A stretch of 64,000 nt of DNA from Leucoraja ocellata (lineage: Eukaryota). The translations under genes were made by a program, and so were the position numbers. The notes beneath the pieces were generated by a model. It saw nothing but the letters and a program-made list of their open reading frames with translations, had not been told where the DNA came from and did not search any database. Below, piece after piece: positions 1 to 64,000 of the stretch. Numbering within the stretch: position 1 is the stretch's first letter; every line of letters starts with the position of its first letter. Location: the NCBI GenBank assembly GCA_036785375.1, contig JAWMAR010000788.1, positions 434,001 to 498,000 of the forward strand. The letters are read 5' to 3'.

Positions 1-40
1 GAATCGATCATTGTTAGTTAGAGAAGGTGACATCAACGCA

Positions 41-310
41 ACTTGGGCAGCTTCCAACCCAGTGGCATGAATATTGATTTCTCTAACTTCAAAGTAACCC
101 ATGCATTCCCTCTCTCCCCCACTCGTACCACTTCAAAGTTGCCTTGTTGAGTGTCATTGTAACTCGTTCTCACCTGGCGCACTATATACCTAATTTCTTT
201 CCCCAGACTCTGTCTGAAGAAGGGTCTCGACTCACAACATCACCTATTCCATCTCTCCAGCAATGCTGTCTGACCTGCTGAATTATTCCAGCTATAATGT
301 CAATCTTCGT
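41..310 (+). mobile_element. Penelope-like element 3' end (GIY-YIG C-terminus, 3' UTR, degenerate hammerhead motif)
   Basis: From 43 translates LGSFQPSGMNIDFSNFK (LxTLxPxGLN-type end of the PLE endonuclease); CTGAAGAAGGGTCTCGAC at 214-231. Confidence 0.75.
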
Positions 311-627
311 GTTCCATTATCATATGCCCCAGATCCAAGCTCCAAGTCTTTATTATGGAATATTAGCTGTGTATCAGTTAATCCATCCCTCGGGTTGAAA
401 TTATTCCAGTTATGTGGAAAATAATTCCTTAATCTATCTCCTTTCCTAGTCCTTACACCCAATCTATTTTTTTAAAATAATTGTGCAGGCAGGCAGCTGA
501 ATTTAGATCAAGATTTAATAAAATAAACAAAAAAAAACAAAAACAAAAAAAAAAAATTTGTTCCCATAAATTAAAACATCTATTTTAGGAAAATCACAAG
601 GAATGAAGATTAGAGGACTCACAACTG

Positions 628-843
628 TTTGTACATTCTCCCAGTGACCATATGGGCTTTCTCCGGGTGCACCGGTTTCCTCCCATATTCCAGACATGCA
701 GGTCTGTTGGTTAATTGGCTTCTGTAAATTGCCCCTAGTACATTGGATGAAAACTGGGATCACTAGTGTACGGGTGATCATTGTTCAGCACGGACATGGT
801 TGGCCAAAGGGTCTGTTCCCATGCTGTATCGCGAAACTAAACC
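628..843 (+). mobile_element. tRNA-derived V-SINE (HE1-like), 5'-truncated
   Basis: V-domain-like TCTCCGGGTGCACCGGTTTCCTCCCA; CR1-like tail GGCCAAAGGGTCTGTTCCCATGCTGTATC; similar to the copy at 42365. Confidence 0.75.
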
Positions 844-998
844 GTTAAAGGTTCAGTGTGGCAATGACTTCTTGAAGCATGTGAAAGGCCTAGCTTGTGA
901 GCCAATTCAAAAGTCACTGGCTTTCTTAAAAAAAGGCATGTAGTTATACAAATTTTGCAATGTCAAAACATGACAAAGCATTACAAGCCAATGGTATG

Positions 999-1004
999 TT
1001 TATT
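999..1004 (-). terminator. Candidate distal poly(A) signal AATAAA (another at 1395-1400)
   Basis: Minus strand GAAATAAACATACCATTGGCTTGTAATGCTTTGTCATGTTTTG, at the end of a long repeat-poor U-rich stretch. Confidence 0.45.
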
Positions 1005-3055
1005 TCAAGTGCAGCCAGATTGATAAAATACAGAATATTAAATATCACAAGGAGCAAGAAGCAATATTTCTTCAATACTATACTTAAATTTAGCATAAAA
1101 CTTCAATCAAATTAAAGGATGACGATGGAATCCATTAGTTGAAGGTTTGTCATTATTTTCTTCCTGATTGCATGTGTAGGGGTTATAGTAAAATAAACAA
1201 ATTAAACAATTTTCACTTCATTCAGCTGCAGTATAAATTCTGACAATGCACGACACAGATTATATTTTTGTTTAAAAAGTAATTGTGGCAAAACTGTTTT
1301 TGTTACTGTTCAATTTGATTTTCACACGTCATATTGCACAATTCAATCACATTATCCCAAATTGGAATTAGTTATTCCTTATTCAGTAAAAATGTTTATT
1401 TCAACAATAACTGCACAAAAACTAGGAAAATCTAGTCATTTCTTTCTACATATATTCAAAATCTTTAATACAAGCATTTTCATATTTAATATAATTAGAA
1501 CTGGAAGAGTGACATTGTGTTGCATTAAAAAAAAAAGCTAACTATTTCATTTGATTACTGGTTTACATCACATTGATGCCATTAATCTGCAAGTAAAATT
1601 ATCCACGAAAACATTAAATAGTGTGTAATGTGTGCTCAGCATGTACAACGCAAACATGAAAATTAAACTAAATATGCCCGATGTATCCAAGAACAAGACA
1701 GTTGTATTGTCTACCAAGCAGTCCATTTAAGGGGTGGAATGCACACAAAACAAATTGAGCAGGATACAAATAAAGTCACATTATTGGAAAACGTAAAAAA
1801 ATACACTGGAGTAATATCCATAAATGTGTACATCTGAAAGTTTTAAGTGTTTTGATCAGAATATAATGAAATCACCTCAGTCTCAGACTGAAAGGCTAAT
1901 CTATTAACAAATGACAATATTTGGCAAATTCAAAGTACAATTGAAAACATTAAAAAGTCTATTATTCTAATATCTGAATACAAATATTTTGTTCTCTGCA
2001 TACATATACAATTTAAATACATAGTTTTTTTTCACCCCAAATGTGCCTTTGGAGTTTAACGTTAAGGACTTGCAATCCATTATGATATGCATTGATATCA
2101 GTTCAGAACATATTTATACCACTGTGCGCAAAGTACCCACTGAACCCTGAGCGTAGACAGCAAGCAACTGATGTAGAAGGAAAAGTGAACTGCAATTGCC
2201 CTTTTGTCCAAAATATCACATGTGCAATAAATGGTGCGATACTTGAAAAAATTGCTTAGAAGGAGTCGACAGTCAACCATTGTACGTTACACAAACATTT
2301 CCCATCCAAAGATAATTTAAGGCTGTTGCAAATGAAAGTCTAATAAAATTGAAAGTGATTCCCAGATATTTCCCATAAAAATGAAATGCAATAGAACACC
2401 AAAAGAGGATGGTTTTGGCCCTACCTCCTAACAAGCCATTTTCAATTGCAAGTACAAGAAGCGACTGAAACATCAAAAGTATAAGATGCACCGATCTACA
2501 AAAAAAATTTGTATAGTTGGAACTTTTCAGAAGTAGTGTCTCTGGTATAATTGGAACATCATAGAACAAGGGACAATTGTTGTCTTTGACCAGTCTAGTT
2601 GCCAAATAAATAGATTATAGTTTGATAGTTCGGGTAATAGTAAAGTAATTATCAGCCATTTTAAATTAGAAGCCCAATGTTATCAGAGTATCTACTTTTA
2701 GAAAAGCAATGTATCTCAATTGTCAATAAATGCTCAAACAAAACATGGATGGAAATTCTGTGAACCAAACTAATGGGCTATATAAAACCAGATTCAGCTG
2801 GTTTTTGTGAGGTGCAATATTCGTTGATAAAGGGTTGTTAAAGGTGATAATAAAGTTAATTAAACACTTCCTGTCAAGTCTGCATAATCACAAAAGCTTT
2901 CTTTTCCTGCCGCCTAGTGGTAGAACATTCACACTTTGCAGCAATAAAAATAACAATCTAATCCTCCACACTGGGTATACTGATAGGGTAAACCATTTGT
3001 TTAGGGTGGCCCCAACAGATCATCAGCTACTTAGCAAACCCCAAAAATCAATGGA

Positions 3056-3180
3056 GACAAGGGACTGCGGAAGCTGGAATCGTGGAAGAACTCAATTTGT
3101 CAGGCAGCATCTGTGGAGGGATTGGACAGAAGACACTGAAGAGGGCCATGACCAGAAACATCACCTGTCCATTCCCTTCA
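3056..3180. mobile_element. Degenerate Penelope-derived short element
   Basis: GGCAGCATCTGTGGAG...CTGAAGAGGGCCATGACCAGAAACATCACC, similar to other copies. Confidence 0.55.
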
Positions 3181-6034
3181 CACTATTGGCCTTGCCCTAT
3201 AAATCAATGCTTTGTTAATGTGCTTACATTTTAAGATGTAAATATTTGACAGATCACATTTTGATTTTGAATTTATCTACAAAAGAGACAATTCTACCAA
3301 TAATCCAATCCTGCCACCCGAATGACAAAACTATACTTATGGATGGAATAGATTTGCCCAAGCTGCGCAGGCTAGTGTGACAGAGTTCGCAGGATTATTA
3401 TCTATGGGCTGTTGTTTCAACCTCCCAGTCAAGGTCAACTGCCGTGCTCAGATTATTGCTTATACTGAAAAAAAACCAAATGCTGCACAGGCACTTAAAT
3501 TTACTGTTTTAGTCCTTGGTTAAACAACACTATTTCAGCAAGAGGACACACAAACCAAGAAAAAGATCAGATTAGAGTATAGATGCATATTTACATGAGA
3601 CTGCAGAAGTAGTATCCATTTTTCACGGGACATAATACGAGGTTGGTGAAAATTATGTCCAGGAATTAATGTTTTAGTCAAAATAACTGCCATAACTACG
3701 GTCAGTATTTTGTTTTGAAGCAGAGCAGATGTGTGTGCTTGTGCGTGGGGGAGGGTGAGATAATTAAATATTAATCACCAAAATCCCTATTTCACACTAA
3801 CTGCAGAAATCAGTGCCATAAACCACCAACTCTTCTCAAGTATCTTCCTCGCAGTAATGAGGCTCATGGACTAATGTTTCAAAGAGAGTACTACAAATAA
3901 ATACTGTAAGCTTCCGAAATGCATGCTCTCCGACCATGAAACTTTTACAAGATAAATTTACATTATAAATGCCCCAATTTTCTAACACCTTAGTAAACTT
4001 ATACAGGGTATTAATGTCACCAACTAAATATTATTTAAATGCACAAATTCTATTTATTGCTGCTAAAAACTCCAGCATTGGTAAACAAAGCAAAGCATCT
4101 CTCAAATGCTAAGACTGATAGGTTATTTCATAATTTATGTGCTGTCCTGAGGGACAGACTCTCTTGTCTCCCGATCTCAAAGCTCATTGTAACAGCAGCC
4201 TCCAAAATCCCTAAATGTATTTTATCTCGGTCAAGCATCAAGCTGGGGCCAATTCTGTGATTTGATTTACACCTAGCGACCTGCCTTCTTCCTGTGTCTC
4301 TACTACGTTATAAATAGCACGACTAATGTGGACAGATAAGAGGAATCTGGTCTTTTTTTTTCTCTTTTGAGAATCGGTTAAAATACCTTTCAAGTAACTG
4401 AAGCAATTGGAAATGGTGATTTCAAGGAAAGTATTTCTTCATGAGATGTTAATCAGAGAAATCAGATTTAAATGACTGTTGGTGGAGGAACAAGAGGGAG
4501 GTGATAAGTATTCTTTTTACACTTCTCAAAACATGCCATCTGAAGAGTGATCAAAGTAAAATCGCCAACTTTCAAAAGGGAACTGAATTTAAACTTGAAA
4601 AGTTAAACATTTACAGGGCTATGAGGAAAGATCAGGGATATGGATCCAATTGTGCAACTCCTTCACAGAGTCAGCACAATCATGAAAAGGCAAATGAACT
4701 CTACTGATTCAGGATGATGCTGTGAATCGGTTGAACACTGACATCACACAACATTTTTGACAAGCACCTGCATTTTTCCAAATGTCCGACTGTCTGGGTT
4801 TGAGAAATTTTTCTGGAAGCGATAATTTTGATTTGGAAGATTTAAAAATGCTGGATTTATTATGAAACCATTTTATATATGGCTGTGAATAAACAATTGG
4901 GGGGGGGGGGGGGGGGGAGAAATCAGCTTTGTTTGCAATCAAGATCAAAATATTCCCTTTTGGCAGAGATAAGTAAGCATGCTATAAATGAATATAAATT
5001 ACAAAATTGGTTTTCACATAATAATCTTTTGACGATCAATTCCTCCGCTTCAAGTTCCAAACTCAGCATCACGAAGAAGTTAAACTGTAAACATTTCCCT
5101 ACCTTATAACTAGATGCACCTCTTTATAAATCAGTTCTTAAGTGCATCATTATACTGGTGTATGGAGATAACACAGAGTGCTGCAATGGATATTAGTTGA
5201 GCTATTCTAGCTTCTTAATTTCCTTTCTTTCTGAAAATGTTTTGATAACACTTCTTTAGTTATATGCACACATTCTGTTACTGATATTGGAAAATATCCA
5301 TGATTTTTCTTTCGATATCTTAAGAGGAAAGCTAAATTGAACCAATTCTTTAACTCAATCTTGTCCTTGCATTAACAATGGAAGGTCTCATTGCCGAGAG
5401 AAGAATATTCAGGCTTTAAGAGACAAGTTTCTTTGAGTAATTCAAACCCAATAATATATCTTGCTCTCCTACTAGACGCCCATATCTTTCTCCACTTTCC
5501 AAAATTTCTTGGCACCAACTTCCGGCAATAGATTGGAAAGTAATTTCCAATATTACTGGCACAGCCAACTAAAAAAAGTGCATCTCTTGTGCAGAGTTGT
5601 CTGTGGAATAACTTTCTCCAAAGCATTTTTATATCAAAAGGCATGGAAAGTTGGCCCATGAAACAAATGAAATTATTGCAGGGTACAATTCTTCCAAAAT
5701 CATCAGATGTACCATGTTGACATCTATTCTAGCAACATCATGTACTGAGCTACTCAGCTGACTATTTTTCTAGCAAATACCTGAACATTTGTCAGAACTA
5801 TAGTCCTGGCAGCATGTTGACAATTAACAGCAGGGTTGTTTAAAAGCGCTTTTTAAAAAAAATCACTTTTTCTTACTGTGGCAAATGTGTCATTTAACTT
5901 TTAATAATGGAGTAATTTTAATCAAGATGTATCATAAGCAAGCTACGTTATCAGTGCATTCTGAAAGCATGATCATTAGGTATAGGTGATCACTCCAATG
6001 GAACAGATTCTAGGCTAAAGAAAAAAGACACCAG

Positions 6035-7612
6035 TGTATTGTATAAAAGGTGTGTTTATTCAATAATCGATACAGACCAAATGCAATTTTTCTGCCTCTC
6101 AGTAAAACCGACTTTAAACTGAGGTTACCAACACTGGAGCTGGTACTGTATAGTGGGTATTTTGGCACATTAAAATATGTTCATTTAAAAAAAAAGAAAA
6201 AGGTTAAAAACAGCTGAAAAAATAAAATTATATTTAAAGGCAAAGACGAGGAATGGTACATTAATTTAAATTTTGCCATATTTGCCATAAAACAATCACT
6301 CGTCTAATTCTTGCTGCAGAGTTTAACTAGGAGAACCAGCACTTCACTTGATGCTTTTAGCGAATACTAAAGAGACACTTGCACAGAAACAGCTCGTATA
6401 TTTTGTACAACCCTCTGAAGAAAAAAAAGGAACGCCCAGAATCGACCATATAAAGATAAAACTCACACCTGGGCCTCCAAATCGTATGGAAGTCTGCTAC
6501 ATTAATAAAGTAAGTTTTTTTTAATTACAGAAAACATACAAGTTAAGCATTGCACACCAACCATACCCACTATACAGCATCGGTTGAACTACTCAAGGGC
6601 AGCTGAAACCTCTGGTTATTTGCAGAAAAGAAAGTCAGCTCTTGTATCTTTACTATTCAGAGGGACAACAGTACAAAACAGTTTCAGCAGTGCCATTCAA
6701 CATTCGTATCTCCTGAGGTAATGAGACAAAACAATTTTACCTACTTTGGTTGGTAGTCCAGCTTTGATCCCAAACACTGCAGAAAAGAAATTAAAACGGA
6801 AAAACAAAAAAAAAAAATGCTTTAGATGGGACAGCTGTTTAAACTCATAACCTCCGACATACGATTTTTTTCCCTTTTTTGTATTGCCATAACCATCACA
6901 TGGCTTGTCAGAACATACCCAGCCTAGTATGTGAAAACTCTGTAGATAAACAAAACCCGCAGACAGCACTATGCACTGTAAAAAAAAAATGAACACATAG
7001 TTGCACTGCTTAAATAGTCCATCCAGATTATACTGTTGTAACTTAGTGAAGGGGCCAGTTTTCCCAATTACAGGGGAATCCACCCATATATATCATAGTA
7101 TTGCCCCGTTCTCTCATGAGCAGTGAAGGAGACGAACTAGATTTATAGAGCCAATGCAGCAAAACCGTTCAGGAAACAGGGCCCTGACACTGTAACAGTG
7201 AAAGCCTGTTTGATTGAGTACATCAGAATGTTATTGTGTCTTTTCGTACATAGTGAAGGAGTTTGGCGAGGACAGCCTTGCAGCTAATGGGTAACCCCTC
7301 CCTACCCTCTTTACAGTAGTATCATTCGGAAAGCTGGACGCACATTTGTGCACGTGTTTTCTAAACAACAATAAGTTTTTTTTGTCTATTTGTTCATTCC
7401 TATATTGTGGGTTAAATGTAAGGCAGACTTCTGTCCATCCATGTCCATCCATCCATTCAAGGCATCGACTGAACGATTCGCTCACTCACTGGGTCACACA
7501 TGCAGAAAGACCGTGCACCAAGAACCTGGCCCAAACACTACGGTGCCACGCAACTCATGGAAAACAGTTTCGTAGTACTTTCAAAAGTCAGGATATCCAG
7601 GAAAAGGAGTCC
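6035..7612 (-). other. BRD4: BRD4 long-isoform 3' UTR (proximal form)
   Basis: Repeat-free, U-rich on the minus strand, follows the TGA; AATAAA at 6055-6060 with a downstream U/GU-rich tract. Confidence 0.7.
6055..6060 (-). terminator. Poly(A) signal AATAAA (proximal, long isoform)
   Basis: Minus strand GAATAAACACACCTTTTATACAATACACTGGTGTCTTTTTTCT. Confidence 0.65.
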
Positions 7613-7681
7613 TCAGAAGAGATTCTCTTCAAATATTGCCATTAAGTCGCTCTGAAAATTCATGTCAATCGTAGCCGCCAT
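7613..7681 (-). CDS. BRD4: BRD4 terminal coding exon: P-TEFb-interacting C-terminal motif
   Basis: MAATIDMNFQSDLMAIFEENLF*, the characteristic BRD4 C-terminus; acceptor TTTAG|. Confidence 0.97.
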   Translation of the reverse strand: MAATIDMNFQSDLMAIFEENLF

Positions 7682-8539
7682 CTAAATCACAAAAGAAATG
7701 TATGAGAAAACAATCATGTACCGTTTGTCTATTCTGTCAGTAATTTAAAACTTTATTTTTTTTCCAGAAATCTTCAAATAATTGCTTGCTATACAGCCTC
7801 ACTAATATAAGAAACAGGCAAAGTCAATCTTTGGCTGATCAAAGGGCAAAAGTAGAGTTAGATGACAGACCCACCATTATTTGCTCGTTTGTTAAATGGC
7901 AGGGTGGGTTGTATTTCCAATGTTTGCTCAGAATTTCTAATGCCTAGTCGAGGGCCATGCCCAATGGATGCATACATCAAGGTTAGTTTACTCGAACATT
8001 CCTTTCTAAATGCACGAGAATCAATGGAAGACCCCTATGAGGGATTCATAACCAGGAGGTCAAAACTTTAAAGCGAAGGACAAACAATAGATTTTAATGA
8101 CAAACCTGTTAATTTGTCAACTTCACCTCTGCAATATTGCACTGATAACCCAAGAGAACACAATCATTATCAGCTATAAAATAATGACATAGTGGATCCT
8201 TAATTAAAGATCCTAGCACTCCCTTATTTTAGTATCACATCCCTTTTTTGTACCCATCAGTCCGCAACTCAGGGGCAGGTAAAAATCAAATCCCCATCAA
8301 CTAGCCAGAGTCCCTTCTGCTTCAAAGAATATTTTTAGATGGTTCTTCTCACTTCACCATTAAAACTTTCTTAAACTCGTTAAATGGTTGCTGGCCAAAA
8401 ATTCAAAGTATCACCTTAATATATCAAGATTTCAAACGCTAATCAGTATTTTCAAACTGATCCTAATTTTCGCAATTTGTGTATTTAATCATCAGTATAC
8501 AATGAAAACAATCCTGTAAAAAAAATATTTTCACCAACT

Positions 8540-8601
8540 CCCAAAAGGTACTACTAATACGTCCCCAAAGGTGTACTAATATTCCCAAAGGTACTAATAT
8601 T
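8540..8601. repeat. Imperfect approx. 20-bp tandem repeat x3 (CCCAAAGGTACTAATA)
   Basis: Seen directly in the last intron. Confidence 0.75.
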
Positions 8602-8871
8602 GCACAAGTGCACTGGCCCTTCAGTAACAGCTTATTTAACACACACTGCAGAAATATTGAACCTATTCTATACTTTTACAATATTCATACACATTCTTCT
8701 GGTTGATATCAATGGATTACGTATCACAAAAAATTAAGGACAATTTTTTCCCCTCTGTGAACCCACGGTAAACTATCTAAAAAGTTATCACAAACTAATA
8801 GGCATGGTTCTAAGGGACTGTAAATCCTGTTCAACATTCCATCCCATCTACGAGTTGCACTGGAAACTTAC

Positions 8872-9175
8872 TGCTTCCTTCCGCCTTCGTTCTTGCTCCC
8901 GCTTCCTTGCTAGCTCTCGCTGCTGATCCAGCATAGACTGTGAGNNNNNNNNNNNNNNNNNNNNNNNNNNNNNNNNNNNNNNNNNNNNNNNNNNNNNNNN
9001 NNNNNNNNNNNNNNNNNNNNNNNNNNNNNNNNNNNNNNNNNNNNNNNNNNNNNNNNNNNNNNNNNNNNNNNNNNNNNNNNNNNNNNNNNNNNNNNNNNNN
9101 NNNNNNTGCTGCTGTCTTCTCACCTCCTCGTGAGCTCTCCGGGCGCACTCCAAAGCATCCTCCTCATCTCGACTT
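8872..9175 (-). CDS. BRD4: BRD4 exon 19 equivalent: poly-Q region (assembly gap) and start of PID/CTM
   Basis: (R)SRDEEDALECARRAHEEVRRQQ[N gap]SQSMLDQQRELARKREQERRRKEA; TCCAG| and GCA|GTAAGT. Confidence 0.92.
8945..9106. other. Assembly gap (162 N) inside the poly-Q coding tract
   Basis: N run directly after CAG CAG CA codons on the minus strand. Confidence 0.99.
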
Positions 9176-9286
9176 CTGGAAATTCAAACCAATATTCGAT
9201 CAAAAGCAGTACAAGGGTAGCAAAGCGCCACCTGTTGAGTTCTAGTTCAGTCGGCTGTAGACATATTCAATACACTTGAGCAATTG

Positions 9287-9450
9287 TTTTGAGTTTTAGT
9301 TTTGAAGATACGGCCAGAAACAGGCCCTTCTACCCACCAAGTCCGTGCCAACCAGCAATCCCAGCAAACTAACACTATCCTACATACACACTCAGGACAA
9401 TTTACCATTATACCCAGGCAATATGCCTACAAATCTGTACTTCTTTGGAG
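9287..9450 (-). mobile_element. V-SINE 3' half
   Basis: Reverse complement of the 42365 SINE tail (TTTAGTTT...GATACGGCCAGAAACAGGCCCTTC). Confidence 0.7.
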
Positions 9451-10442
9451 TAAAAGCAATACCGAAAGCAATGGCTTAGAGTTTACTGCAAAGGAATATC
9501 AAAGAAAATCTGGTCATTTACTTGGACTTAAAAGATTTTCCCCATAACATTGGCTGAAAACCTGAGCTAATAATATGACCAGGATAACAAAACAGTTTGT
9601 AGTCAGAGAGGAAAAGCAAGCAATCACGCATCTCCTCCACCGTTGATTAGGAAATTAAAACCTGACACAAGTATCAATAGGAATGGTGATTTCAATGTTA
9701 AATTAGATCTAAAAGAAACAAAGGAGGGGGGAAAAATAATGAATTGAGGAAAAAAAGTACTTTGAAGCCTCAATCAACAACAAAAATTTGAAGGAAATGA
9801 CGTTGCAATCTTTCGCTTTTGGTACTATTGAGTGATTTACTTTATTAATGCACAGTGATGTTAAATGGGCATTTAGACAGGAAATGAATAAACCTCTGTG
9901 CATTGAGCTTGTATCTGATATGCAAACATACAAAACAGCTTTCAAGGATGGGAGGAACAGTGTGATGCAACTCCTATGCAACTTTTCCAATATTTCAAAT
10001 AGGTCCTTTTGTCAGAAGAAACTTGATCATAATTGTTCAAAGATTCAAGTTTCTTCCACTGCATTCCAAAGACTCAACCTGAAACACAGCGCAGGCCAAC
10101 AATGACTACTTAGTAGACAAATCAAGAAAGGAAGTTGATTTAACAGAGTAATCTTCATCCACAATGGGCCTTCCTTGTAACAGAGAACTGCTCCTTTCCT
10201 GGCACACTTCTACAGGTGCTGAGGTGAGAACATTTTGTGCACAATGAGTTCAGTGGCAATAAGCACCGGGCACCAAGCACGGCTGGTATACATTAAGCTG
10301 GCTGGCAAGAAACAAAGGAAGCAAGGTAAACCTTACAGTAAATACAAAAGTGAATTTCACTGTCCCTTGGTGCATGTGGCAATAAAGTACAATTGAACTA
10401 CATCGGCTTGATAGTGCTAAGAAATGGAAAGGCTAGACTTGC

Positions 10443-10669
10443 CGCTGTCTCTCCTGCTCCATGCGGAGACGCTCCTTCTCCGCTGCCTCGTGTTGCATCT
10501 TACGATACTCTTCCTGTGCTTTAAGCGCCTTTTCTCGCTCCTCTTTCTCTCGCGCTGCTCGCCTAAACTGCTCAAAGCTATCGCTTGATGATTTTGCCGT
10601 AGATGAGGGAGTGGAAGGAGTCTTCTTAACAAGACTTGCCCATGATCCCATGTTCTTGATCTTGAGATC
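10443..10669 (-). CDS. BRD4: BRD4 exon 18 equivalent (ends at a GC donor)
   Basis: [16 protein letters not shown]...[26 protein letters not shown]...EQERQ; TTCAG|; donor CG|GCAAGT required for phase 2. Confidence 0.93.
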
Positions 10670-11051
10670 CTGAAACATGCACGCATAAAGAATGTAGAAC
10701 TCCAATATGGTAACAACGCACAATTAACTCTCAAGCTGAACAGGTCTGAGAAACCAAAATAAACAATTTAGGTACAATTTAAGACTTAGTAATTCAAAGA
10801 AAAGGAATATTTGAACATTTCTATTTTAAAATAATATTTAACGTTAGTTCATTGATAAATAACTAAGTAGCTCATTCATCCAGTTTCATGGACCCAAAAG
10901 ATCACTGATTCAGAATGAATTACCAACCATCAGAGACATAATTCAGGAAAATAACAATCAAAATAAATGTATTTTCTCACAATTGAGGAATTCCCTAAGG
11001 GGACTTCAGGACAGGAATAAAAACAAGTGGATTGGTCACCAGTTAATGGTA

Positions 11052-11554
11052 AGGGGCTGTCCCACTTGGGCGACCTAATTGGCGAGTTTAGAAGTTTAAA
11101 AAAAAAAATGACATGTTGAAGACCGCCTTGAACTATGTAGAAGACCAGTTTCGACTACCTACGACTAACTTCTGGAAAACTGGACGCCGAATAGTGGAGA
11201 GTGAAGACGACTTCCTTCGATCTCCCTTCGATCTCCCTTGGACTATCTTGAAGACTATCTACGACCACCCTCAATTACCTACGACTAACATGCCGACCTA
11301 CTAAGACTAAACCTACGAGTAAAAAAAGTATCGATTTTTTCCAAGGCGACCTTTTTTTACTCGCGGCCATTTTTTAACATATTGAAAAAAACGCCGCGAT
11401 CTAGCTGAGGCCTCGAGTACACGGAGACCACTCTCGAGCATGAAGGAGAGTTACGAAGACCTCCTATGACCTCATGTCGACCATGCTGCGAGTATGAGTC
11501 AAGGGCAAACTCGCCAGAACTCGTGGATTAGGTCGCCCAAGTGGAACAGCCCCT
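11052..11554. mobile_element. Non-autonomous DNA transposon (MITE), probably PIF/Harbinger
   Basis: About 28-bp TIRs AGGGGCTGTCCCACTTGGGCGACCTAAT / ATTAGGTCGCCCAAGTGGAACAGCCCCT (1 mismatch); GTA/TTA flanks; CpG-rich; internal (CTACGACTA)-type repeats. Confidence 0.8.
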
Positions 11555-11616
11555 TTAGTTATCACTCCACATTGGAGTGGACATGGTCATCAGTTAATGC
11601 ATGCAATGCCTCTCAC

Positions 11617-11747
11617 CTTTTTGGGAGCCACAGGAGTTTTGGGCGTCTGTTGTTTGTGTTTGTCTTTGTCCTGAGGAGAAGGCTGCGAGCTGTGTTCCGG
11701 AGGCCGAATCACTGGCCCAGCAACTTCCATCTGCTTCATCTCCGCCC
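11617..11747 (-). CDS. BRD4: BRD4 exon 17 equivalent
   Basis: (R)AEMKQMEVAGPVIRPPEHSSQPSPQDKDKHKQQTPKTPVAPKK; TGCAG| and AAG|GTGAGA; 131 nt, phase 1 to 0. Confidence 0.93.
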
Positions 11748-11877
11748 CTGCAGGAGGAAAGAACCCAAAGTCCCTCAACACAGATTTGAACAAAAATGAT
11801 GGAAACATTCTGATCAAGAAGCCTCTGCGGAGGGAGAGAAATAAAAGTGCAGACTCGATGGGCCAAAGATTTATAGG

Positions 11878-11978
11878 AAAGAACTGCAGATGCAGTCTGA
11901 AGAAGGGCCTCGACCCGAAACTTCACCCAATCCTTTTCTCCAGAGATGCTGAGTTACACAGCATTTTTATGTTTACCT
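11878..11978 (+). mobile_element. Penelope-derived short element with hammerhead core
   Basis: GT-CTGAAGA-A-GGGCCTCGACCC-GAAAC-TTC-AC at 11895-11926. Confidence 0.7.
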
Positions 11979-12252
11979 TGAATGAGTCAAAGGGCCAGTT
12001 TCTACATTGTTTCTCTAAAGTCTAAAGTAAATGACAATTTCACTGGAAACAGACGTTGAGAAATGAGCTGATGCAGTCCTCCTGCTTGTGTTTGCAAGCA
12101 GAGTTCCTGAGATTATCTCTGAAGGGCAATGCACTGATTTTTTAATTATGTCTCTTGTTCTGAAGGAAGGTCATAATCAAAGCAGGCGAAGAACTTCCGT
12201 CATATCTGAAGGGATGATAATGATCCCCAAGGCGATAGAATGTGCTACTTAC

Positions 12253-12418
12253 TGTGACCAAGATGTGGAGGTGGTTTGTTTCCTTCCCTCGGCTTTGATG
12301 GCTCCTGCCGCATTGAAGGACTAAATGGCTCATTTCTGATTACGGGTGAAGAGTGACTCTTCTCTTCTTTCACGTGCACCATCGGTTGCGACTGTACTAT
12401 TGACGGTGTTCGGGGTTC
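12253..12418 (-). CDS. BRD4: BRD4 exon 16 equivalent
   Basis: [55 protein letters not shown]; CACAG| and A|GTAAGT; 166 nt, phase 0 to 1. Confidence 0.92.
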
Positions 12419-14077
12419 CTGTGAGAGAATAAATATTTCTCAGACCATAGCAATCCAAATTAGACTGTTGAGATAAAAGTATCCAAGCTACTGTGAATCA
12501 GTGGAGTTTCCATTCATGCTACACTAATGTACACCCATAGCAAAATGAACGCATGTAAACAGCAGAATCAAACAGAAAGGGGCACTGCCTGGCAGGTTAG
12601 TGTAGGCGAATACTGTAGTATTAAAACATGCTGGAAACAAATCAGGTCAGGCACCTTCTTAGAAAAGAGAGACATTTAAGGACAGAGACCTTTCACTCTG
12701 AGTAGTCAGGTTCACTGCATTTTTCTGAAACACAATAGTTGCGTCATTTCCAAGCAAGTTTGCAAAGATTGCTCCATGCATCGGAAATCTGTGCCCATTT
12801 CTGACAGGGAAGATTTTCCCAGGCTCAGAGGGGAGGAAGATTTAGAGGACAAGTCACAACAGGCCTTGTACAAAGCTGGAGAATTAGTATGCAGAGAAAC
12901 TAAACTGCCCGGATTATATGCACTCAAAGTAAAATAGGTCAGTGTTCATTTCTCTACAGTGTTGATGCCCAAATACCATAACTGTGCATGAGAATGATAG
13001 TTTTAGCTCATTGCTATATATTTAGTTTCATGTTAATGGATAGGTTTAGAATTTCAGGGTCATGATAACTTTCACAAAACTTCAATTTGCCTCAAATGAA
13101 CTCTCAACTGTTAAATGAGAGGTTGCCTGCAAAGTGTACTGTGCAAACTCATATGTACAATTACACCAAATTTAACAAAGATTGAATGCACACTTTCCTG
13201 GTGATTACTTGAATTTGCCTCTGATCGAGGCTTCATTATCAAAGAACAGCTTTCAGAAAAATGCAGGTGAAGTTGCACAGGGGACGTGAGAGCAAGAGAA
13301 AAAATAACTTTGAAAGGAATGAGTCAATTTCCAGAACAACCATTCAATTGGTTCGATTCACTGTTGCTGAATTTGACAAGCTGAACTATTGACAAGCTTC
13401 ATTATATTGTGACTGTTGCTGTACCAAACATTCATTATGTAAAGTGTGAGAACATTCTTCATGAACAATGCTTCTCAAAGATTCCCCGATTAGGACAATA
13501 AGTGAAATTGTAAAGGCATCTGGCTTGATCTCAAGTCTATGACGATCTCAACACAAATAGTGACTGGAGAATTAAAACTGGACAAAGTTTCTGCTCTTCA
13601 TCACTAGCCACTGAACCTTCATGCGAGTCTAAGTGTGCGTAGACAGATTATTAGTATCGTTTTGGTTTTTTTAATGCTCAGCAAAGTTCACTTTATTAGA
13701 TGCATATTTTTAACCAAATGTTTTTTCACCGTGTCCTGCAAATACTAATCTTTTTGTAGATGCTGATTTAAAGGCTCCAAAGAGCATTGTTGTGTTTCCT
13801 CTGCCCATGGCCTCCCGCGTGTCCCCCCCCCGAATTTAGCTGATCTTGCTGACTTCCATCATGAAACACAAGCTTGCCTGCCTCCAGAGCACTACGTCCA
13901 CAGACTCGTCTTCCCTCACCCTTTTATTTTACGATCTTGCCAACTGTGTCAAAATCGGGCACAAAAAATTGAAAAATCCGATTCATTGTTAGGAAAAGAA
14001 AAAAAAAAAGAAAGAATATCATGCCTGCTTGGAATAGACTATGCTTTGCTCCATGATACGGAAAATATGCTTTTTAC

Positions 14078-14184
14078 CTGTTTTTTAGTCTGTACATTTC
14101 TTGGTGGTGACTGGACAAGGGATGGAAATTGTGGCAGTGGTGGGGAATGCATCAGGAGCGGAGAAGACACATCTGCCATATGAG
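14078..14184 (-). CDS. BRD4: BRD4 exon 15 equivalent
   Basis: (A)HMADVSSPLLMHSPPLPQFPSLVQSPPRNVQTKKQ; CTCAG| and CAG|GTAAAA; 107 nt, phase 1 to 0. Confidence 0.92.
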
Positions 14185-14375
14185 CTGAGAAAAGAAAGCA
14201 AGAAAAATTAAAACCACAATTTTCCACCAAAGGAAATTTAATTAGCACTTTTTGTACCTTCAGAATTTCCCAAGAACTTTGCAACTTAAAAAAAAGTTGT
14301 CACTTTTTATGCACAGTTGTTAAGATCAGACATTTTTTCAAAGTAGTTAAGGGGTCAATATTTACCAGAAGAATG

Positions 14376-14720
14376 GGCTTTTGAAAGGCCTAGATGGAGT
14401 GGACGTGGAAAGGATGTTTCCATTAGTGGGAGAGTGCAGAACCACGTGGGAAAAGCCTCACAATAAAATCAAAATAAGTTTGGAATGAAGATGGAGGTAT
14501 TTCTTTAGCCAGAAGGTGGTGAACCCGTGGAATTCATTGCCACAGACGCCGTGGAGGCTGTAATTGGGCACTTCTAAAGCGGAGATTGATAGGTTCTTGA
14601 TTAGTAAAGGTGTCAAAGATTACAGGGAGAAGGCAGGAGAATGGGGTTGAGAGGGGAAAATGGATCGAATGGCGGAGTAGACTCAATGAGCCGAATGGCC
14701 TAATTCTTTCCAGTGCCTTA
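14376..14720 (+). mobile_element. CR1 LINE 3' fragment
   Basis: TTCTTTAGCCAGAAGGTGGTGAACCCGTGGAATTCATTGCCA (FSQKVVNPWNSLP) and 3' UTR GCCGAATGGCCTAATTCT. Confidence 0.8.
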
Positions 14721-15112
14721 TTCTCCAAATTCTTCAAAACAGTATCAAGAAATATTTTATGTTCATTTGAGTGAAAATGGAATGCTTAGAAAATTATTGT
14801 TTGATGAGTTTATCAAAAGGCGCATCATTGATTTTTTTTTAACTTAAAATTGAACTATTATTTCAATGATTTTTTTTCATTTCAAATACTACTTTACGAT
14901 TATGTATAGGCCTGTTTTGGACCAAACATTCTTTAGTTCTGGAACCAACTTGAATTTTTAGCTTTAAATTATTCGGAATAATCTTCACGATTTGTAAAAT
15001 CTTGCTTAACAAAATATTTCTCAGGAATTCATCCCTTTTGTAAATCAAGGATTATTTGATTTGCTGCATAAATGACAGAGTAAGAGACGGATGTTTTTTT
15101 AAGACTCCTTAC

Positions 15113-15694
15113 CTGTGGAGTAGGGATCAGGTTTTGGCTGCCGTGGGGAGTGGTGATGCTGAATGACTTGCTGGGGTTTCGCCTGCGGGGGAGGTTGGTG
15201 GGGAGGCTGCGGGTGCTGGATGTGTGGTGGAAACTGCATGGGTTGCATGTGAAGTGGCCTTGGCTGCTGCTGCTGCTGTTGCTGTTGTACCTGCTGTTGG
15301 GAGAGAGGCTGAGGCTGGGGATGTGTCACAGCCTGAGTGTGGGGTGGAGGCTGGGGCTGCGCGTGAGATACCTGGGGTTGGCTGAGGATGGTCTGGGGCA
15401 GTGGCTGGGGCAGGGACGCAGTCTGGACCGTTGAGAGAAGCGGGGTGTGACTCTGGGCCTTTTGCAGCTGTTGCAGATACAGGTGCATCTGAGAAGCATG
15501 TAGGGGGATCGAGAGATGAGATGGTAGTTCTTCCTCTTCTAGAATAGCTGGCGGCTGAGTCATCTGTGGGGGCTGTAATATAGGCTGTGGGACCATGGGC
15601 GGGGACTGTGCAAGAGGACGAGGCTGTTTGGGAGGTAATGGTGCCGCTTTACCACTGGGTCTGGATGGCTGTTGAGGCAAACTACTGTGCAAGG
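15113..15694 (-). CDS. BRD4: BRD4 exon 14 equivalent: Pro/Gln-rich IDR
   Basis: (A)[22 protein letters not shown]...[20 protein letters not shown]; TTTTAG| and G|GTAAGG; 582 nt, phase 1 to 1. Confidence 0.95.
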
Positions 15695-15809
15695 CTAAAA
15701 AAAAAAGAAAACAAAATGATATTAACTTTCAACATATAGCAGAACGTTGCAAGGCAAATATTGATATGTACAGCCAAACCGCACACCTATAGTCAGTGCT
15801 TAGATCACA

Positions 15810-16370
15810 AGGAAGTACAATGCTGGAATTGTAAAGAAAACACACAGTGTTAGAGTAACTCAGTGGGTCAGGTAGCATCTCTGGAGTGGATAAATAAATC
15901 ACATTTTAGGTGTGGATGTCTGAAGAAGGGCCCCGACTGGAAAAAGAGTCTGAAGGAGAGTTCCAACCCGAGATATCGCCTATCCATGTCCTTTCATTTT
16001 TATTATTTATTGAACTTTTTTTTTGTCAATTTCTTGTGTTATCTATTGAGTACTGCATTTACAAAGCTGTTACAAAGGGAGTTAGATGTGGCCCTTGTGG
16101 CTAAGGGGATCAGGGGGTATGGAAAGAAGGCAGGTACGGGATACTGAGTTGGATGATCAGCCATGATCATATTGAATGGCGGTGCAGGCTCGAAGGGCCG
16201 AATGGCCTACTCCTGCACCTAATTTCTATGTTTCTATGTTATGGTGTTGATGCACGTAAGAATTTAATTGTTCCGTTTAAGGGTCATATTACAATAAAAC
16301 ACTTAAATAGAGCTCTCTTAATTGACTATCAGATGCCACCTAGCCCGCTGAATTATTCCAGTGCTTTTAA
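15810..16370. mobile_element. Nested cluster: Penelope-derived fold-back element interrupted by a Rex1-like 3' tail (about 15992-16310), itself interrupted by a CR1 3' end (about 16072-16238)
   Basis: PLE arm stops near 15990 and resumes near 16330; the middle tail matches 47940-48050; the CR1 piece ends GAAGGGCCGAATGGCCTACTCCTGCACCTAATTTCTATGTTTCTATG. Confidence 0.7.
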
Positions 16371-17312
16371 TATAGACAAAAAGATCCTGGTACTCGTATA
16401 ACAGTTCACGCAAAGATATTGGCTGCTGTACATCACTTGAAACTTTTTAGAGATGCTGGTATGCCATACAGTCACTAAACAAAAAGCACTGCCTAGTCAT
16501 CATCCTATAGTGTCTTCATTTTCTCCTCTTATTATTATTTGCTCCTGAAATATTGGCACCTTCACTTTTCAATTTTAAAACTGTATTCCAATCATTGACA
16601 CTATTTCACCACAAGGCAAGAATGATTTCTTGACCAGCACAAAATATACCCATCACCAGCAGTACACATCCCCATCCCCTCACCCCAACATTTGCAATCA
16701 AATATTTGGAAGATGGCATGCACCATTTGCATTTCCTCAACCATTTTACACACCCCGACAAAACTAAACCCTTTTTATTCAACTCTATGGGGTTTCTCTT
16801 TATTTGCTAAAAGGTTTTCCATCATTACCACTCCATCCATTTTGCAAGCCACGCCAACAGCAGAATGAAATATTAATAAGTACATCTCTTTATGCGTTTG
16901 GGAATTTGGCTGGTCTTGGTGAATGGCAATGAGATACAGCAGGATGGTAGACAGAAGGGAAGGATGGAGGTCCAACATTACAGTAACAATTATTCAATAC
17001 ACTTGCGGACACCACAAGATACTTTAAATCTTGTGATCTTCCAAGCAGAGTACATGGTATAAAGATTAAGACAAAAAATTAGATGCTGAAATCTTAAGAA
17101 AAAATCAAATGCTTTTGGAACTCAGTAGATTAGGCAGCATTCACTTTTGACCAGTTGGATTCCTCCAGCATTGTGTGTGGTTTACTCAGAATAAACATTA
17201 TCCAGCATATCATTTCAGTAAAATCTAGAGGAAAAATTAATATTCTATACAATTTCCAAAAGGTTTCTCAGATGCTTGACCTCACTACAAGGCTGTGATG
17301 CTAGCCACACAC

Positions 17313-17553
17313 CTGGTGGAGACACCACTGAATGCTGGGTGAGGTGAGGGGGCGAATGCTGTTCGGGTGGTGGCGGCAAATGCGTCTGCAGCTCGCTTTG
17401 GTGAGGAAGGTGCATTATGGGCTGTCCAAAGTGCGGCATGGCATCATAGGCATTGGTCAATATCTGTGGCTCCATGATTGGAAGGGGAGTAGGTATAAAC
17501 TGTGGAGGTGATTGCTTCATCGGCTGTGGAAGCTGATGGTGGTGGTGATGTTG
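17313..17553 (-). CDS. BRD4: BRD4 exon 13 equivalent: poly-His/Pro-rich IDR
   Basis: QHHHHHQLPQPMKQSPPQFIPT...HLTQHSVVSPP; strong pyrimidine tract plus CAG|, donor G|GTGTGT; 241 nt, phase 0 to 1. Confidence 0.92.
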
Positions 17554-19877
17554 CTGCAGAGAAAAAGATAAAAATTCATTAAAGTTAAGTTTTTGTTTTA
17601 AAAAACACATGCTATTTTAATGTATGCATTTGGATTTATGCTGTATGCATTTTCCTAACATTTCTTTTCTAATTTCCTTGCCAATTTTCTCTTGAACCTT
17701 CCATTATTTGGAACTAATTTTCACCGTCCACAGAGCCAGTTTTCGGCACACTCAAGTGATCCAGAAAGCACAACCTCACTCCAGTTTTTCCAACTCTTCC
17801 AGCTTCTAAAGCAGATAGAACTGGCCTCCATCTTCACAACTAAAATAATGAACCAGGAGTGACCAAAAGCCAGAAGAATCAGATTGACTTCTACCCAATT
17901 CTAACAGTCTAGTGCAAAATACTATTCCACAACCTTACATGGTCAGACCATTGTGAACTGCATGCTGAGACATTGCTACAGACAGAATTGACAGAATTAT
18001 ATTGGAAAAGCAGTCTGAAACTCAGTTATAAAAATTAACTAGAACTTGAGCCACTGTGACAATGACATTAATTTTCTCCCTTCTGGTCTAGGATGTTGTG
18101 AGAAGAGAGAAAATATCTCAGAGTTTATGTTCTTAATCAACATCCTTCAGGAAAGAGGAAGGGAAAATGTGTTAGGTTGGGAAGGAAAGAAGCTGTTGAC
18201 TCAGTAGAGAAGATTCTTAACACCTGTCCAACGTAGGAATCATTGAGTAACAACATGCAAAATAATATTTCACTGTGCTACTATTTCCATCCATCTCCTG
18301 TCAACCCATCCCACCACTCTTCAATCAAAGTACCAATTGGACAGGTCTTGCACAGCTAACACTAAATGAAACATTCCCAATTAAATTCAGGAGTACAGAG
18401 AACCACTCATCAGCTAGCAGTTTCTGCCAGTCTGTTGAATTTCCTACAGCAATGAATTAACTGCACAGGATCCAAATGTCAGGAGTTTGTGAGACCCTCA
18501 TGCAGTAATAAAATCATTCTTAAGAAGAAGAAAAGGAGCACCTAGCTCTCAGTCGAGTCGTCGACTGGAAATATTACGGTATTGAACGTATTATAATGGA
18601 ACTTTTAAAATCAAACCTTTACAATACATTTTATGGCTACGATACATTCCACCAGATCTCTACAATGATAACTACAGGAGTGATTCTTAACTTTGTGCAC
18701 AGAAGATGTAGTAGTGATCGCATTAGGCAGTTTAAAAATGTTATAAGAATTTCATAAGGTAAATATAGAGAAGTAATTCTGCTGCAGTAATCAAGAACCT
18801 GGAGGTATTTGTTAACAGTGAAAGCGAGGCCATTTAAGAGGTATTTTTAAAGGGCTGCTAAAACTAGTAACGCTTCCCCTGAAGACTTCTGGGGAGGGGG
18901 TGGGCTTGGAGCTCTGGGGACTAAGATTAACAAAGGTTATTGTGGATAAGAGCAATAAGAAAATGTCTAAGCAAACAATTTCTATTCTGACCTAAATAAA
19001 TGACAGCACAAAAGAATGCAAGCAATGCAATTTCAAAATGTCTGAATTATGGATTTTGGATAGAATTGAAAAATGCCAACGGTAAAAACTTGGGATATCT
19101 CAAACATGTTTATTTGAAGCTTTATTTGGAAAATTAAATTGAGCTTCACCTTTGGCCATGGTACAAATAGCAAACGCTTTCTCAGCAAATTATCATTAAT
19201 TTCAATTTTTTGCTATTTTTTCTGTTGGAGGGAGACAACTTTCTTCCCAAATACAAAGCTGCACTCTCAGCCCAGTGTTTTCCATTATTTTCTACCATTT
19301 AGTTTCTGCATCATTAATGGCTCAAGCTAAAAAAAAAGGTTTACAACCAGTTCAAAAGGACATCAAGGAGAACTGGGCGGTGTATAGGAAGGAATGAAGG
19401 AAGCTCCAGTAAAAAATCTACTAATTAGCCAAGCAGAGGTTGCTGAGATTATCAGCAGTGTCTGGGAGAAATTTATCTGGGATCTTTCAAGGTCTCAAGC
19501 TGTGCAGCTATTTCCTGCTGGTCAAAAGTTACAAACCTTCTTATTGTTGCTTAGGCAGAAAGGCAAATGGCTGGATCATGCTCTTAATGCCCTCCATCCA
19601 GACATATATCAACACAAAACACTTTTCAGGAAACTTGCAAATACAGTTTTAAAATAAATTAAGTTGTGTTGGTTGGTTGTCTTTCAAATAAAACAGGTCA
19701 AGGTTGCAGAATCATTAACATGCTGGGACAGGAGAGGTGGAGAAAAGAAATACCAGAGGAAGGAGTTCGAAATATGTTTAGTTTCTTTTAAGCAGCAAAT
19801 GAAGAAATGCTCAAAACCCAAGCCACCCCCACCAGTAAACAAACAGCACAGTGTCTCAGACCAATGTTCATTCCTAC

Positions 19878-19939
19878 CTTCTTTTGCTCCCGTCCAGAGC
19901 GACTCTTGTGGCTGCCATGTTTGGTTTTAGGTGGCACCT
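19878..19939 (-). CDS. BRD4: BRD4 exon 12 equivalent (first long-isoform-specific exon)
   Basis: (E)VPPKTKHGSHKSRSGREQKK versus human EMAPKSKKKGHPGREQKK; acceptor CTGCAG|, donor AAG|GTAGGA; 62 nt, phase 1 to 0. Confidence 0.92.
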
Positions 19940-20964
19940 CTGCAGAAGAGAGTTGAAATTGAGATGTGCTGCCTGATGGACAACTAAATCTAAACTATAC
20001 TATACACACAAGCGCTCCAGGTGATGACTTAAATAACTCTAACAGAGGACCTCCTTGCAGCAAAGCAGGGCAGGAGTTGTGTTTGCAACAAAATATATCT
20101 ACAGGTTTTTGTTGTAGATTGTGAATTGTATTTTTAAAACAGCTGTTGGTTAAGTATTTTCATCTATTTCCTTTGTTTTCTCATCTTTTCATCTGAACCC
20201 CAAAGGAGAGGCATATAATATGTTATTAACTGCCAGTTTTTGACCAGTTGAAGATTTTACCAGGAGATCCGTATTATGTTTCCATGCCCTTGCACATTCA
20301 TTTCCAGTTTGCCCATAGCATTTCACTGGAGACAATTGTCTGATCACAGAAATGGCTACAACTGAAGATTGAATTTGTACTTCTTGATCAAGTATATCCT
20401 TGTCATTTGATGGTGCCCCTGCCGAATAAAGTCATCTATATCTCCATTAATCACAGGCAACTCATTTCTAGGTTGTTCAAACTAATGGCACAGAGTGGAT
20501 CATAGTGGTTCATCTGCCATTTCCCCCCTACAATGAGGAACTGGTTGGTTTCAAACAACATGCATCTATTGTTCAATAGACGCTCTGTAATAAGATGAGC
20601 CTACTGCCCCATGCCTTTAAGTTTGACTTAACCAGTCACCTTAACCCCCACTGAAACTTAATCAAGGTAAAGCCGGCAATTATACAACTTCAATTCACAA
20701 CATGAACAGTATTTTATAAGAGCATGAAATAGGCATTAAGGCACTGTATCTGGTTAACTATATTTTTCATTGCTTTCTTCCAGATGCTGATCAAATGAAT
20801 ATGCAAAAGTTAATGTCCCTTGGCACATTACTGTTTATTTAATATTTCCATTTACAAGGTAAGTAGTACATCATATTGCACTGCAGATTAATAGAATCGT
20901 AATTAAACCAATTGCTTGTATCACATCACAGGTTTCAAGTGCAAACTCAATTCATATTGTATAC

Positions 20965-21578
20965 AGAAGGTTGGCCCACATGGGTTAAAGCAGTCCCCAG
21001 AAGTTTACAATAGGGAGGGATAGGGGTCAGAGAGGGATAGGGGTCAGAGAGGGATAGGGGGCAGAGAGTGAGTGTCCCCTCCCCACTGTGCTTGTCCGCG
21101 CCCGCGCTGCAATAACGACCGCCACCACCATGTTGTAGAACGTCAAGGAGCCCAGCGGAGTGTGCAGCACGACTTGAGCACGTGTTCAACGGCATCAATC
21201 CACAGCCCGGGGTGGGGGGGGGGAGGGGGGGGGGGGGTGGGGCTGGTCCATGTTTCTCACAGCTCGTGGAAAACAGTGAGGCTGAGCGTTGAAAATTCTG
21301 AGCAGCTTGCCGCGAGGAGCAGAGGCATTGTGACGTCACCCAGCTCGCTTCAGCACGTTAGATTTAAAAAAATGTCAGATTGGTGAACAATTTTAGTGAA
21401 AAACTCAGGAAGTAATTAATCAAATTTTCAGATGAGGCGATTTTTGAAACCACGAGGTAAATCTCCACCGGAATATGTAAAAATTTCACCCTCACCGCGT
21501 CGGGTTTTGGAGGAGATGTGAATCAAAGAAAAAGCTCAAGCAAGCAAACACAAGATCAAGATCTATAATAATATAGAT
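20965..21578 (+). mobile_element. Probable non-autonomous Helentron/HINE-like element
   Basis: CpG-rich block in an AT-rich intron; 5' hairpin TTGGCCCACATGGGTTAA; 17-bp unit x3; 3' end GGTTTTGGAGGAGAT...TATAATAATATAGAT, recalled as typical of DINE-1/HINE-type ends. Confidence 0.45.
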
Positions 21579-22969
21579 ACACACACACACCGAACAAAAC
21601 TAAGCAGAGGGTGGTAATTTATTTAAGTGCTTTATCTACGCTGCCAAATGCGACACCAAATATCAAAAGATGCAATCACCTCCATCCCACCTACATCAAT
21701 TTCCTCTTTACATTAGCAGACCATGTTAAAATATTTGGGGAAAGCATTTTTGACCATGAATACTTGTTACAATAGATAAGTATAAAACAGGTACAATAGC
21801 CAATCCTGAGCTTATTGCAATTACTTTCAATTTCCAAGAACATGCATGGATGAAAAATATTTCCAGATGGTAAATACCATCTTGTGATGTATATTCTTAA
21901 GTTCAAAGCAACAATTTACAGCTTTCTCTTACAAATTTAACCAAGTATCTTATTTGAACATACTTCTATGAAGCTTAATGAGAAACATATTGGACAACGC
22001 TCAAGGGTTGTGTTAGAAAATATGGCAAAAGATTAATCAAAGATTCAGCTTTTAAATGCAGGGTGCAAGGGAAGTAACTGGTTTAGGAAGGACGTCTGGA
22101 TATTAAGCCTCTGACAACTTGGAAGCCAAAGGGAATGGAAAAGCAGCCAAATTTAAGGAACAGAGATGTTAAACATAGTTTTGGTAGTTAACTCAAAGCA
22201 GACTGTCATTTTACAACAGACCATGGATGCAGTTTCTCATATTAATCACCTTTTCACTAAATAAATAAATATTAACAACTCTTTAATGGCTGAGATTTTC
22301 ACAGGCATCTTGCTTGATGAACTAGCAAAATCTGAAGTATTCCATTAGTCTGTGACTTGTTCAGATTATAGGATCATGACCAACTTCCATTTTGTGGAAG
22401 CGAAAAGTGAATACACAATTTCTATATTACGCCATGACAATACTTCAAGGATACTTGATGAGGTACTTTAGGACACCATGAAACTAACCCAAGAGGTGTC
22501 ATATAAATGCAAACCTGTTTTTATTTAAATATATTTTGACAACACAAAGGTCTAAATTTTCAAAAAATGTTGTTTTCAACCTCGGGCCTCTTTCTTCTAC
22601 AAATGGATGGGGGAAATGTAACAAGTGTATCAGGAAATGGTGAAGTGGAGCCAGGGTGTTGATGTCCAATGAGAGGGGGAAAAAGAATCAGGCAAGAATA
22701 AAATAAGATATTGAGGAAAAGAGCAAAATAATATACAGCTGGAAACCTTTGGTACACAAAACACCCAGTCAATGTCTATATTCCTTCTTAAACACTCTAT
22801 ATTCAGGATAATGGCTTCATTGAACTTCCAGATTGAAAAGATAATTACAAATGAGAAATTTATATTGTCCACGTTAAGACCTACATGGTTCTAATATAGG
22901 AACATCTGGATTGTCCAAAATGCAATATCAACATGATTGTATGCAGCCTCTGCTGGCAATAAGATTCTG

Positions 22970-23215
22970 ACAGACCTGGACAGACTTTAAGATGCAATCC
23001 CTGGTAGAGATGTGTCGGATCAGGTGCATTTATTTAAAGATGAGGGTAATTATTTCAAATCAGAATTGGAGGAAGAAGAATTGCTTTGGCAGGTTTGCAA
23101 ATTAGGGGAATTCTTTATCTAAGAGCTGTAGGTGCGGATTCATTATATATATTCAAGACCAGTAACAGGCTTATGTGAACATGAAGGAAAAAAGGAGTGA
23201 TGGCCAAACGGCAGA
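22970..23215 (+). mobile_element. Old CR1 fragment
   Basis: Degenerate CR1 ORF2 end (GGGAATTCTTTATCTAAGAGCTGTAGGTGC...ATTCAAGAC). Confidence 0.45.
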
Positions 23216-24559
23216 TTGTCTGTAATTAATACTTTAAAGTATACTCGTCGTTTTGTGACAAATAACAAAATATTTAATATCAGAAGCCGATTAAGAGAGA
23301 AAATAGTCAACAGGCCGAGAGGTTTAAAGAGGGAACTTCAGTGTGTGGCCCTTTGGAAGCTGAAAGCACAGACAATAATGGAGAACGGTCTAGTTGAAGG
23401 AATTTGGGGAAAGTAAATATACTGGAGCACTGCAAAATCAGAGATCAAGGATTAGGGAGATACAAAGCTATTGCTTTTATTGCCATAATCAAAAGGCAGT
23501 GAACTGAGTTAACAGATGGGCAAGAAAGATGGAACAAGACTGCGTGGGAATAGTCAAATCACATGGTAACAAAAAATTATTGGAGGGTTTTGCTAACAAG
23601 CAGAGATAGACTTACTCTGGCAAAGTTCCCAAATTTAAACAGAAGTCGAGCTGGATGCTTTTCTTAGTCAAATATGACACTATGATTATGAATGATCTGG
23701 TTCAGTTACAGGAAGGTAAATGGAAGCAGTAGCTAGGCTTATTTGAATGGAGGGAATTGCGGCTCATTTAAAACTCATGTCAAACAAAGCATTGCAACTT
23801 AAGTCAGTGGAAGGTCAAAAATGGTGAAGTGGCATTTCGACTATTCTTGCCATTCCTAAGTTGTCTTTCTTCACAGGAAATTCATACATACCCATCATAA
23901 ATTGGGATTAAGATGAGTTGAAATGAGCTGTCTGTTTCTGACTTGTTTTCTTGGGTGAAATTCAATCATTGTTCTAATGCCTAAATCTAATCTTCCATTT
24001 GTTTTTTTTATTGAATGCGCTCAAATGGTAGAATCTTGGAAAGATATGCGAGCTAAATAATAAATTCTACAAGAAACAGTCAATAAGAGTGAAATCATGA
24101 AGGTGAAAAGTGAATGTCACACCATATGGTGTTTGATGGTCAGCAGCGACTCCATATACCGAAAGGCCTATATCCTTGCTGTATCTCCCTGTAAATCCAT
24201 GACCATGCAAACAAAGCCTACAAAAAATAAGCAACGTTAAAGTGTCGATTTTTAATTAAATGACAGTATTTCCCTACGTATTATAGGGACGGGTGTGTAA
24301 GGCATTGAGATTTTGGATAGCAATCAGTCTTGAACTTTCATTAATAAACCTGAGGTGCTTATTTATGAGGTCCATTATTTTCTTGCCATTGCTTTCTAAT
24401 TTCAATTATCTTTTATGATAAGACCGGACATACTTAAATCTAGCTCAAGTACAATACCAATGCTAACTGGCATCCTTTCCACTTCCAAACCACTGCTCTA
24501 ATCATTTAGAACAAACTGCACACTAATAGGGTTGCATCAGTCTCCACTATTGTTTCTGT

Positions 24560-25320
24560 ACCCAGAAAAACAAGGATGACTGGTCTTAATGACTACAAGC
24601 CTGTCACACTGACCTCTGAAATCATGAGAACCCTTGAAAGACTTGTGCTGGTCGACCTGAAAAGTATCACAAACCCCCTGTTGGATAAATAGATCATAGA
24701 AGCATACATATGACCATGGCTGATAATCCAAAATCAGTACCCCATTCCTGCTTTTTCCCCATATCCAGAGCTGCCAAGTTTTGTCAGAGCATTTCAGTAT
24801 TCTAACACCTGAAAATCAGTATTTTGCTGAGGAAATCAGTATTTTTACGCGGTATCATTTTGCTGAAAAAAAGGGTTATTTTTTAATGTGCAGTCATACC
24901 CATGTAAGAGTACAAGAATGCATAACTTTGCTACCAATTGACAGGTCTTCTACGCACCTTACTTGACAGTGCATTCATTGCCATCTCTTTGTATACTGCT
25001 GTTTGAACAGCTGCTTCCTACTTTTAGCACCAGATGATGATGTAGAAGCCATTTTGGAAGCCTCCCTCTCCCCTCTCTTTCCCTCCCTCTCCCTCCTTCA
25101 TTGTTTTCTCCCTCCCTCTCCTAACAGTCTGTGACCCATAGCACTGTGGCCACAGACTATGTGTAAAGACAATAGCGCTCCAACTGGGAGTTCTATTTTT
25201 AGAACCCATAGCGCTGTTCATTTAAAGTCCCACGCGTTAAAACCTGGAGCGGGACAGGCAGATCAAAGCTTACAAAAATAATCATCCAGATCTTGAAATT
25301 TAAAATATTAATAGATCTGC
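24560..25320. mobile_element. Compound repeat block: Rex1 RT fragment, inverted CR1 3' end and an unclassified DNA-transposon-like end
   Basis: 24560-24690 matches 28860-28990; 24690-24765 is a reverse CR1 tail; CAGAGCTGCCAAG terminus at 24766 is followed by TCAGTATT subterminal repeats. Confidence 0.45.
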
Positions 25321-25339
25321 TATAATTTTTGGAGGTACA

Positions 25340-25508
25340 GTACAAACCTGTATGTCTTTGGAGTGCGGGAGGAAACTGAAGATCTTGGAGAAAACCCATG
25401 CAGGTCACAGGGAGAACGTACAACTCCTTACAGACAGCTCCCATAGTCGGAACCCAGGTCTCCAGCGCTGTATGGCAGCAACTCTACCGCTGTGCCACCG
25501 TGCTGCCC
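25340..25508 (-). mobile_element. V-SINE 5' half
   Basis: Reverse complement of GGGCAGCACGGTGGCACAGCGGTAGAGTTGCTGCC (A box) plus V domain. Confidence 0.8.
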
Positions 25509-28500
25509 ATTGATATCAATTTCTTGCAAGATGCCTCCAATAAATATCCCAATATCAGACCAGTTTTAGCAGCCCAGGTGACAACCATTTTCTAAACCAA
25601 AAGATTTTTCCAGAGAGACTACCTGCCTCGAAACTCCAAAAATTCCATCTGCCCCTATGGAAAAGTTAAAGTCGCAGAATAAGGTTGGTCAAATCCCTCT
25701 CCTGTATGCTTTGCAAGATCAATGGAGCACATTTTATTTTACATTTTCCTAGCCAGCTTATTGATACACATTTAATAGTGCTCTTCAACCACTACTGACA
25801 ATAGTCGAGAACTCAGACATTCTCAACTTCAGCAGAATTAATTAGTTTAAGCTGTAAAAGATAGATTTTGGGAAATATTGATAATTTTGTATTTCTTGTT
25901 TCAAGAGGAACAATTCACACAGTGAATTCACTGAAAATAATTTTCCTGCTCTGGATTAGCAATGTTGACTTTGTCAACCAGTTATCCTCTACCTAATCTT
26001 AATTTTAAAACAATTACTTGGTAAATTAACAATGATTGAAGGGAGGTATTAAGAGTTCTTCTCATTGGCCAGACATGGACAAGAGCCAACGCTTTCAGGA
26101 TGCAAACATTTCCTTTCCTTTCTATTTGAAAGCTAAACTCCAGTTTCAGATACTCAAAAGCTTACGGTTACATTTCATCTCATTGTGAATATCTGGCTGG
26201 GATGTGGGGAAAGAACTGGAAGAACATTTCTCTCCTCCAACTCTATTAAATGGTGACTGGACTTTCAGCACACAATTAACGGCTCCAGGATCCATTTACT
26301 GGACAGAAAAAACTTTTCTCCAACTAAACATTGACTGGTCACCGTCGTTACCATTTTTCTTTACGACAACTATCTGAAACTATTCACCAATGTTGATGCC
26401 ATGTTTGACCTCCAACCATACACCTTTGGCATCACAAGAGCAGTGAACCGTGCAGCACAAAGACAGGCTCCAAGCCACGTGTCTGCGTTGAACAGCTAGC
26501 ACTTTTTGCCAGCTATGTAATGTCACCCAACTCTGCCTTCCCAAGCTCAATTGTTGCCACAAGCCACATCCATATATTGCTAACTTTAGGCGCAACTTTC
26601 CCAGTGCTGTTTCAGCTATCTCCCATGTGCCATCATATAAATACAATAGGTTATTCTGTGCCACAGTTCTCCCATTCAAGTTCTGTACATCCATCATCCT
26701 GTAAACTCCCTGACCTTTATTGGTTACTAGTTAAGCAGAAATCAATTTTAAAATTTAGCATCATTGTCATATTGTTTTACAGCCTCATCTCTTCCCAGTA
26801 ATCCTCCAAGTCCGACTAATTCCTCCAAATCTGGCTTCTTGAGAGTCCAAAATTTTAATCACTAGCCCACACCTACCAAGACACTAAGCTTTGGTTATCC
26901 CCAATGGGTTTTTTCCATCCTTCAAGATGGTCCTTAAAACCCAACCTGTATCAGCCCTAACATTGTATATGGGTCCACATTAAGGTATGTTTGACAAAGT
27001 TCCTTCGAAGCACGTAAATAACTCTCAATAAAGAATAACTTTCAGACTGGATCCAGTATCCAGCCCAATATTTTACCCAGCATATTGGTGCGGACATTGG
27101 TGCACCCAACGACATTGTAGACTATTCACAAGCACATTTGAGTTAAATGTATGCGACCAATACTTAGATGAAACAGAAAATATAAACTAATTTGATTACA
27201 GAGGGATAAGGGAAGGAGCATTAAAAATTCATCTAAAATGTTAATTGAGTTAACAGATAACTTCCCTGCTGGAAAGAATATTGTAAGTTCTTGTAATGAC
27301 CATGAATTGCAAAGTACATGTCATCTAAAGACATCTGCAGTCCATGTGTTACTTGACAACCCACTATAACTAAAACATTTCCATGGCCCAAGAAATAGGC
27401 CAAATTCTTTAAATGCACATGAACAATTTGATCAAAACCACAAAATTCTACTCTGCAATATAAAGGGTGAGCAACTTTTGATGTCAATTATAGGAACCAT
27501 AAAACCCTTCTGTTAGGCAAAACAAAGAACAACTTCTGGCACAAGAAATTTACAGACCCTATTCCACCACCAGAAATACATATAACACAGTACAGCACAA
27601 GGCTCTTCAGCCCACAATTCTGTGCCAAACATGACGCCAAGTTAAATCACTACATACCAGGAAAATCATATAAACATTGGTACTCACAATATCTACGACA
27701 ATCAACCTAACCAGGAAGTGCAGAAATACTTGAAAATAGTCTGTCGCCGATTTGATGCTTCTGGAAAATTTGCTTTATAAACTACATCTGTATTACATAC
27801 AGCTTGGGAATTTTAGACAATTAAAAATACAACTTAAAGAGACACCTCCTAATCTTTTTCTCTAACCTCGACTGAAAATACCAACTTCCAGGGTCACACA
27901 TTCTATGGCCCATTCCTTATCAAATTCTTGACCACATGAATTATATTGTTAACCAAGTACAAGAGCAAGCCCAACTCCTGCATCAAAAGACATTCAGGAA
28001 GGAGTAATGGCATATTTTCCCCCTCTAATTGGAACTGGAGTATTAAAGAATGACAACTTGAGGCTGCAAGTTGACGGCAATATCTGCGTAAGTTTGGAGA
28101 GGGTGGCAGAATGCTGGTCGGGTGAGGAGAAGAAAGCAGATTGAAAGAATAGCAAGAGGAGTGAATTACAGGGGGAAGATAAATCAGCTGGCCTATTCAT
28201 TGTACATAGCCACTCGGCATGGCTCATTATTTCTTTGCTACGTTCATGACCCTGCCTTTGTTTATTTCCAATGACACTTGCTTTCAGATGATAAATTATC
28301 CTCTTTAGAATGTCTTTAAAGTTGGCCATTTCAGCATGGAAACAAAGGCCATATGTCATTTTGCAGTCAGGGAACCAAAGTCCTATATGCACAAAGAGGG
28401 CAAGGCAGATGTGAAGGCAATAAATTCCCTTCCCTTCAGATGGCTCACGCATCCCTTTTGAAGCAAGTTCATGTTTATTATTTCAGTTGCGTCCAAATAG

Positions 28501-28839
28501 CAATCAATAATTAAGGACATTTCTATTTCCAAAGCAACATTTCTTGGTCTGATTTTGTTTCAGGTAACTACATGCATATTACTAGTAACACTACTACTAC
28601 TACTAGTGTCTGTTTGAATTAGCCAAGCTAATTGTACAGATTGTTTAAACTACTATTTATTATCTTCTTGCAAAAATGTACTCTTAAAAAAATAAATAAC
28701 GCTTGAACATGCCTCAGTTTTAAGTAATTTTAAATTGCACGTGTCTGCACTCAAGCCACAAATTTAGCATTGATGGTATCTTCCAGGAACATGGCAAATG
28801 TCCAACCATTCCCTGCAAACCTGTACTGTCCCTGCCTGC

Positions 28840-30217
28840 TGCAGTCTCCACTATTGTCCCTCTACCCAAAAAGACAAGGATTACTGGTCTTATTGACCAT
28901 AAGCCTGTCGCACTGACCTCTGCAGTCATGAAGATCCTTGAAAGACCTGTGCTGACCAAGCTGCAAAATATCACAAACACCCTGCTGGGCCCTCTGCAGT
29001 TTGCATACCGGGCCAATAGATCAGTGGATGATGCAGTCAACCTAGGTCTGCACTTCATCCTCCAGCACCTAGACCACCAGGGATTTTGTTTGTTGATTTT
29101 AACCCTGCATTCAACACCATTTTGCCAGAGCTACTACACTCTAAACTCTCCACGTTGACTATGCCTGAACCCCTCTGTCAGTAGATCACCAACTTCCTGT
29201 CAGACAGAAAGCAGCATGTGAGGCTGAGAAAGCACATCTTGGACCCGCAGACCACAAGGCTGCGTACTCTCTCCTCTCCTCTACACCAACGACTGCACCT
29301 CCACAGACTCCTCTGTCAAGCTCCTCCAGTTTGCGGACGACACAACCCTGATTGGACTGATCCAGGCGGGGGAGGAATCTGTTTACAGACAGGAAGTGAC
29401 ACAGCTGGCGTCCTGGTGCCTTTGTAATAACCTGGAGCTCAATGCTCTTAAGACAGTGGAATTGATAGACTTTAGGAGAGTTCCCCCTCCCCTCCCTCAC
29501 CATCAACAACATCACAGTCACATCTGTGGAGTCTTTTAAGTTCCTTGGAACCATCATCTCCAAGGACCTGAAATAGGGGGCCGCAATCGACTCCACATAT
29601 TAAAAAGGCCCAACAGAGGTACTTCCCGTGGCAGCTGAGGAAACACAATCTGCCACAGGCAATGATGGTCCAATTCTATACTGCCATCATAGAGTCTGTC
29701 CTCACCTTCTCCATCATGGTCTGGTTTGGCTCAGCCACCAAGCACGACATCCGAAGGCTGCAGTGAATCGTCTGATCAGCTGAGAAGGTTGTTGGCTGCA
29801 ACCTTCCCTCTCCCCCTCCCCCCCCCCCCCTCCATTGATGAACTGTACACTGCAAGGGCCAGGAAGCGAGCGGGTAAGATCATCTCTGACCCCTCTCACC
29901 CGGGCCACTAACTCTTTGAAGCATTTCCCTCTGGAAGGCGACACCGGACTGTCAAAGCCACCACAGCCAGGCATAAAAACTTTTTTTCCCCACGAGTAGT
30001 AGCTCTACTCAATAGCCAAAAGTCTGTAACCTCATTTTGCTCTGTTATTTTATTTCATTCACATGTTTAAACCGTAATGTTTTATTATTAATGTTTAATG
30101 TTTTATGTGTCATTCTTAATTGTCACTGTGTGTCGTGTTGTTACTTGCGAGGGGAGCACCAAGGCAAATTCATTGTATGTGAATACTTGGCCAATAAACT
30201 TATCCATTCATTCATTC
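28840..30217 (+). mobile_element. Rex1/Babar-type non-LTR retrotransposon, 5'-truncated and frameshifted
   Basis: STIVPLPKK...PVALTSAVMKILER, LQFAYRANRSVDDAV, LQFADDTTLIGLI RT motifs; AATAAA plus (TTCA)n tail. Confidence 0.88.
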
Positions 30218-32470
30218 AAACAAAAACTAGGTTGACACTTTCATATAATGCTTTGAGCATGATGGAGTGTCAGAGATCCCGTAAATTAATAGATGATTGA
30301 TGCAGAAACATTAATTTGACGGTTCTTCAAGAACTGCAGTGGTCCTGCTTCACCTCACTGTTTCTTGTGGAGCCCAGTTTATTTATGTCTGCTTACACAA
30401 CAACATTCACTTTGTAATGCCCTGTAATCTTGGGTGTATTCCATACAGTCTAATGGCTACTGGGAAGGGACCTCTTCTTTCAGGTACACAAAAATATCTT
30501 GTGAATCATTAAGCAGCTTTTCAAAAGTGAAATGGAACTGTTAAGCACAGGGGTGATTACCAAGTCGAAATACCAAGATTAATGGTTTAATGTTTAAGAT
30601 GCAAGCAGTACAAATGCTTACCATAATGTTATACACGCACAGTCCCACGAGTTATGAATTGCTAACTGGAGTCATTTGTGTCACATTTAAAATCCCAAAA
30701 CAGTTTTCTCAGAATTTTCTTGAGGTTTCTGCTGATGTTTACCACTAACATTTCTCAGCTGCAGCAAACACAACCCACACTCTACCTTCCAAATATTTTC
30801 CCCACTATAATGTATTTTCTTAAAACACCATCACACTATTCGGATGGAATAACTGCTTGAAATGAAATGACTCAATTTGCAGACAAGGGCAACAGGCTGA
30901 GATGAGTAAACAGCATTGTGTACAAGAGTGGATAGCTTGTTAGGATCATTAAAATCAAGTTGAAGATATATTGAAATTAAAAAGATAACGGGCTTTCTGA
31001 TTGCATGTGGTCATGTTAATTATTTATGTCTTGTGATTTTCATTCTCATGTACTGGATCTGCTGTATATTTTCACCAGAGCTTTGTGGGAAAAAATCAGT
31101 AGGAATAGAATATTTATGAAAGTTATGGCAGTAGTTTATCATGTGATTTTTGATGGGACATCTGGTTTAAATTGATCATTTTTGATGTTTTGTCAACTTA
31201 CCTGTGTTGGTGGTCACCAAAAACAATGAAGTATATTGCAGGACATAGAAATGTGCAAGATAATTCAGGGACCTATGTGGACCTGTACAGTCTACAACTC
31301 AACCCAGCAAGCAAACACATTCTTGTTTGTAAACTTGTTTTATTTGAGAAATAATGAAAATAGAAAACTATACAAAGTAAAAAAAATACATATAATTTAA
31401 CCCTAAATATAGAAAGTCAACATGCATTGGATACATATTAAACGAGAAAGTAGAAAGAGTAAATAAAATATACCACAAAAGCTGCATTTCTGGTAACAAA
31501 TATCCAGTTAATAGTTCATTTTGAAAGGGGCACACTTAACAATGCTACAGTCATCAGCTAAGGATGTTGGCGAGTTCACTTAAGCACAACCTCTTCCACC
31601 ACATATTCAGGCAACGATGTTAAACAACTTTAAGTAACTTTCTGGGATCTCTGAGGCTGAGAGGCAGTTAGAAAACATCCATAAATGCATTTACTCAGCA
31701 GTTCACACTTCAAATAAAATCCAGCTTTATTGTAAACCAAGCCAAGTCTCTGTAATAACTGAAAATATTTAAACAATCCTAACTATGGTCCATTTAGTTT
31801 TGAAAGATTGATTATGTACTTTATGCCTCAAATCTAGTTGAAGTAATGATGAGGCACATTTGAGAGAAGGGGAGGATATTTCTAATAGCCTTTGAAAATA
31901 CCAATTCCCATGTACAAACTCGACATTATTGAGATCCACATGAATGCTGTATTGGGAACTCATTGCAGACTCGAGCGACTTGGAAAGGATGTGTTTAAAT
32001 CTCACAAGAAATGGTTTGCAGCCATGCCAATTCCAAAGCCCATTGTCACTATGTTCCTGCTTGTACTATCAACAGTTGACAGCAAATAGATTGTGGGATC
32101 ATTTGAATGGACTCTGCCCTTTGCATTCCTTCAAAGGTGACACTTAAATTCTTTGGGAGCAAAAATAAACTATGGAATATTAAACGCTTGGATTCCAAGC
32201 ACAGGCTAACATTCCTAATTTCCCAATAAACTGAATTCCACAATGCAAGAGACTGTGGTGGAACCAAGTCGTGCAACATTATAAGAATAGAAGAGTGGCA
32301 GTTGCCTGGAATGCCTGGGTGGGTAAAGTTTCCTAAATGATACACTAGTTGGCTTTAGGGATGTCATGATTAAGGAAAGAATGTGGTCTAATATCTAATG
32401 CTTACCAATACTATCGACATTCTTATGTCAGAGTCCAGCATGACCTGTTATGAGAGTACAGGCAAATCTA

Positions 32471-32696
32471 AGGTAGACACAAAACGCTGGAGTAACTCAG
32501 AGGGACAGCCAGCATCTCTGGAGAGAAGGAATAGGTGACGTTTCGGGTAGAGACCCTTCTTCAGACGGAGATTGAGAAGGGCCTCGACTCGAAACTTCAC
32601 CCATTCCTTCTCTCCAGAGATGCTGCCTGTCCTGTTGAGTTACTCCAGCATTTTGTGTCTACCTTCGAATTAAACCAGCATCTGCAGTTCTTTCCT
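32471..32696. mobile_element. Penelope-derived fold-back element with an intact minus-strand hammerhead core
   Basis: About 95-bp inverted arms; minus strand GT-CTGAAGA-A-GGGTCTCTACCC-GAAAC-GTC-ACC at 32534-32566. Confidence 0.8.
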
Positions 32697-32949
32697 AAGT
32701 CGAATCCAATTTGCTGTAGCCTCAAGAACACACACCATTCAGTGCAATGGTGCAATTTGCTCGCATGTATCCATCATTTGTCGCATGCAATGCTGATTTA
32801 GGTTTTTCTCCTGTTGTGAACTGGATAAAAATTTCTGGAAGTGACTTCCAATTTTCGGAATGATATACAAGACCATTTCAGCCAATTGAATTGATGCTGG
32901 CTCAGAGTAACCAATTGCTCCTGTACCTACTTTCTCCATATTCTCATCA

Positions 32950-33300
32950 ACCCACCTACCCATTTGGGGCAATCTGTAGCAGTCAATTAACCTACCAACT
33001 GTGGGAGGGAGCTGAATCACCTGGGGAAACCACGGTCATAGGTGTAATATGCAACTGCCAAACAGACAGCGCTGAAGATCAGGACTAAATCCAGATCAAT
33101 GGAGTAGAAAGGAACTACAGATGCTGGTATATACTGAAGATCGACACAAAGCGTCAAGTAACTCAGCAGGTCAAGCAGCATTTCTGGAGAAAAAGGATGG
33201 ATGATGTTGGGTCTGAATAAGGGTCCCTACCCAAAGAATCACCCATCCTTTTTCTGCTCCAGCACTTTGTGTCTATCACCAGATCAGTGGTGCTGTGAGG
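32950..33300. mobile_element. Degenerate minus-strand V-SINE interrupted by a Penelope-derived fold-back element (about 33108-33278)
   Basis: SINE stops at ...CCAGATCAATGG and resumes CCAGATCAGTGGTGCTGTGAGGCAAC after the PLE copy. Confidence 0.55.
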
Positions 33301-34036
33301 CAACAGACCTAATCGCAGAGAAGCAGGCTCCAGCAGTTTCCCAAACTATCATTTGGGTTGGTTTCAATATTTATCCAGGCATGTTAGTACAACTTCAAGA
33401 GGGAGGTACAGCAACTGAATAAACATTACACCATTTGGAGCTTATGTCTCCAAAGCATTCATTAAAAATTTAAAGGACAGCACCTCTGTTCAGGAGTGGT
33501 ATGTTCTTAAAATGTTTTAAATACTATAACCGGTAGTGAGATAACACATTTGCCACAGCAAGACCCCAATGGAGTTTAACAGGACTATTATTAACCAAAT
33601 GTGGTACTGTGGCAAATGTCAGTGAAGATGTTCAGATGCTTGGCCAAGGAGTAGTTTGAGTTATATACAACAAAATATAGAAGTTTATAGGAGGATTTTT
33701 ATTATTTAAAAGGCATCAGGGTCTTGAATGCATGCCCGTTGATAGTGAACACAATCAAGAATGGCTCAAGAAATCAGAATGCGAGTTTAAATACCTCAAA
33801 GCTGTCCAGCTCGGGAATACTTGAGTTAGTAGGCTATTAGTCATGTATGTGTTCAAAAAGAAGAATTCAAAAAGGTGTCTATCAACTGGGAGTCAAAGGT
33901 AGGTCACCAACAGGAGTAACAGGCAAAGGGGAATTCTTGTAAGATGAAATTGATTTTGGGTTGACATCGGTTTATAGAAATATGAATGAGCAAGAGCAGT
34001 CAGGATTGCATTATTATCTTTCTTACCTCTGGAATT

Positions 34037-34641
34037 CATATCGCGTGTCTGGGTGGAGTTTGCATGTTCTCTGCGACTATGTGGGTTTCTTCCAGGTGCA
34101 TCCATTTCCTCCCACAACCCAAAGACATGGTAGTTGACAGGATAACTTCCCAATGCAATTTAGTGCCAGTGGGTGAGATGCAAGAGTAAAAGGTGAGGAG
34201 AGAAATAGTTGATGAACATATGCGGGGTGGACAGAGAGAAGGGGGGTGGACAGAGAGAAGGGGGTTGGACAGAGAGAAGGGGGTGGACAGAGAGAAGGGG
34301 GGTGGACAGAGAGAAGGGGGGTGGACAGAGAGAAGGGGGGTGGACAGAGAGAAGGGGGGTGGACAGAGAGAAGGGGGGTGGACAGAGAGAAGGGGGGTGG
34401 ACAGAGAGAAGGGGGGTGGACAGAGAGAAGGGGGGTGGACAGAGAGAAGGGGGGTGGACAGAGAGAAGGGGGGTGGACAGAGAGAAGGGGGGTGGACAGA
34501 GAGAAGGGGGGTGGACAGAGAGAAGGGGGGGGGGTGGACAGAGAGAGCAAGAAAAGGGAGAGAAAGAATAAGAGAGTGAATGACGTGGTCTTCACTGGGC
34601 CAAAGGGCCGAGTGCCTGTATTGTATTGTATTGTATTGTAT
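34037..34641 (+). mobile_element. Old V-SINE with an internal minisatellite expansion and a (TTGTA)n tail
   Basis: GTCTGGGTGGAGTTTGCATGTTCTC...TTTCCTCCCACAACCCAAAGAC; tail GGGCCAAAGGGCC...(TTGTA)n. Confidence 0.6.
34224..34545. repeat. 19-bp minisatellite (GGGGGGTGGACAGAGAGAA) x about 17
   Basis: Near-perfect tandem units; explains the 19-aa periodic ORFs on both strands. Confidence 0.97.
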
Positions 34642-34893
34642 AAGAGCATTCTGTTCCTTGGAAAGTATAAGCCAATTATATAGAAATGTAATTGTGGTGT
34701 CTGCTAAAATTGTCATGGGTGCCAATTTCATGAATCTATTTAAGCCAAGTGGCAACCCTTCTGAATGTCTTTGAACAATTCTACTTTGTGGTATCTGGAA
34801 TTAAAATACATAACATGGACATGTATTGCTGCTTCCCATTTTAATGATATATCAGCTCAATTAACTCAACTGATAAGAACACAATGTGGCCAC

Positions 34894-34899
34894 TTTATT
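34894..34899 (-). terminator. Candidate intronic poly(A) signal for a BRD4-short isoform (second AATAAA at 35034-35039)
   Basis: Minus strand GAAATAAAGTGGGCCACATTGTGTTCTT, at the end of a roughly 5 kb repeat-free UTR-like block. Confidence 0.45.
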
Positions 34900-37800
34900 T
34901 CAGCTACAGGAACGAGTCTGTCTACAAACAAAGCAACTCAATAACTGACACTTGGGTAACAGGCAATGTAAGGTGTTCTAAGGTCCAGTTGTTTAACAGC
35001 TGTTTTTACCAGAAATACAGCTTTCAATCTCATTTTATTAACTGCCAATCACTATGCAAGCTCTGCTTTTTTTCTTTCATGCGATCCATATAAAACAGCT
35101 ATTCCAACCAACCAATCGATCCCTGTGACCCCAAAGTCAAAAGTAAAATACATGTGTTTTAAAAGCAAAAAGAATGTTCACCATTACAAAATATGCAAGT
35201 CAAAATAAATAAGATATACAATTGCATACAAAACAACAGTTTTGGAACAGTGAATTTTTTTATCACAATAAATTGGAATACAATGTCCAGTTTCTTTTTC
35301 CCCCCAAAAAATCACATCTGTTTTGGCTTACAAATTTCTTTTTAAAAAAGTAAAAAAACAAAGTAGCCAACGAGTGCTAAAGTTTTGACTGAGGGGCCAG
35401 CAATGCCAGTTCAAAGAGAAGTTAAGGTTTCTGTTCTGCTACTTGGATTCAAAAGGATATTTAACGAAATACCTCGATAACAACATTATTTCTGGTTGAA
35501 TGCAATGTATGAATCCATACAAATATTGATTTTAAACATATGGCTATGATCCACTCTGAAACCCTGCACCAACAACAAAGAAAGAATTGTAATGAGCCAT
35601 TCCCAACCATCACCAATCTGGTCGAGAGACTGGCAAGTGTGACACCATCCTTGATCCCGCGCCAATTTAGATTTAAAGTGATATATTAAACTGTAGTAGC
35701 AAATGCACAATAATTAGGGCCTTTTTCAGAGACCACACAGCACCATTCTCAGAATAATTCAACCCAATCCTAAAAAAGATTGCAGCACCAATTCCTATCC
35801 AAAAGACTAGGATTTTAGTTCCCAAATAGGCAAATTCAATTTGTTACAAAATAAGGCTGCCACATAATTAACTTTTCTCCAAGAAATGCATTTTAGACTT
35901 GCGGCCAAGAGTCTTTCAAAGGCAAATGTCCAGCCCCACAGTCAAAAACACCTCCAGCGTAAGTATACCAACAATAAAACCAACCACACCATCACAGAAT
36001 TTGCCCCGGAAGAAATATCAAGGTTTGAAAACCTGCAGATTAAATCTTTTTATTTATACACTTTTTTCTAAAAAAGCAAGTCTCACCAGTGTTTAAAATC
36101 ATGCACGTCAGATGTGTACAAATTTTAATGCACTTTAAAAAAAAATTAAAGAGTAAAGTTAAAGAATTTCAAAATGTTTAGTCTGAAATATTTATGAGCT
36201 GAAACGATGGCTTCAAATTTACCAACAATTCTGAATGGCTCAAATATCACCTGCCTTTAAAAGCAGAACCAATATTGCCATACTGGTCAATTTCTACCGT
36301 GACAAACAAGTGAGATTGTAACTTCCAATGGTGAAGGCAATCACGATAAATATTCAGGGGAATGAGGTTTGATGCAAGTGCATTAAATCCACCAGACTTG
36401 AAATACTGTCACAAATCTCAATAAATTAAAGAAAGATGCAAAGTCACATACAGTGATACTGTAGATTACTTCACTTCCATAAGAATTTCACTAAAGGTTA
36501 TTGACAGGTAAGAGAAGATGTTTACTTGCATGACAAGGGTGAAACTATTTATCCTTTTGTGTCAGATCACCAAGGATAGCAGTGGTTGGAAGAATTTAAT
36601 ACAAATATAAGTGATGCAATACACACAATGGGTGATAACTCCCCAAATAACTTGAATGTCAATAAAGTCATTTGTTCTTCTTTCACTCAATGACTTGTGC
36701 TCCATTATACATTCTTCTGCCTCGGGAGAATCAAAAGCTGATGGGAGCACCAATAACCTCGGTACAAAAATGCACAAAGAAATCGTTACTGCAGAAAATT
36801 CACCCTCAGTGGGGGTTGCCAGAAATTTCCAAAAGGTGGGAGCTGATCTGAAGAACAAAAATCAAATGCTCTCTGCATCATTGCAACTAAACAGTTTAAA
36901 ACTTAAAATCTTTCTGTGGCATGTAACGCAAGGAAATATTCCAAAGTTCCAAAGCACAATTTGTATCTCTGCAAACCTTGCTGAAAATTCAACAGTAAAA
37001 TATACTGTGATGACAATATGAACTGTAATAGGTGCATATGTTGAGTACAAAGCCGGCCATTTAGATTGAAAATCTGATCACATCTTAATACACCGGCATA
37101 ATACGATGTGTACATGGATGACCAACAATCTGAAGGTGAAACCAATGCTTGGCAGAGTAGAAAGGTTCGAGGTTTGAATATTAATCTGTGATGAATCAGT
37201 GGATTTGAACCAGAATATAACAGCTGGCATTATATCACAAAATTCTCATTGGATTCTCGAGCATTTCTGCAGCACCCGAGTGAAAATTCAAACATCTACA
37301 TGGGAATAGGGTATTGGAGATGAACTCAATCAAGCAATGCTGTGCTGCCTCCAGTAATCAAATTATCTTAACATCCAATATGGATATCTAGGAGCGCACG
37401 TTTGATAACTTTAAGCAGTGCGAGCAACAGCAAAGCACTAAATATGAATTTAATTACAATGTTTCATCCCAAAAATTTGTGACCCATCATATCTAAGAAT
37501 ATGAAATATTACTCTCATTGCCAAATTCAATAACATAGAAATTTGAGGAATCGCACGAAATCCATTTGTCCGAACTCGTCTTCACAGGCATATACCCATC
37601 GTTGGCCGACAATTCACAAATTTTTATACATCTTTGAAAAAATTGTTCTATATACTTCAACTTTTTGTTTTGGTTTAAATCGAGTTTGCTACATCCCAAA
37701 ATGTTAGCTCTCTACAATTAGGCTCTCGCCTTCTCACAAAATAAAGACAGATGGTGCAATATTACCGAGCTGTGCTGTACATTTAAAAATACTTCTCAAT

Positions 37801-39866
37801 ACTTGCAATTATATTTTATTAGATGTATTTACTAAATCCAATGTGTTAACTCTGAAGGAAGCTTTTGGACTTCCCAACTCTGTGCAGTTTACATGCCTCA
37901 ACATCCAAACACATCTACGACCCAGCCCCAATACAAGATTTTATCTTGTACTTATATGATAATCACAGCAGGAACAATGTAATATGCAGCCGGCTGACCT
38001 CTCAGTTCCAAACTCCGCACTCTGTGGCTATTACACAATTCAATCTGTAGAAAGGTACAGCTTACAACTAAAAAAATGTACTCATCTCAAAGATAGCATT
38101 TGTGTAAGAAATCACAATATCCAAAGACCATACATACCGTAACACGCATGAACATTACAAAAATAAAACTGTTGACAATTATCTTGGATATATTAAATAC
38201 ACACAGCAAGAGCACCTTAATCGGTCTGTAACCGAATCTTGAATGACCAACTAATGTACATAATGAAATTACCCACTAAACTGGAGGTGCACATAATGTT
38301 AATTAGAAACCTTATGCTCAATTATTCCTAATCAGAATATCAATTACTCATATTTCAGTGGAAAAAATGCTTTGATTTCATGACATTTGGATGGGGGGGG
38401 GGGGGGGGGGGGGGGGTTAGAGAGAGGGAAAGGAGAGCAACTAAAGAACTCTGAAGGTCAAAATTGAAGAGTTGAAAAATTTGAAATGATCTACAAGACT
38501 AGAAAACAAGCTTCCAGAAAACTTGACCGCACTTTTCCACATTTTTATAATTAGCTAGGTTACGAGTCAGCCCTGTAGACAATTCCTCTGCAGTCAGTGG
38601 AAGCAATCAGGAACAAGGAAGAGGGGGCTTGGGTTAAGGGGTCCTGTCAAATTGCAGCCCTCAAACAATCTTCAGGGCAGAACTCTTGACTGAATGAAAG
38701 CCTGTGTATTAAACATATTTTAATGGTGTGCAACTTAATCACAGGATATGATAGGATTTTAGTTCAAATGTTCAGCAATGACTCGGTTGTGGGTAGTGAC
38801 AATTAACAAGATCTGACGTGGTCATATATGCACAACTGGTCTTTTCTGAAAATTATAGTTAAGTGGAAATATCTAGGTGGTAAATTACAAGACCATCATT
38901 TTAAACTACGTCTGATGCAAGAGAAAATATACAAGCAAAGTTTGAAATAACCGGCTCCAAGATTAAGGGACAGCCTTGCAACTAACTAACCGGGCATTTT
39001 CTACAATAGTAAAAAAAAATAATGGTACATAATTAAATAGCTTACTTGCTTTAAATGCGAAATCTCACTGAGTCGACGGCCATGAAGGTGTAGTAGTAGA
39101 ACGCAGGATGTAGATAATTTTTTGCCAATTGTAACAGTTGTAAAGGATAAAGATCTGTAGCCCACCAGGTTTTTTCTCCTCCTTTTGCTGTCCTCTCACT
39201 GTTTATATAATCAAATTTAGACAATGCACATGTACCTTACTGCGCAAGAGTCCACAGTGCACATGGAGTTGGGGAATATCTTGAAACCTGCCCCTTTCAC
39301 AGCAGATCTGTGTTAGCACCAACCATCTGAAATGCTACACGAACTGCACTCAGGTGAACGCCATGTTTTGTAAACAGCATTCCAATTGCATGTCCTGACC
39401 AGAAATCCTTCATACATTTTTTTTTAGACAGGTGAAGCAAATTTCATTTGCTGGTAGTCAAACGTCGATCTTTCAAAAGACGAGGTAGAAAAAAACCAAT
39501 CCTGCTTTTTCCAAGAGCAAAACAATTTTCTCTGTTGAAGCTGCTTTCTAATTTAAGTGCAACTTAAGCTCTTTTTATGGCTTTCAATGGTCACTGTCAG
39601 CATTATTGCACTTTTTCTATGCAGCTTAAACAGACTAGCGCTAGAATTTCTTCCAGACATGTTGTTCTTTTAACACAAGGAACTACTGGTAAAAAGCTCC
39701 ATTAATCTGGCAAACTGTATGTATTGCAGTGATAATTAGAAGTCACTGGTTGTCGGTTGGAAACTACGATGGGTGGTTTACAGAGAGTACGTGGGGCAGA
39801 GGGGAAACAGACTTTGCCAGCGCCAGGCTAGCAACAGGCTCAATTACTGAAAGAATTGACGCTAAC

Positions 39867-39989
39867 CTGTTTCAGAGTCGTTGCTCTCAGAGGAGCTGGA
39901 GTCACTGCTACTGTCTGACTCAGAAGAACTGCTGCTGCTTCTCATCCTTGATGGGCCTCCCACATCCATGCTTACGTCATGCTTCTCAG
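39867..39989 (-). CDS. BRD4: BRD4 exon 11 equivalent: SEED (Ser/Glu/Asp) tract
   Basis: (A)EKHDVSMDVGGPSRMRSSSSSSESDSSSDSSSSESNDSET; acceptor TACAG|, donor AG|GTTAGC; 123 nt, phase 1 to 1. Confidence 0.93.
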
Positions 39990-41685
39990 CTGTACAAAGA
40001 GAATTATTGTGTAAGTAACAGGACTAAGTAATCTGCTAAACATCAATACTGAAACTAACTGGCTTGTCTACAGTTTTAAGTTGCAATTTACCTTTGGGTT
40101 TTGTTGATTACTATCAATTATAGGCACTACTTAAGACAATGTTGTACATTAATACATTAGGAAGGAGTCACAATTCTTACTTATCTATTCTTAAAATGTT
40201 TTAAACAAGTTCCATAATTGTCATTTCAACTCAATTTGAAGAATCAGCCAAAATGAAGTTAAACTGGTTAACCTCTAAATGTTCAAGTTAATTAGGTGTC
40301 AACCTCAAATTTTACTGCAAACACCGTCAGGGCATCTATGAGAAAATGGACCCAATTCATAACGCTACTTCTCCCCGTCATAACAAGCAAATTAAACATA
40401 TTCTGTCTAAAAGAATGAAACTCTAAAATATTGAACAGATTGATAATTTAATAGTTTTCTCCTAATATAAGTGGATAGAGAATAATAATTAAAGAAACAA
40501 CAGATGTATGACAAGGTCTATCACTCAGGGAAATTCACTTTTTGCAAACAAAAATAAATGCAGGATACACCAGGTTACAAATTTGGGGTCAGTAAAAATA
40601 AAGGACAGCAAAGCAATGAAACCATTCCAAGTAGAGAAGACCTCACACGGAATAGTACTCAGTTCTGCTGTAATGTGATAATTGCGTTCGAGCGAAATCT
40701 TGTGTCACGGAAAATTTAAAACAATGTTGACAATGGAGAACGGAGGGTCTGGGGCAAGAGAGTTTTAGATTCGCAATAACCAAGTTACAAATGAGGGACT
40801 TTTTAATAGTGAAAATATTTTGAATATTGAATATTGAAAATATTAAAGTATCATAGAATGTCAATTGAACGGATTATATTTGTCAATTTCAATGGGTATC
40901 TGAGGTGAAACTTGCAGGCTGTTCTTAAGAGACAACGGCCTCTGATTATTGCAGGGAAGTTATGTGGAAACAACGGACTGTTTTTATTTTCCCCAAAGGG
41001 GCTATCTTTTTCTGCTTGTCAATTTCCAAAGTAACTTTAAGTGGTTCTCTAGCTCCCCATACAACTAATTCAGCCTGTATAAAACTGATAATGTTTCCCA
41101 ACTCATCAATTGTGTTCCATCCACTGAGTATTATGGAAACATGCGTTATAGCAGAACGACCTGCATTCGCATGAAAGTTATTAATTTAAGCACAAGTTCA
41201 AATTCCTGACTTATTGGATTCAATCATTGTAGAGTGCTTTTGAATACTCGTCGTGGACTAATGAGGTCAAGGCTAAACGCTGAGAATTATATTTAGGAAC
41301 AGGCCACATTGCAAATTATTTTCATACTTTGAATCAGAATGATTTTAGCAACGGACTACCCAAGTCCAAGACAGCAACTTATGAGTCTTGATATTCCAGC
41401 AGCTTCATGGGCATTCATTTATGGTAATCAAGTGTGCATGAGGAAGCTATGCTGAATCAACCCGAATGTCTTCACTCAATATAAAGCCACGATGAGCTCC
41501 TACTTTAATGCAGCCATCATACTTCGAGCATTAAGAATTGATTTTGACATACCTTCCCACTTAATTTAGTTTGCTTTACAATTTTGACAAATGCATTTTT
41601 TATTAATTTCACACACATTCCACAATAACTAACAATTGTTACATTAATATGAATAAAGATTAGTCAACTGTTACATTAATATGAA

Positions 41686-41782
41686 TCAGTATGAAGGGTC
41701 TTGACCTGAAACATCACCCATTCCTTCTCTGCAGAGATGCTGTCTGACCCGCTGAGTTAACCCAGCATTTGGTCTACCTTTG
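41686..41782 (+). mobile_element. Penelope-derived short element (degenerate hammerhead)
   Basis: GAAGGGTCTTGACCTGAAACATCACCCATTCCTTCTCTGCAGAGATGCTG. Confidence 0.7.
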
Positions 41783-42364
41783 AATCAAGATTAAGAGAGC
41801 AGGAGAGCTCCCAGTCCCTCCAACAAGTTCATATTATTGCTTAATAGAATTAGTTTATTATTTTATTTACACCAGCTCGTAAACCTAATCCATGAAAATA
41901 ATTTGGAAGGGGATTCAAATCGAAGCTGTGCACTCGATATACAAGGATATCCAAGTCCCTTGGACTGCTTTAAAAATTCAGCATTTCTGATTTTTCTACC
42001 AAAGCAGATAATCACACATTTTTATACTTTCTATTCCAACTGCCAAATTATTTAGCTTGACTCTATCACTTCTTCACATCCTCAGCACAACTCACATCCA
42101 CACTATTTTGTGTCATTAGAAATGTTACATTTTGTCCCATTGGCTAAAGTGTCAATAACAATTGTGGTAAATTTGGGACTAAAGCTCGAATTCCCATGGC
42201 ACTCAATGAAAGGGAACAATTTATACCCACTATGTTTTTTACTGTCCAACTCTCAATTCAAGCTAGTCTATTAGTTCCAATTCCACATGCTCAAACTTTT
42301 TTCGCCAACCCTTTGAGTGGAAATCAGAAGCCTTCCAAAAATGCAAATGTCCAAATCACACTAA

Positions 42365-42681
42365 TCACGGTGGCGCAGCGGTAGAGTTGCTGGCTTACAG
42401 CACTTGCAGCGACGGAGGCCCGGGTTCGATCCCGACTACGGGTGCTGTCTGTAGGAGTTTGTACGTTCTCCCCGTAACTGCGTGGGTTTTCTCCAAGATC
42501 TTTGGTTTCCTGCCACACTCCAAAGACGTACAGGTTTGTAGGTTAATTAGCTGATATAAGTGTAAATTGTCACTAATGTGTGTAGGATAGTGTTAATGTG
42601 CGGGGATTACTGGTCGGTGCGGACTGGGTGGGCTGAAGGGCCCGTTTCCGCGCTGTATCTCTAAACTAAAACTAAACTAAA
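42365..42681 (+). mobile_element. Near full-length tRNA-derived V-SINE
   Basis: A box TGGCGCAGCGG 42371-42381, B box GGTTCGATCCC 42423-42433, V domain, CR1-like tail and (CTAAA)n. Confidence 0.9.
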
Positions 42682-43754
42682 TCTATACTAGATATTTCAA
42701 AACATTGTGGAGTACAGAGGCAAATAAATAAACAATGGATCTTTGCCCCAAACATTATGGAGGGCACTGTGTATATCATCTGTATATGTTATTCATTTTT
42801 GGGCATATTAACTCCATCTGTAAATTTCTATACAAATTTATTTTTATAATATTTAGTATTTAGCATATAACAATATTTTTGGAAGATTTTTCATGTCCAT
42901 GACATCAAAATATTTGCCCCCCCCCCCCCCCAGGAGCTAAACATTTCCGATTCAGATAAAATAATAATAAAATGGCTAGCGATTAATGTATGTGTGAAAA
43001 AACTGATTAAAAAGTCAGGAGTTCACACAGTTGCACCACAGTTTGTGCACATGCTGCGTAGCTGTGACAAAATAATTATTCACCATTTGAAGTTGTCTTT
43101 ATTTAATCTCTTGTTACTTTTCTTGAGATACAGATTTCTATACAAAATTTAAGTAATATATGGGTCTGAAATCAAGAGGCAAGTAGATAATAGGGCAGGT
43201 TAAATGGTGGACATCACTGGAGATAGCCTGGTATTTTGTCCTATAGCTTCCGAGCATAACTTTTCTCAGAGACAGTTCACAAGTCATCAAAAAGATTGAT
43301 TTATTACTTGATGTAACAAGATTCGGGACTTTAATAATTCCGTTACTGCACCCACTCACATTGAAGTAAGTGAACAGTGGAACATGAAGAACATTGTCTC
43401 CGTTTATTGTTATCATGTTATAAACTTAAACAGGTCCTTGAATCTTCGTGAGCACAGTATAAGCATAATTGACTGCTAGATACAAGTAAGGCATAGGGTC
43501 AAATATCAAGTTACAGACAAGGCAATACTCATGAATAACATACTCTGATAAGGTAGTGCTGGCAATTCATGGAATTTACAAATGTGTCCTTCAGCTTAGA
43601 TTAGCTATGAATTATTTGCTCTCAAAGGTAACTTCAGGCAGGGTTCATTAGACGGCAGTTCGTTTCACAAGAGACATAGATTTTCACTGATGAAACATTC
43701 ATAGACGATGATTTGTGCAGGAGCAAATATTAATGAGCATTTACTTTTGTGTAC

Positions 43755-43927
43755 TGACCAGATTGTATACTTTTCTAGGATATGAGAGTGGGAGAAAACC
43801 GAAGATATCGGCGAAAACCCACGCAGGTCACGGGGAGAACATACAAACTCTGTGCAGACAAGCGCCCGTAGTCAGGATCGCACCCGGGTCTCTGGCATTG
43901 TAAGGCACGTAGTCACCGTGTCGCCCA
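43755..43927 (-). mobile_element. V-SINE 5' half
   Basis: GAAAACCCACGCAGGTCACGGGGAGAACATACAAACTC...GGATCGCACCCGGGTCTC (reverse B box). Confidence 0.75.
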
Positions 43928-44299
43928 TGTTCTTCTACTTTTCCCAGTAAGATAATCATACCTGGCCATAATTAGCATCTCAAAAGTAACCTCAAAGCAA
44001 CAATTACACAAATTCTTGACCCACATTGATTCATGCGTTGCAAAAAACACAGCAACTGGACTCCTCCTCTTTATCTATCCATTTCCCATGTCAGACTCTA
44101 CACATCTGTCACAGATGCAGAACATTGCTAAACAATGAAAATGAATGGCTTGAAATGTACAACTTGTTGCAACTATTGTCAACTATCATTTTCAGCAACT
44201 ACTACATCGCAGTGGCCCAAATGAAGCAAGGCAGGTTAATGGTTAAATACAGCTAATCCAGACTTAAAATGCATGCGAGCCAGACTTTGCGTGACTTAT

Positions 44300-44711
44300 T
44301 GTGTAAAAATGAACTGCAGATGCTGGTTTAAACTGAAGATAGACACAAAAAGCTGGAGTAACTCAGCGGGACAGGCAGCATCTCTGGAGAGAAGGAATGG
44401 GTGGCATTTCGGGTTGAGACCATTCTCAGACTGGTTAGGTATAAGGGAAACGAGAGATAGACGGTGATGTGGAGAGATAAAGAACAATTCTGCCATTGTC
44501 AGATTGAGGCTAAATGCTGTTTCCTTTATTATCTTTACTTTTTTGCATATCTTTCATTCATTTTTCTTTATCTCTGCACATCACCGTCTATATCTTTCGT
44601 TTCCCTTATCCCTAACCAGACTGAAGAAGGGTCTCGACCCAAAATGTCACCCATTCCTTCTCTCCAGAGATGCTGCCTGAGCCGCTGAGTTACTCCAGAT
44701 TTTAGTGTCTA
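44300..44711. mobile_element. Penelope-derived fold-back element with about 145-bp inverted arms
   Basis: Arms about 44340-44487 and 44560-44711; CTGAAGAAGGGTCTCGACCC-AAAATGTC (hammerhead with GAAA mutated to AAAA). Confidence 0.82.
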
Positions 44712-45999
44712 CGAGAGACTTATTGACAGGAGAGCAGGGGTCGGGAAGAAAAACGTTCCTCCCAAGGTGAGGATCATGAGTGATTATGACGGAAGACGTT
44801 AAGATAACGAGAACAGATAGCTGTTCATAATGGCAACATTTCTATTTGCAGGGGTTAGGAGAACAATGGAACAAAATGTTAGTTTATGTGCAGATTTGCC
44901 ATAAACCTTCCAAACAGTGTGTGACTTGTGTTTAGTCATGACAAAGTAGAGTTAAGAAGAATATTCAGTAACATGAACAGTGACTGTGCAGATCCCTGGA
45001 TTGGTTTGATCAATTTAAAGATATTAGAGACGAATTTTCAAAGATTATTTATATATTACTTCGGATTTCACCGTAATCAATGGTTATTGATTTAACATAC
45101 ATCATGATACTCAAAATGATGGCATAGTCCCATGTACTTTAAACTATTGCAGTCCTGCTTTCGCTTCCTAGCTATCAAAGATTTTCAAAATCTTTGATGG
45201 TACTTTAAAAAAAATCTTTGATGTTTTATTCTTTGTAGAATTTACCTTCCCTGAGAAATTGCTTGAACAAATTCTCTAGTTAAATCTCCAAATATTGAAA
45301 TGTTCATTTTATCTGACCCTCTGCTAGTAACAATGTATCTAAAGCACTTTCAATCAGCTGGTACTAGACTCACATTAACATGGTCTCTTACCACAATGTT
45401 CCTTCATATAACCAGGCAAAGTCACCCGGGGGACAAGAAATACAGCAACCGGAAAAACATCACTTCCTTACAACATGGTAATCAAGAAAACTTAACCAAA
45501 GAACAAGGAGGGTTATGCTTTCGTACATTAATGTATTTCTTCAATAACTGACTTCTAAAAATATCTGCATCATTCCATTCAATTACATAAAACATGCAAG
45601 ACCATTTTACTTCCAATTAAATACTTGTTAAGTATAACAATAGCTCAAACGTAGCTTTACAGTGTGGTTCCACCCACAACTTCATTGTTTGAGCATAATC
45701 ATGATTTAACACATTTATCAACACTGGACATATTACAGCCAAGCACTATTATAGCTTTCTGGGTTTCAGTAGGAATAACCGTAATGAGACCTAGAGTACA
45801 AGATCATTCCAACTTACCCGCACCACAAAAAACACAGGGCAGAAAGGCAATTGCTGCATCCATATCATCATCCATGCTGATACAAAATTGTTCAGCTCAA
45901 GCATAGAACGAAACCCAAAGGAAAACCGTTTCATTTTTTTGGGAGGCCAGGATTTATTGTCCATCCCAAAATGCCTTTGAAAATGAGGTGGTGAACTGA

Positions 46000-46990
46000 A
46001 CTGTTGAACTGAATTTTGAACTGCTTCAGAGATTTTGGTGAAGGAACTCCATTGTTGACGCGGACTACCAGGATTTTGAACCAGCAATGATGAAATAATA
46101 GCAATAACCTTCCAAATCTGGATGATGTGCAGTACAAAGGGGAAACTGCACATGCTAATGTCCCATATGCCTAACGTCCCTATTCATCTTAGTGATGAGA
46201 GGTTTTTGGCTTGGGAAAACCTTTCCTCGTGATCCTGATGAGAAACTGCAGTGCATTTGTGGATGGCACACGGTGCAGCCACCGATCCAGGAAAGGGAGA
46301 GAAGTCCAACACACTCCCGAATTGTGATAAGGCTTCAGGAGATGATTCGTTCACTGAAAGATAATTGTATCTGAGCTGGTCTCATAACCACATTATTGAT
46401 GTGGCTGGCTCTTTTGAGCTTCTGGTCAATGGTTTGGAGTGGAGTCACCAAAGTAAAACCAAAACTGGGCAGCAGCCATTTGTCGGCACTGTTAATTAAT
46501 GATTGAGAGTAGGTAGTAATGTGAAATCATATTTCTTTTTGTGAACGGTATATGTGGTCCTTTTTCCACATGATCAAGCAGATACCAGTGTTGCTTCTGG
46601 AACAGCTTGGCTGGAGAGAGTTCATCAACTGCAGTTCTACAATGAGGATTACTGGAGCCAGCAGCCTTTTTTGTAGCTAGTGTTCGCAGTAGTTTCATGT
46701 CACATGAAGTGAATCAAATAGATTGAACACTGTCTTCTGTGAAGGTTTGACCATGTAAAGTATCATTATCAATGGCAAAGGCATTGGCTTCTTCTTCGGC
46801 ACTAATGTACCAGCTGCCCACTATTGTCAAGTATGGGGATATACTATGAGCTGTTGTTGCATCCCAATAGCATCTTCCTGTCCACCATCATTCATGACTA
46901 AATGTGTTTGGATTGCAAAGATTTGATCTGATGGTTGAGACTGCTTACTGCATGCTGTCTAACAAATAAGTAGTGTTTTGTTGCAGCTTC
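46000..46990 (-). mobile_element. Old CR1-like LINE fragments
   Basis: Degenerate CR1-type sequence, partly similar to 60810-61085. Confidence 0.4.
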
Positions 46991-47274
46991 AAGTCAGAAC
47001 CATACAAACATCAAGAAATCTCAAAATTGTAGTCGTATAAGTTTTCATTTAAAACTAATTCTTGTTTTCTGTAAGGAGTAAATTTCTGGCCCACAACATT
47101 TTGAACCAAGACCATGAGTGTACAGTTCATTTCAGTGTCTTGGTGCTCAGTGGGAAGTGTTGCATCAGTTGCAAAGTGGTCAGGTTTCATCTCATTATTG
47201 CATTCCAGTAAACAGAATGAAAGACAAACAAATGTTGCCAGTCCATTAGATATCTAAAAATCACTTGATATTGA

Positions 47275-48067
47275 TCACCCGACTGAATGGTACCAGAAAA
47301 ACAACCTTGCTCTCAACGTCAGTAAAACTACGGAAATTATTGTTGGCTTTTGAAGAAGCAGCTGAGGATGCACGAACCTGCCTTCATCGAAGGTCGGATG
47401 TGGAGAGGGTCAATAACTTCCAAGTTCCTAGGTATGCATATCTCTGAATATCTGTCCTGGGATAGCATATTTATACAATCATAAAGTAAGCCCATCAATG
47501 CCACAACTAGCTTAGAAGATGGGGGATTTTCAGAACATTGATGAATACTCTCTTGAATTTATACAGCTGTACGGTAGAGCACATATTGACTAGTTGCATC
47601 ACAGCCTGGTTTGGCAACTCAAACGCTCAGGAACAAAGGAGAGAAAAGTGGTGTATACTGACTGCCCAGTCCGTCAAAGGTACTGACCTTCCCACCATCA
47701 AAGGGATCTACTGGAGGTGCTGCCTGAAAAAGGCAGTCAACATCATTAAGAATCCACACCATCCTGCCCATGCTCTCATTTCACTCAAGAATCCTGAAAA
47801 CTGTAATGTCCAGATCCAAGTACAGCTTCTTCCCAACTACCATCGGGAAATTGAATGTTGCAGAACTACGAACTGCCTTGTCTTCGGGCTTCGGCACAAA
47901 TTGTTTTTAAATAAATATATATTCATTTAACTTCTTCGTTATGTTTGTTTATTATATTATCTATTGAGTACTCTGCTTAGAAACCTATTGTGCTGCTGCT
48001 GCACGCAAGAATTTAATTGTTCCATTTTGGTGCATATGATAATAAAACACGCTTGACTTCTGACTTG
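47275..48067 (+). mobile_element. Old Rex1-type LINE 3' fragment
   Basis: NLYSCTVEHILTSCITAWFGN, LKKAVNIIKNPHHPAH; AATAAA plus (CTTGA)n tail. Confidence 0.8.
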
Positions 48068-48614
48068 AATATCATTGCAGCTGAGTCTCGTTAAAACTTG
48101 TAAAAACATCAATGCCAATGTGTTGCAAAATGAATCACAGCCTTCGTGCTTGTGAAACTTAAATTATGCAATACTTCATGCACTGGATTTAATTCCAAAA
48201 TGCCACAAATTACACAGAATTTTGCAATATTGCAGCTGTCCTTATAAGACAGTTTCGTAAGAAACCAGTGTCTCGATCTCTCAAATACTCTACAAACAAG
48301 GGTGTGATTCTGTGGCTGTGTGGAATGCCCAAATCTGGCATTAACTGTACACTCTTATCTACAGAAGAGATAAACCTCAACCTTCAAAAGTGAGCGTATC
48401 CATACAGCAGTGATAACTGGGAACAATTAAAACAGTCAGGCTTTTCAGTAGCTTGTTACCAGCCATTTGCATTGAAATGCTCAATCATTTAAGAGATTGG
48501 AATGAGAGAGGGGGAGAGAGGAAAAGTGATGTTTCACAATTCAATGCAAGTTTAAATTTATCAACATCAAAAGACAAGGCAAAATCCATCTTGAATCACA
48601 AAGACTTCAAACAT

Positions 48615-48975
48615 GACATAAGAACATTTGAGTAAGCCACTCAGCTCATAAGCCTATTTCCTAAACAAGATGATCATGGCTAATATTTTCCTCGGTTTCA
48701 GCTTCTGGAGTTAAACTCATTTAATTTACTTTCTTAATATATTGACTTCCATCGTGAATATTTACAGCAACCGAATCTCATGTTCCTTGGATAAAAAATT
48801 CCAAAGATTCATCCTCAGTGATGAAATGTCTTCTTATTTCAGTCCAGAAGAGCCAACACTTGAATTTGAAACTAATCTTTGGTTCCAGATTTCTAGCCAT
48901 GCAAACATTATCCTTCCATCAACCTGTCAACCTCCATTACAGTTTTCTATGCTTCAATGTAATCACCTTTAATAC
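48615..48975 (-). mobile_element. Old CR1 3' fragment
   Basis: CATAAGAACAT...GCCACTCAGC...GATCATGGCT reverse CR1 tail. Confidence 0.5.
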
Positions 48976-49268
48976 TATAGATAAGTGTTTAATCTCTACA
49001 TATACAGGTAGTTCTGCTGTAAATGCGATAGTTGAGTTCCTTAGAAACCTTCGGTTATAGAAAATGGAGTTATTAAAAACAATTGAGTTAATGGGAAGAA
49101 AAGTGAGCTAGGGGCTGAGACCAATTAGTTATTTTTCCCATACAGGGTTTTCAAACAATGTTTTTCTAATAGCTATAAGTTTAATTTTGTTACTGAAAGC
49201 TGTATGTAACATTATTTAATAGAGTATCATTGCACAAGTGTCAATGGAAACGATTGCTTGTCAATTTC

Positions 49269-49487
49269 GTAGTCAGGAACTGCAGATGTTGGTTTACACC
49301 GAAGATAGACACAAAATGCTGGAGTAACTCAGCGGGACAGGGAGCATCTCTGGATAGAAGAAATGGGTGATGTTTCAGGTCAAGATCGTTCTTCAGTCTG
49401 AAGGGTCTCGACCCAAATCGTCATCCAGTCCTTCAATCTAGAGATGCAGCCTGTCCTGCTGAGTTACTCCAGCAATTTGTGTCTAAC
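49269..49487. mobile_element. Penelope-derived fold-back element with a 15-bp TSD
   Basis: TTGCTTGTCAATTTC at 49254-49268 and 49488-49502; inverted arms. Confidence 0.82.
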
Positions 49488-49759
49488 TTGCTTGTCAATT
49501 TCTCAAGCCACTGGCCTCTGTTCTTACGAGACAATGGTTACAATGGGACAGTTACATAGAAGATATTTGTCCCTTCAATTTCTCTCTCCCCCCCCCCCCC
49601 CCCCTCCCCACCCACCAAGACAGTTTTGTCTCTGCTGGTCAATTTTCAAAGTAACATCAGTTCCCTCATTTCTGATCAAAATTGCATTCTTACCAATTTG
49701 ACCCACATAATACAGTAATGTTCCCTAATTCGTCAATTATGTTATACCCAATTAGAGAT

Positions 49760-49890
49760 ATGAGTTGAGATTGCAACCTTCACGTGGTCCGCCCTGTTTT
49801 GACAAATGCAATCAACCTGGCGTGCACAATCAAATAGAACAAGTTGTCCTACAACTTTAGGCTGTGCACGCCATACGCAAGAAGAAGAAG
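49760..49890 (+). mobile_element. Short retroposon 3' end with nested stem-loop and (AAG)n tail; family uncertain (Vingi/RTE-like?)
   Basis: TGGCGTGCACA/TGTGCACGCCA inverted repeat, then TACGC(AAG)4. Confidence 0.5.
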
Positions 49891-50629
49891 TTCTTGGGTT
49901 CAGTGTACGAAATTAGAGAAAAGACAGGAGAAGATACAACTATAATCCCATTGCTCTGGTCTGAAACTGTAAATGAAAGAATCATGCTCTCACTTTTACC
50001 AGTGAACCTCTGGCTTCCTGTTTTAATGTGATACATTTCCATACAAACAATTTTCTATCAGCAGAATTTATGATTTTTAAATAATTGTTAATTTCATATG
50101 TTACTGTCATGACAAGAAATAATGATCTGGAAGAACCAGCATTAAAATTGATTTCTCATCATAGGCAGAATACAGGACCATGTAGAACTCGATTTGTAGC
50201 AAAGCTTTGAAAAAAAAAAAAAAAAATCACATCTTACCCGCTGCCTACGATTGCAGTGATTACCTGCAGTACACATCCAGATTAAACAAATAAGACCGTT
50301 TCAATCTATTAAATCACAAATACTGATGAAATCACCACCATACCTCTCAACTGTATGCTTTTTTAAATTACGGTGACACAATATAAAGCTGCACACATTG
50401 AAATAGCAGCCAAATTAAACCAATCAAAATCAGGCAATTTACAAATGCTACCAAAAGCCGCATTCTTCTGAAAGCATAACCCAGAATTCTGTCAATCCAC
50501 GCATTGCAGTTTGAGAGGTATGTGCACCACAAAATTAAAGCTATTACAAATACGTACAAATTTATTTTAACCTTGGCCCCAACCTAGGATAACCTAAGGA
50601 TCTACTTCACAAGGTTGCACTACACCAAC

Positions 50630-50749
50630 CTTTTATGCCTGGTTTCTTCCCAGAGCTCAGCTGGCCGCTAACGTCATGTAACCTGGTATCCAGCTCACTC
50701 TTCGAGTCTAGCTGGAGGTCATCGTTCGATTTCCCTGGGACTTTTTTCA
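50630..50749 (-). CDS. BRD4: Extra BRD4 exon encoding a BRD2/BRD3-type post-ET coiled-coil segment (probable cassette exon)
   Basis: Acceptor TTTGCAG|, donor AAG|GTTGGT, 120 nt, phase 1 to 1, no stops: (V)[39 protein letters not shown]; resembles BRD3 [31 protein letters not shown] (from memory). Confidence 0.88.
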
Positions 50750-52825
50750 CTGCAAACAGCATCACACAACAAGATTTGGACCAAACACTTTGGTACCATT
50801 ATACAGGTACAACACAGTGAATAAAAATGACTCTAATTTGGCACATGGGATCAGATGCAAATTGAAGGAAGGAAAAGCAGCTAAAGGGGAAAAAAAAGGA
50901 TCCATTCATTGTTTGCAACTTAAAAAGCCAATAATCTAAAAGAGAATTTAGCAAATGTTTGGAAGCATGTAGCGAGGTCATGATAATTTTGTTTTGTGAA
51001 ACATAAACCACATTTTAAAAATACTGAAGTATATAGAATGCACAATTCAATTTATTGCCAAAAACATTCGAACCAAAGAGCTGCTCAGATGATCAGACCA
51101 GAGGGAAAGGGAGTGAGGGTTAAAGAAGATTCCTGGCCACTGATTATAAATAAGTCAACTTCAAAAAAAGAACCATAAAAGGCACATGAATTGTGAGGAA
51201 TAAAAAAACAATTACTTTAACCAAACTTGGACCAAGTTAAATTTAATTTTAACCACTTTCACTCATAGTAAAAGGCTAATGGTTGAAGCAACCGGTCAAC
51301 AAAGTTTCTCAACTTTCCCAAACCATATACTAGCTGCCATGACAACCAGAGATTTGCTACGGCAACAGTGGAAGTATCCAGTCTTTTCCTTCAGCATGGT
51401 TAGCATTATAATGAGTTATATAACCCCAAGAAAGTGTTTCAGTGCACCACTTTCGTTCTCATTTGTTTTGTTATGAGAAATATTACCTACAATATTTTCC
51501 CCCCATAAAGATTTACTTTTATATTATGACGTCACTACTGAAATTCACGATTTTTGCCAAATTCAAAATAAATTTAACTGGAGAAGCCAAATCTGGTTCA
51601 AGATGAAAAAGAAAATAGTGTACCTCTGAAAACCAGCTGTTGCTCTGATCTCTAGGTTAAGCAGCCCCAAAGATGTCAATACCCAACCTGTGTGTGCCCA
51701 TTCCACAAGTCCAATGATGCTGTGACAGTGTAGATCATTTAACAATGATCACATATCCAAAGTAAACATAAGATGATTGTTGCCATAAAAACTGAACATT
51801 ACAAATGTCTTCCAACAAAAAAAAATGCAGAACAAACCACCCAAATCAGGGCCTGTTCATGGTGCATAATGAAAACATCATACATCACCAATAATTATAT
51901 CAAAATTCATCCTCACTGGAATCAGTGAATTAATTGGTTATTTATCTAATTTGCAACTACCAAGTTATCAAAATACATTGAAGCAGATTATCTACTCTTT
52001 GAAGTTAATACAGCAAGTCCTTTTCCCCCATCACCATACAAAAATCCTACAAATTTGAATATCAATAGCTTCTGCAACAAAGAATAAAATGGTGTCGTAT
52101 ATGTACAGGCGGAGAAATTTGTGTTCAATTCTACACGTTTCTGGACTAATTGGGGAGAAAATTAAGTACGGTAAGTATCTGGATCTAATCTAGGCCTTAC
52201 ATATGCGTCCAAAAGTTAGATACTAAGAGCATGCAAATTCAGATATTTATCTCATAGTTTCAAGGTTAAATTACCAGCACAGAAAAGAGTTACAAAGGTC
52301 TAAGTTTCTGAACTTTCCTAAAGCATTTTATTAGACAGTATATTTTTATGTACAATGGCATGCTCCTGGCATTTAGAATTTAGAAAATGAAACTGTCAAA
52401 ATCAGAGCAAGTTTTCAAGGAATGATGATGCAGAATAATTGTCCATAGTTCTTCTAATTTAAGGATAAACTAGTTGTTACTCAAATTGTAGTTTAGTACA
52501 TTAAATAATGCTAAAGCAGCACGGGATGTGTGTTTTACAGGGGAGGATAGGTGGCCAAAACAAATATTGTTGATTTGCTTAAATCCAAGATTGCCAAAAA
52601 GTGTATTTACAATCATATCCTAAGAATTTAAAGATAACATTAAGGATGGTCATGTATTGATTCTACCCAATCCCACACAGCAAACCCACGATAGGCCCAC
52701 AAAGACAAGAGTACCAACTGTATATATGATTAGCACTGTCTGGTAACATGTACGTTCCTAATGCTGTAAATCTGCCATGGCTTACCTGGAGGATCACATT
52801 GTGGGACTGGCTAAGACTTCACTAA

Positions 52826-52895
52826 AGTCAGTTCAATTGGATGATCAGCCAAGGGCCGAATGGCCTACTCCTGCACCTATTTTCTATGTTTCTAT
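52826..52895 (+). mobile_element. CR1 extreme 3' end
   Basis: TTGGATGATCAGCC...AAGGGCCGAATGGCCTACTCCTGCACCTATTTTCTATGTTTCTAT. Confidence 0.75.
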
Positions 52896-53129
52896 CTGAA
52901 CCTAAATTGGGCAAGGGTTGGTCTTGTGAAATATTTATTCTCAGTATCACAGCATTTTGATGTATAATGTGAGCCAGCCAGAATACTGGGGCGAAGTCTA
53001 AGAGATTAGGTAATCTCAAATACCTTGATACTCAAATAAAACCAAGTCAATCTATGCAATGTGTTTGACCCACATACGAGTTCCTGACAATGTATCATTC
53101 CTATCATCGAGATCGGCTATCACCACCAG

Positions 53130-53520
53130 TTTGAGATTCTCCCATGATGAAACATGCCCTTCCATCTGGGTCAAGAACCCTCAGGATTTTACATTGCAAT
53201 CAAGTCTCACTCTTCTAAACTCCAGCAGATGCAAGCCAAGCCTATCCAACCTCATTTTAAATATTTGTCTCATAAACCTCTCTAAGCTGCTTAACATTCT
53301 CAATTTCATACGTTTACTAATGCTGTATGTGTGCTCCAGATGTAGTCCAATAGCCAATGTAACTGAAGCATGAACTTTCTACTTGTGTATTCAATAACCC
53401 TCGCAATAAGATTGTTAGCTTTTCTAATCACTGTGTGCTGGCATACTAACCTTTTGAAAAATAATGCACGAGTTCACCCCGATGCCTCTGCATCCTTAAG
53501 TTTCACAGAATATGATTTCC
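53130..53520 (-). mobile_element. Old CR1 ORF2 fragment
   Basis: CCCTCAGGATTTTACATTGCAATCAAGTCTCACTCTTCTAAACTCCAGC reverse-strand CR1 signature. Confidence 0.55.
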
Positions 53521-55968
53521 TATTTTCACTTTACAAAAACATGACTGAACTTATCACTACAAAACGTACTCATACTTTATATGCTATAAACTATTGAGAT
53601 CCTGGTCATTAGATCGCTCTTTATAAAGTCCTTGACCGTGACGATTCACTCATCTTCCCAAGGGCCCAACAAGGTGTCGGGACCTCCAAATCTGGACTCT
53701 ATTTTAAACACCTCTACTGACAGCTGTACTTTTAGACATCTTGGCATCATGCTCCATAACTCTCCTCCTCGATAAATGTCCCGTAAGTACCTTAGACACT
53801 GTTTTTGGTCACTACCATTGATATGGCCTGTGACACCATTAAAAGGACACAAACATTACTCTTAAGTATCCTGGTACATTTGGCTACAGTAAAGGCACGT
53901 TTTATTTGTGTCTTAGTCAGCTAATAGTAGTGACAAAATGTGTTGGCAACATGGGTAGATTTGCAATAGCATCTGTCCCCACAATAGTGAAGGTCAGAAT
54001 ATCATGGCATATAACCATCTCCAATGACAATCTGCAAATAAAAATATCCAAGGACATGTTTTTGTTAGCATCTTGGACAAAGAGTAAATTATACTCTGGT
54101 TTATTTTATTTTGATATGGTGGGATTGTATCATGAGACAAAATGAATTTGTACCGTGTCAGCTCCTTAGAATCAAAAGTAAATAAAAATAACCTAAGTAT
54201 AGCATTAGTAATCTTAAGAAACGTGTGGATAACTCACTGGAGGATGCAAGAGCACTTGGCCCCCCCAGTGAATTATCCATGCATTGAGTTATATTGGAAT
54301 TAGGGAACATTATTTGGATGTAATTTCTCTGTATTCATGGGTATGCTGTATTTGATTAGGCAAGTTTAATGTTGGTCCTGGGTAGCTAACACACCAAGCT
54401 TCCATTTGAGAAGCACCAAATAAGAGAAGTGAATGGTAGTTTAAAATGTGTAAATCTTAAATTTACAGTCAAGTGTACCAGGAATATTTCAAAAGGGAAA
54501 TACGAAAGAAATGTGGCTTTGGGCCAATAATCTTCAAATGTTCCAGAATTTGAGGTTTATTGCTAATTGACAACATATTGTATTGTGAACAACTGACTGA
54601 TGGTCCATTTGGCCGTGTAAATTGTCTTCCTGTAGTCACTTTTTGGATACGAGAGGAAGCTTCAAATTAACTTTTTTGTGCCATAATTATTTCCTCTGCA
54701 TGAAACATGGATCCGAAGTCAGCGGGAAAATATTGCAGCAAAATGCAACAATTCAGAAGCCAAACAAACCACTACATAAAAATAACTCAAATACAGAACA
54801 GGTTGAACCATGAGATCCATGGAAATTGGTTGGTGTTTAATTTTACATTTGCTGCCTTCTGTAAAATCAGCAAATTCCATCTCCAAACCTGGTGAGTGAT
54901 GCCATCAGACTGTTAATTCATGAGGTAAATCATGTTCCAAACTAAATAGATACCAAAGCACTCCACTATCTAACAAGCAAGCAAGGAGGTGAACAGTTAA
55001 CTGGCCCTGATTGATTACAAGTCCTTTGGACTCAATCCCCTATCCCTGTGAAGGAATGTAGGTGGAAGGGGAGGGAGCGGGAAAAATTAAATAGGTGCAT
55101 CCAGGTGGGCCACAGGGGAAGGGGAGTGAAGGTTTGGGTAAGAGAGCGGGTTTCGTAGTTGCATAAAATCAGAGAATTCAAATGTTCATACCGTTGGTAT
55201 ATTCTGCTTGGGTGGCTTATAACCCAACAGTACGAACATTGAAATCTCCGATTTTAGGCAAGTACAACCCCCCCCCCCATCTCCATTCTCCCCACCCCCT
55301 TCATTCCTTTCAGCTTCACAATTGCAATGTTTCAATCCTTTGTGTCTTTTTTTTACAATAAACGTGACTCGACTTGAATTTCCACAAATTAAACCCAACC
55401 TGAAGCTTGGCCCTGAAGTAAACCTGGCATTTCTTTTCTTCCCGTCTTATAATGCCCATCAAGATTACCATCACAACTGTCATTTTAGCGTTCTTGACTT
55501 TGAGTCCCCAACCCAAACAATTACATTCCCATGCTGCACCTCTATCATGCCATGTAGTGCAACTCTCCTAGAGGACATCAGCCAGACACTCCTCTCCCTC
55601 CTTCAAGATGTTTCTTCTTTGCTCCTCTAACTGACCCTTATAAGATGACTTCAGTCAGACTTCGTTAATTAACAAGAGAAGATGAGGAAAAATAAATAAA
55701 TCACGCCTTAATAATGGGGATCTGGAATTCACTGCCTGACCAGGGTGGTGTAGGGAAGCAGCAACTCATATTTTATTTAAAAAGATGAGCAACTGATAAG
55801 ATTTAACCTCCAAGACTACATAAAGAAAGAGTGGGATTAATCTAATAAACAGTTTTACCTTTAACTTTAATAGATCATCTAATACTTGGTACACATTCTA
55901 CAGCTCTGACACTTGGCCTTACTGCAGTTAACGTACTTTAGGGATTTATACGCTACACAATTTTGATC

Positions 55969-56018
55969 ATTCAAATCAGAAACAATTTAGTTTATTCAAA
56001 TCAGAAACAATTTAGTTT
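55969..56018. repeat. Perfect 25-bp tandem duplication ATTCAAATCAGAAACAATTTAGTTT x2
   Basis: Seen directly. Confidence 0.9.
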
Positions 56019-57074
56019 ATTAATCAAATTAATTGAAAATAAATATAGTACTTTAACCTATTATGATTAAATATATTTGATTTCAAAGGTCACATTTTTA
56101 TGCCCCGCCTCAGGATGACCAAAACATTAATTAACCTGATTTTTCCTGTAATCGTCTTTGGAAAACAGATAGGGGATGAATTTGGGTAGCAATACCAAAA
56201 AAAATCAGATGGTAACTTAGTCAATGTTTTTTAACCTCTATGACACTAAGCAAATTGAGGGCCACAATTCACCATGTCATGAGGAAATATTTTTGTTAAC
56301 AAAAATAGTTTTATTTGCACGGAAATGTCAAATTGACACTTGGGTGGGGAAAATATCAAAGAGCATTCCTGTTTCTGTTTCCTATCAAACCAACAGCTGG
56401 AAAAATTACTGTAAAATAAAAAAATACCTGCAGTTCCTCATCGTGGAAGAACAGTCATTCTGGCAATACAAGAAGGTGAAAGGAAGCTGAGCGTGTCATG
56501 ATTAACAACTTACAACATACACATGGTCCTGTTTCCTACACTTCATATTGAGTCACAAAAGTGTGATCTCATTGGGAGACGAGTATGATATATTTGCAAG
56601 AGGAACTGCCAGGACAACATTTTAATGGCATTCAAATTATCCACCACTAGGTAAAACCAACAAAAGTAAATTTCATTTGCGGAATTCCGATTGTTAAGAG
56701 CAAGAGACTGAAGTTGTACAGAAAGCCATTCCAATTAGCATTGCAGCTTTTCTGCTAGCCTCGAACATGTCACTTAAACCTTGTTTAATGTGACCCTACA
56801 ATCTATCAATGAGAAAAAAAAGATGCTCTCAGATGCATCTCCAACATGTTTTAAATGTCAGGCTTTTAATGAACGTAAATTTTTTATCTTTAAAAAACTG
56901 GTTTTTGCTTCAACAAATCAGTCCCTGGCAATAATGCAGTGTGTTGACACATTGCAGAATTGCAGCAGTGTGGCCTGGACTCCAGCTGAAGATTTAGGAA
57001 AGAAACAATCACCCACGTCACGCTTATAAACCACCGAACAGCTGGCTTTCAGAGGTAAAATAAGGAAAAACCTA

Positions 57075-57626
<552 letters not shown>

Positions 57627-58027
57627 TCATGCTTTACAGAGAAGTGTGATTAATATTACTCAGTTAAGAAGACCAAGACCTAGCATTTAGCAAGATTTAT
57701 ACTTATAAATGCAGCATAACAGCTCAAAAGTTACGCCCAAGTACTCCATAACCTTTCTTCTGCTCATTTAAAGCAATAACTACAAGTATATTCACCATAA
57801 AGGATTGTAAACATAACACTTAGAAACAATTTCATTCTGTGAATCTTTGTAAGCACATATGATATTATCTCCATTTCATGAGGGTCCCTGTTTAGCAATA
57901 TTCCATCCACCCCTGCCATTTATTGCGTATGTCCTGCCCCTGACTGGCTTCCCAAAATGCAGCAGCTCACACTTGCTGGAATCAAGTTATATCGGACAAT
58001 GCTCCGCCCAACTTGTTCTTTATCATG

Positions 58028-58110
58028 GTACACAAAAATGCTGGAGAAACTCAGCGGGTGCTGCAGCGTCTATGGAGCGAAGGAAATAGGCAACGTTTCG
58101 GGCCGAAACC
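58028..58110 (-). mobile_element. 83-bp Penelope-derived insertion with a 16-bp TSD
   Basis: CTTGTTCTTTATCATG at 58012-58027 and 58111-58126. Confidence 0.85.
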
Positions 58111-59043
58111 CTTGTTCTTTATCATGTTGTAGCTTCAACTTTCCTCGCTATCCACATCACCATAACCCTCAATGCAAGGGGAAAACTCAAATACTTTGTC
58201 CAATTTAACCACATAACTGATGCGTTTTCCCTCCACTGCTCAAAAAAAACCCCAATAGTTCTACAGAACTGATCACAAATCAGTTTGAGTCACTCTTTCA
58301 CCACATGGCTAGTTCTTAAATACTACTGTGCCTTTAAATGATTGAGGAACTATTTGAGATAAAGATGGCACACATTCATTTAGTTCCAATGCAAATGTTT
58401 CCGTAAAGTGAAGACCTTCAACATTAAATCACAGGATTCAAAAATAATTTGCCTTACTGATTATTCACCACAATACAAAGCATTATCCTGCTATTTGAAG
58501 GAATGGGCAAGCATCCAAAAGATACAAAAACAATTAGCCAAAGCAGACAAGGTATACGTATGAAAACTAGAAGTTTTATGAACCTTGTCACAAATCCGCA
58601 CAAGGTAGAACAGCAGCTGAAAGTAATGATTCCTTTCTGGAAACTTTCAAAAAAATATTGCAGTTAACACCAAAAACGTCTTCAGAACCATGTGTGAATG
58701 GGTGCTCTGGATTTCAGGAGACAGAATCGGAAAACAGGAAGACACAATAGAATCAAGCTGGTTGGGATCGGACTCATCCTTAAGTTGCATCCAAATTGTG
58801 ACTTGATCCCAAATGACCAAACTGATCAAACCTGTGATCAGACTTTTTTCTCTGGGTCAATGGTCTAGTGCTTGAACCACTCTGCGGTCAACCCCCATAT
58901 CACCACATACAACTCAAATTATATGAAATTTATTTTTGATAAACTAACTCAGACCAGGCGTTCACCTGAAATAATGATTTAACCATGACTGATATTTAAC
59001 TAGTATTTGAATAACGGAGAAATTAACCTGCAAGCAGATTTAC

Positions 59044-59261
59044 CTGGGATTTGCATTGCTCTTCTTTGATCTTTTTGGCTGTTGCTCCTTAGCTTTGCTC
59101 TTTCTCTTTTCTTCCACATCATCTTTCTTTTTATGCCTCTCTTTTTCTTTGTCCTTTTCCTTCTCTTTCTTTTTCTCCTCTTTCTTATCTTTCTCTTTCT
59201 TCTTTGGTTTTGACAGTTGGGGTTGGGAAAGGGCAGCCAGCTGCTCATGTACCGCTTTCAA
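59044..59261 (-). CDS. BRD4: BRD4 exon 9 equivalent: motif B and basic BID/NLS region
   Basis: [27 protein letters not shown]...NANP; acceptor TAG|, donor AG|GTAAAT; 218 nt, phase 0 to 2. Confidence 0.95.
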
Positions 59262-59989
59262 CTATATGACACAAAACAATGCTCAAACTTAATTGCTGTT
59301 TACTTCCACAAATTTTGAACACAAGAATATGCATTTGCCTGTACCAGCTGTTGTTATGTCGTCTACTTGATGGATGCACATTCACGCAAAGTTTAGAGGG
59401 AAGAGGCAGGGAAATACTTCTGACAATATAAATAATTTTAGTAATTTTATCAGAAGGCAGGTACAACATAGATTAGTACCTGTCATCTAGTAAATACTGA
59501 ATTAGATAATATAATGCTCACAATTACACAGTATCACAAGATGGTTACAGCTTAGGAGGCAGCTGTTTGGTCCATCAAATCTGTGTTGGTTCCATGCAAA
59601 ATAAATCCAGCTGGTCCCGCGCTCATCTTCTCCCAATGCTGTGAAAATTCTGGAGATATTCTCCAGATACTATTCAATTCTATATTCAATTTGCCTCCAT
59701 TACAATCCCAGACTAATAATTTCCCTGTATAAAAACACTTTACCTGATTATTTACTTGCATGTATTTACGTGACATCAAAAAGGAAGGAAAATGCTGGAA
59801 TCTATCATTAACAAGGCACTCAGAAAATAACAACTTTATGAGAGAAATCACATTTAACAAACCTGTTGTGTTTGAGGTTATAAGAGATGTATACTTTCAG
59901 AAAGTCTTCAATATGGTCCCGAAAAAGAGATTTAAAAAAACCAGAACGCACGAGGGTTAATATACAAGCATGGATGGAGGGTTAGTTTA

Positions 59990-60790
59990 TAGAAATCAGT
60001 AGAAGGCTACACAAGTGGGATGCCACAGGGTTGGTGCTAATATCTCAGCTGTAATTAATCAATCTATATTTGGACACCGGATCATATAATATGTCCAAGT
60101 TTGTTGATGATACCATAAGCTAAGCAGCATTATTTGCTATGAAAATGACGTTAAAGGGACATGGACATGCAAAGTGAATAGCAAGGACTTAATGGATGAC
60201 GTATAACGTTAGAAAGGTAATCCACTTTTGTAAAACAAAATTGAAAGGGAATTTAAGCAAAAATGTCAGAGGAAGTGTTCAAAAGTACACAAATGCTCTC
60301 TAGAACGCAAATCATAGATAATTCACAATTGGCATTGGGAAGGCAATCAACATACTAGTTTTGACTGGAAAACTAGAGGTGGTGCATCAGGAATATTGTC
60401 TATCACTGTGATCTCCCTACCAAAAGGGCATACTTGTAATAGAGAGAATTCAGCAAAATCAGAAGATCAATTCCTCAGACAGAGGATTTATCCCGAGGGA
60501 AGATTAAAAAGACTGGGTGCATGCTCCAGTTTAAGAGAACGAGAGAATCTCAATAAATATACAAAATTCTTATAAGGGCTTTGCAGGGTAGTTGCCGAGT
60601 TGGTTGTCCCTAGCTATCGAGAACTAGGGATCTTAGCCTTGTACAAGGCCAAGATGAGAAAATATATTCTTTAAACATGAATAGTGAAAGTTTGAAGTCT
60701 TTCAGCTGAGAGTTGTGGTGGCTCAAATCACTCAGTACACCGAGGTATCAATATTATTTAGGTGTTATGGGAATTAAGGAATATGTTTAA
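59990..60790 (+). mobile_element. Old CR1 RT fragment
   Basis: AGTGGGATGCCACAGGG (SGMPQG), TCCAAGTTTGTTGATGATAC (SKFVDDT), YKILIRA-like end. Confidence 0.7.
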
Positions 60791-61138
60791 CAAGGCTGTG
60801 GGGGAGAGGGGTTCCAGGAATTTGACGGAGCGATACTTTTGTTGCCGTTGTCCTTCTAGCCGGTAATGGATTTGGAAGGTTCTGTGAAACAACCTTTGGT
60901 GAGTTATTGTAATGCATCATGTAGACAATACAAACTGCTGCTACTGTGCATCAATGGTGGAAAGAGTGAATGGGGTGCCTATGGTACAGATGCAAAGTTT
61001 CTTTATTGTTGTGAAATCTGTACACATCCAGGCAAGTGAGGAATATTCCATTATACTCCTGACATGAGCCTTGTAGATGTGGTTCTTCAGAGTTTTTCCA
61101 GGATTTTCTGCTTTTCTTTCAGTCAAGTAATTCCATAG

Positions 61139-61242
61139 ATAGATACAAAAGCTGGAGTAACTCAGCAGGACAGGCTGTATCTCTGGAGAGTAGGAATGGG
61201 TGATGTTTCGGGTCCGGTGCCCTTCTCCAGAGGCCCTTCTTC
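61139..61242 (-). mobile_element. Penelope-derived insertion with a 13-bp TSD
   Basis: AGTAATTCCATAG at 61126-61138 and 61243-61255. Confidence 0.82.
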
Positions 61243-62771
61243 AGTAATTCCATAGTTTAAGTAGATTCAAGTATATCTTTGATGGGTCTAATTGTTTTCT
61301 GAACTGCCATTCAACAAATTTTCAATTAATAAAAATGATAACATACAAATCAACCTGTTGCCAACTGTTGTCTTATCTTAGCTCTAGAAAGAATTCCGAA
61401 CATGATACACAGTGTATTCTTTAGTTCTTATTACTTATCCTCTTCCTGAGACGGGTCAGTTAAAATTTATGTTGGGGTTGTCAATTAAGCTGGATATAAA
61501 TGAAAGGTTGACTGCAGTACACCATATTCTAAACTAATTGTACCAAATCACTGTACCACGAGGTAACAATGAAATGCCAGGAGAAGTAGGAAGGTGGCAA
61601 AACAGTAACACCCACGTAGCAAAATTCCAATGCTTAGAGACTGATTTCTGCATAAAAAGTTGCACACGGTGCAAAGCAAGTGATCCAGTTTTATCCATTA
61701 ACATTTATCTTGAGTCTCAAATTCCACAAGTATTAATTCGTTATTGCTCATTGAAAGAACTTTGTGGAAATTTAAAAATACAAGACAGTTTGGAAGATGA
61801 TTCTAATATTTCCACCATGTACCTGAATTATACATTCCATATAAATGTCATGTATAATTTGCTCTCCACTTGGGTAGACGATATCCAAATTTTCTGCATT
61901 CTGTCTTCAAGCACTAAAAAGTATGTCACAAGAGGGAAAAAAGCTACCCCACATCAGTTACTTATGGCAGACATCGCCACGAGCCGCAGCACAATATGCA
62001 ATTAAACAAAACTCATTTCCACCCTACACGATTTAATCAAGGTTAACTCCAAATTTTCAGTGGTACAATCATATTCAGTGAGCCGTGAATTTAAACATGC
62101 TTTACATTTCAATTCCACCAGTTTGTTTCAAAGCTGTTATCATGAATCAATTCTGAAGCAGTATGTTTACACAAGAACCGAAAGTGTTTTGCAAAGAGTT
62201 TGCCCTCTACTAATCAATGGAAAGAAAATTGATTTTCAGTTTTCAAATTATGAGACTACAATCTGATTGAATTGCAACATTCAGAATAGCAAAGTAAAAG
62301 AAAGAGTTGACTGGTATCAAACCAAGGTCATCTTCAAAAGATGCGGTGTACTTTATGGTGCGGCTGGGAACGTCACATAATGTTCCGGAACAATTCCACA
62401 AACACTGATATTATTCATTCTTTTGACATTGATAAAATTGTGATCTTACTTGCTTAGTTGCTCAGAGATGATTTCTCCAAGTAAAGTTTGAGAACATCAC
62501 TCAGATCAGTTCTAAATTATTTGATAAAACTGATTCTTTTAAAATTTGTTCAAAAGCTCAGTCTCTTTCATAAATCACTGAGTGTTTTTTACTGGAATAG
62601 CCCAGGCTCGAGAAATAAATGTGACATTTGCTTTCCAGCTTGTAATTTAATCAGTTTATGTTTGATCAAAAATACAACACGTTCGCAGTGGAAATGGGAA
62701 TTGGTAGATGGAAAACAACACCAATTGCTGTTGTATCACATACTATCATTATATTTCCAATCCACTGCTTC

Positions 62772-63004
62772 AGAAAGATTTAATAGGAAACTGAGGGGCA
62801 ACGTTTTCACACAAAGGGTGGTGGGTGCATGGAACGAGCTGCCAGAGGAGGTAGTTGAGGCAGGGACTATCCCAATGTTTAAGAAACAGTTAGACAGGTA
62901 CTTGGATCGGGATATGGGCCAAACGCAGGCTGGTGGAACATGTTGGCTGGTGTGGGCAAGTTGGGCCAAAGGGCCTGTTTCCACACTGTATCACTCTATG
63001 ACTA
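62772..63004 (+). mobile_element. CR1 3' fragment
   Basis: RGNVFTQRVVGAWNELPEEVVEAGTIPMFKKQLDRYL; tail GGCCAAAGGGCCTGTTTCCACACTGTATCACTCTATGACTAT. Confidence 0.85.
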
Positions 63005-63898
63005 TCCAGAATTTTAATTGCCTTAAGAGATATGGAAGTTCAGAGTTAATTGGTTATTTGCCATTTGATGGCCCCATAAAAAGATGCTAAGCAAGCCATT
63101 GCAGTAGAGGCACCAACCTATGGTTGGGATTATATCAAAACTGAAGAAATGGTTAAAGTTTTGAAAATTAATATTCATACAGAAAAACTAGTCCATGCCG
63201 ACAGGTTTGAAAGACAGGAAAGCACTAATTGGTCAAATTCAAGGGCAAATTATGCAATATTATTGGCAAATTAAGCAATATTATTTTCAGCAAATTAAAG
63301 GAGAATAACTCAAGAGAACATGGTAGTCCATCAAACACAGCAGAAATAAATACGGATAAGAACAGACACAAACCCATTAAGTGTTTGAGTCTGACCAAGA
63401 ATGTCCCCACTGTAGAACCAAAGGGCATTACAGTAGGGCATGTGTAAGTTATATAAAAAAAGAACCCGTAAACCTCTGATAAACATGAACCCTGATAAAT
63501 GGAGCTGCACAGCCGATAATTGCGTTGAAACTTCTTAATGCTATGTAATCCGTGTAGACATACAAGTATATAGAAACAGAAAACTATGTGAAAATGGGGA
63601 TGCAGACAATGAACACTTTATTTAAAACAATCTAACCGACAACGTGCGTCAGAAAAGAAAACCGCTCAACCAAGAACTGATCTTTCGAAATTACCAAATG
63701 GAAAACTGCAAAAATGCAACCCGTATAAATGGATATTAGAGTTCCATTCATAATAATTTCTGACTGTCTAAGTCAAATGATTTCAAAATACCAACTCATT
63801 GTAAAGTGGTGGCAATCATTCAGTTTAAAATAACTTAAAATAATATCCTGTCTACTGCAGAAATGTGGAGCTATGATACTAAAATCATGGCTAACCTA

Positions 63899-64000
<102 letters not shown>

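Follow-up and report, generated by a model that had tools for sequence, protein, structure and literature searches.

The window analyzed here, a stretch of 64,000 nucleotides from Leucoraja ocellata, carries on its minus strand a BRD4 gene whose SEED-exon splice donor contains a stop codon, and the observations taken as a whole are probably best explained by a stop-in-donor composite terminal exon for BRD4-short that was ancestral to bilaterians and was later replaced in mammals. The long/short switch itself was already known, whereas a stop inside the donor as a route to the short form is new here, and no such form of the BET switch was found in the literature searched. The ratio of the two forms determines whether this chromatin reader bears its P-TEFb-recruiting tail, and a shifted ratio affects the survival of leukemia cells (PMC6300607).

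The gene was identified as BRD4 by a Pfam match to the ET domain (PF17035, E = 1.1e-29; exon 57275..57561, minus strand) and by the P-TEFb-binding C-terminal motif (PF17105, E = 6.8e-12, at 7681-7616) in the last coding exon of the long form (7613..7681, minus). Phylogenetic analysis of 111 columns placed it with gecko, mole-rat, and teleost BRD4, rather than with BRD2, BRD3, or BRDT, with a support of 0.935, in a tree with artefacts elsewhere, and the end of the ET region and the next exon were similar to gecko BRD4. No named chondrichthyan BRD4 was among the protein-search matches, and a protein search with the SEED exon, a low-complexity query, gave no match at E ≤ 1. The N-terminal bromodomain pair lies upstream of the window. 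RNA contigs and reads revealed an in-frame 120-nt cassette exon (50630..50749, minus), corresponding to the ancestral BET coiled-coil exon and 51% identical to sawshark BRD3, which is optional ahead of the SEED exon, being joined to it in a contig of relative A and skipped by most reads of relative F. The SEED exon (39867..39989, minus; 123 nt, phase 1-1) is common to the short and long forms and is spliced at both ends in RNA. It is separated by an intron of 19.9 kb (39866-19940) from the first exon specific to the long form (19878..19939, minus), where the junction reads E-T-E-V-P-P-K.

As the preliminary description had stated, the SEED exon (39989-39867) ends in GAA ACA G|GT TAG, with the TAG at 39864-39862, and unspliced reading across this donor ends the protein at ...NDSETG*. 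The element CAG|GTTAG (39862..39869, minus) thus serves both as the long-form splice donor and as the Gly codon and stop of the short form, as indicated by the sequence, spliced reads, and read-through contigs. The donor at 39867 is in use, with RNA loose ends exactly matching 19924-19939, the start of the downstream exon, in all four runs from relatives. Judging from the donor consensus, U at +3 would weaken the donor while creating the stop, and A at +4 and G at +5 would keep it usable; a single change of +3 U to A should abolish the stop, strengthen the donor, and shift the long/short balance. A donor-masking hairpin seen in one fold was rejected, with 14.7% of shuffled sequences also pairing the donor and the hairpin present in 0 of 14 loci, and no Rfam match was found over positions 30000-45000 of the window.

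In the proposed mechanism, use of the donor by U1 would remove the 19.9-kb intron to give BRD4-long, a splice that is seen in RNA, whereas an unused donor would leave the same letters to be read as Gly-stop, with several kilobases of 5' intron kept, as seen in relatives. The RNA would then be cleaved at an intronic poly(A) signal, or at several, which would complete a composite terminal exon for BRD4-short (...NDSETG*), a protein predicted to keep the bromodomains, ET, and SEED but to end before the Pro/Gln tail and to lack the P-TEFb-binding motif.

The RNA evidence came from 4 of 24 listed runs, belonging to relatives A, C, D, and F. Raw poly(A) data come from one run, X22 (relative F), of which 6% was read, and the runs of A, C, and D are contigs of unrecorded library type, which contain RNA because the spliced join is present in the same three runs; the TAG letters were read in the window sequence rather than in these contigs (40 of 243 differences listed). 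The donor was crossed unspliced by a contig of relative A (37741-39896; depth of 13.9 versus 103.6 in the exon, 13%) and by one of relative D (38756-39896; 6.65 versus 81.4, 8%). A second relative D contig covered 34859-36051 at a depth of 9.54, and eight listed pieces of relative C were scattered over 34780-39667 at depths of 4.7 to 8.3, versus 102 in the exon. X22 gave 17 spliced junction reads at the donor, all of the long form, with zero depth over 35350-39814, ∼300 letters near 34880-35349, and a depth over the block (34870 to 39866) of ∼0.25% of that of the exon. The upstream intron at 40050-41680 was nearly bare, with one 262-nt piece at a depth of 3 (relative A) and short repeat-like matches. 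The coverage that had been predicted to run continuously from 39867 to about 34870 was thus found in part: RNA passes from exon into intron above the intron background, with the donor crossed in two of the four runs and the block present in pieces in a third and nearly absent in the fourth, while gaps remain in relative D (36052-38755) and in relative A (below 37741). A final exon lying apart, with an acceptor of its own, would give joints between 39867 and the block; none was seen in the four runs, and contigs instead cross the donor unspliced. Short-form RNA is minor and sample dependent, at ∼13%, 8%, 6%, and <1% of the exon depth.

The 5' part of the 19.9-kb intron (34870..39861, minus) is a candidate 3' untranslated region (UTR) of the short form, covered by contigs of A, C, and D, with a provisional 3' end. 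Neither a poly(A) tail nor a sharp 3' end was found in any of the four runs within the stretch compared, which ended 225 nt past 34870. The expected RNA end at ∼34870 was not confirmed: RNA of relative C ran to 34780 and a 995-nt contig of relative D (depth of 7.67) was aligned to 34668 and continued, with no cluster of ends nearby. Of the composite terminal exon with intronic polyadenylation that was first proposed, the unspliced read-through RNA is seen in relatives A and D, whereas the polyadenylation and its position are predicted ones. Two other candidate ends were set aside: an X22 read pair near 35.1 to 35.3 kb adjoins an A-rich tract (35078), the sole one in the block, and the loose end at 36051 in relative D is genomic T-rich sequence.

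Both AATAAA signals named earlier are present, at 35034..35039, which the contigs of C and D pass, and at 34894..34899, where a relative D contig breaks 39 nt beyond and RNA continues in C and D; the tract after 34894, described as GU rich, has a modest G/U bias (U+G of 0.58). Further candidates are an AATAAA at 37815..37820, a possible proximal signal 74 nt beyond which the relative A read-through contig stops, and another at 36049..36054, which has two TGTA motifs upstream and is apparently altered and read through in relative D. The block also contains ATTAAA at 38724, 37454, 36600, and 36129; just past it lie ATTAAA at 34845 and the next AATAAA at 33698..33703, a candidate for a more distal end (all on the minus strand). 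Poly(A) hexamers alone are no proof, because their density in the block (0.8/kb, with none in the first 2 kb) is below that of the flanking intron (1.1 to 1.5/kb). The block is U rich to a mild extent, with 34.7% U versus 31.5% in the rest of the intron and 32.5% in upstream introns, and the top U windows among 33 sliding 5-kb windows overlap it. A lack of repeats was indicated by self-BLAST, a self-comparison (0% cover versus 5.8% and 7.4%), but is not distinctive, given repeat-free gaps of equal length at 16303-24537 and 52896-58026. Neither the absence of repeats nor the U content is strong enough evidence to delimit a UTR. Relative A differed from the window at 50 of 2,156 positions in the block versus 22 of 261 in the upstream-intron piece (P = 3e-6). 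The proximal part (38906..39861, minus) was the most conserved, with at most 11 differences in 990 nt versus 39 in the next 1,166 nt in relative A and none in 166 nt in relative C.

These observations bear on whether the read-through RNA is simply nuclear pre-mRNA, in which the 19.9-kb intron is retained or slowly spliced owing to a weak donor and the stop only makes the RNA harmless. The missing 3' end, the RNA of similar depth past 34870 in C and D, and the near absence of the short form from X22, the sole recorded poly(A) library, would fit such retention. However, depth in relative D is greater distally (9.54) than beside the donor (6.65), conservation is higher in the block than in the upstream intron, intronless invertebrate contigs have a UTR after the same stop, and fly and mammals have well-established short proteins (PMC4197945 and PMC6300607), so that retention is an unlikely account. 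Less probable again is that the RNA, after cleavage at an intronic poly(A) site, is mostly destroyed by PAXT/exosome, tuning the level of BRD4-long with little protein made: abundance is low in all four runs and an unused 5' splice site with a poly(A) junction is described as recruiting PAXT/exosome (bioRxiv 10.1101/2024.07.23.604837), but decay needs neither an exact stop at a functional short-isoform codon nor a conserved multi-kilobase UTR, and a nonconsensus donor should recruit U1 less well.

The claim that the switch is old was supported by other BET loci. Among 19 invertebrate-type loci with a phase-1 G|GT, 12 (∼10 of 12 lineages) had an immediate stop at the SEED-end donor, at the same codon as in the window (11 GTTAG and 1 GTTAA; metagenome loci), compared with 0 of 45 ET-exon and 1 of 18 coiled-coil-exon donors (Fisher P = 3e-8 at the lineage level). 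The stop-bearing loci L008, L049, and L069 have long-tail exons downstream on the same contig, with a post-SEED acceptor candidate in one of the three (L049) and no AATAAA or ATTAAA after the stop in L069. Four intronless loci (L003, L004, L006, and L050) read GGT TAG followed by 0.5 to 2.85 kb of noncoding sequence, and L038, an intron-bearing relative of L003, has an identical end. Moreover, named short proteins end in G* at this codon in mite, fly, snail, gecko models, and an elephant-shark BRDT model, and at the junction codon E, G, or D is found in 32 of 34 long proteins, which is what a phase-1 splice of the G|NN type demands. The identical element at the identical codon in protostome BET genes suggests, on sequence comparison, an arrangement ancestral to bilaterians.

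That a real short form instead arose through repeated gain of GTTAG, with lineages selected for a tail-less BET protein converging on TAG as the stop that keeps A+4 and G+5, appears improbable. The element is absent from 7 of the 19 loci (2 of ∼12 invertebrate groups), from six teleost brd4 models, and from mammals, a further 13 invertebrate loci have a stop without G|GT, and the BET tree has poor resolution and visible artefacts of missing data, with a sampling of long-form loci outside amphioxus, echinoderms, and cyclostomes, all of which would suit convergence. Against it, the element occurs in pancrustacean-like, chelicerate-like, and spiralian-like loci and in the window, with G* in the gecko and elephant-shark BRDT models; these genes also share the ET/coiled coil/SEED three-exon layout with phase-1 introns, and a few losses make a simpler history than many gains.

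For the ancestral stop-in-donor exon, we lean somewhat toward a fuller history, in which the last common bilaterian ancestor already carried a hard-wired BET switch, the 8-nt CAG|GTTAG (donor plus stop), since retained by arthropods, spiralians, cartilaginous fish, and nonmammalian amniotes. Mammals would have rebuilt the short form through a newly acquired acceptor exon restoring the Gly (G-P-A*), probably carved from the old intronic UTR, and BRD2 would be a short form frozen after genome duplication. Were this history true, the switch would be a rare case of an RNA-processing choice with nucleotide-exact conservation across protostomes and vertebrates, giving tail-less BRD2 a simple origin and making mammalian exon 12 a derived feature.

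In humans, what defines BRD4-S is a splice acceptor belonging to a separate last exon, exon 12 (PMC6300607 and PMC10897194), in agreement with the preliminary description, and splicing together with the choice of 3' end determines its balance with the long form (PMC6300607 and PMC10476966). Like the predicted short form of the window, human and mouse BRD4-S lack the C-terminal domain and leave the long form at the same post-SEED codon (P0010 and P0036 versus P0013), but human BRD4-S ends in GPA* from an extra exon, whereas the window would end in G* inside the donor; mammals would thus reach the same protein end through exon 12. In Drosophila, the single BET gene fs(1)h encodes FSH-S and FSH-L, the latter being a C-terminal extension of the former (PMC4053998), and at the protein level dipteran sequences part at the same codon as in the window (SEAG* in P0097 versus SEAE in P0080); the source speaks of alternative splicing. 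Composite terminal exons, the type of 61.6% of 2,675 assembled human isoforms (PMC5928244), resemble the window, as in sFlt1 and CstF-77, in that the donor is unused and the 5' part of the intron is retained up to an intronic site. Unlike in that class, read-through in the window adds one residue, the stop position is constant across protostomes and a vertebrate, and the cleavage site is a predicted one. Finally, protein comparison confirmed the BRD2 end ...SDSDSG*, which is in register with the short end and looks like a short end fixed after tail loss, and BRD3 ends two residues earlier; BRD2 and BRD3 have no long form at this junction, whereas the gene in the window falls with BRD4 and carries the C-terminal motif.

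The BET gene on the minus strand of the window, of which the 3' two-thirds is present, comprises a post-BD2 exon (59261-59044), an ET exon (57561-57275; ET domain by Pfam), the SEED exon (39989-39867), its splice partner at 19939-19878, which Pro/Gln-rich exons follow, and the last coding exon (7681-7613). Pfam also matched the BRD4 C-terminal motif, and a rough tree grouped the gene with BRD4 (support 0.935), placing it beyond the BRD4s of bony vertebrates, as would suit the cartilaginous-fish origin given in the preliminary description. The SEED exon retains an invertebrate/BRD3-like D-V-G-G-P-S-R motif where tetrapod BRD4 diverged, and a 162-base N gap (8945-9106) interrupts a long-form exon coding for poly-Gln. 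An in-frame cassette exon at 50630-50749 (-) corresponds to the ancestral BET coiled-coil segment (51% identity to sawshark BRD3); among the relatives with RNA runs, organism A splices it onto the SEED exon, and organism F mostly skips it. This segment was absent from the tetrapod and teleost BRD4 proteins compared; the window BRD4 retains an exon apparently lost from bony-vertebrate BRD4.

As the preliminary description had claimed, the 3' boundary of the SEED exon reads GAA ACA G|GT TAG and read-through ends the protein at ...NDSETG*; the stop inside the donor is real. U at +3 departs from the donor consensus. The donor (CAG|GTTAG, 39869-39862) matched 7/9 consensus positions, within the range of 6 to 8 in six other donors of the gene, and is therefore not exceptionally weak. 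A hairpin hiding the donor was tested and rejected. The following block (34870-39861, minus strand), proposed as a U-rich, repeat-free 3' UTR with terminal poly(A) signals, contained 34.7% U (versus 31.5 to 32.5% elsewhere in introns) and had 0% self-BLAST cover (versus 5.8 to 7.4%, with empty gaps of equal length elsewhere), both weak features, though UTR-compatible. Both named AATAAA hexamers were present and not unique, since two more AATAAA and four ATTAAA occurred within the block and further such hexamers just past its end. The region after the long-form stop (310-7612, minus strand) was also repeat-free by self-BLAST and block-like, with 34% U. A 19-bp tandem repeat (16.2 copies, 98% matches) lies just downstream of the block at 34224-34530, and the long intron carries broken reverse-transcriptase (LINE-like) fragments at 28724-29536 (+) (PF00078, sub-cut-off).

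RNA runs, from relatives only (4 of at least 24 runs; four organisms, four studies), were aligned at 85% likeness to 34645-41680, which reaches 225 nt beyond 34870. Splicing of 39867 onto the exon at 19939 was seen in every run, showing that 39867 is a real donor and that the three contig sets (A, C, and D) contain RNA. Unspliced contigs crossed the donor in organism A (2158 nt, exon to 37741, depth 13.9 versus 103.6 in the exon, 13%) and organism D (exon to 38756, depth 6.65 versus 81.4, 8%), the latter with a second contig at 34859-36051 (depth 9.54). For organism C, the matches listed included eight pieces within 34780-39667 (depth 4.7 to 8.3 versus 102), none donor-crossing. This unspliced RNA stood above the upstream-intron background, a single 262-nt piece of depth 3 plus short repeat-like matches. 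A 50-nt stretch (41006-41057) drew numerous unrelated contigs and reads from each of the four runs and is probably a fragment of an old interspersed repeat missed by self-BLAST. Organism A differed at 50/2156 block sites versus 22/261 sites of the upstream-intron piece (p=3e-6), with the highest conservation within the block in the first kb after the stop; its listed pieces explain at most 0.245 of words versus 0.32 from the index, and block coverage may exceed them. The in-frame TAG was read in the window DNA; for relatives, 40 of 243 differences were listed.

Organism F, the only raw poly(A) run (6% read), counts against the short-form reading, with 17 spliced reads at the donor, no coverage between 35350 and 39814, and some 300 letters around 35.1 kb, a block signal of ∼0.25% of exon depth, where the 8% level would mean about 9700 letters. 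The predicted continuous RNA from 39867 to ∼34870 found partial support in the donor-crossing contigs of A (to 37741) and D (to 38756) and was nearly absent in F. The proposed 3' end at ∼34870 fared less well: RNA was present in the block, but it extended 90 nt past 34870 in organism C, an additional 995-nt contig of organism D (depth 7.67) aligned to 34668 and continued beyond, and no end cluster or poly(A) tail was seen in the four runs over 34645-41680. Such overrun is what intron retention would give, a longer UTR being also compatible over the 225 nt examined, and we regard retention as unlikely. That the RNA is a decay-bound intronic product (bioRxiv 10.1101/2024.07.23.604837, accessible parts) appears more doubtful still. 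Read-through RNA in relatives is supported as a minor, variable form.

Among 80 BET loci fetched from metagenome contigs, 40 extend to the SEED run. Twenty-one were put aside (1 truncated, 13 stopping without G|GT, and 7 with the frame continuing, including two intronless long forms, L010 and L016, in which GGT lies at roughly the Gly codon split by the donor), and 19, in which the run ends at a phase-1 G|GT, were hand-picked. Their donors were CAG|GTTAG (11), CAG|GTTAA (1), GTAGT (2), and GTAAG (5); with similar loci collapsed, about 10 lineages carry an immediate stop and two groups do not. Under a simple calling rule, a stop occurred at ET-exon donors in 0/45 loci (31 different strings, after exclusion of 17 transcript-like contigs) and at coiled-coil-exon donors in 1/18 (enrichment at the SEED donor, p=3e-8). 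In a tree of low resolution that shows missing-data artefacts, stop-bearing L003, L008, and L038 fell near pancrustaceans, L004 near mites, and L006, L033, L049, L050, L055, and L058 near molluscs/annelids, while L069 had no placement. The C-terminal motif lies downstream on the same contig in L008 and L049, and the preceding helix in L069, so that making the long form requires splicing to remove the stop. A candidate phase-1 acceptor lies 4.0 kb downstream in L049. No canonical hexamer was found after the L069 stop. L003, L004, L006, and L050, without two introns present in relatives, show GGT TAG followed by 526 to 2850 nt with no tail exon, and look as short-form mRNAs would. Judged from these sequences, CAG|GTTAG recurs across the BET genes of protostomes at the codon where it stands in the window, a result added to the preliminary description. 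Independent origins of the element would explain this recurrence by convergence, which we consider highly improbable; common descent would account for it instead.

Donors without an immediate stop add G-S-E-E* on read-through in L030:11574 and L034:12717 and 3 to 30 or more residues in the GTAAG group (L066, L077-L080). Tail-less loci without a donor (L013, L014, L017, L019-L024, L027, L031, and L041) terminate at this codon or immediately ahead of it, as do spider and BRD3 proteins, which suggests that the short form was fixed repeatedly.

Long and short forms also diverge at this codon in the BET proteins collected with the ET exon as query. In mite, fly, several other sequences, gecko gene models, and an elephant-shark BRDT model, the short forms terminate in ...SE[S/A/T]G*; the corresponding end is ...DQG* in snail and ...TGPA* in mammals, and BRD2 does end ...DSDSG*, as the preliminary description states. 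The codon encodes E, G, or D in 32/34 long forms (pattern-picked, related sequences; the other two out of register), and six teleost brd4 models continue 4 to 29 residues past Gly without an immediate stop. Ends in ...SETG* occur in P0147 (elephant-shark BRDT model), P0239 (gecko BRD4 model), and P0017 (amniote-like), and these protein ends suggest a stop in the donor in BRDT and non-mammalian amniote BRD4.

In the proposed mechanism, U at +3 creates the stop while +4A and +5G preserve pairing; U1 and 3'-end factors would compete, setting the long/short balance, and a short-form RNA that may be translated would be cleaved at a poly(A) site within the intron.

In the accessible parts of the mostly open-access main texts covered (the original fs(1)h/Brd4 cloning papers lying outside), we found no description of a stop inside the donor, of donor-stop conservation, or of chondrichthyan BRD4-short. 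The pattern itself seems unremarked so far; database models ending G* already exist for gecko, fly, and snail, and the isoforms are thus partly annotated. In the parts available, a BET gene-structure review gives accessions for short and long forms and no shared junction (PMC5133849), PMC8629005 concerns brd2, a short brd4 was cloned from Xenopus (PMC11266789), FSH-L of the fly is FSH-S plus a C-terminal extension (PMC4053998, PMC4197945), CPSF6 shifts the BRD4 long/short balance (PMC10476966), and composite terminal exons are common (PMC5928244). The separate terminal exon ascribed to human BRD4-S agrees with the sections available, in which the form is defined by the acceptor of final exon 12 (PMC6300607), contributing GPA (PMC10897194, PMC8579545). 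Whereas human BRD4-S thus has its own exon 12 and a GPA* end, the window gene has its stop within the donor and a G* end, and this arrangement is a new variant of the long/short switch already known in BET genes.

Follow-up and report, generated by a model that had tools for sequence, protein, structure and literature searches.

A BRD2/BRD3-type coiled-coil exon in the BRD4 gene of Leucoraja ocellata

Reviews treat the coiled coil that follows the ET domain (CC) as a feature of BRD2, BRD3 and BRDT that is absent from BRD4. A 120-nt open stretch in the present window (the whole stretch of DNA that was analysed, 64,000 nucleotides) raises the question of whether a BRD4 gene can carry such an exon, whether the exon is used and what it would add to the protein. 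Our results indicate that the exon is real and functional-looking, the CC module itself being already known from BRD2, BRD3 and BRDT.

Judged from its sequence, the gene that hosts the exon is BRD4, because its ET domain groups with BRD4, it has the exons of the P-TEFb-interacting motif (PID) and tetrapod BRD4 proteins match it by tblastn. In a tree made from ET domains only (28 rows, 84 columns), the gene fell in a nine-row set with eight bony-vertebrate BRD4s (support 97/93). In the same tree, the BRD2-type ET of this genome equalled that of skate BRD2 and its BRD3-type ET paired with sawshark BRD3, as would be expected of a cartilaginous fish. The ET exon matched PF17035 with an E value of 1e-29, and the proline-rich and terminal exons of tetrapod BRD4 mapped along the window by tblastn. 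Note that the assignment rests on the ET domain and on a proline-rich C-terminus ending in the PID/CTM, the two bromodomains lying upstream of the window. The exons concerned are these:

57275..57561, minus strand: ET-domain exon (PF17035), upstream neighbour of the CC exon, ending CAAG/GTGAGT at 57275
39867..39989, minus strand: SEED exon, downstream neighbour of the CC exon, starting CAG/CTGAGAAG at 39989
8860..8937, minus strand: P-TEFb-interacting C-terminal motif PF17105, first part
7616..7681, minus strand: last coding exon, second part of PF17105

A separate gene of this genome (C647/C2) carries both the CC and PF17105, and from these two features we infer that it is BRDT. A BRDT-like ET exon copy at C2:4003088-4003258 is a partial match with three stops inside; the C647 copy is open.

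The first-pass annotation had placed a stop-free 120-nt exon with AG/GT ends and phase 1-1 inside an ET-to-SEED intron of about 17 kb, and had noted that skipping it would join KPQ to AEK. Both statements were reproduced, down to the 39 residues. Positions 50749-50630 of the minus strand hold a single open frame, with 39 residues plus a Val that spans the junction and zero stops; the exon is preceded by ...GCTGTTTGCAG (ending CAG) and followed by GTTGGT. With 57275 as the end of the ET exon and 39989 as the first position of SEED, skipping yields KPQ-AEK. The features of this interval are:

39990..57274, minus strand: ET-to-SEED interval, 17,285 nt, divided by the CC exon into introns of 6,525 and 10,640 nt
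50750..50799, minus strand: acceptor region of the CC exon, with CAG, 12/20 pyrimidines and 10 TG per 50 nt
50630..50749, minus strand: CC-type exon of BRD4, 120 nt, phase 1-1, with junction contigs and with matches to the paralogues and to PDB 6cui
50624..50629, minus strand: donor GTTGGT of the CC exon, departing from GTRAGT at +3 and +4

The ET-to-SEED intron contains eight stop-free AG-120-GT stretches, and the shape of the exon is therefore by itself no proof. With a profile of the BET post-ET CC, only 50749-50630 matched (28.3 bits), the other two matches in the window scoring below 0, and the peptide matched the BRD2 construct PDB 6cui with an E value of 6e-5. This genome has three paralogous CC exons (56, 51 and 50% identity), each of which follows an ET exon and is flanked by phase-1 introns, in the same position and phase as that of BRD4. 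On this sequence evidence, the BRD4 peptide is homologous to the post-ET CC exon of BRD2, BRD3 and BRDT. The peptide falls in no Pfam family; a protein search with the 40-residue peptide returned five candidates, none of which scored, and HMMER over cluster representatives gave eight matches, none closer than 63% and one of them a spurious repeat protein. Among the matches listed in the protein searches there was no full-length cartilaginous-fish BRD4.

As occurs with the post-ET coiled coil of BRD2 and BRD3 (ETCC, PDB 6cui), the BRD4 segment lies between ET and SEED in its own phase 1-1 exon, and it shares the GK..ELxxRLxDVSGQL core with about 50% identity. Unlike them, it sits in BRD4, its charged positions are changed, its predicted helix is shorter and its donor is weak. 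The paralogous CC exons have the donors GTATGT, GTAAAC and GTATGT, and the donor consensus is GTRAGT. The acceptor had been described as weak and UG-rich. It has 10 TG in 50 nt, and with 12/20 pyrimidines it is, by that count, no weaker than the SEED acceptor, which has the same number.

Is the exon spliced into transcripts? Words of the exon were shared by 23 runs, 17 of them RNA by guess and six of unknown kind, none being recorded as RNA. Four of these runs, from four related organisms and four studies (X4, X5, X6 and X14), were compared with 39700-57700. The two inclusion junctions that had been proposed as a check were both found in contigs, each with GT-AG ends and each in three of the four runs: 57275-50749, from ET to the CC exon, in X5, X6 and X14, and 50630-39989, from the CC exon to SEED, in X4, X5 and X14. 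Contigs of all four runs thus carry at least one CC exon junction. In X14, a single 3,368-nt contig (record 1) spans ET, exon and SEED; its last 2,086 letters fall off 39700-57700, which would fit the long isoform. In X5 and X6 there are contigs that pass the SEED donor unspliced and meet TAG at 39864-39862, the end of a short isoform (ETG-stop) like that of tetrapod BRD4S. The read-through contigs continue into the intron, one of them, in X5, being 6,004 nt long.

No branch bypassing the exon was seen in X4, X6 and X14, in contigs, which drop rare forms. X5 has one ET-to-SEED contig, of depth 8.47 compared with 18.2 for inclusion and labelled "120 letters between". Taken literally, the label makes this bypass a different 120-nt exon, and none such is present in this intron; the bypass may represent a second, mutually exclusive 120-nt exon. 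In the ET-to-SEED intron, neither the profile nor DNA alignment found a second CC-like exon (best score 34.0; shuffles up to 34.0). The bypass contig has 27 letters on the SEED side and the SEED contig starts one letter early, a geometry that would also fit a direct skip, because the ET and CC exons both end AAG. Inclusion of the CC exon is the main form, and bypass is minor, in one of the four runs. The proposal that the exon is a regulated cassette is the weaker for it. The exon has cassette geometry (a length divisible by 3 and symmetrical phase, so that skipping keeps the frame), a weak donor and conserved silent sites and flanks; against this, inclusion is the sole route seen in three of the four runs and the larger one in X5, the X5 bypass is not labelled as a clean skip, and no clean skip junction (57275-39989) was among those listed. 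TGCATG and GCATG were both absent from 50300-51250.

The same contigs speak to the suggestion that the exon is in gradual decay. Compared with the window, the CC exon has 1 difference in 120 (X14), 0 in 114 (X6) and 1 in 122 (X5 and X4), that is 0-1 differences over 25.7 synonymous sites, while the ET exon has 28 and 32 differences of 290, about 10% (Fisher p 5e-4 for X14). Among the ET differences listed, 23/25 are synonymous. The SEED exon is similarly conserved, with 2-4 differences of about 123. Note that the runs were selected by word sharing with the CC exon and that X5, X6 and X14 share most of their ET differences, so the test amounts to about one long branch. In addition, the two assembly copies, C788 and C268, differ at 230 positions in 19.3 kb, and the exon lies within a block that does not differ at all:

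50366..51209, no strand: invariant block around the CC exon, 844 nt, zero differences between C788 and C268

This is the second longest invariant run in the 19.3 kb, where about 0.01 such runs are expected at a uniform rate; the longest, 39417-40620, contains the SEED exon. A shorter invariant run, 718 nt at 47724-48441, is without a known exon. The block and the near-zero divergence of the exon argue against decay. A relic on its way out would account for the divergent residues, for the weak donor and for the loss in other BRD4 lineages, yet the exon is included in contigs of all four runs and is almost unchanged beside an ET exon that differs by about 10%, and we consider this reading very improbable. 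Low silent change and conserved flanks are marks of regulated exons, and the CC exon has both, together with the weak donor GTTGGT.

In the intron upstream of the exon, contigs of X4 and X5 show two conserved blocks, 50750-50860 and 51596-51670, with about 95% identity over 50722-50860 and about 89% over 51607-51670. The surroundings had been called repeat-free over about 3 kb, which is roughly right: repeat copies lie at 49264-49498 and from 52851, with a short skipped repeat at 50200-50238. The downstream intron holds several interspersed repeat copies of 86-129 nt, in both orientations, between 41693 and 49498, including a near-adjacent inverted pair at 49293-49498.

What kind of peptide does the exon encode? 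As had been claimed, the hydrophobic positions are kept and the charged ones are changed. The peptide retains the hydrophobic stripe L-L-V-L and DVSGQL (the stripe served as search anchor), and seven residues of the 27-residue core (D6, D10, S11, S13, D16, T17 and H20) occur in 0/48 homologous segments. S27, at the core edge, is an eighth such position. There is one E-K/R pair, against 5-8 in the homologues, and the helix propensity of the core is worse than that of 41/42 homologous cores. The long E/K-rich helix that characterizes the BET CC is, on computed grounds only, lacking in the BRD4 peptide. The structure comparison with a BRD2-type segment, suggested in the first-pass annotation, gave a helix, although a shortened one: single-sequence AlphaFold predicts residues 16-31 (16 residues, pLDDT 73) for the BRD4 exon, versus residues 8-30 (23 residues, pLDDT 87) for the BRD2-type exon of this genome. 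Since E-K/R pairs are fewer, helix propensity is poor and the AlphaFold helix is shorter, we expect the charged N-terminal half to fray and the amphipathic C-terminal half to persist. Partner binding may be gone, because the changed residues fall outside the range of the 48 segments and the E-K/R pairs are down to one.

The CK2 consensus is S/T-x-x-D/E, and the BRD4 peptide has three S-x-x-D/E sites (S7, S15 and S17), compared with one in the BRD2-type exon. Another reading would then be that the exon is constitutive and that its helix has, in the N-terminal half, turned into a CK2 phosphorylation switch, acidic and rich in serine, beside the SEED cluster. Three of the four runs show no bypass, and the residue changes are directional rather than random and fixed across the organisms compared, all of which suits such a switch, as does the regulation of BRD4 by CK2 described in the part of PMC8578508 available to us. 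The motif is a weak one, however, X5 does show a bypass, and selection at the protein level would leave the near-zero silent change and the invariant flanks unexplained. We regard the switch as unlikely.

Equally doubtful in our view is a constraint that acts on RNA or DNA, through splicing signals for the short and long isoforms or an overlapping enhancer, with the peptide as a passenger without CC function. Silent sites and flanks are constrained as much as coding sites, the helix propensity is as poor as described above, and both teleost BRD3a and bony-vertebrate BRD4 manage without the segment. The reading frame, all four hydrophobic positions and DVSGQL have nevertheless been kept while adjacent charged positions changed, which points to past selection at the protein level. 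Moreover, the 844-nt block folds less stably than shuffled sequences (z +2.0, 25 shuffles) and so gives no RNA-structure support. Internal BET exons with conserved surroundings are known in BRD2 (exon 3b), BRD3 (exon 5b) and BRD4 (exon 3b), according to the accessible part of PMC10789245; those are poison exons in other introns, whereas the CC exon keeps the frame, is mostly included and has no RNA-structure signal.

We then asked of which BRD4 genes the exon is characteristic. Had it been general to vertebrate BRD4, as the first-pass annotation considered, its novelty would be gone; 0/123 bony-vertebrate BRD4 sequences carry a CC segment scoring above 10 bits. All 62 BRD4 ET rows among the matches listed pass from ET to SEED without it, and so do 60 spliced isoforms of 63 ET-bearing cluster members, the other three being genomic read-through frames. 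These sequences, many of them redundant, come from gar, numerous teleosts, a newt, lizards and mammals, and include no ET-SEED junction from coelacanth, lungfish, bichir, sturgeon, frog, bird or chimaera. Human BRD4 isoform C (PDB 36iu, chain K) reads KPQ-AEK. The claim that mammalian BRD4 lacks the exon is thus correct and too narrow, as the gar, teleost, newt and lizard proteins lack it as well. Bony-vertebrate BRD4 (human isoform C, gar, teleosts, newt, lizards) shares with the present gene the ET domain, SEED, the proline-rich region, the PID and a short-isoform stop after the SEED exon, but runs from ET straight to (A)EK...SEED. The newt BRD4 cluster also holds four short, unrelated zinc-finger-like peptides (P0243, P0244, P0246 and P0247), a clustering artefact.

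In the other ET+PF17105 proteins (24 named invertebrates and one other), the CC segment is found in 24/25; the profile was partly built from these proteins, and the motif is nonetheless visible. The segment is also present in the BETs of lamprey and hagfish. CC and PID do occur together in this BRD4, as predicted; the combination is not special, however, being shared with BRDT and the invertebrate long BETs of Fs(1)h-L type, whose CC is canonical and E/K-rich, while here the gene is a BRD4 orthologue. An old PID is already known, a CTD being noted in BRD4-L, BRDT-L and FSH-L in the portion of PMC5133849 at hand, where sharks do not come up. Given 24/25 on one side and 0/123 on the other, the simplest history would have CC and PID in one protein as the ancestral BET state, in agreement with the earlier view of an ancestral BET exon, with the PID lost in BRD2/3 and the CC lost, presumably once, in bony-vertebrate BRD4. 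The present BRD4 likely shows the stage preceding that loss. Ten teleost BRD3/BRD3a-type proteins (Astyanax, Salminus, Electrophorus, Acnodon, Prochilodus and one more; P0073, P0075, P0080, P0082, P0083, P0098, P0099, P0101, P0103 and P0104) are without the post-ET segment, a parallel loss.

BRD4 might instead have lost the exon before the jawed vertebrates diverged, this lineage recovering it later through exon copying or gene conversion with a paralogue as the source; on a three-branch tree such a regain is formally equal in length to a single loss. The BRD4 exon is, however, about equidistant from its three paralogues and shares their position and phase, and a symmetrical exon can be lost in a simple way, teleost BRD3a being another case of such a loss. 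Regain therefore seems to us hardly credible.

Our preferred reading, to which we give a probability of roughly 0.6, is that the exon is included by default, with a minority bypass under splicing control, and encodes a shortened docking helix beside ET. The exon would descend from the one BET gene of the ancestor; BRD4 of cartilaginous fishes would have kept it, and that of bony vertebrates would have lost it. The amphipathic helix would form a weakened docking site of the BRD2/3 type: in its N-terminal half, the replacement of E by D and of K by S, T or N would have removed helix-stabilising salt bridges, and its intact hydrophobic half could still contact partners like those reported to bind the C-terminus of BRD2 (TFIID, PAF). 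The weak donor would permit the minority bypass, inclusion being the default, and the conservation of silent sites and flanks would reflect splicing control. With the exon, the short isoform would have the BRD2/3 layout (BD1-BD2-ET-CC-SEED-stop) and the long isoform the ancestral one, with CC and PID.

What such a helix might do is suggested by work on BRD2. As far as the available parts of these sources go, the CC confers BRD2-like activity on BRD4S (PMC8446420), the ETCC module is linked to PAF (PMC11939847) and the BRD2 C-terminus is required for TFIID binding (bioRxiv 10.1101/2025.09.20.676678), the deletion in the latter taking out the whole C-terminal fragment and not the CC alone. In a more tentative extension, possible but improbable as it stands, this BRD4 would recruit TFIID/PAF through the exon and P-TEFb through the PID, and regulated splicing, by including or omitting the exon and by choosing the short or the long end, would switch the gene among a BRD2/3-like initiation reader, a BRD4 of mammalian type and an all-in-one form like the ancestor.

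In the literature covered, the full text of Werner et al. 2020 being outside its scope, we found no publication that describes a CC in any BRD4. The same 2025 preprint (bioRxiv 10.1101/2025.09.20.676678), in its accessible part, puts forward an order in which BRD4 acquired the P-TEFb domain first and lost its initiation function afterwards. The sequences point to another order, in which CC and PID are ancestral, the PID disappeared from BRD2/3, and the CC disappeared from BRD4 at a later time, once cartilaginous and bony fishes had separated. A living BRD4 with a half-altered CC would then be a natural intermediate, and its 40-residue insert suits the existing BRD2 complementation assay, in which it separates the hydrophobic from the charged half of the helix.
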